Assembly (NCBI GenBank): GCA_013265495.1
Contig: MU059546.1
Location: forward strand, 496,001 to 560,000
Direction of reading: 5' to 3'
Source: Vicugna vicugna
Taxonomy: Eukaryota
DNA length: 64,000 nucleotides
The number at the start of each line of letters is the position of its first letter. Position 1 is the first letter of the stretch. Made by a program: the position numbers and the translations under genes. Below, one piece after another: positions 1-64,000 of the stretch. Under the pieces are notes generated by a model, which worked only from the letters and a program-made list of their open reading frames with translations, was not told the DNA's origin and made no database searches.

Positions 1-3000
1 CCCACCAGCGATTCTTCAAGTACCTGTGTGTTGCCGCCAAGGTGTGCCGGCTGGTGGAGCTGGCCCAGGAGGAGCTGGCCCGGGACAAGGTGCGCTGATG
101 CAGGTGGTGGCGGGGCTGTGTTGGGACCCTGCATCCCCGTGTGAAGGGCCACTGGGCAGAACCAGGCACCCGGTGTCAGTCCCACAGTCGCAAAGGAGGC
201 TGCGCGTGACTGGGCTGGACCCATGAAGACAGGGTTGGGAACAGCCGTGCTGAGGCCCAGAAGGTTCTGGTCCCGCTCAGTCCAAGCTCCCTGCAGCAAG
301 TGGCAGACAGGGTCTTGCCTAGCTCCCCGTGTCTCCAGAAAGAACAGGGCAGGGGCCAGATGAGAAGAGCAGAGATGCAGGAGCTGAGGCTGGCTCCTGG
401 CTGCCAGGTGGAGATCTGGGCTTGTTGGGGGCCCGGCAGCCCTCAGGACACAGGGGGACCCCGGGGAAGGAGGCAGAAACTGAGGCCAACCCCAGCTCTC
501 CTGCTGTTGGGCTGGGTGTAGGGGCCTGGGGCTTCCTTGTGGGCGCCTCTGGGGTCCCGCTCCTGGGCTGGTGGGCAGGGGCCCCAGCCGCTCACCCCCA
601 CCGCACCCCACAGTGCGTGGTCATCGGGCTGCAGTCTACGGGTGAGGCGCGGACTCGGGAGGTGCTGGATGAGAAAGAGGGGCAACTTGACGGCTTCGTC
701 TCCGCCGCTGAGTGAGTGGTGCCTGGGGCCCCTGGGGACCCCTCCCTGTGTGACTGATTAGGTGTCCCTGCCCTGGGGCCAACCTGTGGTCTGGCCCTGT
801 ATGTGACCCCAGCTGCGGGAGCCAGCCGGCCCCGACCTTCAGAGACCTTAGGCCCAGCTGTAGTTGTAAGGCCCAAAGCGGGAACTGTGGAGACCCCAGA
901 ACAGGGAGGGTGCTGCAGAGGGTCCCAGGACCTTAGAGTGAGGCTCCCAGGTGCCCACCTCCCAATGTGGTTATGGTGCTATTTCAAGGGCTGCTTGGAT
1001 TATAGAGACTGGCCCAGGTGGTCCCTGAAGACCCGGGCCCCTCACCCCAGAGCCAGAGAGGCCACCCCCGCCCACCCTGAGCGTAGGTCCCAGCACAAGG
1101 CCCCTTGCCCAGCTCTGCCCCATCCTGTCCGCCACACCCCAGCATCACGTCTCTTCTCTGGGAAGCCCCCAGCCCCTCCTCACTCCCCATTCCTGGAAGC
1201 TGCCCCGTACCCCACAGAGGTGGTCAGCCCCTGCTGTGGGCCCTTTGACAGCAGGAGTACCCCCATCACAGCACAACTGTGCCCCCTGTAGCCACGGACC
1301 CCCCAGGTGCAGAGGGGGCCCCCGCCCCACTGTCCTTGCAGCTCCTTTCCCTCCTGCCCACCTTCTCTGAGCCCCTGACGTGAGTCCCTGTGCCCAGACC
1401 CACCCGCAGGGTCCCCTGGCACCAGGCATCCCCCCACAGAGCAAACCCACACGTGGGACCATCCCCTCCAGGTCTCCTGGCCCGACAGCTTGACCTTGCT
1501 TCTCACTCTCAGGGGCGTCTTCCTGTCACTAATCCAGAAGCACTTTCCCTCAACGAAGAGAAAGCGGGAGAGAGGAGCAGGCAGTAAGAGGAAACGTAAG
1601 CCCTGTCCACCACCTCCCTCCAGCCTCCCTCCCTTCTGAGCGCTGGGTGGGGGTCATGCCCGCCGCCCCCTCTGCTGCTGGCTGCACAGACACATGGCCT
1701 GACCCCTGACCCCCACCCCAAGCCTCCGAGGCAGCTGCCGAGTCAGCAAATAAAACAAACCCAGCGCTGCAGGATGGGAGTATGGCTAGCTCATCCCTGC
1801 ACCCCATGCAGTATCTGTCCTCGCCTCCAAAAGGCCAGGGCCTGGGTGCAAGTGAGACCTCAAGGCTGAAACCGCACCAGTCCAGTGGACCAGGACGGAG
1901 CCTTTAAAGAGCATCCTGGATGGGGAAGTGACTTCATAGCACCTGCTGGCATGCAGTGCCTGCTGTCCTTCTAGGCAAATACCCAGCAGCAGCTCAGGGT
2001 GGGAAGTGAGGCTCAGAGAGGCCAAGCAACTCACCTGAGGGCACACAGCCAGGCCTGGGGGCCCAATCTGGCTCCTTCCACTTCCCAGGACTGGCCTTCT
2101 GGGCTCCCGGTCAGCAGCCAAATTCCTGGGCCCCTGGACCACCATCCCCTCAGGACCTGAGCATGTCCTCGGGCTGACCCGCCCAGGGCCGCCTCATGAG
2201 TTTGGGCATGTGCCCTCCCTAGGTGTGGCCCGAGGACACACCAGTGTGTCAGGAAGTCTGTCGGGGATGTTAAAACTGCTCCTTTACCCTGCGCCCTAGC
2301 CAACAGCAGGACCCAGACCTGCCAAAGCTGGATGGAGCTAGGGGCTTGGGCCCTGAACCCTGACCATCCCCCACACACTGGCCTGTCCCCAGGCTGCTGG
2401 GAGTCCCTCCAGGCCAGGTCCCCTGGACAGAGACGCAGGGCTGGACCACAGTGACCCCTGCCTGCTTTCCTGCAGGGCGGCCACGGGGCCGCGGAGCCAA
2501 GGCACCCAGGCTGGCGTGCGAGGTGGCAGGCGTGATCCGGATCAGTGATGACAGCAGCACGGAGTCGGACGGCGGCCTGGACAGCGACTTCCACTCCTCC
2601 CCCGAGTCCCTGATGGATGACGACGTGGTCATCGTGGACACCATCGGGCTTCCAGTTGATGACCGCGGTGAGGCTTGTGGCTGCCCTCCATTTCCCCGTT
2701 TCTCAAGTCGGGGTGCTGAGTCTCAGGGGAGTCAGGGCGCATGGCTGGGCAGGGGCAAAGCCGGGTTCATGCTGACAGCCTGGGGTTAAGGAGGTTCTGG
2801 ACCCCCACACCTCCTGGGTACCTGGCTTACCCCCACTCCCGAGGGACCCCCTCATCCTCCACGGCCCAGGACTGCGTCTCCCTGCAAGTATGGCTGTGAG
2901 CAGGTGGCCTGGCTGGTCATTTCTGACCCTCTGGCCCCACAGGCCCGCTGTGCCTCCCACAGCGAGACCTGCATGGCCCTGGCGTCCTGGAGCGGGTTGA

Positions 3001-6000
3001 GCGGCTGAAGCAGGACCTGCTGGCCAAGGTGCGGGCGCTGGGTCGGGAGCTGCCTGTCAACACCCTGGACGAGCTCATTGACCAGCTGGGGGGCCCAGAG
3101 AGGGTGGCAGAGGTGAGCTTTGGTGCCCCCTGGTGGCTGTCTTGGAGAGGTGAGGGTGGCCACAGGGCCCAGCGTCCAAGTGTCCTGCTCACTGGCCAGG
3201 GCTGCTGCTGGAGGGCTCTCTTCTCTTAGCCACTGCCGCCCCCCCCCCGCCCTCTGGCCCAGCTCCTCGTCCCCCTGCCCCACACATCCTCTGTGTTCTG
3301 GGTGCACTCTTGGGCCCAGGCCTGTCCCCCGACCCCAGAACACCCCTGTGCTTCCTTCTACCTGGGCTAGTCTGCTGTTTCTCAGGACGTCCTTCTGGTG
3401 CCACCTTAAGTTTGTTGTGGCCCAAGGCAGCTGGGTTCTGGGAAAAGACTTAGGAAGACAAGTGAAAACCCTGTCAGTTGCTCCGTGGGCCCCAAGCCCG
3501 GGGAGAGGCGAGTCCTGGCCCAGGGTCTGCTGCCCCTCGCCACACACACCCAGGTGCCCCAGGGTCACAGGTGGGGAAACCGAGACACGCGGGGACCAGC
3601 CCCTGGCAGCCACACCAGCTGACAGCCTGTCCCTGGCCCCACCCTGGCCACAGATGACCGGCAGGAAGGGCCGCGTGGTGTCCAGGCCTGATGGGACAGT
3701 GGCCTTCGAGTCACGGGCAGAGCAGGGCCTCTCCATCGACCACGTGAACCTCAGGGAGAAGGAACGGTTCATGAACGGCGAGAAGGTGGGGCCCTGGGGG
3801 AGGTAACTGTGGGGCTGTGTCTGCAGGGCACCCCCTGGACCAGGAGCGGGGAGCCCACAAGGGCCCTGTGGGCAGGGGAGGTTCAGGGGTCCTGGAGGGC
3901 TGGCTCGAGGACCAAAGCCCTCCCTGGCCCGCCCCACCTTCTGTCCGAGTCGCCCATGCCCGCAGCTTCTCTGAGCTGCTCCATGGGAGCTGATGTCCAC
4001 AAGGCAGGCAGACCCTCCAGGGGTGGTCAAGACTCTGTTCTAAGCCCACACGGGCACCTCTACGGATACGCGTATCTGAACTTCCTGTGCGGGTCACCCT
4101 GAATGCATCCAAGTGACCTGGGCCCAGGGCCGGAGGAGCAGGCTGTCTGCCCTGATGACCTGGCCGTGTCCACGCCTCCCCAGCTCGTGGCCATCATCTC
4201 AGAGGCCTCCAGCTCCGGTGTCTCCCTCCAAGCTGACCGCCGGGTCCAGAACCAGCGGCGCCGGGTCCACATAACGCTTGAGCTTCCCTGGAGTGCTGAC
4301 CGCGCCATCCAGCAGTTCGGTTAGCCCTGTCCCCACCCCTGCCCCAGGTCACCCAACCCTGCAGGCCTGCCAAGGTCTCTAAAAGTCTCCTCTGCCTCCA
4401 GGCAGGACCCACCGGTCCAACCAGGTCTCTGCACCCGAGTACATCTTCCTCATCTCAGAGCTGGCTGGGGAGCGCAGGTTTGCCTCCATTGTGGCCAAGC
4501 GGCTGGAGAGCCTGGTGAGTGTGCGGGCCAGGGGCTGGGGGAGGCTCCCTGAGGAGGGCAGATCAGGGAGGAGTGTGGGCCACCTGTGACAGCCTCTCCC
4601 ATCCTGGGCAGGGGGCATTGACCCACGGAGACCGCCGAGCCACCGAGTCCCGGGACTTGAGCAAGTACAACTTTGAGAACAAGGTACCCAAGGAGGTAGG
4701 GCCCGAGAGAGGAGGGTCCCGGGGTGCCCAGCCCAGCCTCTGACACGACCCTCGCCCCTCCACGCAGTACGGCGCCCGGGCCCTCAGCTGCGTCCTCACC
4801 ACCATCCTTAGCCAGACCGAGAGCAAGGTGCCGCTGCCCCAGGGCTACCCGGGAGGGGACGCCGCCTTCTTCCGCGGTGAGTTGGGGTGCCTGCAGTCTC
4901 CCCAAGGGGTGCCATCTGGGCCACTGGGATTGGTGTCAAAAGGTCCTCCCCACACATGCCAAGGGGACACTGGTGGTGAGGGGGATCCCTGGTGGGCTGG
5001 GGTGAGGGCCGGGAGGGAAGCAGGTGTGAGGCCCCCTCCCTCCCCGCAGACATGAAGCAGGGGCTGCTGTCGGTTGGCATCGGAGGGCGCGAGTCCAGGT
5101 CCGGCTGCCTGGATGTGGAGAAGGGTGAGCCCCCAGTAGAGCCTGGGGCGGGCGGCGCCCCCAAACTTCCGTGTCCAGTGGACAGGGAGAGGCTGGGCTC
5201 AGCCGCAGCCTGAGGCTCCGTCCCGCCACCAGACTGCTCCATCACCAAGTTCCTGAACCGTATCCTGGGGCTGGAAGTGCACAAGCAGAACGCGCTGTTC
5301 CAGTACTTCTCCGACACCTTCGACCACCTCATCGCGGTGGACAAGAAGGAGGGCAAATATGACATGGGCATCCTGGGTGAGCACCGGCGGCCAGGCCAGG
5401 CCCGCCCTGCTAGACCCCCCTCCCCAAGGCCGGAGCCTGGGCCCCACTCATCCTGCTGGCTCTCTTCCAGACCTGGCTCCCGGCATCGACGAGATCTACG
5501 AGGAGAGCCAGCAGGTGTTCCTGGCCCCCGGGCACCCACAGGACGGGCAGGTGGTCTTCTACAAGGTGATCAGACACCGCCCAGGCCNNNNNNNNNNNNN
5601 NNNNNNNNNNNNNNNNNNNNNNNNNNNNNNNNNNNNNNNNNNNNNNNNNNNNNNNNNNNNNNNNNNNNNNNNNNNNNNNNNNNNNNNNNNNNNNNNNNNN
5701 NNNNNNNNNNNNNNNNNNNNNNNNNNNNNNNNNNNNNNNNNNNNNCGTCCCACCCATCGTCCCCGCCCCCCACATCCCCCTAATGCCCACGGGCCCTGCA
5801 GATCAGCGTGGACCGCGGCCTGAAGTGGGAGGAGGCGTATGCCAGGTCTCTGGAGCTGACAGGCACCCACGACGGCTTCTACCTCTCCTACAAGGTGGGG
5901 ACCCCCAGCAAGCCCCCAGTACCCCAAGGGCAGGACCCCAGCAGCTGGTGGGCTGCGGGGCGAGGGCAGCAGTCAGCCTCAGGCCCTCTTGGGCACGCAT

Positions 6001-7383
6001 ACCTTGGGGACCAACACTCAGCACGTGGGGTAGTGCCCCCGCCCTGACGCCCACCCCTGCCCAGGTCCGTGACAACAAGCCCAGCTGCCTGCTGGCCCAG
6101 CAGAACCGCGGCAAGCTCTTCACCGTGTATAAGCCCAACATCGGGCGGCAGAGCCAGCTGGAGACGTTCGACAGCCTGTGCCGGAAGTTCCACCGGGTAG
6201 GCCCAGCCGTGCCCCCACCGAGGCCCTGTAGTTCCAGCCTCCCCCGTGGCTCCTCCCTGGCGGGCCTCCTGCTGTCCCCAGGCCGCCTTCGGCTTCCATG
6301 CTCCGCTGCCCTGGCTACCAGGTGCAAGATGAGCAGGCCTGGGGCACTGTGGAGCCCGGGGACACCCGTCCAGGGGCCCAACTGCCTGTCTCCACAGGTG
6401 ACAGCGGAGGAGGCCAGGGAGCACTGGGAGAGCAGCTACACCTTCTCGCTGACGCACTGCAGCCACACCACGTGGTGAGGCCCAGGCTGGACTGGAGAGG
6501 GGGAGGCTGTGCGCTGCTGTGGAAGGAGCCAGGGCGGTCCTGGAGGCTTGCGGATGAGGGGCAAGGGGCCGGAGCAGGGTGGGCGGGGCTGGGAAGGCAG
6601 GCACAGCAGCGAGCCTGTCCTGTGCAGGAACCGGCACTGCCGGCTGGCGCAGCAGGGTAAGGACTGCGCGCAGGGCCTGCGGCTGCGCCACCACTACATG
6701 CTGTGCGGGGCCCTGCTGCGCGTGTGGGGCCGCATCGCCGCCGTCATGGCCGACGTCACCAGCAGCAGCTACCTGCAGATCGTACGTCTCAAGACCAAGG
6801 ACAAGAAGAAGCAAGTTGGTGAGCGGTGGGCGCGGGCGGGGTGGGGGAGGTCGGCCCCCCGCAGGCCCTGACCTCCTGGCGCCCTGCAGGCATCAAGATC
6901 CCCGAGGGCTGCGTGCACCGGGTGCTGCAGGAGCTGCAGCTCATGGACGCCGACGTGAAGCGCAAGCAGGCGCGCAGCCGTGGGCTTCCCCCTCCACCGG
7001 CCGCCCTGCGCCCGCTTGCAATGCCCTGCGGCCCCAGCGAGGTCCTAGACCTCACCTACAGCCCACCCGCCCAGGCCTTCCCTCTACCCTCGCCGTTCAC
7101 CTTCCCACCGCCGCCGCCGGTCCCCGGCCCCGGTGGCCTGCTGCTGGGCGCTCCGGACGCCCCTGAGGCCCCGACTGACCCTGCAGCCCTCCTGCACCAG
7201 GGCTGTGACATCAACTTCAAGGAGGTGCTGGAGGACATGCTGCGCTCCCTCAACGCTGTGCCACCCGCCGAACCCCCTGGCCCGCTGGGGGCTGGTGCCG
7301 GGGCCCCGGGCGCTCCTGGAGGCGGTGGGGGCCCTGAGCGGCAGAGCGTCATCCAGTTCAGCCCCCCATTCCCAAACTCCTAG
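1..7383 (+). CDS. SBNO2: Strawberry notch homolog 2, 3' part (5' end outside window). join(<1..89,614..711,1513..1595,2476..2667,2943..3112,3654..3785,4184..4319,4402..4514,4612..4683,4768..4876,5050..5124,5233..5376,5471..5565,5802..5894,6065..6196,6398..6474,6628..6818,6890..7383)
   Basis: The exons translate to SBNO-family sequence ([71 protein letters not shown]). All junctions are GT-AG with consistent phases; stop TAG at 7381-7383. Confidence 0.96.
5588..5745. other. Assembly gap (158 N) inside an SBNO2 intron
   Basis: Run of N between exons 5471..5565 and 5802..5894. The flanking exons join in frame (FYK|ISVDRG), so no constitutive exon is needed in the gap. Confidence 0.97.
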
Positions 7384-9053
7384 GCGCCGCCGGGCATCCT
7401 TCCCAGACAGGACTGTAAGAACATGCCACACCTACACCAAGGAAGCGGGTGGCCATCAGGCTGGGTTCCCCTGCCGACTACTGAGAGGACTGGGGGCCAG
7501 GGTGCCCTCATCCAGCCCACCAAGGCCCCCACTGCAGTGCCTTCCCGCCGATGCCTGGGCAGTCCCCCAAGATGCTGCCAGCCCTGGGGGGCCCCTCTGA
7601 GGCCCTGCCTGGTGGGGCAGTGGCTGCAAGCAGGTCCCACTCAGGAGATTCCGGGTCCAGAGGCCCAGGAAGGGCCTGGGGGTGGGGGCCCTCCTCCCTC
7701 TCTGTGCCTCGGTCCTCTACTGCCCCCTCCAGGCCTGGGTTGGGGCTCCTGCCCCACCCACCTTACAGGGCCTAGTCAGGCCTGAACCCCTATAATCCAC
7801 AAAACTGGGTGGCCCCAAGAGCTGGAAACTCAGGAAACCCCAGGTGCTCAGGGCCCCACTGTCTCTAGGGGGGCTCCATGGGGCAGATCCCCCCATTAAT
7901 ATATGCAATTCCCTCTCCCTGCTCTCTGTTCCCTAAATTATTACCCAGCCACCTCTCCCAGGTTCCGGACTCCTGTGGAGCTGGTGGGTGGCCCCCTGGT
8001 TTCTATGTGTATTTATAATGAATTCAAGTGTATATATGTAAAGAGATCTTTTTTAAATATATGTGCATTTTCACTACTTCCCAGGCTGTCTGTTCCTGTG
8101 GCCTGCAGGTACCACTGCATGTTCCTCCCAGGTGTGGTGATTAGGGGGACCCAGGGACTGAGGTCAGGGGTGGCTGCTGGCCTCTCCCTGCTGGCTCATC
8201 TCCTGAAGGCTGCGTGGCCTGGCAGATGATTGGGGCCAGGCCAGGGGAGACACCCCACCCCATGAGGCAGTTTGTCCACTGTGTGGTCCTGGCACTGGAA
8301 CAGCCAGCCAGCTGCCTCTGAACTGGCAGTGCCAGGCCCGAGGTGTCTGGGCCCAGACACTAGTTGGAGACAGGACCCTGCCTGGGACCCTCTTGATGGT
8401 GTTGAGTCCGGTCCCTCAGACCTCCGTGTTCACGGCTACAGCCTCTGCCTTGGCGCCCTTCCAGGTCTTCCTCGAGGGTATTGGTTGTGCAGCCCAGGGG
8501 CAGGAGAGCCCAGGAGCTGGGCCCCGTCTGGAAGACAGCAGCAAGCTGGGCCACCTTCCACACTCTCCAGGATGGCTCCCTCGAGCTGCAGGCAGGCAAG
8601 GAGGCTGTGCCCACAGCCCCTCCTGGGGGACAGCTTGTGCCTGATGAGGTGCGTGAGAAGGCTGGTGCCCTGACTCCGCATCTATTCTGTGAGGCTGGCT
8701 TGGTGCCCAGCCCAGGTGCAGCGGGCCTCCAGCAGGCAAGGCCTCACTGCCTAGGTCCCCTGACCCTCCCGCCTCAGCACATGGGAGGAGACCTGGTGGA
8801 GGGGGCAGCAGCCCATCAGGAGCCGTTATTATCTTCCCCAGGATCAGCTCTGCCTGCCCTCTGGGCTGGGCTGAGGCGATTAGCAGCCCAGGGTGCAGCC
8901 CTCTAAACCCTGAGGGAAGTCCGACGTCCACATCCCTCCTCCCCCACCCCCCGCAGCCTGGGGAGCTGGCAACACCTGCCACTGCGCCAGGAGGGGCCTG
9001 GGACAAAAGACCCCCACCATAAGTAGGAGCACCCAGCAGGCCAGTTTGTATGT

Positions 9054-9059
9054 TTTATT
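9054..9059 (-). terminator. GPX4: GPX4 polyadenylation signal AATAAA
   Basis: TTTATT on + strand, about 195 nt after the stop codon and downstream of the SECIS. Confidence 0.85.
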
Positions 9060-9120
9060 CTGACAAAGCAGCTGGGGGTAGGGGGTTGCCGAGCTGCGAG
9101 CTGGGCCGAGGGGCCTTCCT

Positions 9121-9196
9121 CCGGCAGGGGTGCACGCCGGGTTCTCAGGTCTGCCCCACCAGGGCTGGTTTTCGGGCAGACCGTCACGGGTGCCGG
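9121..9196 (-). promoter_or_regulatory. GPX4: SECIS element (form 2) in the GPX4 3' UTR
   Basis: RNA reads CCGGCACCC-GUGAC-GGUCUGCC-CG-AAAA-CCAGCCCUGG-UGG-GGCAGACC-UGAG-...-CCGG. It has the UGAN/NGAN non-Watson-Crick core, a perfect 8-bp GGUCUGCC/GGCAGACC helix, an unpaired AAAA and an apical mini-stem. Confidence 0.93.
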
Positions 9197-9253
9197 GTGG
9201 AAGGCTCCAAGGGGCACGGGCAGCAGGCTCGGGTAGGGGCGCACCTTGTGGAA

Positions 9254-11369
9254 CTAGAGGTAGCACGGCAGGTCCTTCTCAATTACCTGCAGGGAAGGAA
9301 GGGTCAGGGCACCTCTTCCCGTGCCCCCTCCCCACCCCCCGCAGCAGGCTCCCTCGAAAGGCACCTACCAGGGGCTCCTCCATGGGACCATACCGCTTCA
9401 CCACGCAGCCGTTCTTGTCAATGAGGAACTGCCAGAGAGGCGGTGTCAGTACCGGGAGGCCCGCAGGGCTGGGGCGAGCAAGCAGCCCCCACCGCCACCC
9501 CACTTAGGTCACAGCTGGGGACCCTTGAAGTGGCCCAGTTGTGGCTGGGGGCTGGGTCGCCCCCCTAGGCCTCCAGTCCCCCTTACCTTGGTGAAGTTCC
9601 ATTTGATGGCACTACAAAAGAAGTGTGGTGTCTGAGGAATCCCGTGGCAACTGCAGACCCCCCCTGCGCCGGGGCGCCACCCTGCCCTCCCTTCTCCCCT
9701 TGCCCCTGCTCACTTTCCCAGGACGCCCTTCCCCTTGGGCTGAACTTTCATCCACTTCCACAGCGGGTGGGCATCATCCCCATTAACACAGATCTTGCTG
9801 AACAAATCGAATTTGACGTTATAGCCGGCGGCGAACTCTTTGATCTCAGCATTGCTCCCTGGCTCCTGTGGCAGGACAGGGTGCGGGCTGAGTGGGCAGG
9901 AGCCTGCACCCCTCTGGCCCCTGCTCCAGAAGACAGGCCCTCGCCCGCGCCTCCACCTCCGCCCACAGGACGAACGGGGCCCCCAGAGCCACACACCTGC
10001 CTCCCGAACTGGTTGCAAGGGAAGGCGAGGATCCGTAAACCACACTCGGCGTACCGCGCGTGCAGATCGACCAGCTGAGTGTAGTTCACGCGCGTCTTGC
10101 CTCATTGCGAGGCCACGTTGGTGACGATGCACACGTGGCCCCTGGTGGGACGAAGGAGCCAGGTCAGGGCCAAGGCCTCTGCCTGCCTCCCCCGTCAGGC
10201 CGACTAGCACCCACCGGTACTTGTCCAGGTGAACCACGTGACCGTCGATGTCCTCGGCTGAGAATTCGTGCATGGAGTGAGCACAGCGCCAGTCGTCGCG
10301 AGCCGCGCACTGCAACGGAAGGGCGTGCTGAGCGGACTGCGGGCCCGGGGTGCCAGGCCCTGGTGCGGGTCCACCTGGCCCACTCGCTCAGCCCGCCCAG
10401 CCAGGGCTGCCAAAGGGAGGACAACTGGGGCACCGGGGCAAGGAAAGAGTGAGGCGGCTCCTCCTCAAAGCTGGGGCGGGACAGGGCGCATTTGGCCCAA
10501 GACATAACAGAGCCGGGAAGGGCTTGGGACCCTGCTAGGCGGGTGTGGAGACCCCGCGCGCACCGGGTTCTGGGACTCGGCGCCGCAGGAGCTCTCCCCG
10601 GCCACAGGCCCCCCCTGCCCAGAGTTCTCAGGCGCGGGCCTCTCCCGCCTGCGGCGCGCCCTCCTGCGACGGCACACTCGAGCCCCCCGCCTCCGGGGGG
10701 CTCGGCGCCGCCGCCCGGCTGGCAACCGGCGCCGCTGCCCGCGACGACCCGGGGAGCCGGCGGCTGCGCGGCCCATGCCCGCCCGTTCCTGGCCGCTCCT
10801 GTGCCCACCGAGGGCCGCGCCAGGAGGACAAAGAGCCAGTAGCCAAGGGCGCCGGGCCGCTGCTCTGTGACGCCAACGAGCGGGGCCCCGGGAGGCGCAG
10901 GGCGGGGGAGGGGCAGTGACACCCCGAGGCGCGTGATCCCGGATTTTCCGGCCATCCGGCGCCCTCGCTCCCCCGGCAGCAGGCGGGTCGCTAGTGGCCG
11001 ACGACGCCACCCTCAGCTGCCCTGAAGCAGCAGCGTCTGCGCGTCAGGGGCGCCCACCCGGGGGTTCCGACCGCCTAGCCCTAACCCGGCCTCCCGGGAG
11101 CCGCCCCCAGTCCCCGATCTAGACTCAGTAACCCAGGCCCGCGCGCTAGCCACCGCTCCGACCGCCGCGGAGGGGGCGGCCGAGTACTGCTCGCGCGCCC
11201 CCAGCCAGCGCCGCCAGCCCAAGGTCCCCGCAGCTCCGCGCGCCCGCCCAACGGCCCGCCAGCCAGCCGGCGGCGCCCCGCTCACCATGGTGCTGGCCAA
11301 GCCAGGTGCGGCCAGAGCCCCGCAGAGGAGCGCTGGCTTCAGGAGGCGGCACAGGCGGCTGAAGCTCAT
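9254..11369 (-). CDS. GPX4: Phospholipid hydroperoxide glutathione peroxidase 4 (selenoprotein, 197 aa mitochondrial form; cytosolic ATG at 11288). complement(join(9254..9286,9369..9428,9587..9611,9714..9865,9997..10141,10215..10309,11286..11369))
   Basis: Exons of 84+95+145+152+25+60+33 nt give 594 nt. In-frame TGA (Sec) at 10102-10104 in NVASQUGKT; FPCNQFG and IKWNFTKF motifs; 27-aa leader [27 protein letters not shown]; SECIS downstream. Confidence 0.98.
10564..10776 (-). CDS. GPX4: GPX4 alternative exon 1b (sperm-nuclear isoform, Arg-rich 71-aa N-terminus)
   Basis: ATG at 10776 reads [47 protein letters not shown]...SQNP. The phase-0 donor GTGCGC at 10563 matches the phase of exon 2, and the sequence resembles the known nuclear GPX4 N-terminus. 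Confidence 0.88.
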
Positions 11370-11620
11370 CGCGGCTGCAGGGGCGCCTGGAAGGCAGCGC
11401 TCCTCCCCTCGCCGAGCCGACCAATGGACGCGCGCCGGCGAGCCTTGCCTCCCCGCCCTTGGCCACGCCCATCGGCTATCCCATTGGTCGGCTGCTCAGG
11501 CGCTGCAGACTCGTGCCAGCGCTAGCCAATGGGAGGTCAGGATGAAGGACTGACGGGGGCGGGGTTGGGGCCGGCCTGCGATTTTGTCGCTATCGGTGAC
11601 TGCGCATGCCCGTCGACGGG
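11370..11620 (-). promoter_or_regulatory. GPX4: GPX4 CpG-island promoter
   Basis: Three CCAAT/ATTGG boxes (11421, 11483, 11526), GC box GGGGCGGGG at 11556-11564, no TATA box. CpG-dense from about 10200 to 12100. Confidence 0.75.
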
Positions 11621-13204
11621 CGGGTGACCGCGTCCATGCAGGCTCTGGGTTGCGGACAGTTATCCGGGTGGTTGACTGCGGTGCTATGGGATGCCCGACA
11701 ACTTGAAACAGTACTGGAAACTTGTGGGGCGAGTTGGAATTCTCAAAAATCTCACCCCAGCTCATTGAGAACTGGAAATTTTCTTTTTAATGTAAATAAA
11801 ACCACGGTAGGTGTCGGTGTCTCTCCACTTGGGCTGCGGTGTCGCTGCGAGGGCTTGGGGGTCACTTACGGCGACAGCCCCGGACAGCGGCATGCCTGCC
11901 GCAGGGTGAGCCATCAGCACAGGGCCGAGTGTCACTTCCCTTGGATTCCGCCGTCTTAGCTGCTTATGTAAGTGACACGTGAGCCCTGGCGGGGCTGTTA
12001 GCTGTTACCCAGTTACGGATTAACCCGGCACTTCGGCTTCTGTGGTCCCGCCCCCGAGAGAAGACGCGCGAGGACGCGCAGGTGTGTGCTTAGAAAGGAA
12101 AACGCGAGCCCAGAGGTATCTGTTGTCACTTCCCACTGCGTGTGCACGCAGTTGAGGATGGAGCTCCCGGCTGCCTTGGCTCCAGACTCATTTCCACTCA
12201 AGGCTCAGGCACTTGGCCACAGCCCAGAGAGAAGACCCACCCCATCCTCGGGAACTGAGTCATGGAATGCCACAGCCGGCCCTAACCATGGCCGGAGGTT
12301 GACCTGCAGGCTGGACAGGAGGGTGGTTTCAGCTTTGTGTGCTGCCCGTCAACTTCTCGTTCTTTTCTTGGACCCTCCCATGAACGTTTCTACAGAGGCC
12401 TTGGGGGCAGGACTTTCCGGGCTGGACTCATTTGGGGGAACCGATGAACTCCCAAGACCCAGCCCCAGGGGAGTTTGGGGGCAGAGGACAGGGTCCCCGG
12501 CCAGGTTGCTATATTCCTATCTTGCACAACCAGGCTTCAAGCCTCAGTGGTCACCAGAGGCTGCTGAGTTCTGGCCAGGAGCCTCCATTTTCCCAGCTGG
12601 GCCTCCTCCCTTCTCAGGAAACCCCCCTCATTTCCACCCCCTGGCGACACTGGGTGTCAGGCCACGCTAGGGAGTCTGAGTGGCCCTTGGGAAGACCCAG
12701 CTGTTCCCTTCAGCTGGGATCTGGAACTTTGTCAGAAAGATGGCCACCAACTGGTTGTTTACTTCAGGGTTTCCAGAAAAACAGCTCAGGATGACGCCCC
12801 CGTGGAGCACAAGGGGTGTGAGGACGTGGGGCTCGAGGGTTAATGGGGCAAGGCCTCACCAGGTTCCTGACTGCCTGCCAGTTACAGCAGAGCAGAGGCG
12901 GTGAGGCCAAGCCCGTGGGCCCAGAGCTGCCCTTGCTGGTCCCACTGGCTCTGGTAGGGATTTGTGCCTGCGGTTTCACAGCTTTTCCCCCACTTTCCCC
13001 ACTCTGAGGTGAGGCAATGGAATCTTGGGGAAGTCTCAAGGCTCCAGGGAGGCTCCTCTGTGGTGGCCAGGGTGCCTGGGTCCCCCAGAGAGGGAGCTGA
13101 GTTGCCCACCAGCCAGAAGACTCTCCAGAACATCTTTCAGATCCAAGAGGAGGCACCTGGACAGAGCTGCCTGGGGCCTGATTTCTTCTTGAGAAAAAAA
13201 AACT

Positions 13205-14440
13205 TTTTTTGAGATAAAATTCACCATTTTAACCAAGGTGTACAATTAAGTGATGTTTAGAATATTTATAATGTTGTGTGACCATCAACACCATCTAATT
13301 CCAGAACATTTTTATCGTCTCAAAAAGAAACCCTATCCCCATCTGCAGTCACTCCCACCCACCTCCCCCAGCCCGACATCCACCATCCTACTTCGTTGCT
13401 ATGGATTTGACTCTTCCAGGGACCTCATATGAGTGGATCAGACACTACTTGGCTTTCTGTTTCTTGCTCATTTCATTCAGCACCCCAAAAAGAAACCCTC
13501 AGCTCCACTACCAGTCACTCCTCTCCATCCACTTCTCAAGTCCCTGGCAACCTGTCTCTGGATTTGCCTGTTCTGGACGTTTCACACAAATGGAGTCACT
13601 CACAATGGGGCCTTTTGTGTCTGGCTTCTCTTGATGAGTATCATGTTTTCATGATAGGTTTATCCAGCTTGTAGCATGTGTCAGGGCTTCACCCTTTTGA
13701 TGGGTGAATAATATTCCATCATATAAATGGGCTACGTTGTGTTTATCACTTTATCTACTGACAGGCTTTTGAGTTGTTTTCACCTTTTGACTTTGTAATG
13801 CTGTACAAGTGTTTGCGTGGGAGTATAGTGTCATTTCTCCTGGATGTGTAATAGGGAAAACAAATTTGACTCCATATTGTATCTGTTCCTCTGGCTCTAA
13901 CACAGTGCTCTGTTTCCTGGGCTCAGTCATGCTGATTCTGCACCTTTTGTAAAAGAATTGCCTGTAGACTGAGACAGACAGGAGAGCCCATTCTCAAGGG
14001 TCTGACTCTTAAGGGTACAACACTTTTCCATTCATACAGAAATAGAAAGTTGTAGAACAGAGAACATTATTTGTCTTGTTGGAGGTTTACAGGGACATCC
14101 TGACCTGACCCACATGGACAGCTGCAAGAACAAAGGATTCCGACATCAAGAAGTTTGCAACAACCAATCACACCCCCGCCCCTTTTTAGTATCAAAGGAG
14201 CCTGAATTCTGACTTGAGGAAGATGGTTCTCCGGGACGCTAGCCCCCCACCTTCTTGGTCCACTGACTTTCCAAATAAAGTTACTCTTCCTTGCCTCAAC
14301 AGGTCAACTCCACGTTTATCAGCCTCTCAGGTGGCGAGCAGTACAAACTTGGACTCAGTAACAGATATGCCCCTAGGGTGGAAGTGCTGGATCACAGGGT
14401 GACTCTCTTTAACTGTTTGAGGAGCTGCTGGACTTTCCCA
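13205..14440 (-). mobile_element. Old LINE-1 (L1M-type) 3' fragments, interrupted by an LTR
   Basis: T-rich start and L1M 3'-UTR-like text (caccatctaattccagaacattttt, ggatttgcctgttctggacgtttca, gtgctggatcacagggtgactct). The aaaaagaaaccct segment occurs twice. Family assigned from recall. Confidence 0.7.
13847..14363 (+). mobile_element. Solo ERV LTR (ERV1-like, 517 bp)
   Basis: TG...CA termini (tgtaataggg ... agtaaca), near-match 4-bp TSD (gatg/gata), CCAAT at 14164, GC box at 14174, AATAAA at 14274. L1 sequence resumes on both sides. Confidence 0.72.
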
Positions 14441-14829
14441 CAGTCACAGCCCTGTTTTACATCTGCACCCAGGAGCCTGTGGGTGGTGACCTGATTTCTA
14501 GGCACTAAGTGGTCTGGGGGTTCATGGAGAAGGTTACCACTCCATGTCCTGTTGCTGAGGCCTTGCAATCACAGGCAGGGCTCTGAGTCTTGGGTGTTGG
14601 GGTTGAGCCCTGCCAGCCTCTTGGGATCCCGAGTCCCCCCAACTCGTGTGAGCCCTTTCTCCTCTCTTCCATGCCCCAAGCAACAGCAAGATGACCTGAC
14701 ATCCCCCTGCGCCCGCCTGCACCTGGAGTCACCTCAGTTACCGTCCAGGCTCCCGACTTGGGCTCCAGCAGTTCTGCCCCTGCCCCCTGCCCAGATCTGT
14801 CCATCACTCCAGCAACCCAGACAGACACC

Positions 14830-15320
14830 CTTTCTTAAAATTCACTCCTGACCTGCTTCCTCTCCACCTTCAGCCCACCTCCCACTGCATTCACATCTCC
14901 AATTACTTTCCTCCAGCAAACACCCAGCCAACACACACAGCCGGGCCTGCTCCTTGAATCTGCCCTGTTCATGGTCACAAACCACATGCCTTTGGCCAAA
15001 CCCCTACCCAATCCACAAGGCCTCCCAGGATCTGTCCCACCTGACTCCCTAACTTCCTCTCCTACCTCTCCCCACCACAGGCTTCCTTGCTACCAATACA
15101 CCAAGGTCCAGCCTCAGGGCCTTTGAACAGATCGCACCCTCTGCCTGATGCACCTCCCTCAGCTTCCTCTATTTCTCCTTCCACAGCATTGTCACCTTCT
15201 AAAACACTTTATCATTTACTTATTATGCGTACTGTTCACGGCCCGTCTCTCTCAGATCTCTTTGGTTCACTGTCCCTGTTGTTGCTTCTTAAATACTGAG
15301 TCAGTGAATGAATGTATTAC
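14830..15320 (+). mobile_element. LINE-2 3' fragment
   Basis: cctcagggcctttgaac... text and a terminal tgaatgaatg tail typical of L2 3' ends. Confidence 0.55.
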
Positions 15321-15799
15321 TGAATGAGAAGTTACTGGGGGGCTGGGCTGGGCTGGGCAAACCTCCTATATGGACTCGGCGGGGAAAGGGCAGATGGGGA
15401 GGTTGTAAAAAATGCACGGTCTTGGGGGGCTGCGGAATATGCGGGTAGGGTCTGGATTGGGGCTCAGGGGACAGAAAAGGGGGAAGACAGAGATGGGAGC
15501 ATTTCATAACCAGGTGCTATGCCAAGCTCATCTCAAGTACGACCATCCCTTTAGATTCTCAGCTAACCCTCTAAAATAAGGTCACTTTTTTTATTTCCAT
15601 TGTACAGACAGAAAACTGAGGACGAAGTGCATTGTTGGACGCGGCCCAGAGCCAGCTGAGAGAACCCCCTACACTTGGACGCACAAATACTTATGGAGTG
15701 GCTGCCCAAGAGTCCCTGAGAGCCTAGCATACCCCAGACCCCATCGCAACCTCAGTTTCCCCGCCCACACCTCGACTTTGCTGCTTTGATTCTAAACTG

Positions 15800-16097
15800 C
15801 CGCCCCGAGGCGGGCGTTGGGTGGGAACTACAACTCCCGAGAGGCCTTGCAGTCCGGGGCCGGAGGGCGGTGCTGTTGGCACGTTCCTCGCGCAGCCAAC
15901 CGCCGCTTTAGTAAGGCTAGGGCTGCCCTTGGCGCTACCGCTCCTGAAGGTCGCTGCATTCAGGCGTTCGCTGGCGACAGCCCTACACGGGGCGCGCGGG
16001 GCGGGGGGGGGGCCTCACCGAGACTCGGCGCAGGCGCAGTGGGCGCGGGTCCTGGGCGCAGGCGCAGTGAGTGTGGGGGGCAGCGGCGGTGGCGGCC
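15800..16097 (+). promoter_or_regulatory. POLR2E: POLR2E CpG-island promoter
   Basis: ACTACAACTCCC (ZNF143/THAP11-type motif) at 15827-15838 and two GGCGCAGGCGCAGTG NRF1-like sites at 16027 and 16055; CpG-rich. Confidence 0.72.
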
Positions 16098-20798
<4,701 letters not shown>

Positions 20799-21340
20799 CT
20801 GCCTGACAGCCCAGAAGTGCACAGTGTGGCTGGGCAGAGAGGGCTGCGGGGTTTGTCTCAGTCCCATGAGTGAGCCCCACCTGCTACCCGCCCCAGAGGC
20901 AGCCCTGCATCCAGCCTGGGTGTGCCCAGCTCACGTGACAGGTGGGGCGCGTGACTGCCCCTTCTCCCCTGGCCTGTCCCTGGGGGGCGGAAAGTTGGAC
21001 TGACCATCCACCACGGTTGTGAGCCTAGTGGCTGGCTGCCCTGGGGGGGTCTGCTCCTCCAGGCACCAAGGCTGCCTGCCTCAGGTTTGCCTCTCCTGGT
21101 CGCCTGGATGCTGAGCCCCACTGTGGATCCCACCTGATAGTGCCTCAGGAGGGGACAGGATTCCCCATTGAGGGCCTGGGTGTACGTCTCTGGTCGGCCC
21201 CTTTCCTCCTGGCCTTCCCGGTCCTTTTCCCCATCAGTGGTCCTGATGCTGCCCGTCTGTGGGTGCTCTGAGGGCAGCAGGGAGGGAGGTGAAAACTGGT
21301 CTGGATTTCGATTGCTGTTATATGCTGGGCATTTTTAAAA

Positions 21341-21346
21341 ATTAAA
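21341..21346 (+). terminator. POLR2E: Candidate POLR2E polyA signal ATTAAA
   Basis: Lies in the first AT-rich patch after the stop codon, followed by U-rich sequence. Confidence 0.55.
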
Positions 21347-21669
21347 GCTATTTTGAGTAAGTTTGCTCGTCTGAGAGACTGAGAAAGGGTAGCCTCACGG
21401 TGCAGGGGCAGCCTTGCTCCTGCTCCTGCTCCCAGCCCCTCCACGCAGTCTCAGTCTCCCCTCCATCCTCAGGGCCCCCACTCCCTCCCCGTGTCCTGCT
21501 CGGAGCTGCGGGAGTGAGGTTCCGGGAGAGGTCCCGTGCCGCTTCCAGCTCTGCTGCCCGGTGCTTCTCCTGTGTGCGAGCTTGGGAGCAGACTACCCGC
21601 TTTCGCCCTGTCGCCAAGCTGAGAGGCCTTCCTGCCAGGCCTAAGCACAATTGTTTCTAGTCTCCATTC

Positions 21670-22260
21670 GATGGCTTTATTGAGGTAGAATTCACATACC
21701 ATACAATCCACCTGTCAGGAGGGCAGAGTTCCACGCGCACACTGTCACGCACCCATCACCACAATCAACTTTGGATCACCCTAAAAAGAAGCCCTGGCCC
21801 CTGACTGCCAGGAGCCCCCTCCCTGGGTCTGGGGACTGGCCTGTTCTGGACGTCTCACATCCGTGGACTCACACGCTGTGTGTCCTCCTGTGTCTGCTCC
21901 TCTCCCTGAGCAGCGTGCTCTCAGGGTCCGGCCATGTGGGAGCGGGTGTCAGGGCTGCTCTCCTGGTCACGGCTGAGCGATGCTCCCGTGCGTGGAGGGA
22001 TGCGTTGTCTGTCCGTCCTCCGGCTGATGGACGCTGGAGTTGTTTCCGTTTCTTGGAGATTGTGAGTAATGTTGCTGTGAACTTCCAGGTGAAAGTTAGT
22101 GTGGACGTGGGTTGGTTGGTTTTTCTGGGTGTGTACCTCGGAATAGAATTGCAGGGTCATATGGAAGCTCTGGTTACCCTTTCAAGAGACTTTCCCACAG
22201 CAGCTGCCCCATTTCCTGTTCCCACCAGCCCTGTACAAAGATTCGGTGTCTCTGCGTCCT
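21670..22260 (-). mobile_element. L1M 3' fragment
   Basis: ctttattgaggtagaattcacataccataca... and ...ggaatagaattgcagggtcatatgg, typical of L1M antisense text. Confidence 0.65.
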
Positions 22261-22574
22261 CACCAGCACTGGTTCTTTCTTTCCTTGGGGCTGAGTGACG
22301 TCGCCATGGTTCAGACTCACCTTCCTGGGGCCTGGGTGTCATACGACCTAGGGCTGTAACCTTACCCCAGAAAGTGGTCCTGACACCATTTATCGATGAA
22401 CCAGAGGTTCCTTCCTCACTGCCCGGATCGCCGCTCTCACAGTCAACGCGCAGGTGCCCGGGGTCTGTTTTGAGGCCCTCTTCTTTACTGGTAAATGAAG
22501 ATTGTAGGAGTCATGGGTTTATATAGCATCTGATGGTGGAACAGGTCCCTCCTTCTCCCAAAACTGTCCTGGCC

Positions 22575-22860
22575 AAAATGAGCCCGACCAAAGGACAAGT
22601 ACTGTCTGATCCCACTCGCAGGAGGACCTGGAGGAGTCACATCCACAGAGACAGGAAATTGGTGGGGGGAGGGGCTGGGGGAGGGGCTGGGGAGTGAGGG
22701 TTTCATGGAGACAGAGTTGCAGTTTGGGAAGATGAGAAAGTCCTGGAGATGGTGGTGGGGATGCTTGCATGACTGAGTGACTGTGTGTGCTTAGAGTCTG
22801 GGAACTATGCACTTAAAAATGGCAAAAACAGTAAATATGTGTAACTTGCAATTAAAACAA
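22575..22860 (+). mobile_element. L1M 3' fragment
   Basis: gacagagttgcagtttgggaagatgagaaagtcctggagatggtggtgg...cacttaaaaatgg. Confidence 0.65.
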
Positions 22861-23479
22861 AGCATCTTGGCTGTTGTGTAGAAATCAGGGTAGAAATGAG
22901 TTCTACACTCATCAACTCCTTGAGAATTCCTCTTGCTTTCGGTTGGGTTTGCTTGGTCCCCAAGTTGGGGACAAACCTGTCCCTGGATGCGTGGCCTTGG
23001 ATGCTGTCGGTCAAGTCTCTGGCTTTAGAGGGTGTAGTAGAGATTACCCCCCAGCCCCCTTCTTCCAGCGGCACCAGCTCCTTCTTACAGGGGACCAGAT
23101 CTGCCTGCTTGTGCCACCAAGCATGGCTGTTCCACGGCCCTGAGATTGGTTCCGATACCTGCCTCAGCAGTGCTCCCTCTTGGGGGTCGGGGGTGAGGTG
23201 AGGACGGGGCCTGGCCTTCAAGCAGCCCCGTGGCCCCCGGGACGCGCCGTGAGCCTGGGTCAGGCCATGCCTGGAGCCAGAGCAGCCTGTGAAGGCCTGT
23301 GGATTGCCGCACTGCCAGGCATCTCACGTGAGGCGTGAGCCGTCTGTCAGGCTCCTTCAAGGTGGCTCCCATGCTTTCAGCCTTTGGACTGACGCTGAGA
23401 AGTGTGAAGCTGCTGTCCAGCCGAGCACAGCGCTGGCGGTGGTTCTGTCTGCACAGTCCTCTGTTTTCAAAATGTAGAT

Positions 23480-23596
23480 GGGAGCGAGGATACAGCTAAA
23501 TGGTGGAGCATGTTCCTAGCATACACAGGGTCCTGGGTTCACCCCCAAGTACCTCTGTTAACATAAAAGCCTAATTACGTTCTCCTCTAAAAAAAA
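23480..23596 (+). mobile_element. Degenerate tRNA-Ala-derived SINE
   Basis: Decayed copy of the element at 61077; flanked by the direct repeat AAAATGTAG (23469-23477 and 23593-23601). Confidence 0.7.
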
Positions 23597-24273
23597 TGTA
23601 GGTCAGGGGTCAGGAAGCGTTCTGTGAAGGATCTGATGGTGAAATATTCTGGGGTTTTGCCCGTTTCCCCCTGCTGCAGTGCTCAGCTCTGCTGCCAGCG
23701 TTTCACACGTGGCCCCGGCCACGGCCCCGGCCCCGGCCCCGTTTGCAGAACGCACTGGGTTGTAGTTCGCTGGCTCTGGGAGGCGTCTGCGGAGGCAGAG
23801 CCTCTGACCACCGCGGCCCAGCCTTACCTAGGCCTGCTAGGGGCTGCCGTCTGGGGCTGTTCTGTGCCAGGAACGGATGCCCCTGCTCTCCCCAGCTGCT
23901 CGTACCATGACCGGGTGTGAAATTCGTCTTCATTCTATATCAGGTGGATAGTTCTGCTGAGCGGACTGTGGGGTCTCTCAGCTGGGTGAGGGGTCGAGAG
24001 CAGGCACTGGGAGGGTCCTCGCTGTGCTGGCCCGGACGGTGGCCGCAGCCTTCCCCAGGCTCTTCCGTCCAAAGGGATTTCAGCTGCAGCTCCTCGCATG
24101 CACTGGCCACACTTGCAGCTGGGGCCGCGTGGCCGCCTGGGCTCACGCACCTCGGGGGGGCGGGGACTTCCCTTCACCTCAACCCCAGCAGGGAACGCCA
24201 GGGGTGCTGAGGGCCCTCTGTGTCCTGGTCCCTAGGGTGCTACCGCCAGAGGAGACGGAGTCAGGTTAAAGAC

Positions 24274-24279
24274 TTTATT
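24274..24279 (-). terminator. ARHGAP45: ARHGAP45 polyA signal AATAAA
   Basis: TTTATT on + strand, about 460 nt after the stop codon. Confidence 0.75.
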
Positions 24280-24739
24280 GTAAGCAAAGTAAACGTTGAC
24301 GTCAAAGCACATCGTGTTCCCAAAGCCCAGGTGTCCAGCCCGGTTTTCCATGTGTCATCTCAACATGTTCCTGAACTCCAGGTGTCTACGTGGTTTTCCA
24401 CAAAAGTCAGGACGTCCGGGGACCACCGAGGCCTGCTGTCTGCAGAAGTTTCCAGTCCTCCTCCCGGCTACTGCGGGCCTGCACAGCCCAGGGCAGGCAG
24501 AGGCTGCTCAGGGGGTCCCTCTACCATAGCCCCTGGGCAACTCCTGAAAGCAAATCCTCTCCCTTGGGGAGCCAGGCCTGCTGGGCGTGCAGAGGGCCGC
24601 AGGGCAGAAGCTTCTGGGAAAGCTGTCCAGGGTTGCCCTCGCCACTGTGGGCCAGAAGAAGAGGCCTCTGGTGAGGCGACGGCTTGGCTGAGCCCAGGGC
24701 TATGTGAGGGACAGGAGCGTGACGGGCCCAGCACCCCAG

Positions 24740-27700
24740 CTAGACAAACTCTGGCTGCCTCTCCGGGCCGGTGCCTGTTGTGACCCGCCCGCCGCGGAGC
24801 CTCATGGCCGGCAGCCGGGCCGCAGCTGCGTTGTTGCACTGGTTGGTGTTGTACTCAGAGAGCCGCCGGGCCGGGTCCTCCCCAAGGCCCTTCCAGGGCG
24901 TGTCTCCGTCCTCCCCGGGGTCCAGCTGCTCCTCACTGCCACTGCAGCTGCCCTGGCAACCCTCGACGCTGGCCTGGCTCCCCTGCTTCTCCAGGAAGTT
25001 CAGCTGGTGCTGCACGAGGATGGCCTCCGGGGACTGCGGGTCCAAGGCCTCCTCCAGCTCTGAGTCAGAGTCGTTGGAGGTGACGTGGGATTCTGGGAAG
25101 TCCGGGGCAGAGATACAGAGAGACCATGGTCCTGTGAGCAGGAGGGCGACTGGGCGTCGGCCTCCCATGATGCTGAGGCAGCCCCTCAGCAGGCCACTTC
25201 TCGCTCAGAACCCCGGGGGAAGCAGGGGTGCACAAAGTCTCAAACTTTGGGGTAATTCTCATTTTAGATGCCCATTTCTCAGTGTCAGCAAAACACCTGA
25301 AAGGGTATCTCTTTGCGAGAGTTTGTAACAAGGTGAGACAGTGAACAAACAGGTGACCCACGTAGTCTCTGGGAAGCAAGTCAGAGTGCAGCTTCCAGGC
25401 CCAGTGCCTTACCCGCCACCTGCCCGGCACCCCCAGGGCTGCCCCACTCACCGAGGGCCCCGTCCTCAGCCTCCTCCTCCAGGGGGAAGGCCACGCCCCC
25501 ACTCGTCTCCAGGTAGGGTACCTGGACCACCACCTCGGCCCGCTGGTTGGACATCCCATCCTGCAGGGGTGGGACGGAGGTCAGGCAGGTACCATGGTAC
25601 CATTCCAAGTCCCATTTTCTGTCTTGTAAATTAACAACACCCACAGCAGCTGAACACACGAGGACCCCTATTCTCACGTCGTGAGCAGGCTGAGCTTGTG
25701 CAAAGAGGGCAGAAGGCTCAGGCCAGAAAGGCTGAGTCCCCACATGGACACCGGCACAGGAGCCTCCCCTCAACACCAAGATGCCAGGAGAAGGATTAAA
25801 GACGCCCAGGGACTCTGAGCACAGGAGCAAGGTGCTGCTCCAACACTACCTGGACTAGCAGAAACGAGAGCTGGTGGCAGGAAGTGAGACCCAGCAGCAG
25901 GGGACCCTGCTGAGTGCTCAAGAGCCAGAGCACAGGGACGAGCTGCTGGTGCCAAGAGACGGGAAATGGGAGGGGCTGGGGCAGCTGGGCCCATGCAGGC
26001 TTGACAGGAGCTCAGGCAAGGGCAGAGGGAAGGCTGGAGGACCTTTGCACCATCTGGAGCTCAGCCCACAGATTTGAACCCACACTTGTCCAGTTCTTTG
26101 CTTAAAAGATACCTTGGAGGCCACCCCGACAGCCCTATCCTAGCCAGATGTCTGCCAGACGTTCTCCCCATCCTGGTACCCCGCAAGCCAGACTCCAGGC
26201 CCCCAGCCACATTCATGGAGCCCCGTGCCCCTCGCTTAGAGCAGACAGCCCTCACCTGGCCCCCGGGCGCCTCCTCAGGCTCCTCCTCGAAGACCAGGCT
26301 ATAGTGGGTGATGAGGGTCTCCACGATGCAGGCCTGGTGGGGGTAGTCGACCAGGGAGGAGAGGGACACAGTGGCCTCCGTGGGCCGGGGCCGCAGCAGC
26401 GTGGGCCCAAACACGATTCCCAGGTTCCCCGAGGTCATCTTGTTGTCCTGCTCCACCTCCACGATCCTGGGGGGTGGAAGGCACAGGAGCAGGTGTGAGC
26501 GGCTCCTGGGACCCTGCCACCCTCGACCCCTGCCTGGGCAGCCCTCACCTGCGCAGGTGCCGCATCAGGTACCGCAGCGTAGCCCGGTTCTCCGCTGGCA
26601 GGTCCCGCAGGAGTTCCCGCAGCCGGCCAGCCATGGCCACGGCTGCAGCCTCCCTCTCAGTGGCATCCAGTTGTCCTCGGGACGCTGCCTTGGCCTCGGC
26701 TTCTGCCTTCAGGCTGTCCTTGGCCAACCCCACAAGCTCATGGTAGAGGCGGAAGGAGATGAGCGGCTCGGGCAGCTGCGGAGCGATGGGTCAGGTATGG
26801 GGAGTCAGTGGGCCTGGCGTGCCTTGGCCACGCCCCTGACCTAGAAGCCCCACCCCTGCCAGGTGCTGGTTCCGCCCACTCTACTGACTATGCCTCTGAC
26901 ATACCACCGCCCCAGGCCAGGCGCTGGCCACGCCCCCTTCAAGCTAAGGTCCCGCCCAGGATCTGCTCTGCCCTGTCCCCATCTGTCTCACCTGACGCAA
27001 GTAGAGTTTGAGGACGTTGCTGATGTCGTGTGGTGAAGCCTGCGACAGTTCCACCAGCTCCTTGCCGTTTTCGAAGGCCTGGCACAGCTTCTCCACACGT
27101 GTCTTCACCCCATTGACCCGGTAGATGCCCTGTGGAAGCCCGCAGTCAGCCTCAGCCCACGCCCAGCTCCCCTCCGTGTACAGCCCCTAGGACGGAACCC
27201 CCAGCGCTGTGGCCCTGGTGGTCACCTTGGTGCGCAGTGCCCGCTGCTCAATCTCGAAGACGCACTTCTTGACGATGAAGGGCACGCTGTCGGGGGCGCT
27301 GCGGGCAGCCTGGCTGAAGTCCTGGCCGAAGAGCTGCAGGCGGCCTTGCAGCTTCTTGTGGCCGCACTGGATGGCCAGGGTCTCTAGGCACTTCTTGTGG
27401 CAGGCCAGGCAACACTGGGGGAGAGCCGGGCGCGGAGTGAGCAGGCCTTCCCCACCCCAGCGCAGCCCAGACTCCCCGAGGCCCGGCCGCTAGCCCCTGC
27501 GCTGACTGTGCCTGCGCCTGGGGCGCCCTCTGGCCAGGAGCCACCACCCGCTCCTAGCTTCACTTCCCTCCAGCGCTCTGCATGCAAAGTGCTGGCGCCG
27601 GCTACTGCCCCTGTGCCCAGCCTTCCCCAGGCCGGCCACTCACCTCCTCGCACTCGGCCCCCTGGAAATAGACATAGCTGTTGCACTCCCGGCACTTGGC

Positions 27701-30700
27701 CGGTGTGCGGAGCTTCCGGAGCCGGTGGGTGCGGGCTGCCTTAGACAGCCCCACATGACGGAAGGGCCCGCTGGGCATGGCCACTGGCAGCTCCGGGGCC
27801 ATGCCGTTGAGGTCAGCTGGTGGGGAGGGGGTGGGTGGTCAGTGTCACCAGGGTCAGTCAGGGCCAGGCCCACAGATGGGGGTCCAAATACCCCCCCACC
27901 TCTCCCAGCCCAGGGGCCCCCTCACCCTGCTCAAAGGCTGACGTCCCTGCACTGCCTTCCTGGCCTGCCAGTTCCTCGCTGGACGACATGGTGCCACTGG
28001 ACGACATCCGCTCGAACTTCTTAAAGTCCCCTGAGGAGGAAACAGGGCATTAGACACCCTGAGCCAGGAGGCTCCAGGCAGGACACTCCCCCGAAGGCCC
28101 TCAGCTGGCACTCCCCATCACTCCAGCTGCACGGTGGGGCCACTGAAGTCTGGGAGGGGCAGCAGCTTTCCGCGCCCCGCCAGCCAGGGAGGCCCCTCAC
28201 CTGAGCCAGGGCTGGGGTCCAGACTGGCATCGGAGTCTGAGATGGAGATCGGCCAGGATTTGTGCACCTGGTGTCCGCGCCCACCTGCGTGTGCAAGGAG
28301 GCATCCCTAGTGAAGGGCTGAGGTGGGCTGCAGGGAGGCTGTACCCAAGCGCACCAGACACTTACCCCTGCGCTCCTTGACAAGAGTCCCGTCGCTGGGC
28401 CCACCTTCCTCCAGGGGGCTGCCCGCCGCCTCCGCCCCCAACGTGGCATCGCCCACATTGAAGCTGCCCTTCCGGGCGCGCATGACCGGGGACCTGGTGG
28501 GGCCAACAGCCAAAAGGAGGGACCATGATGGGGGTCACAGAGGCTCGCCGCACCCACCGCGATCGCAAGGCTTCCCGGAGCATGCGCAGACGGCGTACCA
28601 GGCGTTGGCGGAGACGTGGGGCTCAAAGTCATAGTGCACGTCGGGCTCCTCGCCGCGCTGCAGCTGGCGCACGTGGGAAGCATACTGCTGGCCCGGGTCG
28701 TACAGCTTGCTGCTCTCGCACAGCATCTGGAAGAGCACAGGCAGCGGGGCCGTCTGCATGTGCATCATCTGGTAGTAGGAGATGGTGGCCTGTGGGCAGG
28801 GCAGGGCGCAGACAGCCGAGTCAGGGGCGGGCCCCGCAGCTGCCCCGCCCACCCCACTGCGGGGAGCGCGGGGGCACCGCACGCACAGACTTGATGGTCT
28901 GGTCGCTCTGCCGGATGACCTCCTGGATCTGCCGGAGTGCGGTCACCTTGGTGTCCTCCAGCTCCTGCTTCTGTGTCTTAGCATCTGCCACACATGTGCG
29001 GTATGTGGCCATGGCTTCCTCCGCCTGGGGTGGGGACAAGGGCATACCCAGAGAGACCTCAGCCCGAGGTTCGCCCCTCAAGGCATCGTCAGACCCCACA
29101 CGGAAATCAGCCAGGCGGAGAAGGATGGGAAGGCAGGCGTTCCTGGCAGGAGATGCAGTCTGGACAGAAGCAGGCAGTTCTGCACCAGGGTCAGGGCCTG
29201 CCGCCACAGGCATGGCCTCCTCGGCCCCTCTCCAGCCTGCACCTCACCAGCCCGCACCTTGTTCTTGGCCTCCTCCTCCAGGCGCCGCCGCTTGTCCAGA
29301 GTCTTGGAGGCCACGCCCCCTGCCCCCGGCCCGGTGCCTGCCTGCTCTTCCTCCGCCTTGGCCACCAGGAAGCGGGCCTTGTCGTGGTCCTCGCAGCGCT
29401 GAACGTAGCCCTGCTTGGCCTTACGCAGGTTGGACTCCGCCTCTTGCTGCAGGTGTGGGAGTGAGCAGACAGCGCCCCCATCAGCCAGACACCGAGTCAG
29501 GGACCTCCACCACCCACATCTCTTGTCCCAAGATCCTACAGCCAGTTGAGCAGAGGCCCCCGCCCGAGAACTGATGGTGGAAGAATAGGAGGTGGGATCT
29601 CCAAGGCCCCAGAAGGAGCCAGCATCCGGGGTGCCCATTTCACAGCTGGGGAGGCTGAGCACACCTAAGCTCTGAAGAAGGCATGGATGGCATCGTCTTC
29701 TTACACCTACACCCACCCCTGCCGCAGCCACTTGTGCTTGTCTCTCTCACTTCCCTTCTTACAGATGAGAACAGTGAGGCCGCCCAGACAGGAAGTCAGG
29801 CACCCTCAGGGTTGGCAGGAAGAGCACATAGTCAAAACCGAGTGCGCCTTCTGGGGGCCACAGCTTGCAGCCTACACCATCAGAGTTTTAAGCATAAAGA
29901 AGAGAACTCATACAAGTACTAGGAGAAACCACAGAAGAATTTTTTAAAATAAACACAGTGTGGGGAAGGCCTTTCCATGCATGACACAGAACCCAGAAGC
30001 CATAAAAGAAAAGACTACTACTAACAGTCGTGGGTTTCAACTGGCAAAACCGGCCACAGGTTAAATCAAAAGTCAAAACGCTAAGTTGGGGGTAGGGGAG
30101 TCTGTAACACCTATCATCAAGGGCCGGGATCTCTAATATGTGAAGAGTTCTGGCAAATCAATAAGAAACAGAGTACCATCCAATCCAAGGTGAGCAAAGG
30201 ATAGCAACTCAGAGCTCACGGAAAAGGAGAAGAAAGGCTGTGGCTCAGAAGGGCAGCTCATACACTCACCCCATGATTCAGCCACTACCTTTTGGGCACT
30301 GATCAGAGATACATGCTAGGTCACCTGTCTGAGACAAGGGCACAAGCACGTCACAGCAGTGGTGTTTGAAACAGCAACAGCTCAACAACAACTGAAGTGC
30401 TCACGAATAGGAATTTAGTGGAATAAGCCACACGGTGCTGCAGCTGAACACCTGTAGCAGAGGAGAAGGGACAAGGGGCTTCACGGGGACTGAAACAGGG
30501 CAAGTCCCTGGATGTGGAGGTGAGGGTGAAAGGCCAGAGGCAGACCGGGGCCTCGGCAAGCTGTCAGCCAGTGTACAGAAGAGGGGGAGGCACACTTGCC
30601 AGATGTGCTGGGGAGGCCACAGGACGCCACTAGCTACAGCTGGCGCTGTGTGGACACTGCACCACAGACCCCGTTAATAGACCTAAAAAGAAACCCAAAA

Positions 30701-33700
30701 GATACCAGTGCCTTTGGAACAGCCCAAAGGAGAGGTGAGAAAAAAATAACATGAAGGAACCTGGAGTATCCACCAGACCTGAGAGAGCCTCAGTTTCCCT
30801 CCAACCCAGGCCTGTTCCTGGTGGCCTCAGGGGACACCGTTTCTCCCCATGACTGAACGGGGACAGTGATAGGGGCCGAGGTCACTCCTGACACAGCTGG
30901 GGCTGATGGGGCTGGAACACCTTGGAGTCAGGACACCGCAGCCAGCCCCACATGGGCACAGAAGGCCATGGTCCCGGGTATCCACGAAACTCTGGAAAGG
31001 ATCCCCTCCAGTCTCTGCTAGGGGACTGAGCATGCGCAGGCCAGCCCGCCCTGCCCCATCCCACCCCCACAGCCCCACGGTACCAGCTTCCTCTGGGCGC
31101 GGTGCCAAGACTCCTTGATCTCCTTTCTGCGCTTCTCGTGCTCGAGCCGCCTCAGGTTCAGAGGCTGGGGGGAAGACAGGCATGAGTGGGGCCCGCAGCA
31201 CCCTCCTTCCCACCCACCCTACGCTGGGTGCAGCCCACCTGCATGAAGGTCTGGGTCTGCAGCGTGCCCGCTGCCTGCACCATGCCGTGGCCAAACTCCA
31301 GGTCCTGCTCCAGCGCCAGCGAGTAGATGGACAGGAGGGGCATGTGGGGCTGCGGCGGGGGGAGAGGGTGGCAGTCACAGGGGTGGGACAGGAGGGGGCC
31401 CCAGCACCCCACGCCCTCGTGGAAGCCCTGCCATCTCAGCTACTGTAGTGTAGACAGGAAGTCCCTTTCCTTCAGCCCTTCTTGGAGGGGCCTAGACTCA
31501 CACCCAGGCCTGAGGGACCCTGCCCGGTACCCCAGGGGCCCCCACCTCCTGCATGACATTCTGTCTACAGTTGTGCACGATCTTCTGCAGGCCTTTGGCA
31601 AAGTCCATCTCTGCAGGCAGGGAGAGGTGTGAGTGCAGGGGGGATGGGGGTGGGGCGGGGCAGGGCCCCCCAGCCAGACCCCCACCCTAACCCTGTCTGG
31701 CTCGCACCCAGTGCCATCCGCTTCTCCAGGTAGCCAATGAGGTCCTTCATGTACTTGGCCATGTTCTTGGCATACTGCAGCGCTGCATCCACGCCGCCCT
31801 CACAGCGCTGCAGCAGCATGTCCACCTCCTCCGGGGGCAGGCAGCCTGTGGGGGGTCTGCTCAGCCCGGGCTCCCCCTCAGCCCACCTTTCCTTCCAGCC
31901 TCTGCCCGAGTCCTCCGCCGCTCGGCCCACCACTTGAGCATGTGCCACCCGCTCTGTGGTTCCGAGACTCACCCACATCACAGTCGTCGGTGCTGGGTGG
32001 GGCGCCCTCACTTCCCTGTCCATACAGATTCTCCACGGACTGCACAGGGGGAAAACAGGTGAGTCCAGCCAGGGCTGGGGCCTGTTTGATGCCCACCCTG
32101 CAGGAGACAGTCACCACAACCCTGGACAGAGCAGGGGACCACAGTCCACAGAGGGAGCTGGGGTGACTCACCCACCCTGCCAGCCTGACCCCATGCAGCC
32201 TCCAGGCCACCCCAACTCACCTGGCCCAGGTCCCCAAGGGGCACTGACAGGAGGATGCTACTGTCCACTTCACCCATGAGGAACTCAGACACACTGCAGG
32301 GCAGGGGGGTGCAGATGTCAAGAGGCACACAGGTCCCCACGATTCCCCACCCCGGCGTCGCTGGCCCCATGCTCACGTGCTACTGAAGGACACGGCAATG
32401 GTCTCTAAGGCCTTCTCAAACTCCCGCTTGTCAGACTCGTTGTTGCACTCATAATGGAAGGCTGAAGTGCAGAGACGAGGAAAAGAGGGTTTGGCCTAGT
32501 CTGGGAGGTAACCACCTGTGCAACTAACTGAAGGGGTAACATTGGAGCTGTTGGGCCTGTCAGACTCCTATGCGTCCTTCAAAACCCACTTCAAACATCC
32601 CCTCCTTCAGGGAGCCCTCCCAGGCAGAAAGCCATTTCTGCCCCATCCTAGCCAACTGACCTTTGGTCTTGGCAATAAGGGTGCCAGCAGCTGTAAGCGT
32701 CTCCACTGTGTTCAGCAGCGGGTACTTGGACATGACCTGGTACATCACACGAAGTGCCTCACCCAGGCACTCATGGGCCAGTGGCCGGCGGGCCTCCAGG
32801 AGGTCTGCTGGGCAGAGTGGGTGTGAGCAGGGAGAGAGGGGCCCACCTCCTCCTCAGAGCCCCTGTCCCCAAGTGGGGAGACAGGCAGAGATGGGAGGGC
32901 AGCTGTCTGAGGCTCGGCCTGTGACCTCAGTGGGAGCAATGTTCCTCTCTGAAGTGCTGGCCAGCTCAACCAAGGCATAGACGTTGGCGTACGTAGTCCT
33001 GCACAGAACATTCTTTCCTCGTCCCTCCAGAAAACAAACTCCTGCTTGCCTTCAAATTTGTAGTCCTGGTCCTTCCTCCTCCATGCAGCCCACCTGGCCC
33101 CTTCCCTGCCCCAAACCCTCAAGGCTCTGTCCAGCTCTCTCCCAGCCCTGCATGCCTGGACACTGGGGCTTAAACACCTCGTTATCTTACTCTCCCCAGA
33201 CAGCCACCCCATGGGGCAGACACTGTCATCACCCCCATTTGGCAGATGAGGAAAGAGGCACAGAGTGGAGAAGTCAGTTCTCAAGGATCACACAGCTTTC
33301 AAATCTACACTAGCTCTGAAGGCATGAGAATGCCAGCCAGATAGATCCTGCCTGACAAGGGCAATGCCTTTCAAGGGCAATGGGGAGCCACAGAAGGTGT
33401 TAGAGTGAAGGAGGGTTGAGGTCATATCTGCATCTTGGAAAGTGGCTTTAAATGCCCTCCTCAAATGTTCTTAATTGGAAAAAAGCAGTGTGCGCAAGCA
33501 GAACAGTGTGTGCAAAACACGCACCATCTAGTGGAAACCAAGCCACAGGAATGCGTGGATAGGGAAGGAATGACCAGACTCTGAGACCCAGGAGGAGCCT
33601 GGCCACCAGTTGGGAGGATAACTTTCACACCTGTGGACCCTAACTCTGTGCCTGGTAGGTGATGCTCAAAACCAAACCAAAACCAAAAGAGTGGAACCTA

Positions 33701-36700
33701 AAAAGAGGTGCCTGATCCCTTTGCAGCACTGAGGCCCCTGGCTGAATGCCACCCACAGGGAGACCCCCTCCACGGAATGCCTGCTCCAGATACAGCCCGG
33801 TGCCTCAGACCTGGGTGCAATTTGCTGCCTGAATCCAAGGCCAACTCAAGGAGGCGGGAAGGAGCCTCAGGAAACCAGGGAAGCCAGGAGAGAAAAGGCC
33901 AGGACACGCCCCTTCCCAGGACACTCCTTCCACGCACCCGCCCCTCTTGCCTGGGCCTCAGCCACTCCGGTCGCGCAGCATCCCAACCTGCGAAGCCAAC
34001 GGCAGGTGGGATTCTGGCTAAGCTCAGATATGCCCAGCTTGGCACAGCCAAGGCAAGTGCCTGGCAGCCCTGTGTCCCCCCATGGACTGGTGGTAAATGT
34101 CCCAAGCTCCACGTGCTCGCAGCCAGACCCCTGCACCCCGCACAGTCCCCTCACCTCGGGGCCCCGTCTGGCAGCAGACGGGGCCCTGGTCCAGAGCCAG
34201 GTGCACCGTCCCGCAGATACACATGGCTCGACTGTGAGCGCGCGGGGACCTCCGGGAACGCGCAGGACGGACTAGACGACCTACACAGGTCCAGGGTCTT
34301 TGGTGCTCGATCCTCCGCAGCCAAACCGGCTCTGGCCGGTCCGAAGACCCCGCCCCCGCAGAGAAAGTCTCCGCCCCAGCGTCCCACAAGCCCTGGCTGG
34401 GGTTTTCAGCTCCCAGGACTGGGGAGCAGGAGTCCGAGACTCAAGGAGCCTTAATTCGATTCAGGGTGGGGCGGGCCAAGGGTAGGCCGGGAAACAGGCT
34501 CAGGACGTCAGGAGGCGCGGGGACACCCCGCCCCGCCCACATGGATCCTGGCGCACTCTCCCCCCACCGCTGCCCCCGCTTCCTCCGCTGACAGCACAGG
34601 GGTCACCAAGTCGCTGTATGGGTCTCACTAACCCCACAATAGGCACTATATTGCAGAGGACATCTGGTTACAGTCAGCGACCCTGCCTGGTGTATCATTA
34701 CCCCATTTCACATTGAAGACACCGGAGGCTTAGAGAGGGGACCGCTGGTCTGGAGCCTCAGCCCAGCAGGGGCAGCGCTGGGACTCGAACCCACATCCTC
34801 TCAGCCCCTCAGCCCAGGGCTGCCCCTAGATGCAAAGCAGGGTATCTGGCCCTGGCCCAGCCTCCTGCAGGATGCCCAAGGGCTCAACTCCACCCAGGCC
34901 TGGCCTCCAAGGAACCTCCAGGATAGGAAAGGAACCGAGATTAGAGTTTCCCCAGGAAACAACTATGGCGCCCACCACCTTCCAGCCCAGGGGCTGCCAC
35001 TCCCCACCCAGCAGGCGTAGCATCAGTAGAGCACCCCACTAACGCCTGCAGAGCTGAGGTCTCCCTCCAGGCTGAGGTCTAATTTCGGCTCCGGCCCCTC
35101 CTTGGCTGGGTGAGCTAGAAGTCAGGGGCCCACTCTGGGCCTTAGTTTCCTCATCTGTAAAATGGGCACCTGGAGGAGCAAGTCAAAGTGTTTACCATGG
35201 CCCTGGCACTGCGGTTTCCGGGAGGAGAGATCACAGTGCCCTCTCTGGCTGCCAGGGACAAACAGGAAGCAGATGAAAATAACTCGGCAGGAAGCTGGGC
35301 TGTCAGCGGACGCGTGCAGGAAAAAACGGAACTGCCATCCCACAGGCCACTCACTCCCACAGTTTACGTGCCAGCCCTGCCCCTTGTCCCTCTTGAATCT
35401 CTCTCCATTGAGACTTAAGCCCACCTCCAGTCCGTTTCAGTCCAACACACAGATCTCACCTCGTTCCACCTCTGCTCTAACACCTTCTATGGCTCCTCAC
35501 CGCCCTCAGGTTAATGTCCAGGGTCCTTCTGCTTGCCAGTCTCAGTGCCTTCAGCCTCACACACTTCATACACCCCAACCTTGTTCCCACAAATTCATAT
35601 CTGTTTCATGTTTCTGAGTCTGTGCATGTGACATTCACTCTGCCTCAATGCCATTCCTTCCTAGTTGCCACCAAACTCCTATATATCCCTCAGAACCCTT
35701 CTGCAATGGGTTTTTCCAAGAAGCCCTCCCTACAACCTCCTTCTAGCCTCCCCAAGTCCCTTCCTCTATCCTGCCTTGACCCTACAGGGTTTGGGGTATC
35801 TGTGTCTGGCCCTGCCTTCCACCCAGGCCTTGGTGTCCTGGCGGTCCTCACCATCATGCAGAACACACTCCTTCAGCTTCTCGAGGCCCTCGGCAAAGCG
35901 GGCCACGTCAGCCAGCAGGTGGGAGATGTCCTCCACGGAGTCGGGGCCAGGCCCCTGGATGGGTACCTCAGCCGGGCTGGCTGCTGCCAGTGGGCTGCGG
36001 TGGCTGCGGCCTAGCGTCCAGGTGCTGGCTCCAGACAGCGGGAAGCCAGCAGCACTGGCGTGGCGGCTCAGGCTGGTGGGCCTCTTGAGTGTGCCAGTGG
36101 CCTTGGCATTTGAGGCAACAGTTGGTGGTTCCAGGCTGGGTCCGAGGGACACTGCATCAGCCCCATCTCTCCTGGGCAGCTCCTGGTTGGGGAGGAGAGG
36201 GGAGGGGGCGCTGGTAGAGTAGGTTTGCCACCTAGCCCTGCCTCAGCTTCCGCAGAAGTGAAGTGGGGCTCGGGAGGGTCTTCAGCCTGACCCTGCAGGG
36301 GTCAAAGGCCACAGGTCAGTGGGCTGAGATTTGGGGTCGTGCCCCTCCCACACCTGTTACCCAACATCCTCTTCCCCAGAGCTTTCACAAACAACGGTCT
36401 GCCCAAACCACAGCCAGGGGCGGGGCCTGCAAGGGTGCGGGGGAGGGGCACCTCACTTCCTGGGGGGTAGGGAGGGCCAGGAGAGGGTCCTCAACCTCAG
36501 GCTCCTCTCAGGCTACGCCACTGCAGGCAACCCTACTTGCTGGTAGAGACACCGCCTGGATTCCCGAGGCCCCTGAGTCCCGTGGACTCCCCCAGGCCTT
36601 GCAGATGCCCCCCGACTGTGGAGACACCCCCAGGCCTTACACCCAGAGATCTTCTTCCTCACTCTTCTCCCACTAAACCGTCCACCTAGTGGTCCTCACA

Positions 36701-37168
36701 TCTCACAGTGCCTGGAGGCCCCAGATTCCCTGAGCCCCCACCATACAGAGTTGCAGACCCAGGGCGCCTACACCCTGGCATCCGCCCCACCCACTCCCTG
36801 GACCCCACAGCTGGCCCTGGAAGGGATCGGAGGGTGGAGTGGCCATCCCGAAGGGCTCTGACCGTGAGCTGAACGCTGGGGGCCCAGCCTGTCCTGTGTG
36901 GCCCCTGAAGCCCGGCCCGGCAGGGGCTGTAGCTGGTTCGAGCCCTCCGCCGCTGCCCCAGCATGGCCCTGCCCAGCCCCTGCCCGGCCAGGCCCCGAGC
37001 ATAGGGTACCCCTCTGTCTCCCTGCTGCCCGGGTGTGGCTCCAAGGTCCCCACCCGCTCCGAGCAGAGTCTCACTCACCCCTGAGGGCTGCGGGCAGGGG
37101 CTTCCCGCCCGGTTCTTTTTCGAGATGGAAGGGGTTTTCATGAGCTCCCGCTTCTTCCTGGAGAACAT
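24740..37168 (-). CDS. ARHGAP45: Rho GTPase-activating protein 45 (HMHA1; F-BAR, C1 and RhoGAP domains), 1139 aa. complement(join(24740..25092,25452..25560,26256..26466,26549..26775,26992..27129,27226..27414,27644..27816,27926..28030,28201..28284,28366..28493,28599..28789,28887..29024,29258..29446,31084..31164,31239..31349,31546..31610,31708..31845,31973..32039,32221..32293,32377..32461,32661..32804,35852..36182,37079..37168))
   Basis: 23 exons sum to 3420 nt in frame. N-terminus MFSRKKRELMKTPS; C1 domain HRLRKLRTPAKCREC...CCLACHKKC; arginine finger GIYRVNG; NLGIVFGPTLL; C-terminus RQPEFV*. Confidence 0.96.
29940..30480 (+). mobile_element. Old L1M fragment in an ARHGAP45 intron
   Basis: gcctttccatgcatgacacagaacccagaagccataaaagaaaag and aaatcaataagaaa... 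A-rich L1-like text. Confidence 0.55.
34155..34224 (-). CDS. ARHGAP45: ARHGAP45 internal alternative first coding exon (MCICGTVHLALDQGPVCCQTGPR)
   Basis: ATG in GCCATG context; 70 nt ending at a G|GTGAGG donor whose phase 1 matches exon 3. A CpG/GC-box-rich region lies upstream (34230-34570). Confidence 0.7.
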
Positions 37169-38171
37169 GGTGGGGCCGGGCCAAGTGGCCCTAGTGGCCC
37201 GAGGTGGGCCGGGCTGGGGGGTCTCAGCGCTGCAGCTCCTGGTGTAGGTGGCCACTGGACCACATTGCCGCGAGCCACCCCCTCCCCAGCTGTCAGGCCC
37301 ACGTGACAGGCCCAGCCCTCATTGGCGGTGCTTCCCCCCAACAGGAAAAGGCCTCCGGAGGCGGTGACGCAGACCCGCCCCTGACCCTCCCCAGCATCGG
37401 CCTCAGCCTGCCCCTCTGCAGAGTGGGCTCGAAGGTGGGGTCCCAGGCCCCGCCCCCTCGCTTCCGGTTTCAGGAGCTCTGCGCGTGCGCGAGCTGGACA
37501 AGGTGCCCCAGCCTGGCACTGGCGCCCCCGGGCAGGCACTGGGCAGCACTGCGGCCGACTGCAGAGACGCTGACCCGCACTCGGACAACCCAGATGCAAC
37601 CAGAAGGACACAGACTTCCAGAGACAGGCTCAGACACGTGCTCAGAAGCCCCCGAGCTCCGTGGAGGAAATGGATGCCCCACACATAGATGTCCACCCTC
37701 TAGGCCCCGTCCTTTCCTGGGTGTGCCCGCCCTCCTCTGGTGACACCCCCTGCAGACCTCAGGGCCTGGGCAGCAAGGGGCACAGTGGGTCACCTCCCCT
37801 CTGCCTCACACCTGCACTGGTCTTAGCCCACCTCCCCACACCTCCCCAATTCCATATTCCAGGGACACACATCGACCATGACCACTGGACAGCTAGCCAG
37901 CAGCCGGGCTGATAACCACCTGAGGCCACCACGCCACCTCCTCCCCTCCCTGGCAGGGCCCCCAGAGCTGGGGCAATGTGCACTGCGTCCAGCTCTCCAC
38001 CTCCTTCTGTCCTCCACGCACCGCCCCCCACCCATGACCATCTCTTCTCTTCAGCGCCCCTAATCTGAGCCATCTCCTCTCCCCACGTCTTCCTCCCTGC
38101 CCCTTCCGGAGTCTAGCCCCCATCTCCAAACCCCGGCCCGTCCAACCTCCCCAGCACTGGCCCACACTGAC

Positions 38172-38309
38172 CTCAGTGGGCAGAGGAGGATCTCCGGGGC
38201 ACAGGGCATGCAGGCCACAGCCCCTCACGACAAATCCAGTCCTCCAGGCCCAGGTCCATCCACAAACCCAGTGCAGAAGTCCCTTAAAGATCCTTTGCCC
38301 ACCACTCAT
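38172..38309 (-). CDS. ARHGAP45: ARHGAP45 upstream alternative first coding exon (46 aa, MSGGQRIFKGLL...DPPLPTE)
   Basis: True ATG at 38309; 138 nt ending GAG|GTCAGT, whose phase 0 matches exon 2. Confidence 0.6.
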
Positions 38310-38785
38310 TTCTCTGGAGGCCAGGATCAGGGGATGAGGGCTAGCTGGTGGGCTTCTGATCTGGTCAGGAGGCCCGAGGTCCGAGCCACTGCTGCTGGGC
38401 TCCTCCAGCTGCCCGAGACATTCCTGAGCCCTGACCTCATGCCCACTTTATGACCAGCGGCTCACAGGTCCCGCCCTCAGGTGCCAGAACCACGTGGGCA
38501 TGTAGGGGCCCCGGGACCAGTGTCCAGGCTCTTATGAAGGCCACCCGTGCACGTGAGACCCCTGTTCCCCAGCCCAGCACAGAGGCCTTGACAGCTGGGA
38601 GTCCAGTTGGCTGTAGCTGGGGCCTCCCCTGCATCCCACAAAGGGCATCTGTGTTCACAAGCCCACACCTGCACACACGTGGGTGCCAGGCCTGGGATCC
38701 AGACAAGTGCACACAGCCAGCTTTGGAGAAGCACGCAGCCTGGCGCACGGACACACGTGCACACTGCTTTACACCACGACTTCTC

Positions 38786-38791
38786 TTTATT
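38786..38791 (-). terminator. ABCA7: ABCA7 polyA signal AATAAA
   Basis: TTTATT on + strand, about 110 nt after the stop codon. Confidence 0.8.
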
Positions 38792-38898
38792 TCCTCCTGA
38801 GCAGCGACCCTTCTGGGAGTCTGGGTCCATGCTCCAGGCCCTCTGCCCTGCCTCTGTCACTCCCAGGGCCTCCCACCAGCTCCACAGAGGAGATAGGC

Positions 38899-41800
38899 TC
38901 AGAGCACCGTCACGGCCATGCTGGGGTCATCGAGGGACCGGGTGATGAGCTTGGGGCGCTGCCAGCCTGGCACAGGGTCCTCTTCTGCCTCCTGTTCCTC
39001 CTCCTCCTCCTTCCCCTGATCCTTGGAGAAGTACAGGAATACCTAGTGGTGGGTGGCCCAAGAAAACAGGAGGGGAAGTCAGCTTGAGGGCCCCCAGCCC
39101 CACCCTTACCCCCAGCCCAGTCCTGGCGCTGCAGTCACCTCCTCTAGCGTGGTCTGGCTTACAGAGAAGTCCTCCACGCCATGCTCCGCCCCGTGAGCCG
39201 CCAGCTCTCCAAAGACGCGCGCCAGGGCGCAGCGCCCTCCCGGCGGCAGCTGGAAGCGCAGGCGGCCGCCGTGTGCCTCCCGCAGCTCGGCCTCCGGGAA
39301 CGCCGCTGCCACGAAGGCTGCCGCTGACTCAGACCGCGACAAGGGCACCCGCAGGGTCAGCGTGTGGCCAGCCCCGAATCTGGGGTGGGGTGGGGTGGGC
39401 GGGGCCAGAGCTACAAGGCCCGCCCACAGCCCACTCTTCCCTACAACCAGCCCACAGCACCCTCCTGCTTTCCTCTGGCCCCATCCCTATCCCCAGCTCC
39501 TCTAGACCCCTATCCAACACACGTGACCCCAACCCCTGCTTGTCCTTGCCCCACCCGCATGCTCGTTTCTTGTCTAACTTTGGTTTCCCCTAGGCCCCGC
39601 CCACATAAGGCCGCGCCCCGCCCACTCGCCAGGCCACGCCCACCCGCCAGACCCTCTTTGGCCTCTGCCCTGGCCTCTTGCACCCTCACCCATCAGACCT
39701 CATCCCCATCTTGGTCCAGTCTCGCCCTCTCAGTCATCTCTCCCGGACAGCCCATAATTTTTGCCTCTTCCCCACAGAGCCAAGATGGCCCCGCGTGGTC
39801 TCTCCTCCGGCTCCTCCTACAAGCCCCACGCTTACCTGCCCCAAGCCCGGTCCTGGAGGGCTGCCCCCGCTCACCTGCCCTTGAGGTGCTGCGTGCTGCC
39901 CAGGCAGCGGAACCTCCCGTTCACCATGACGGCGAGGCGCGTGCAGAGGGCCTCACACTCCTCCATGCTGCAGGAGCCCAGCGCCGTGAGCTCCAGCCTG
40001 GCCTGGACCAGCCACGCCCGGTGCTGTGCTGCCCCTGCCGGGATCCTCACCCGCCACCTCTAGACCACCCTGTGCTCGCGGGTAGTTCCTGTCGGGCCCA
40101 GACTGCTGTGTTTCCGGGGCCGGGTACCAACCCCTTGTGTCCTCCGAATCAGGCCGGGCACCCTCCCCCAAGGGCAGGACCACCCCATCCCTTGTGACCC
40201 CGTGCTCTGACACCCTCTCGCTGGGGCCTGGTCCACCTTTCTTCCCAGGCCGGGGCACCTGGACCCGCAGCCCTGGGCATCCAGTCTGGGGCCCACCTGT
40301 GCGAGGTGAGCACCACGGAGCGGCCCTCCTGCACCACAGCCAGGAGGCTGTTCCAGAGGAAGCGCCGGGCACTGGGGTCCATGCCGGTGGTCGGCTCATC
40401 CTGGGAGGGGAGAGATGTTTAAGCCCCGCCCCACCGGCCCCGACCCCGCCTCTGCCTAGGCCCCGCCCACACGCACCAGAAAGACCACAGCCGGGTCCCC
40501 CACCAGAGCCAGGGCTGTCGCCAGCTTCCGCTTGTTGCCACTGCTATAGGTGCCCGCGGGCCGGTCCGCATACTGAAGGAGCCCCAGGCGCTCCAGGCCC
40601 AAGCTTGCTGTCTGTGGTGGGCCAGAGTGAGAGTTGGGGGCCAGGGTGAGACGGGCCAGAGTGTGCCTGGGGGATGCCACGATGAGCCTGGTGGGGGCCA
40701 CAGCGAGGGCTGGGCAGGAAGGTAGTGAGAGCAAGTGGGCACAGAGTGAGGGCGGAGTGAGCACAGGGGTCCAGAGTGAGCGGAAGGGGCCAGGGAGAGG
40801 ATGGGGGTGTGGAAGGTAAATAAAGGGGGTGGGGCCAGAGCGCATACGGAGTGAGGACAGAGCGGGAATGCCACGTGGGCGTGGGGCCGGAGTACAGGAG
40901 AGGCAGGACTTGGCCCAGGGACAGAAGGCACCACCGCCAGGAAGCGCAAGCTGGACGGGAGTCCCGTGAGAGTGGGCGGGCTGGAGCCTGGAGGGTCAAG
41001 GAGGAAAGGGGCGGGTCCCTAAGCAGAGAGGGGGCAGATGCAGCCTGCAAGACTGTGGGAAGGGGAGGTGAACCGAAATGACTGTGTAGGAGCTGGGGAA
41101 GGAGCAGGGGGAGAGCTGGGGGAAGGGCAGGGGCAGAGGACCAGGTGTGGGTGGACCTGGGCTCTGGGTGTGGTCAAGGAGAAGGCAGATAAGCTGTGAT
41201 GCGGGGCGGAGGCAGGGGAGAGATGGTTGGGTGGGGGCTGGAGGGCTTGTTGGGGGGTGGTCACCTGGGCAACCTGGGCCTCGGGGACCCCGCGCAGGCG
41301 TGCAAACAGCTCCAGGTGCTCACGGCCTGTCAGCAGCTCGAAGATGGCATCAGACTGAGGGCAGTAGCCCATGTGGCGGTTAGCTGCAGCTGGTTCCTGG
41401 GTCACGCTGGGGACGGGGGGGGGGGGCACAGGTAGCTCAGGTAACTGGCTAGGCCTCGGCCATGCAGGGGCAAACAAGGGTCTCAGGGCCCAGCCACCCT
41501 GGTAAAGGACGGGGTGTCTCAGGGCCGAGTCCATGGGCAAGGGTGTGGGGGTCAGGCACTCAGGCCAGCCCGAGAGGACCATGCTGGGGAGGTAGTGGCC
41601 ATGCGCGGGAAAGGGTGGTGGGGAGGAACAAGGGCTCTGGGCTGGGGCTGCTCACCTGTGGCCCGCCAGCGTGGCCTCACCCCCGCTGGGCAGCGTGTCC
41701 CCCGTCACCATGCGGAAGGTGGACGTCTTCCCCGCTCCATTCACACCCAGCAGTCCAAAACACTGCAGGCACACCCACAGGTGGCGCTCAGTGAGGCCTC

Positions 41801-44800
41801 AGACCCTTGCCCCAGCGCCTCTGATTTCTGGGGTAGCTTTCTCAGTTCCACAGGGACCCCTGGGGCAGATACTGGGTGTGAAGGCAGACGTAAAGCTGCC
41901 ACTCGGCAGGAATGTGGCTGGCACACGGCACGTGCTGAATCCATCCGGGCACACAGGAGCTTTCTGAATGTCTCCGGCCACGCGTGGGGTGCCTGATAGC
42001 AATGGTGCCCAGAGAGAATTCAGGCTGGGTGCAAGTCAGCCTGAGGTGGAGAGGTTGGCTACACACAGTAGGCACTCGACACAGTGACTACAACTGACAC
42101 TAACACGCCACATGTGTCCATGGGTGTGTGCCAGCCCCCAGAAGGTGGCCAGTAAATGGCCCACAGCAGGTAAGTCTGCACAAAGTAATTGCTTGAATGT
42201 GAATCAATACAAAGCAGGTGCCGACTAGATACTGGCTGTCAGCAGTGCTCAGACATACACAGTAGGAGTTCAGTAAATACTGTTGGTGCTTGATAAAAAG
42301 TTGACCATCACAAAGGTGACATTCAGTACACTTTGGGTGCACACAAGGGGGCTCAACAATGCTTTAACATATACACTTCATAGTCAGTAAACGCTGATAC
42401 ACAGTAGGTGCTTGATTAATATAAACGGCATGTATGTGGGAGCCCAACAAGTGCTCAACCATTAATTTGTCCTCAGTAGGCTTGTTCTAATACCTGATAG
42501 CACACAGTAGGGGTCAATAAATGTAAGCATGCAGTAGGTGCTTAATGAGAATTTGTTGGCTCAAAATTGAAGCTCAAGTGTCGACAGCCAGTAAGTGCTC
42601 AATAAAGAGCAGCAGGTGCACAGTAGGTGTTCAGTAGAGGGAGATAAGCACAAACACGGTAAGGGGCGGGGGGTGCACAGTAGGGCAGCCTCTCAGCCCT
42701 GGACCAGAACCTCCACCCTGGACCTACCTCGCCAGGGGGGATCCCCAGGCACAGGCGGTTGACAGCCAGTGTCCTCTGCCCACGGTACACCTGGGAAGGG
42801 CACAGGTCCATGAGAATGGGGAGTGGGCCAGAGGGAGCCCCCCAAGCCCGCACTCTGCACCCACCTTGGTCAGGTCCCTCAGCACCAACACATCCCCCTG
42901 GGTATCCCCCAGCATGACCCGTTCCCGCTCACGGGCCACATCTTCATCCTCCTCTCCCAGGGGAGGCAGAGGCTTCAGCCTGGGTCTGAGAACAGAGAGA
43001 CATGAGTGAGCCCAGAGCCAGACCCCAGCCCGCACCACCCTCCCTGGTCCAGACTGACTGTGGCAGGAGGCGGTTGCGATGCTGCAGCAGGAGCGTGAAG
43101 AGGAGGAAGATGGGCCCCTGTACCACCATGGCCAAGAGGTTCTTGCCAACCACCTCCCAGCGCAGGGGTGACTGGAACTGCCCATCTCCTGTGGGGATAG
43201 GAAGGAGGGATTGGGTCATTTTGGGGGTCTTGGGATCTGGGTCCCTCTCTGTTTGGGTTATTTTGGGTTCTTTTTGTTTGTTTTTAATGCTTTTGTGTGT
43301 GGAGGAGATAATTAGGTTTATTTATTTGGTGGAGGTACTAGGAATTGAACCCTGGACCTCATGCATGCTAGGCAAGCACTGTACCACTGAGCTGTACCCT
43401 CCCCTCAACGTTGGGTTCTTAAGGGAAAGGACCAATAACTGAATAGGCCACTCAACTGGGGTCTAATTGGCATAGAAAATAGTGGCATTATCATCTCCCT
43501 TATTTAGGGCCTCAGACCTCTCGTGATGTGACCAAGATGGAATTGACTTTTACGGCTGCTTTGCTGCACCTCTAACTTGGTCCACCAGTTCTTGGGGCCA
43601 CCTAAGACCTTCAGTTCTCTTCCTGGGGGCTGTCATTTGTCCTTGCCTGTAGAATTGATGGCTAGAGGGAAGTTCTCACCCAAGCGCTCAAAGGCGTCAG
43701 CCATGGCCTGGTTCCGCACCATGTCAATGAGCCCCCGGCCCAGGCAGAAGTGGGGAAAGATAAGGAAGACCCGTTTCAGGATCTGGCTCACCTCCTGCAA
43801 TTTCTGCTCAAGGGCAGAAAGAAGGAGATAAGTCAGGGGCTGAGGCTGATGCCCCCATCCAACTCCAGCCCAAGGCCCAGGCTTGTGGTGCCCTTACCTG
43901 ATCAGAGAAGAGCTCAAGCACAAAAGTGGCCATGCTGCCATTGGTGCCAATAAAGAGGTTGATGCAGGTGAGCACCACGTAGGCCGTGCTGGGCACGGAG
44001 AAGAAGAAGGAGGCTGGGTACATGAGCGGTGTGATCGACCAGCTGAAGGGTAACAGGAGTTGCTCTTACTGCCCAGACAGGGTGCTGAGCAGCCCTGAGA
44101 GGAATACAGATCTCCCCTCCCAAATTCTGTGTTGTAGACTCCTGTGATGCGGGCCAGAACAAGATGAGCTTTTAAGGCCACCTCAGCACACCGCTGAACT
44201 AGATCACACTTGGGGTCAACTCAGACCTCCAAATCCTCCCCTTAGGAGTTGCTACAGAGTCCCATCTCCCTCAACAGTATTAGGTGGTAGGGGGTATCAA
44301 TAAGAACAAGCCCTGAGGGGCTGGGGGCCTCACCCATACAGTAGTAGCAAGAGCAGGAGGGCAGGCAGGTTGGCAGGGGCCACATACGCCCTCTGCTGGA
44401 AGGCCAGAAAAATGAGGACCACAATGCACGCTGGCACCAAGTAGTTACACTGCATTGGAGATGGCAGTTACACCCCTCAGTGTGCAGGGGCAGAAACTGG
44501 CATCCTCAGCACTGTACTCCCCCCACCCCCTGACCTCCCTGTGCTTTGGGTAGCAGGACATGAGGTCTCCCACAATCCCCAAGATTTCACTTGGGCCATC
44601 CTAGACATGATCTGCCCAGCAGGGGCAATGGCAAGTGGTGACTGGGGCCCCACCCCTCCAGGCAGACACCGCACCATGTCCCAGACAAAGTTGCTGAGCC
44701 AGTAGAGGGTTGGGGGCAGGCCACCCATGCACTGCAGGTGTTTGGCTCGGGTGACACGCTCGTCGATGAGGACAAGGGTGAAGCTGGCTGGGACGAAGGA

Positions 44801-47800
44801 CATAGCAAAGACCACGCAGATGGAGACAAGCACGTCCACTGAGGAGGCCATCCTGGGGGCGAGGGTAAATGAGCAGCTCAGAGCGGAACTGGGCATGCCA
44901 CAAATGGGACAGAGGTCCCCACGGCTGGGCATGGGTGGGGGATGGGGCCTGAGCCATTTCAGGTCGTTGGCCAGGGAGAGGTTGTGCAGGTCTCTCGTCG
45001 GATAGAGGTTGATGTGACAAGGATGTGCAGGCTGTTGGAGGAGACTGGAGCCTCATGCTGTCCCATTACCCTGGCCTAGGGAGTGCAGAGGGGCCGTTCC
45101 TGACCCCCATTTACAGAGCAGGAGTGTGGCAGAGCATAAATCCAACTCCTACTGCCCAAAACACCAGAAAAACGGAGGCGGGGGGACACACAGGGCAGAG
45201 GGACTCACAGCGCAGCCTCGGACAGCTGCTCCTTGGTGAGGTTCAGTGGATGGTTGATGGTGATAATGCTGTGGGCTTGACGGGTGGGGCCTGGTGGCCG
45301 ACGGGCATGTAGGAGAGCATTGTTGGCTCGGTTGACAAAGGCCACCATCGCGTGCCAGCCCTTGTTGTTGAACCATATCTGGGGTGGGGTCAGAGTGGAG
45401 GGGTCAGTGTGGGGGTCAGACCTGTCCCCAACAGCATCTGCCTGCTACCCGCTCCGTTCCCACCTTGAGGCTGTCCTGGGTGTCCAGACTGAGAGCCCAT
45501 GCTGTGAGGTTGTTCAGGATGCGGTCGAGGGCCCCGCCAGGTTGGGGACTCAGCAGGGCCCGCAGCTCCTCCACAGAGCGACCCACCTCAAGCCCTGAGG
45601 GTAGGCCCGGGTCTCGGCCCCCCAGCGAGAAGCCCCCATACCTGTGGAGCAGTGGAGGCAGGAGGGGCGGCTGAGGGCCTGGGCAGATGGGGCAGCAGAG
45701 TCTCCCAGCGGGCAGGCAGAGGGCACAGGAGGGAACCCGGGCGGGGACACTCCTCACCTGACCTCATTCACCCACTTCTTAGTTTTCAGGCTGTTGGCAG
45801 AGACAGACAGAGAGGTGACTGAGATGAAGAGACAGAGATGTGGGGGAGTCAGTGAGATAGACGAAAAGGGTGAGGAGTGGAGGGTACTCGGGAGGCCCCA
45901 GCCCAGAGCCCCAAGCCGGGCATCCACCTCTGACCCCCCCAGACCAGACCACCTCCTCCACCCGAGGACCCATGCTATAGCCAGGCACGCTGAGTCCAGG
46001 GCGGCGGCTCACCCCTGGCGCACTAGGCCCGGGTAGGTCTTGACCAGGAAGTCAGACAGATTCCGGCCGGTTAGGTTCTGGACCACTTCGCCCGAGCTGC
46101 TTGGCGCCTGGGGTGGCGGGGGACCACCGGCCCCTGAGGGACAGTCGGGCAGCAGGCGGCGGGCGCCAGGCCGGCTACACTGGCAGGCTGGGGACGGAGA
46201 CTCTGGCGTCCAGTTGCCCCTGGCCAAGACTTCAGCCACATCCGCAGGAACCTCGGGCACCGAGAACTGGCCGACGGCGGGCGGGGTGCACTTGGGCGCC
46301 CTACAGGGGCAGGGGCGGGGAGGGGTGGGGCTGGGCTGGGGTATCCGGCTTCCTGGGCTCCTCGAATGTGGACGCGCCCAGCTCCCAAGCAGGCACGGGG
46401 GTGCCCCCGGCACCCGCACCCACGGGGGCCCAGCGGCCAGAGTCCAGATAGTGAAACCGAGGCCAGAGAGGAGCAGGGTTCAGGCTTGGCAGGCCCTCAC
46501 CTGGCGGAGTTATTTCCCTCCAATCCGGCCTCCTCCAGCAGTGCCTCAAGCAGATGGGCACGTTCAGGGTCACCTGGGGCATCCTCGCTGCATGGAGTGG
46601 GGGTGCTGGGTCAGGGCTGCACCCGTAGGCCCCTGGCCCTCCCGCCACCAGCCCTCTCTCCTCTGCGCCCACCTGAAGAAGGACACCTGGGCACCGTACA
46701 TGCTGGGACTGAGCTGCAGAGGCGGGTAGTATCCAAAAGGAGGCACGACGAGGCTGAACGCCAGCGCAAGGCCCACAAAGAGGGCAGGCAGCACGATCTG
46801 AAGGACCAGCCCATCAGCTGTCCTCACCGTCTACCCTCCAAGCTTGCCTGCAGCCAGCCTCCCCAGATCCCGCTCTAGAACCATCCATGGCACCCCAGTG
46901 CTCTCAGTAAAAGTGTTCAGAGTGAGGGATATGCCTGGGATCAGGGGGCTGAATTAGGTCACAGAGTGGATTACAGGCCCCCAGGGTCCCCCACGCTGCC
47001 TCCCTGGTGCCCGGCCCCACTCACCTGTGCGAACAGGCCCCGGCGGCTGCGGTGGGCCAGCAGGAAGCGTTTGAGAAGCAAGGCCCGGAGCTGTTGGAGG
47101 GTCAGTGCCCAGCCCTGGACCCGGCCTGTGGCATCTGGCCCTGAGCTCTGCAGGGCCTGCATCTCTGGGGCAGATCCAGCTGTGGGGGGGGGTGGGAGGT
47201 CAATGCCCATGCCCTGATCAGGAGGGGATCAGGAGGGGCCACAGGGCTACAGGGTTGGGTGGGGACAACTCACCCAGCTCCCCATTCTCCAGGGTGGACC
47301 CATCGGGCAGAATCTTGAGCCGCGTGGTCACTTCCGGGTAATTCCTCAAGCACTGGAGCTGCCTGTGCTAACCATCTGTGGAGAAGGGGTCAGGGTCAGC
47401 GTTCAGCTGGGGTCTGGGTTTAGATCAAGGCTCACAGATGGAGGAGTCAGGAGTGAAGGATGTAGGTTGGGGCTATGCCTTGGGCCACGCTCAGCCAGGG
47501 ATGGGGACTTGGTCTAAAGTCAGGTCCAACTCTGGACCAGGGTCAGGGGCCTGGGACATGGACCTGTGGCTGCATTCTCTGGGCCTGTGTCTGTAGCACA
47601 GTCCTCTACCACCTTCAGGAAGATCTGGGGAGACAAAGCAGGGGGCTCAGAGCCTGGAGACACACAGGAGAGAGGGGGACTCAAGAGCCACCCAGCCCTC
47701 ATTGGTGGGGGTCCCCAGGCCTCCCCAAGGGACTCTGGGCCTCCAGGCCCCTGCGTGTGCCCTGCCTCCTCCCGTGGATGCCCAGCTGTCAACAAGCGGA

Positions 47801-50800
47801 CTCCTTCTCATCCTGCCAAGCGCCACCCCCTCCAAGCAGCTCACCTCCCACGCTGCCAAACCTCCCCCAGCAGCCTCACCTCCTCGAGGCTGGTGTCGGA
47901 GATCCCATAGCTGGCCAGCCCCAGCTTCCCCAGCTGCAGGTCCAGCTCACGGAAGAGCTCGGCGAAGCTGCCGTCCAGGGCACCCTTGTAGGGCAGTGCC
48001 AGCACCAGCTGGTGTGGCAGCTCCTCAACCAGCCGTGCCCCGGGCACCAGGCGCTGCACCAGGGCCAGCAGCTGGGGCACACCTGGGTGGGCAGTGGGGC
48101 ACGTGAGGGGCCCCGGAGGAGTGAAGTAGTCCCTGCTCCTGCCCCTCCCCCATCCTAGCCTCCCTGGGGAAGGGGCTTGGGTGCCCCGTGAGGAACCTGT
48201 CCCGAAAGGCAGAGAAGGTCAGGATTAAGCACCTGAGGGCAGGACCTGACCTGGACTCAGAGCCAGAGTCCACCCAGGGGCAGGGGTAGGTTTGTGTGTG
48301 GACTCAGCCCATGGTCAGGGGTCAGGGGTCCAGCCTGGGGTCAAAACCCTGTTGCCCTGAACCAAGTCACCGCCACCACCAGCCGCTCCCTCTGGCTCCT
48401 CCCTACCCCCTACCCTCACCGGCAGTGCTGTCATGGCTGCCCAGCTCCCCTTCCCTCCTGGTATCCTTCAAGTCAGTGTCACCCTGTGGACAGAGGAGCA
48501 CCAACTGCCATGGCCATCAGGTCTGGACAGAGCCTTGAGGGTCAGTGGTCAGAGGTCAGCCCTCACCTTTTTGCTGGCGGCCAGAGGTGGGGGACCCTTC
48601 ACCAGCGTCAGGTAGTATCCGGAGCCCAAGTGACGCCGCAAGAAGAGTGGGGAGCCACAGCAGCACAGGCGGCCGGCTGCCACTATTGCCACACGGTCTC
48701 CCAACAGCTCAGCCTCATCCAGGTGGTGGGTGGAAAGGATCAGTGTGCGACCTGGGCATGGGACCCAATCCGCACATACCACCCCGGCTGCAAGGCCTCT
48801 GCCAGGAATTGCCTGCCCCATGTGGTAAACTCCTCCTCACCCCTCAAAACCCCATCTCCAGCACCTTCTCATCAGAAACATCTTCTGGCTCCTCAAGCAG
48901 AATCCAGGGGAACCTCAGGCCACCCCCAACTCTTACCTTCACGGTATTTGAGCAGCAGCTCCCAAATGCTGCGACGGGAAGCAGGGTCCACACCAGCCGT
49001 GGGCTCGTCCAGGATAACGACTTGGGAGCCACCCACAAAGGCAATGGCCACTGAAAGCTTCCGCTGTGTCCCGCCTGGGTTGGGACAGGGGTGGGGTCTT
49101 GCATGACCCTGCCCCCCAGCCTCGGGCAGGGCTGCCTCCCTCCTCCCTGCCCCTTTCCCTACCCACCTGGGCCCCCAGATACCCGTCTCCTGGCTTCCCA
49201 CCGCCCTGGGGATAAAGTCCCAGCCCCTCCCCCCAGCCTCACCTCCACAGACCCAGAGGCTCCCCACCAGGCTGGGCTCACCAGAGAGGTGGCGCGTCTG
49301 TGTGTGCCGCTTGGGGATGAGCCCCACGTCCTGAAGCAGACGGTCCTGCTCAGGGCCCACGGCAGCTGCGCTCAGACCCTTCAACCGCCCGTAGAACCAG
49401 ACATGCTCATCCACAGTCAGCCTGAGGCCACAGGCGGAAAACAGGGTGGCCACCATGGCTGGCAGGGCCCCAGAGAACACCCAGCCCCTCCCATTGCCGC
49501 CCCCGGGGCCCACTGTGACGCACATGTCAAACAGCACGTTGTACTGTGGGCAAATGCCCAGGTGGGGCCGGATAGCTGCCATGCCGGACCGGACGTCATG
49601 GCCCAGGACACAGGCAGAGCCAGAAGTGGGTGGGAAAAGGCCGCTCAGGATGGACCTGGGGGTGCACAGGTCTCAGAACAGCTGCTCCTTCAGAGGGGAA
49701 AACCGAGGCTCCCAGAGAGGAGAGACCAGCACTTATAGGGTGCCAACTGTATGCCCATACCAAAGGGGTGTTACATCCCCATTTTACAGGAGACGGAAAA
49801 TGAGGCTCAAAGAAAGCACTTGTCGCCTGCCAATTGTGTGTCCAAAGTGAACTGGGGTCCCACCCTCACTGTACAGAAAGGAAACTTCCGACCCCAGATG
49901 ACCCCTGGGAAGGGAGGGGAGTGCAGGCTGCTCACAGAGTAGTGGTCTTGCCCGCTCCGTTGTGGCCCAGGAAGGCGGTGATGTGGCCCTGGTAGAAGTC
50001 CAGGCTGAGCCCCCGCAGGGCTGGCTGCGGGTTGCCAGGAAAGCGCTTTTCTAGGCCCCGTATGGAGACCCCGGGAACCAGGCCATGTGGTGCCTCCTCC
50101 ACCAGCACTGCAGAGGGAAGGTACAGTCAGCCATGGGAGCTCTTGGGGGTCTGGGAACCCTTAAAACTGGTCTGCGGAGTCGGGGACTTCTCGGGCTGGG
50201 GTCTGTAGGAGTTCGGGTAGCCCCAGGGGACCTGGGGAACTAGGGGGTGTCCAGAGGATCGGGATCTGTGGGAACCACGGTTTTGGGGGGGCCAGGGAAG
50301 TGGCTGCTAATGTTTGTCAGGCCTCACCCTGTGGGTCTTGCGGGGCAGGGGGCGGGGCGGGACCCTTGGGGGGCTGAGGGCCAATCCAGTAGCTCCTCTG
50401 AAAGGGAAAGTTCCATGGTTCGGGAATCCCGTACTGGCCTGTGGGAAATGGTGCTCAGTTACCCCTCGAGCCCACCCTCCTGCAGTGTGCCAGCTTCTGG
50501 CCACACACCTGGGATTAGGCCATCCAGGTAGGAGGTAACCAGGAAGTCCCATCCGCCTGCCCCAGGCTGTCCCTCCACGCAGCCACCAGTGTGCATGTGC
50601 AGAGGGGCAAGGAAGCCCCACCCACTCAGCTAGACCCGCCTCCAGGTACCAAAGGCCTTTCAGCCCCGCCCCACCCAGGGTCCCGCCCCTCAGCCAGCCT
50701 CCCTTGTGCTGGTGTCCCTCCTACAGCCCACCTGGGCACACGGCCTCCAGGTACCAGGTGGCGAGGCCGTAGAGAGTGGCATCGAGCAGCAGAAGGCCCG

Positions 50801-53692
50801 AAACCTGGGCCAGGCTGAAGACGTCGTCCGTAGGCGCAGTGCCCATGTTGTGCCACTGCGCGCCCTCACCCTGCTCCTCCAGCAGCGCGAGGCTCTCGCA
50901 GCCGAAGCCAAAGGCCACAGGTGACAGAAGGCTCTGCGGGTTGGGGTAGGGAGGTGGCTGGGTCAGCGAGCAAGGGCAACTGGGGGGGTTCAGCACCCCG
51001 GCACCCACCCGGCTCGGCTCTTACCGCGGCGACGCGGCCGCCCACCGGCAGCTGGTCCCGCCAGGCCACGCACAGCACGTAGGGCAGGTAGAGCACGAAG
51101 TAGGCGAGGCCGCCGCAGGCGGCCGCCAGGTTGGCGCGGGAGAAGAAGGCGCTCAGCAAGAAACTCTGGACCACCGTGGCCACGGCGAAAGCCGCCAAGA
51201 ACAGGAAGAGCACAACAGGGTGGCTGTAGGGGAGGATGTCCCCAAGCTGCGGGAGTCAAAGGGAGCTTGAGAGGGTGCTGGGATTGGCCCAGTGACACAC
51301 GACAGCGGGAGGCGCCCCCTGCCTGTTACCCTCCCACGTGCAGCACACACATTCTGGAGCCAGGCAGGCCCGGGTGCGCCCACCTTGAGCACGGCCACGA
51401 GCAACGCGGTGCTGAGAAGGAAGGGCCCGAGGCAGCTGAGGAACCAGCCCAGCCACAGCACAGCGCCACTGAGCCCCATGGCGCGCATCGTGTGGCGCAG
51501 CCGCGTCTCCTTCTCGCACACCACAGCCTTCACAGTCAGCGCCACCGAGTAGATCCAGGCCAGCGTCAGGAAGAGCGGCAGTGAGCGGCTCAGCACTCGC
51601 AGGAACCTGAGGCAGTGGGGCAGCTGGGGTGGAGGCCGAAGACCCCGTGCTGCCCCCATCAAGCACAATGGTTCCCGCCCCAGGGTCCCAAGGTGCAGCC
51701 AGCAAACATTTGCCCTCCCTTATCCTCGGACCCCTAATGGCCCCTCAGTGCTCCAGCTGCCAAGCCACCTTCTCGCTGTGTCCAGAGACCCCAGACCCTT
51801 AGGGATCCCTGCTCCTCCCATTACAGGTCACAGGAAATGGTCCCTCTAAACCAGTAGTTCTCAGCATTGACTGCATGGACATTCCAAAGGGAACACAGGC
51901 CCCACCCTGAGACCCGGGAATCTGGCATCTGGGTGAGTGAGTGAGGATGGGGTGCTCACGCATCATCCACATAGCAAGGGTAGGGCATCTGCTGCAGGTA
52001 GAGGCCGGCGCGGGGCGGGGCGCCGCTGAGCACGTGCACGGCGGCGCGCTCCACCATGTCCTGCAGGTACACGAAGCCGCCCCACACATAGCGCAGGTCT
52101 ATCAGGGGGTCAGCGGCGGGGCCAGGGTCCCAAAACCTGAGGGGAGCATGGTGGTGGGCTGGAGGGAGTGGCTGGGCCCTGCCCATCACACTTTTAGCTC
52201 CACTCTTATATGCCCGCTCAATTAAGCACCTAGCCCCAGCTGCTAGCGGCTCCCATCTTATCCCAGAAGCCAAAGTGTTGACCCCGCCTGCCACGCCCCC
52301 TCACGCATCATAGGCCCCTCCCACCACGGACCCCAGTTGGTCTAAGGAACCTCTGATAGGTGAGAAGCTCTCTGGTATCTCTAGACAATGGAGCCCCCGT
52401 CCTCTTGGCCCTGCCCCACAAGGCCCCCACCTGTCCCTTATCTTATTGGTTCTGGTTACGTCATCGATGTCCATACGGATCTTGATGCGCAAGGGACCAG
52501 GGCCTGGGAACTGCGTGCGGTCCGGGGAGTCCTCCGGCCCCAGGAAGACAATGCCGGCCCAGAAACGGTGCTGGGAGAGCAGTTCCAGGGCCCGCTCCAC
52601 CAGGGCGGCCTCTGAGGGCACAGCCTCCAGCTTGTCCAGGGTCACGCACTGCAGAGGGGCCTGGGTGTGGGTCTGAAGTCCCAGGGTCCTCCCCTGGACC
52701 TTGGGGCCAAGCCGTGCTTCCTGCTCAGAGCCCCAGAGTGGGGCCGACCCCTCCATCGGACCCCCACAGAGGGGCTGCCTCTCCGCTTAGAGATTTCCCC
52801 TACTAGACGGCCCCTCACCTCCATCACGCAGCCCAGCATGCCCACCAGATGTCCCATGTCAGCGTGGGCCTCCTGCCAGCTGTAGCCACCTCTGTGTGGG
52901 TTCAGAAAGGCACGGAGGGCCTCCACCTGGTCCCGGCCTCCAGGTCCTAGCTGCTTCCTTCTTTCGTCCCGGATTTGCAGGAGCTTCTGGGGGGTGTCGT
53001 GGAACGTGGGGGTCTGCATTGGGCATTCAGGGCCATTGCACCTCTTCCCATCCCTGGGGCCTGAGCTCACCATGGACACCACATCCCACCTCCACACTCT
53101 TGCCCATAAGGCCCTGCCCTTTGCCCAAGTCCTCCGCAGGGGGTGATGGGTATGAAGAGGTGGGGGTGAATCTGCCACCCTCCATCCCGGCCCCACCTGC
53201 AGCATGGCGACATTTGCACTGTCATTCATGAAGTTGAAGAGCTGGGGTCCCAGCAGCTCCCACACCTCCTGGACGTCCTTCAACACAGCCAGTTCCTGGA
53301 AGGTTCGGTTCACCTGTAGGAGGTGGGCGCTGAGGTCCATGCCGGCCTCGCCTGTTCATTGACACTTCCCTCCTCTGAGGACCCCTGCCCACCTCTCCCG
53401 CTCCCTCCACTCTGCTCCATCCCGTGCCTCTGAGCCCTAGCTCACGCCCATCCCTCTCCGCCCAGGGTAGGGGGGGGCTCTCTCCCCTGGGCTGAGGCAG
53501 AGATCAGGGGCCCCTCCCACCCTCACCTGGGCCATGAGCTGCCGGGTGAAGGGCGTATCAGGAGCAAACAGTACTTTCCCCAGGACCAGTGGCTTCAGGC
53601 GCCTCCAGAGCAGGCGGGACATGGGGTGGGTGTCCAGGGCCCCCATCAGCTTATTGCACGTGGAGCCTGGGGCGGGACACCATGAGGTCCTG

Positions 53693-53745
<53 letters not shown>

Positions 53746-55624
53746 CCCAGACTGGGAAACCAAGGTGGTCACTCACTCAGGCTGTCAACAGGTAGGGCCC
53801 TTGCCGGCTTCTGTCCCATGAGCTCCTTCAGGTCACTGGCCTCATACCAGTTGAGGGAGGGCCCCCCCGGTTTGCTAGGCCCCCTGGCACTGCAGAGGGC
53901 CTCTGACACCACTTCCAGGGGTCCAGTGGTCCTCTGGGGTCTCTGCAGCAGCACCTGCAGCTCCACCAGGCTGGGCAGCTCCAGGACCTGGAGGTGGGTC
54001 ACCAGAGGGTCCTGGCTGTCTTCGCTTCCACGTGGCTCCCCTACCACGCCTTCACCAGGGCAAGGGACTCTGCCGGAAGAACCCTCTCCCTCTCTTTCTG
54101 CTTGTGTTTCCCCAAACCTACAGAGGGTAGGTGCATGGGGCTGCCCACCGTCCGGGCGGCCACAGTTCCAGTTTCCTGGCTGGGGTCGAGGATGCATAGG
54201 CCTCTTACCTCCTGGGCCAGGTCCTCTGCTGCCTCCACAAAGCTGCCCATGGACTCCGGGGCTTGGCCCAGCACAGACCCCAGGGATTCCTGGAGAGAAA
54301 GATGACAAGGAGTCAACGACATTCAGTGACATCTCACAAGGAGAGGCTTAGCCAAGTTTCCACGGGGTCAGTACTTTCAGAGACCCCATTTTACAAACAG
54401 GGAAACTGAGGCTCTAAGAAGCACATGATCTGTTCAAGGTCTCAGAGCTGGAGTCTTCACCAGCATGCCAGACGTGGCTTGTCTGGGCACGGATCGGACA
54501 AGGAACATCACACTGGGCACCAGGGACAGTCCAGGACAAGGCCTGAAGGCTGGAATCAGAGGTCCCAGAAGGAGGTGCCTGGTCCAGGACGGGCAGCGCC
54601 GAGGCCCCATGAGAGCAGCGTCCCACCCCACCTCACCCCTCGCAGCAGTGTCCTCAGCAGCTCAGTGGCCAGGGGTGGTCCCTCCTTGGGCTGGTCACTC
54701 GGCTGAGGCCAGGCTGAGGGAGTAAGGCACAGAAGCAGAGGGTTAGGGAAGCTTAACCTGAGACCCACCCCCAACCTGCTGCCTGTTTCACAATCAGGCG
54801 GAGGCTCAGTGCTCAGCCCTGCCTGCCCCCAGGCTCCTGCCTTCTCACCTGCCCTAGCTCGGTGAGCTGCCCTCAGCATGGGCATGAGCTTCCTCAGGCT
54901 GGCCAGCATCCTTTGGGCACTGGGGCCCCCCAGGACACTATGGGCATCTGCCAGGAAGCGGGAGACCCTGGGGACAGAGAGAGAGAGCGGGAGGCGGTGG
55001 CCAATGGGCACCCCCTCACCCCGCCGCTCCCACAGCATCTTACTTACAGGGAATCCTTGAAGTTGCTGACGACTCCAGGCTCCTCTCCAGGCGTGGGCCA
55101 CGGGAAGCAGGTGTTGTTCACGTTGCAGATGAGGCCCTGGAGCCAAGGAATGGTGCCCGCTGAAGGCAGCGGCTTGTTGGGGAAGTGGCCTGTGGGGACA
55201 CCGGATGTTGGGGCTCCTGTCCGAGTCCCCATCGTGATTACGCCCCCCGCGACAGAGCGCTCACTCTCAGCCATTATTTGAGTGCCTGATCTGTGCTCCT
55301 AACGCTCACTGGGGGCCCTGTGGATAGGGTGACCATTGCCCCCTGCCTCCCAAAGTGCTGGACGCTGCGGGGGCTTACATTCATGCTGCTCGAGTGGGGG
55401 GTGGGAATGGCGTACGGCCACCAGGATGAAGAAGAGAAAGAGAGGCCACATCAACTCCACCAAGAGCTGGATCTGCGGGGGCAGAACAGGCGGGAGGAGT
55501 GGGGGGCTGTGGCGGGCGCCCTGGCCGCCCCGCCCTGGTTCACCCGACGGGGCTTTACCGGCTGTCTCCTGCGATACAGTAAATTCTTCCAAAGCAGCAG
55601 CATCAGCTGCGTCCAGAAGACCAT
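38899..55624 (-). CDS. ABCA7: ATP-binding cassette transporter A7; carries an in-frame TAG at 47368-47370 and an unresolved donor near 47576/47564. complement(join(38899..39042,39139..39379,39875..39967,40297..40400,40477..40611,41265..41406,41656..41762,42728..42790,42865..42985,43059..43188,43680..43803,43898..44042,44334..44449,44675..44852,45209..45378,45464..45641,45758..45790,46013..46300,46501..46587,46673..46797,47025..47179,47274..47375,47564..47624,47880..48082,48420..48483,48567..48751,48937..49074,49282..49421,49524..49655,49936..50107,50328..50438,50732..50933,51025..51246,51384..51606,51960..52136,52431..52648,52819..52986,53197..53313,53527..53666,53777..53987,54209..54289,54637..54713,54849..54967,55048..55189,55379..55472,55559..55624))
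   Basis: 46 coding exons, about 2147 aa. Starts [14 protein letters not shown]. Walker A motifs GHNGAGKT (49944-49967) and GVNGAGKT; Walker B/D-loop ILDEPTAG and FLDEPTTG; H-loops STHH and TSHS. Gene identity is secure; whether it is functional is not (see findings). Confidence 0.95.
42060..42690 (+). repeat. Degenerate array of the CACAGTAGGTGCTCAATAAA motif (L2/MIR tail-like)
   Basis: At least 8 recognisable copies, at about 42064, 42258, 42400, 42503, 42532, 42589, 42619 and 42676. Confidence 0.65.
43273..43404 (-). mobile_element. tRNA-Ala-derived SINE
   Basis: Minus strand reads GGGGAGGGTACAGCTCAGTGGTA...GGGTTCAATTCC...AAATAAATAAACCTAATT plus an A-rich tail. TTGGGTTCTT is repeated at 43263 and 43411. 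Confidence 0.85.
53693..53742. repeat. Compound microsatellite (CT)9(CA)16
   Basis: Read directly; lies inside the 110-nt ABCA7 intron 53667-53776. Confidence 0.95.
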
Positions 55625-56532
55625 GGTGGAAATGGACGGGAGACAGGACGCAGAGGTCAGGCTGAGGACCTGCTGTGTGGCTGCGGGCAACTCCCTGTCC
55701 CTCTCTGAACCTCATCATCTATTTCATTGCGCAGGGTTCCTGGAAGCTCTGCTTAGAGCCAAGAAAACAGTAGGCACTTATTAAAGCGGCTCCCCTCTCC
55801 CGGTGTAGTAAGCCAATGGGAGCCCTGCCCGAAGCTGTCCTCGGATCTGATTGGTTTTTGGGGCTGTCGCTCCTTCCAGGGCTATCGGAGGCGTCCTAAA
55901 GGCGCTCAATTAATCCTGCAGGGGGGCGGAGCCTCAGCTTAACTCTTTCATCACCAGGTTCCCCCGAAGCCCCACTTGGAGGTCTCCAGGTCCTGTCCCC
56001 CAGCCATGTCCCTAACCCGGGGGAAAGTTCCCTTTACCCCGGCTCTTCCCCAATGATACTAGCAACCAGTATACACTGTGCTGGACATTTTACACTACTG
56101 ACTGGAAGAGGGGCCACCCCAGGCCCCTAGAGAGTCAGGCCGAGTCACTCAGCCAGAGGCAGGACCCCAGCTCTGCCCACCCTCATGTATTATTCATTGT
56201 TCAGAAAAATCACAAGATCCTGAAAATGAGTGAGTGGAAGGGGCAGCGAATGAAGACTCCTGGAACCAGCGATTCCTGATACTGTCCTTACTTGGAACTG
56301 TCCAGCCTGGCCTACTTCATCACCGTACAGATGGCGAAGCTGAGGCCGCCAGTAGGGCACAGAGTGGACCCAGGACCCTCGGCCCCCACTCCAGGACTCT
56401 CCTTTACAAATGGGACCTGGGGGAGAGGCCTCAGTTACTCTACTTGTAAAATGAGGCAAAGAGTTTAGGGAAGAGGGACTGCAGGTGTGTGTGAGGGAGG
56501 CGGGGAACTAGGGACCTGAAATTGCACTCATT

Positions 56533-57017
56533 CGTTGCCTAGAGAAGTCTTTAAAAGTTTAAATTTAACTTAGGAGATACTTTTGCTTGAGTAATGTTAA
56601 AGTTATCCTAAGGGAACAGAGAGCCCCAACTGATCTAATCTTATCTGACCACAATGTTTGAGGGTCCCGCCTGCTTAATCTTGTTTTCGCAAAGTGCTCT
56701 GCTGCACAGAGCAGAAGGAGTCAGGGGAATGAGCGGAGGAATGAGAGCGAAAAGGGCAGCCAACGGGAAGAAGCCACAAAGAGGAACAGATAAAAGGACC
56801 CAGCTGAGACCCCCAAGGGCGGCAGTTCCTGGTCAAGCCACCCGGGCTTATGGCTCCCCCGCTCCCCGCTCCAGGGCCTTTTCTTCTTCCCCTTAAGCAA
56901 TAAAACAGCTTTCACTCTGTCCCTCTGCCTGTGCTGCGAATCCTTTCCAGCCAGCAGGCAAGAACCCACCTATCTGTGAGACCCCCATTCTAAAGGGGGG
57001 TCTCCCATCCGCTAACG
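56533..57017 (+). mobile_element. Probable solo ERV LTR in the ABCA7 5' region
   Basis: TATA-like GATAAAA at 56789, AATAAA at 56899 and U5-like text in LTR order. The termini are degenerate and I found no TSD. Confidence 0.5.
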
Positions 57018-57279
57018 TATGTTGGCAAAGCGCCTCTCAGGGGAGTCTAATGCCCAACCTTCCCCTCGAGAATGAGTGGTCAGTTCTGCGGTCCCCGACA
57101 CTCCCTGGCAAGGAGTGAAAGTGAGAGTCTGGACTCCGCCCGCATCCCTTAATGCCCAGGGAATCTACCTTTTTCCCAACCATCCGTACCCCCGCATCCT
57201 TCCTTGAGAGTCTCAGGGCCATCCTCTCTCTCTGGGAAGCTCTCACCGTTCCAGCCCCCAGCTCTTGCCGCCTTCCCTC

Positions 57280-57620
57280 CACCCGACAGCGGCCAGGGAG
57301 CGTGGCTCCCTTAAGAGCAGCCCCACCTCCCCCCTACTCCAGAGGGAGAGGGGTCCCTGCAGCGAGCTGTACCTGTGGACCCGCGCGCGCTGCCGCTCCC
57401 GGCCCGGCCCGCCTAGTCCATCCCCATTGGCTGTCCTACCCGCCACTCAGAGGCCGGGCCAGCCAGGGCCGCGCGCGCTGAGGGTGGAGGCGGGGTCACA
57501 GCGGAGACACGCTGAGCCGGGTTTCTTAAAGGGCTGGGAAGGCGCTCCTCTTGCTGCCGCACCGCGAGGAGGCGGGGCGCTCGGCTCAACCCCTTCCGGC
57601 TGGGCTCCGGACACACGGGC
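57280..57620 (-). promoter_or_regulatory. ABCA7: Candidate ABCA7 CpG-rich promoter / non-coding exon 1 region
   Basis: CpG cluster with CCAAT (57426-57430, minus strand) and GC boxes, about 1.8 kb upstream of the ATG exon. The TSS cannot be located from sequence alone. Confidence 0.5.
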
Positions 57621-58426
57621 CCGGCTGTCTTCCCATGTTTCACAGCTACCTGCAATACCGCAGCTCCTGGTCACAGGAGGTCCCTTTCTCCCCACTTTCC
57701 CCTGGGGGACGCAGTCCTAACCAGACTCGCTCTAATACCCTGGGGCTCCACTTGCGCATCCAGGAAACGGGGGTTCGGAGAGTCTTCGTTCTTTCACTCA
57801 TTCATTCATTCCACAAACATTCCTCGGACCCTACAGTGGGCCAGGTGACGGCAGAAGAGGGAGGGGACGCCAACATTCTAAGATTACAGTTGGGTCATAA
57901 TGGTCACCCTGATTTTGAAGAAGACCTCCAGATCAGTTTCTCCCTCTGGAATATTGGGTATATTTCACAAGATCATGATGAAGTTGAAACAAGTGTGTGG
58001 ATCGACAGGTCTTAAGGCGCTGGGAAGGGTGAGAGGTGTAGGAAGGGCTCCGTGGAAGGAGGTGGTTTTGGTGCTGGGGCTTTGAGGATGAGTTTGCCAG
58101 GGAGGGCACTCCAGGTGGAGACTATACCAGGCTGGATGAAGCCCAGCTGTCTACCTGGGGCTGGGGGATAGGGGCGAGGCTTCCAACTTCTCCCCCTCGA
58201 CCCCAGGCCTTGATCCTCAAATCCCCATATCCAACTCTCCTGTGCCCCGGGCCTCAGCTGCTACCCCTCCCAGGGAGGCGGTCCTGAGGACCTCCACAGA
58301 GGTTTGCCTTTCGCCCCACCCCCAGGCCCCCATGGCTCCGGAAGGGATCAGAGGCCAGCTTGGCCCGCCCCATCCCCAGGCTGTCTTGGACACCGACTCC
58401 AGCACCTTCATTTCCTAAAAAGAGGC

Positions 58427-58432
58427 TTTATT
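58427..58432 (-). terminator. CNN2: CNN2 polyA signal AATAAA
   Basis: TTTATT on + strand, about 635 nt after the stop codon. Confidence 0.65.
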
Positions 58433-59065
58433 TCCTTTGGTCCACAGTCGGTATTTCACATTATTTCTTGGTCCCAGGGCTCCTGGGCAGGGGCTGGTCC
58501 CTAGGAGGGCCTCCGGGTGGAGGTACCTGTGCAGCACTTGGTAGGGGAGTAAGGACGAGTTGGGGCGGCGTCTGGCTTTGCCTCAAACTTTCAGAGCTCA
58601 CTGTCATGTCTGGGCCTCGGTGTCCCCACGGGCCCCTGGGAGGGGCCAGCGTTGCTGGCCTGAGGGTCCTAGGGAAATTCAGTACTTTATGAGGCTTAAA
58701 ATATTTGGGGACTGTGGCCTGGCCTTCTCCTAGGGAACTTACTTCCTTCAGCACCCTCCACCATCCCCCACACTGTTCCCCTGAAAAAAAAAAGTACTTT
58801 CAAAACCGCCTGAAACTTTTATGGGTACAGAAACCACAAACTGATCAGCAGAGAAAAAAGAAGAGGGGAAGAAGTAACCGGAAACCATTTGGGGCCTGAA
58901 CCCCTTGGAGCCGGGGTTTCTTCCCCTCGGCAGCTGCCTGGCCCAAAGCCTGCTGGGAAACTGCTGCCCGGAGCACTCAGACATGTAGGAAAACAAGACA
59001 AAAACAGAAAAACCCGAAAACCCAGATGGGGCAACAGATGTGAGGAGATAGCCCGCCTGGGCACC

Positions 59066-62000
59066 TCAGTAGCCTGCCTCCTCCTGGTAGTAGGAGGGGT
59101 ACTCTGGGGCCTCCCCTGGGCCAGGGCAGTCACCGGCAGCCCCTGGAGCGCCATCGGCTGCTGGGCCTTGTGGGCAGTACTTGGGGTCGTATATCTGTCG
59201 GCCCAGGCCGAACACCTGGCCGCTCTGGTTGGCGCCCTGTGTGTAGCCCATCTGCAGGGACATGGAGGAATTGTCACATTTGTCTGTCCCCAGCTTGGTG
59301 TCATAGATGTGCCGCCGGGTCCCTGGAGCCGTCATGCCCACCTGGAGAGGGAGGAGAGGCATTAAGGAAGAAGAGGGGGAAACAGAGGCCCCGAAGGAGA
59401 ACTTCCCCCAAATTCCCACATCATTTCCCACCTCCCCGTATTTGCATTCACGGTGGAGACTACTACAGACCCTCCCAAGCCCTGGTCAGAACCCTCTCTT
59501 TTCTGACTCTGTGCTGAGTTGATCTCAATTACCAGTGACCCCCCCCTCCCTAAGGACCACAGTGTTTGGGCCCAGCTGTCCCTGCCAGCTAGGAGGCTGC
59601 TCAGGCTGGGGCTCAGGTCTTCCGGAGGCCATCAGTGATACTCAGTGATACACAGGAGGAAAAGTGACACTCGCAGGATCTAAACATATCAGAGTTGGAC
59701 GGGCTTTCAGGCAAAACCTTCAGGGAACCTGAGGCACGGAGCTGGGTAGTAACATCGCCAGGGACACACAGCAAGCTGAGGCAGAGACAGAGCAGGCAAG
59801 GGCACAGTGGGTAGGAGGGAAACCCAGAGTGGGGTTTTTCGCAACAGGGATGAGCCCTCGGAGTCTGGCGAGGAGGGGAGGCAGGTGGAGGTCTGGCGGG
59901 ACTGGGCGCAGCCCACCTGGCTGGCACACTTGTTCGTGCCCATCTGGAGGCTGATGGTTGAGTGGTCCATGGGTGGCAGGATATGGTTCTTGGGGTCGTA
60001 CAGATGCCTCCTGGTGCCGTAAGCCGTCATGCCCGACTGGCTGGCACATTTGTTGGTGCCCATCTGCAGGGAGGCAGGTGGGAGAGGTCAGATGGTCCCC
60101 GCCAGGCCACTAGACCCTGCCCCGAGCTTGAGGGGCTGCCGGGCTGCACAGGGCCTAGGTTGCACCAGAAGCCTGCCCACCAGGGGCCCCAGGGTGGAGC
60201 AGCCCGGCGCCCACCTGCAGCCCGATGACGCACTGGCCCGCCTTCATGGTGGCATCGTCGAAGTTCCGTTCCTGTTTCTCCGAGTATTTGACACCAATGT
60301 CTACACCACTCTGCAGCCCCTTTGTCTTAGCCTGCAGGGGAGGGGGACAGGAGTATCAGGGTGGGGCAGCCCGGTCCCTCAAGCCAGGTGCATGGTGTAT
60401 GAGCCCAGGCGAGGCCTAGGGGCTGGGCTGCAACCTGCCCCCTGCACCTGCCACCCAACCCCTTGGGCACCTCAGACTCAGCAGGTCCTGTGGCTCCCAC
60501 CTCCCCTCCCACGGCCATAGCGGCCCCAGCCTTCCAATTGCTCAGGCTAAGAATTTGGGGTCATCCTTGCCGCCTGTGTCTCTTACCTTTCTTCTGCCCT
60601 TCCCTGGCCACCCGTCCTGGCCTTGGGCACCGTCTCGCCGAAGGCCTGCCCTGGCTCCTCCCCGGTCTCTGCATCTCCACCGCCCACGGGGCAGCTACCA
60701 GAGGTTCCCAGAAACACTATTTGGAACCCAGTTCCCTGATGTGCAAACCTCCTCCTCAAGCCCGTGGCAGTTCCCTCCTCCTGAAGCACTGCTCTAACCC
60801 ACCCTGGTCACCAGACCCTGGTGCAAGCGTAACACTTGCTTCTCATAATGTATAATTTGTAAAACAAAGTTATTTGAAGCCCAAACCCTCATGTGGACTC
60901 TGGGAAATCATGAGGTGTCCAAGGAGGCTCATGGACTGTAACCAAGGTGGGGAGACCATGCCTGAGCAGGGCGGGGGTGGGGGCAGCTGGGAAGTCTCTG
61001 GACCTTCCAGTCAGTTTTGTTGTGAACCTAAAAATGCTCTAACATATGAGGGATTTTTTAATAAAAAAAATTTGTAGGGGGAGGGTATAGCTCAGTGGTA
61101 GAGCGCACGCTTAGCATGCACGAGGTCCTGGGTTCAATCCCCAGTATTTCCATTAAATAAATAAATAAACCTAATTACCCCCCCCACCAAAAAAAAAAAT
61201 TTTGTTCATGACCTGCCCAGAAAGGGGTGGACTGTGTCTACCTTGGTCACCCTCGAATCCAAAGTGTCTGGTGCCTTGTGGGTGCCCAAAAATCTTTCCA
61301 AAGTAAGAAATTAAGAGCATCTGTGGATCTCCGCCTGGCTTGCTGTGTGACTTTGGGCAGGTGGCTACCCCTCTCTGGGCCTCACCTTCCCAGCCAGGGC
61401 AAGAAGAGACACCTGCACCTGTGTCAGGTTCCCACTCTCAAACAGGTCGTTGGCCTCGAACAGATCCACGGGGTTCATGCCGTAGCTGACCATGGCCTTG
61501 ATGAAGTTGGAGAGGTTTTCTAGCTGGGAGGAGGCAGGAGAAGAGGGCGGTGAGGGGCCTCAGTCTGCCCACCTGTCAGGTGGGGCCCCCCAGCCCTGTC
61601 CTTGCTCCACCCGCCAGTCCCTCACCTGGTGCCAGTTCTGCATGGAGCGGTTGATCTTGGGGACTGAGCCTGGTTGCAGCTTATTCATGAGTCTGTGGGG
61701 GACACATGGGTGGGGGGACACGGGAACTTCCATCAGGGTTGGGGAACCACAGAGACCCAAGAGACTAATTCATGCCTTCCTGGCCAATCTCACTGCCTCT
61801 CTCTGGGCCTCAGTTTCCCCCCGCTGCAATCTAGTCTTCACCACCAAAGAAACAAAGGTGCCAAAGAGTGACAACCACCCAGGATGCAGCAAAGAGAGGC
61901 CTCCAGTCATGTTAGAGGCTCTCTTGAGAAAGGACAGGGGTAAGGATGCTCCCCATTAGTGATCCTGGACAAAGCAGTAACACAAGAAAAAGGAAGGGTG

Positions 62001-62237
62001 AGAAAGACCGGAGACTCTTGAAGGAAAAGCAAGAAGGTGTCACACAGCACGTGGAGCATGACCTCACTGTGCACAGCAGTCAGGGTGATGAGCACATGCA
62101 GACACACACACTCACGTGCATAAGATAAGCCCGTCCTTCAAACCCTTTTGGAAGTCGGGGCCTATGGAGAGGCCGGTGAGTCCCTCAATCCAGCTGCGGA
62201 GTTCCGCCTCCTTCTGAGGGTCATACTTGGACAGGAG
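59066..62237 (-). CDS. CNN2: Calponin 2, exons 2-7 (exon 1 lies beyond the window). complement(join(59066..59341,59917..60063,60215..60331,61386..61523,61626..61692,62116..62237))
   Basis: CH domain ([33 protein letters not shown]), three calponin repeats ([13 protein letters not shown] and related), acidic tail ending YYQEEAGY*. 867 nt in the window, phases consistent. Confidence 0.97.
61077..61200 (+). mobile_element. Young tRNA-Ala-derived SINE (camelid-type)
   Basis: Box A TAGCTCAGTGG at 61088, box B GGTTCAATCC at 61131, AAATAAATAAACCTAATT tail and polyA; near-TSD aaaaaaaattt(t)gt on both sides. Confidence 0.88.
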
Positions 62238-62569
62238 CTGGCGGGGCAGAGGGCACAGGGTTGGAGTAAACACACACCCAGCTGTTGCCTCATGAAGCTT
62301 CTGATGGGGTGGTGCCCATGGCTCCAGGTGAAGAAGAGACAGTGGGGCCTGGAAGTCCCCATACCACCCGAGCACACAACTCCCCTTTCCCATCAGCACA
62401 GATAAACCGCTCCGTATGTCCCACTGATCAACATCGGGGATAATCTAGTTCCAGTGGTGCCAAACCCCACACAGCAGCCAACACAAACCGTAAAGGATTT
62501 GCACCCCCCCTCCGCCATCTCCCTAATCTCCAGGCACTAGAGACACCGGCCCTTCTCTGTTTTGGTCTT

Positions 62570-63140
62570 TAAACTGTGGTAAGATACACACAACACGCAC
62601 CACTTCAAGGTTCATAATTCAATGGCATTTAGTACATTCAGTGTTGTGCAACCATCACCTCTATCTAGTTGCAGAACATTCTGTCAATCCAAAAGGAAGC
62701 CCATCCCCATTAGCTGTCACCTCCCACTGCTCCTCCTCCCCAGCCCCTGACAACCAAGAATCCACTGTGTCTGTGGACTGGCTTGTTCTGGACGTTTCAC
62801 ATCCACGGAGTCACACACGGTGTGTCCTTCTGTGTCTGCTTCTCGCACTGAGCATCGTGCTCTCAGGGTCTGTCCACGTGGGAGCGAGTGTCAGTACTTC
62901 TCTCCTGTTCACGGCCGAGTGATGTTTTGTGTGTGGAGGGACACACTGTGTTTATCCCTTCACCCAGTGATGGGTATTTTGGTTGGTTCCACCTTTTGGC
63001 TGTTGTGAATCACGCTTCTGTGAACATCCATTTACAAGTTTTGTCTGAACACCTGTTTTCAATTCTTTTGGGTCTATACCTGGGAGTAGGATTGCTGAGC
63101 CAAGTGATCATTCTATGTTTAACTTACTAAGGAAACACCA
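62570..63140 (-). mobile_element. L1M 3' fragment in CNN2 intron 1
   Basis: caattcaatggcatttagtacattca...gttgtgcaaccatcacc...ctatacctgggagtaggattgctgagcc. Confidence 0.7.
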
Positions 63141-63169
63141 AACCTTTCTCTGCTCCTTGAACTGGCCAT

Positions 63170-63345
63170 ACCAGTTGCTGCCTCAGGGCCTTTGCACATG
63201 CTGTCACTGTGGACTCAGACGTTTGCATAGCTGGGTCCCTTCCTTCGATCCATTTGTAGCTTGAAGGTTACCTCCTTGGAGAGGACTTCCCTGACCACCT
63301 GGCTGTGAAGGCCCTCCTCATCCCACTCCCGGTCCCGCCCCACCC
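63170..63345 (+). mobile_element. LINE-2 fragment
   Basis: cctcagggcctttgcacatgctgt...ttggagaggacttccctgaccacc. Confidence 0.55.
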
Positions 63346-64000
63346 TGCTTTGTCTCCGTCTAACCTTCCTCCATCTTCTACGAGCTGATCTATCTCCTTG
63401 CTTGGTCCATCCCTACTTACAGGCCTACAGGTTGTGCGTTCAGCTCAGGCTGTCCCTGGATAAAGATGCTCGTGGTCCCGGAGCAGCACACACTGCTGCT
63501 CACAGATTCAACACTTCCTGTTCCCCAAGGCAGCATCTCACAGCCCCCAGGGAGACCCAGGATGGTGTGTAGGCAGCACAGGGCGGCTCCTTGGAGGGGC
63601 GGTGGGAAACTGAGGATCCGGCTGCCCAGGCGGCTGGGCTTTCTGTCCCAGACCCCTGGTCACCTTTACTCACGCCGACCCCACCCCTCTCCCTTTCTCT
63701 CCTCCACAGCCCCCAGGGGACTGGGACCCCAGTGGCCCTTGCAAACCCAAGTCTTCTTCCCAGCTCTGCCCCCAACTCCCTGATGATCATGGACAGTTTT
63801 CACCCAGTGCCTCAGTTTCCCCATCTATGTCTAAATCATTTTCATAAGGCTCACCAGACCCGGGCCCCTTGGTTCCAGCTTCCTGCCTAGAAACCTCCAC
63901 ACACCAGATCAGTGCAGAGCTGCCCAGAGTGCAAGGCAGACAAAGGCGGGAGGCTGGCCTGCTAACCCGATCCGCCAGGCCCACCCCCTCCCTCAGGCCT

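Follow-up and report, generated by a model that had tools for sequence, protein, structure and literature searches.

A camelid ABCA7 gene that is complete except for one in-frame TAG raises the question whether this codon is real and, if so, whether the gene is disabled by it, rescued during mRNA maturation or on its way to being lost. The stop was pointed out in a sequence-only reading of the window (the whole stretch of 64,000 nucleotides analysed here).

The ABCA7 gene of the window

ABCA7 was rebuilt on the minus strand as a curated spliced model of 46 coding exons and 2147 codons (55624..38899), running from an ATG at 55624..55622 to a natural stop just below 38902. The model was obtained with our own dynamic-programming protein-to-genome aligner, which includes intron states, by comparison with fish and mammal ABCA proteins (the references being a cod ABCA protein and a partial mammalian model), and its poorly conserved parts were curated manually by open frame, phase and splice-site score. 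All 45 introns of the curated model displayed GT-AG borders and, against the fish reference, the aligner required no frameshift anywhere in the gene. A single internal stop was found in the 46 exons, which bears out the earlier claim that the 44 exons outside a two-exon segment around it are intact.

Among solved structures, human ABCA7 was the best match and ranked first for three exons, namely 48082..47880 (residues 1076-1141, E 2.5e-27, as against 9e-15 for ABCA1), 47179..47025 (residues 1194-1242, E 3e-18) and a third one (E 1.6e-19). The 2147-codon product also displayed the layout of a full transporter, with two TMD-NBD halves and with Walker A and signature motifs both in NBD1 (GHNGAGKTT and LSGGTQRKL) and in NBD2 (GVNGAGKTS and YSSGNKRKL). 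Minus-strand open frames recognised by eye contain what we take to be calponin-2-like (CNN2) peptides upstream of the gene (58900-62400) and GPX4-like peptides far downstream of it (8900-11500). The resulting order, CNN2 / ABCA7 / GPX4, is presumably that of human chromosome 19p13.3.

The signature of NBD2 displayed one substitution. Coding exon 42 carries AGT (Ser) at 40540-40542 (minus strand) in place of the first Gly of a motif that reads YSGGNKRKL in human ABCA7 and ABCA4, and this Gly is invariant in 47 aligned fish ABCA proteins. The equivalent of coding exon 42 is missing from L001, the only relative covering that part of the gene. Either serine is tolerated at this position in camelids or the haplotype carries a second function-relevant change.

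Intron 7 contains a perfect (CA)16.5 microsatellite (53711-53743), which lies some 45 nt before the acceptor (53666) of coding exon 8. No large tandem repeats were found anywhere in ABCA7. A run of 158 N, corresponding to an assembly gap or a masked stretch, lies at 5588-5745, far from the gene.

The stop and its exon

On the minus strand, the stop-bearing exon reads ccttctccacag|AT GGT TAG CAC AGG CAG ... GAG CTG G|gtgagt. It is coding exon 25 (47274..47375, 102 nt, phase 1-1), encoding the linker that joins the first regulatory domain to TMD2, and the TAG occupies 47368..47370 as codon 1157. It is preceded by coding exons 23 (47880..48082, 203 nt, ending in phase 0) and 24 (47564..47624, 61 nt, ending in phase 1 at the weak donor CAG|gtccat) and followed by coding exon 26 (47025..47179, 155 nt, entered in phase 1), all on the minus strand. 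Translation of 47373..47274 reads the TAG in frame and, since the exons on both sides match human ABCA7, this frame is fixed from either side. The sequence-only reading was thus right about the frame, and its description of a symmetric exon of 102 nt (phase 1-1), its codon number (about 1157) and its count of 21 downstream junctions were all reproduced by the 46-exon model, in which 21 exons and junctions follow the stop-bearing exon.

Aligned with human ABCA7, coding exon 25 covers residues 1159-1193 approximately, and the exon of a relative matches human residues 1164-1191. According to PMC5563332, the human donor mutation c.3577+1 belongs to intron 26. By position, this mutation and the residue alignment together make coding exon 25 the ortholog of human exon 26.

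The stop would remove TMD2 and NBD2, as had been proposed. According to the exon-junction rule, a stop elicits NMD when the last exon junction lies more than about 55 nt beyond it; the TAG is far upstream of that junction, in support of the NMD predicted earlier.

The donor of coding exon 24, CAG|gtccat (47555-47576), deserves a separate description. It was the weakest of the gene (1.9) on a crude, simple weight matrix of our own, which was used for all splice-site scores given here. Its CAG|gtcc was kept in five of the six mammals compared, the sixth (L009) displaying gc instead. Twelve nucleotides upstream, at the position of an earlier donor, the window reads AT, and L003 and L007 are likewise devoid of GT there. 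As far as these sequences go, L009 must use the earlier donor, and exon 24 appears to measure 49 nt or 61 nt depending on the lineage. Judged from the same comparison, the AT is not a lesion, since five of the six mammals possess the later donor and two of these also do without the earlier GT. AT-AC splicing from this AT (at +49) was considered and rejected because it leads into the wrong frame, with a TGA within ten codons.

Selection on the exon and downstream of it

Lineage-unique changes were counted in a four-species codon alignment. For the linker exon 25, nonsynonymous and synonymous changes numbered 7:2 in the window and 8:3, 6:3 and 6:3 in the other lineages, with omega about 1 in every one of them. 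This exon evolves almost neutrally and, omega being about 1 in all lineages, new stops would arise easily there.

Downstream of the stop, exons 26-33 (403 codons) displayed 19 nonsynonymous versus 33 synonymous unique changes on the window branch, and the corresponding omega of 0.20 was the lowest among the four lineages. For exons 34-46, comparison of the window with L001 alone gave an omega of 0.30, a value probably inflated by sequence errors in L001. Both values indicate purifying selection downstream of the stop, a point that the sequence-only reading had left to a dN/dS comparison. To judge from these rates, selection has maintained ABCA7 over nearly the entire camelid branch. Such downstream selection implies that the gene is not an old pseudogene, and that the stop either arose very recently, is bypassed or does not exist.

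Exon 25 words in sequencing runs

The shares of sampled words (k-mers) held by sequencing runs were considered for 46900-48200 (133 words) and for exon 25 (5 words). Two genome-size runs of the same organism, X15 and X16, held 0.98 and 0.90 of the 133 words, respectively, and all exon 25 words (1.00 each). Three other genome-size runs of that organism (X17-X19) held 0.86 each of the 133 words, and 14 RNA runs (X1-X14) held 0.18-0.27; neither of these sets was listed among the holders of exon 25 words. Four small, transcriptome-size runs (X25-X28) held 0.60 each (3/5) of the exon 25 words and were not listed for the 133 words. By our own arithmetic, all exon-internal words represent 0.315 of the stretch, and 0.26 when exon 25 is left aside. 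The best RNA runs (0.27 observed versus 0.26 expected) thus held essentially every exon word bar those of exon 25.

By our estimate, the TAG itself has a chance of only about 44% of being covered by any of the five sampled words. Since a single base change would hardly remove five scattered words, the pattern was read as the presence of several exon 25 haplotypes; k-mer shares, as distinct from reads, suggest at least two, and probably three, of them among animals bearing the same label. On the same k-mer shares, the RNA came either from non-reference alleles (the stop allele being lost to NMD in carriers) or from transcripts devoid of exon 25, and RNA runs without the reference exon 25 words fit a segregating allele or exon skipping equally.

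A proposed young nonsense allele

A single stop in an intact 46-exon model, combined with the low omega downstream of it, favours a young nonsense allele. The TAG of the assembly would be a real change on the assembled haplotype, leading to NMD and to a truncated half-transporter with at most minor skipping; we adopt this reading tentatively and rate its chances as not quite even. Owing to its strong splice sites, exon 25 would be included in the mRNA, and translation would end after 1156 residues comprising TMD1, ECD1, NBD1 and the first regulatory domain. The 21 downstream junctions would then expose the transcript to degradation by NMD. In a small share of the transcripts, the symmetric exon may be skipped in frame, and the transporter would then be short of 34 poorly conserved linker residues. 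The missing exon 25 words in RNA would be accounted for by NMD loss of the reference allele or by animals without that allele. Such an allele would be polymorphic, and the TAG is most likely a segregating ABCA7 loss-of-function allele in this camelid. The sequence-only reading had also named a recent or segregating null allele, as well as a consensus error.

Stop alleles of human ABCA7 are the closest known system. They are tolerated in carriers and their NMD is incomplete (De Roeck et al. 2017, PMC5563332). In the same study, exons 11, 30 and 31, when carrying a stop, were skipped in frame at 2-8%, and up to 30%; for human exon 26, the only event reported there is the donor mutation with intron retention. 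This tolerance in carriers, with partial NMD and skipping, was counted in favour of a young allele. Like the human alleles, the camelid stop is a nonsense change in ABCA7 located a long way before the last junction, and its exon is again symmetric; it differs from them by the species and by the exon affected (the ortholog of human exon 26).

Origin of the codon and the case for an assembly error

Genomic contigs of non-camelid mammals, L001 to L009, were used as comparators. L001 (NCBI GCA_002738545.1) is 81% identical over 1.3 kb, L002 and L003-L006 are about 72% identical and L007-L009 76-79%. In all four comparators that span the whole exon, the equivalent of exon 25 is open, with 105 nt and phase 1-1. 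At the position of the TAG they read AGG, CGC, GGC and AGC, i.e. the codon site is, on this sample, variable across mammals. TAG differs from each of these codons at two or three positions, so that reaching it takes no fewer than two mutational steps, or else two small indels (+1/-1). The indel path is equally short: GGTAGCCAC becomes GGTTAGCAC by insertion of one T and deletion of one C four bases on, a change that could correspond to a complex mutation or to a pair of small assembly errors. A homopolymer error of one T alone was rejected as the cause of the TAG, since reading then runs into TGA.

Were the change an assembly or consensus error, the animal would possess a sense codon and a normal ABCA7. 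Such an error would suit a gene that is otherwise perfect and under purifying selection, and the change itself is error-like: compared with GGTAGCCAC-type sequences (relative L008 reads GGCAGCCAC), GGTTAGCAC displays an extra T and a missing C, both in two-base runs, and the frame is unchanged. Yet runs X15 and X16 hold every sampled exon 25 word as assembled, producing a stop requires a specific change, and it would be unusual for two errors to compensate each other four bases apart. We regard an error as unlikely.

Some observations concern the comparators themselves and the searches. In L001, a one-base frame disruption occurs at 3682-3807 and beyond, in the exon orthologous to window exon 27, and its stored gene model P0015 (983 aa) includes retained introns and a portion of NBD2 translated in the wrong frame; L001 is a poor reference, not to be used on its own for rate estimates. 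Searches for homologous proteins returned only exon-size open frames of other mammals (a mixed-alignment query gave only fish proteins), and a search of representative proteins yielded fragments together with a single 983-aa model of poor quality. Scanning metagenomes for patterns taken from exon 25 produced no matches. In the literature, no paper relevantly tying ABCA7 to camelids or alpaca was found, and the cryo-EM paper PMC9890230 makes no statement on whether the linker is resolved.

Bypass of the stop by splicing, readthrough or editing

The acceptor of exon 25 scored 10.8 (rank 42 of 45, counted from the weakest) and its donor 8.5, an average value. The AGs inside the exon scored -2.3, 1.5, -1.1 and -1.5, against 10.8 for the real acceptor. 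The sequence-only reading had envisaged the TAG itself or internal CAGs as new acceptors; this rescue had to be abandoned, given such poor scores and the wrong phase, three of these sites needing a phase-0 donor upstream for which only weak candidates are present. Its other suggestion, skipping of exon 25, stands as far as the frame is concerned: the exon is entered and left in phase 1, and exon 24 joined to exon 26 stays in frame. From the splice signals and phases, skipping would be the only plausible splice rescue, although it is not predicted by the strong splice signals of the exon.

Readthrough of the TAG was rejected because the codons that follow, CAC AGG, do not form a known readthrough context (the motif being CARYYA after the stop). 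A-to-I editing of UAG to UGG was also judged unlikely for want of an RNA duplex at the TAG: the 291 nt around it fold no better than shuffled sequence (z +0.75), and no inverted repeats covering it were found.

Skipping could nevertheless be constitutive, in which case the stop would be fixed and harmless, exon 24 would be spliced to exon 26 and a neutral linker exon would be in the course of being lost. Known cases of nonsense-associated or constitutive skipping share with this locus a symmetric exon (here of 102 nt, phase 1-1) that lies in an unconstrained linker and can be removed without a change of frame. An omega of about 1 in exon 25, with selection intact downstream, points in the same direction, as does the fact that none of the 14 RNA runs (0/14) holds the sampled exon 25 words, though nearly all other exon words are held. 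The locus departs from those cases by its strong splice sites, the acceptor being among the strongest in the gene on the crude matrix. Furthermore, four transcriptome-size runs hold 3/5 of the exon 25 words, the exon is open at 105 nt in four other mammals, and three genome-size runs are also without exon 25 words, so that sequence variation alone can explain the RNA result. Constitutive skipping is, on this evidence, improbable. A bolder alternative is that South American camelids have fixed the stop and splice exon 24 to exon 26, or else that the reference animal, a large and long-lived mammal, is homozygous for a natural ABCA7 knockout; we consider it quite improbable.

Possible gene loss

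The onset of gene loss, with an unrescued stop that is fixed or frequent and an ABCA7 that is becoming a pseudogene, would agree with the Ser that replaces the otherwise invariant first Gly of the NBD2 signature, but it is very improbable with a single disabling lesion over 6.4 kb of coding sequence, splice sites that are all intact, a downstream omega of 0.20-0.30 and a similar mismatch at sites invariant in 47 fish proteins upstream (22.7%) and downstream (26.2%) of the stop. As in unitary pseudogenes and lineage-specific losses, a disabling stop affects a gene that other mammals keep intact; unlike them, camelid ABCA7 displays a single lesion without any frameshift, and neither the several lesions nor the relaxed selection that characterise unitary pseudogenes were found.

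Significance

It is established that loss-of-function alleles of ABCA7 raise Alzheimer risk in people, and how far NMD escape and in-frame skipping soften the human alleles is a live question in that field. The meaning of the camelid TAG depends on its nature. If it were an assembly error, its value would be limited to an annotation correction. If exon 25 were skipped constitutively, the linker encoded by human exon 26 would be dispensable, and a fixed stop combined with skipping would represent a neutral linker exon of a conserved ABC transporter caught being lost via a nonsense mutation. If the TAG is instead the young nonsense allele favoured here, and provided that it is real, a natural ABCA7 stop allele in a large, long-lived animal would constitute a useful model.
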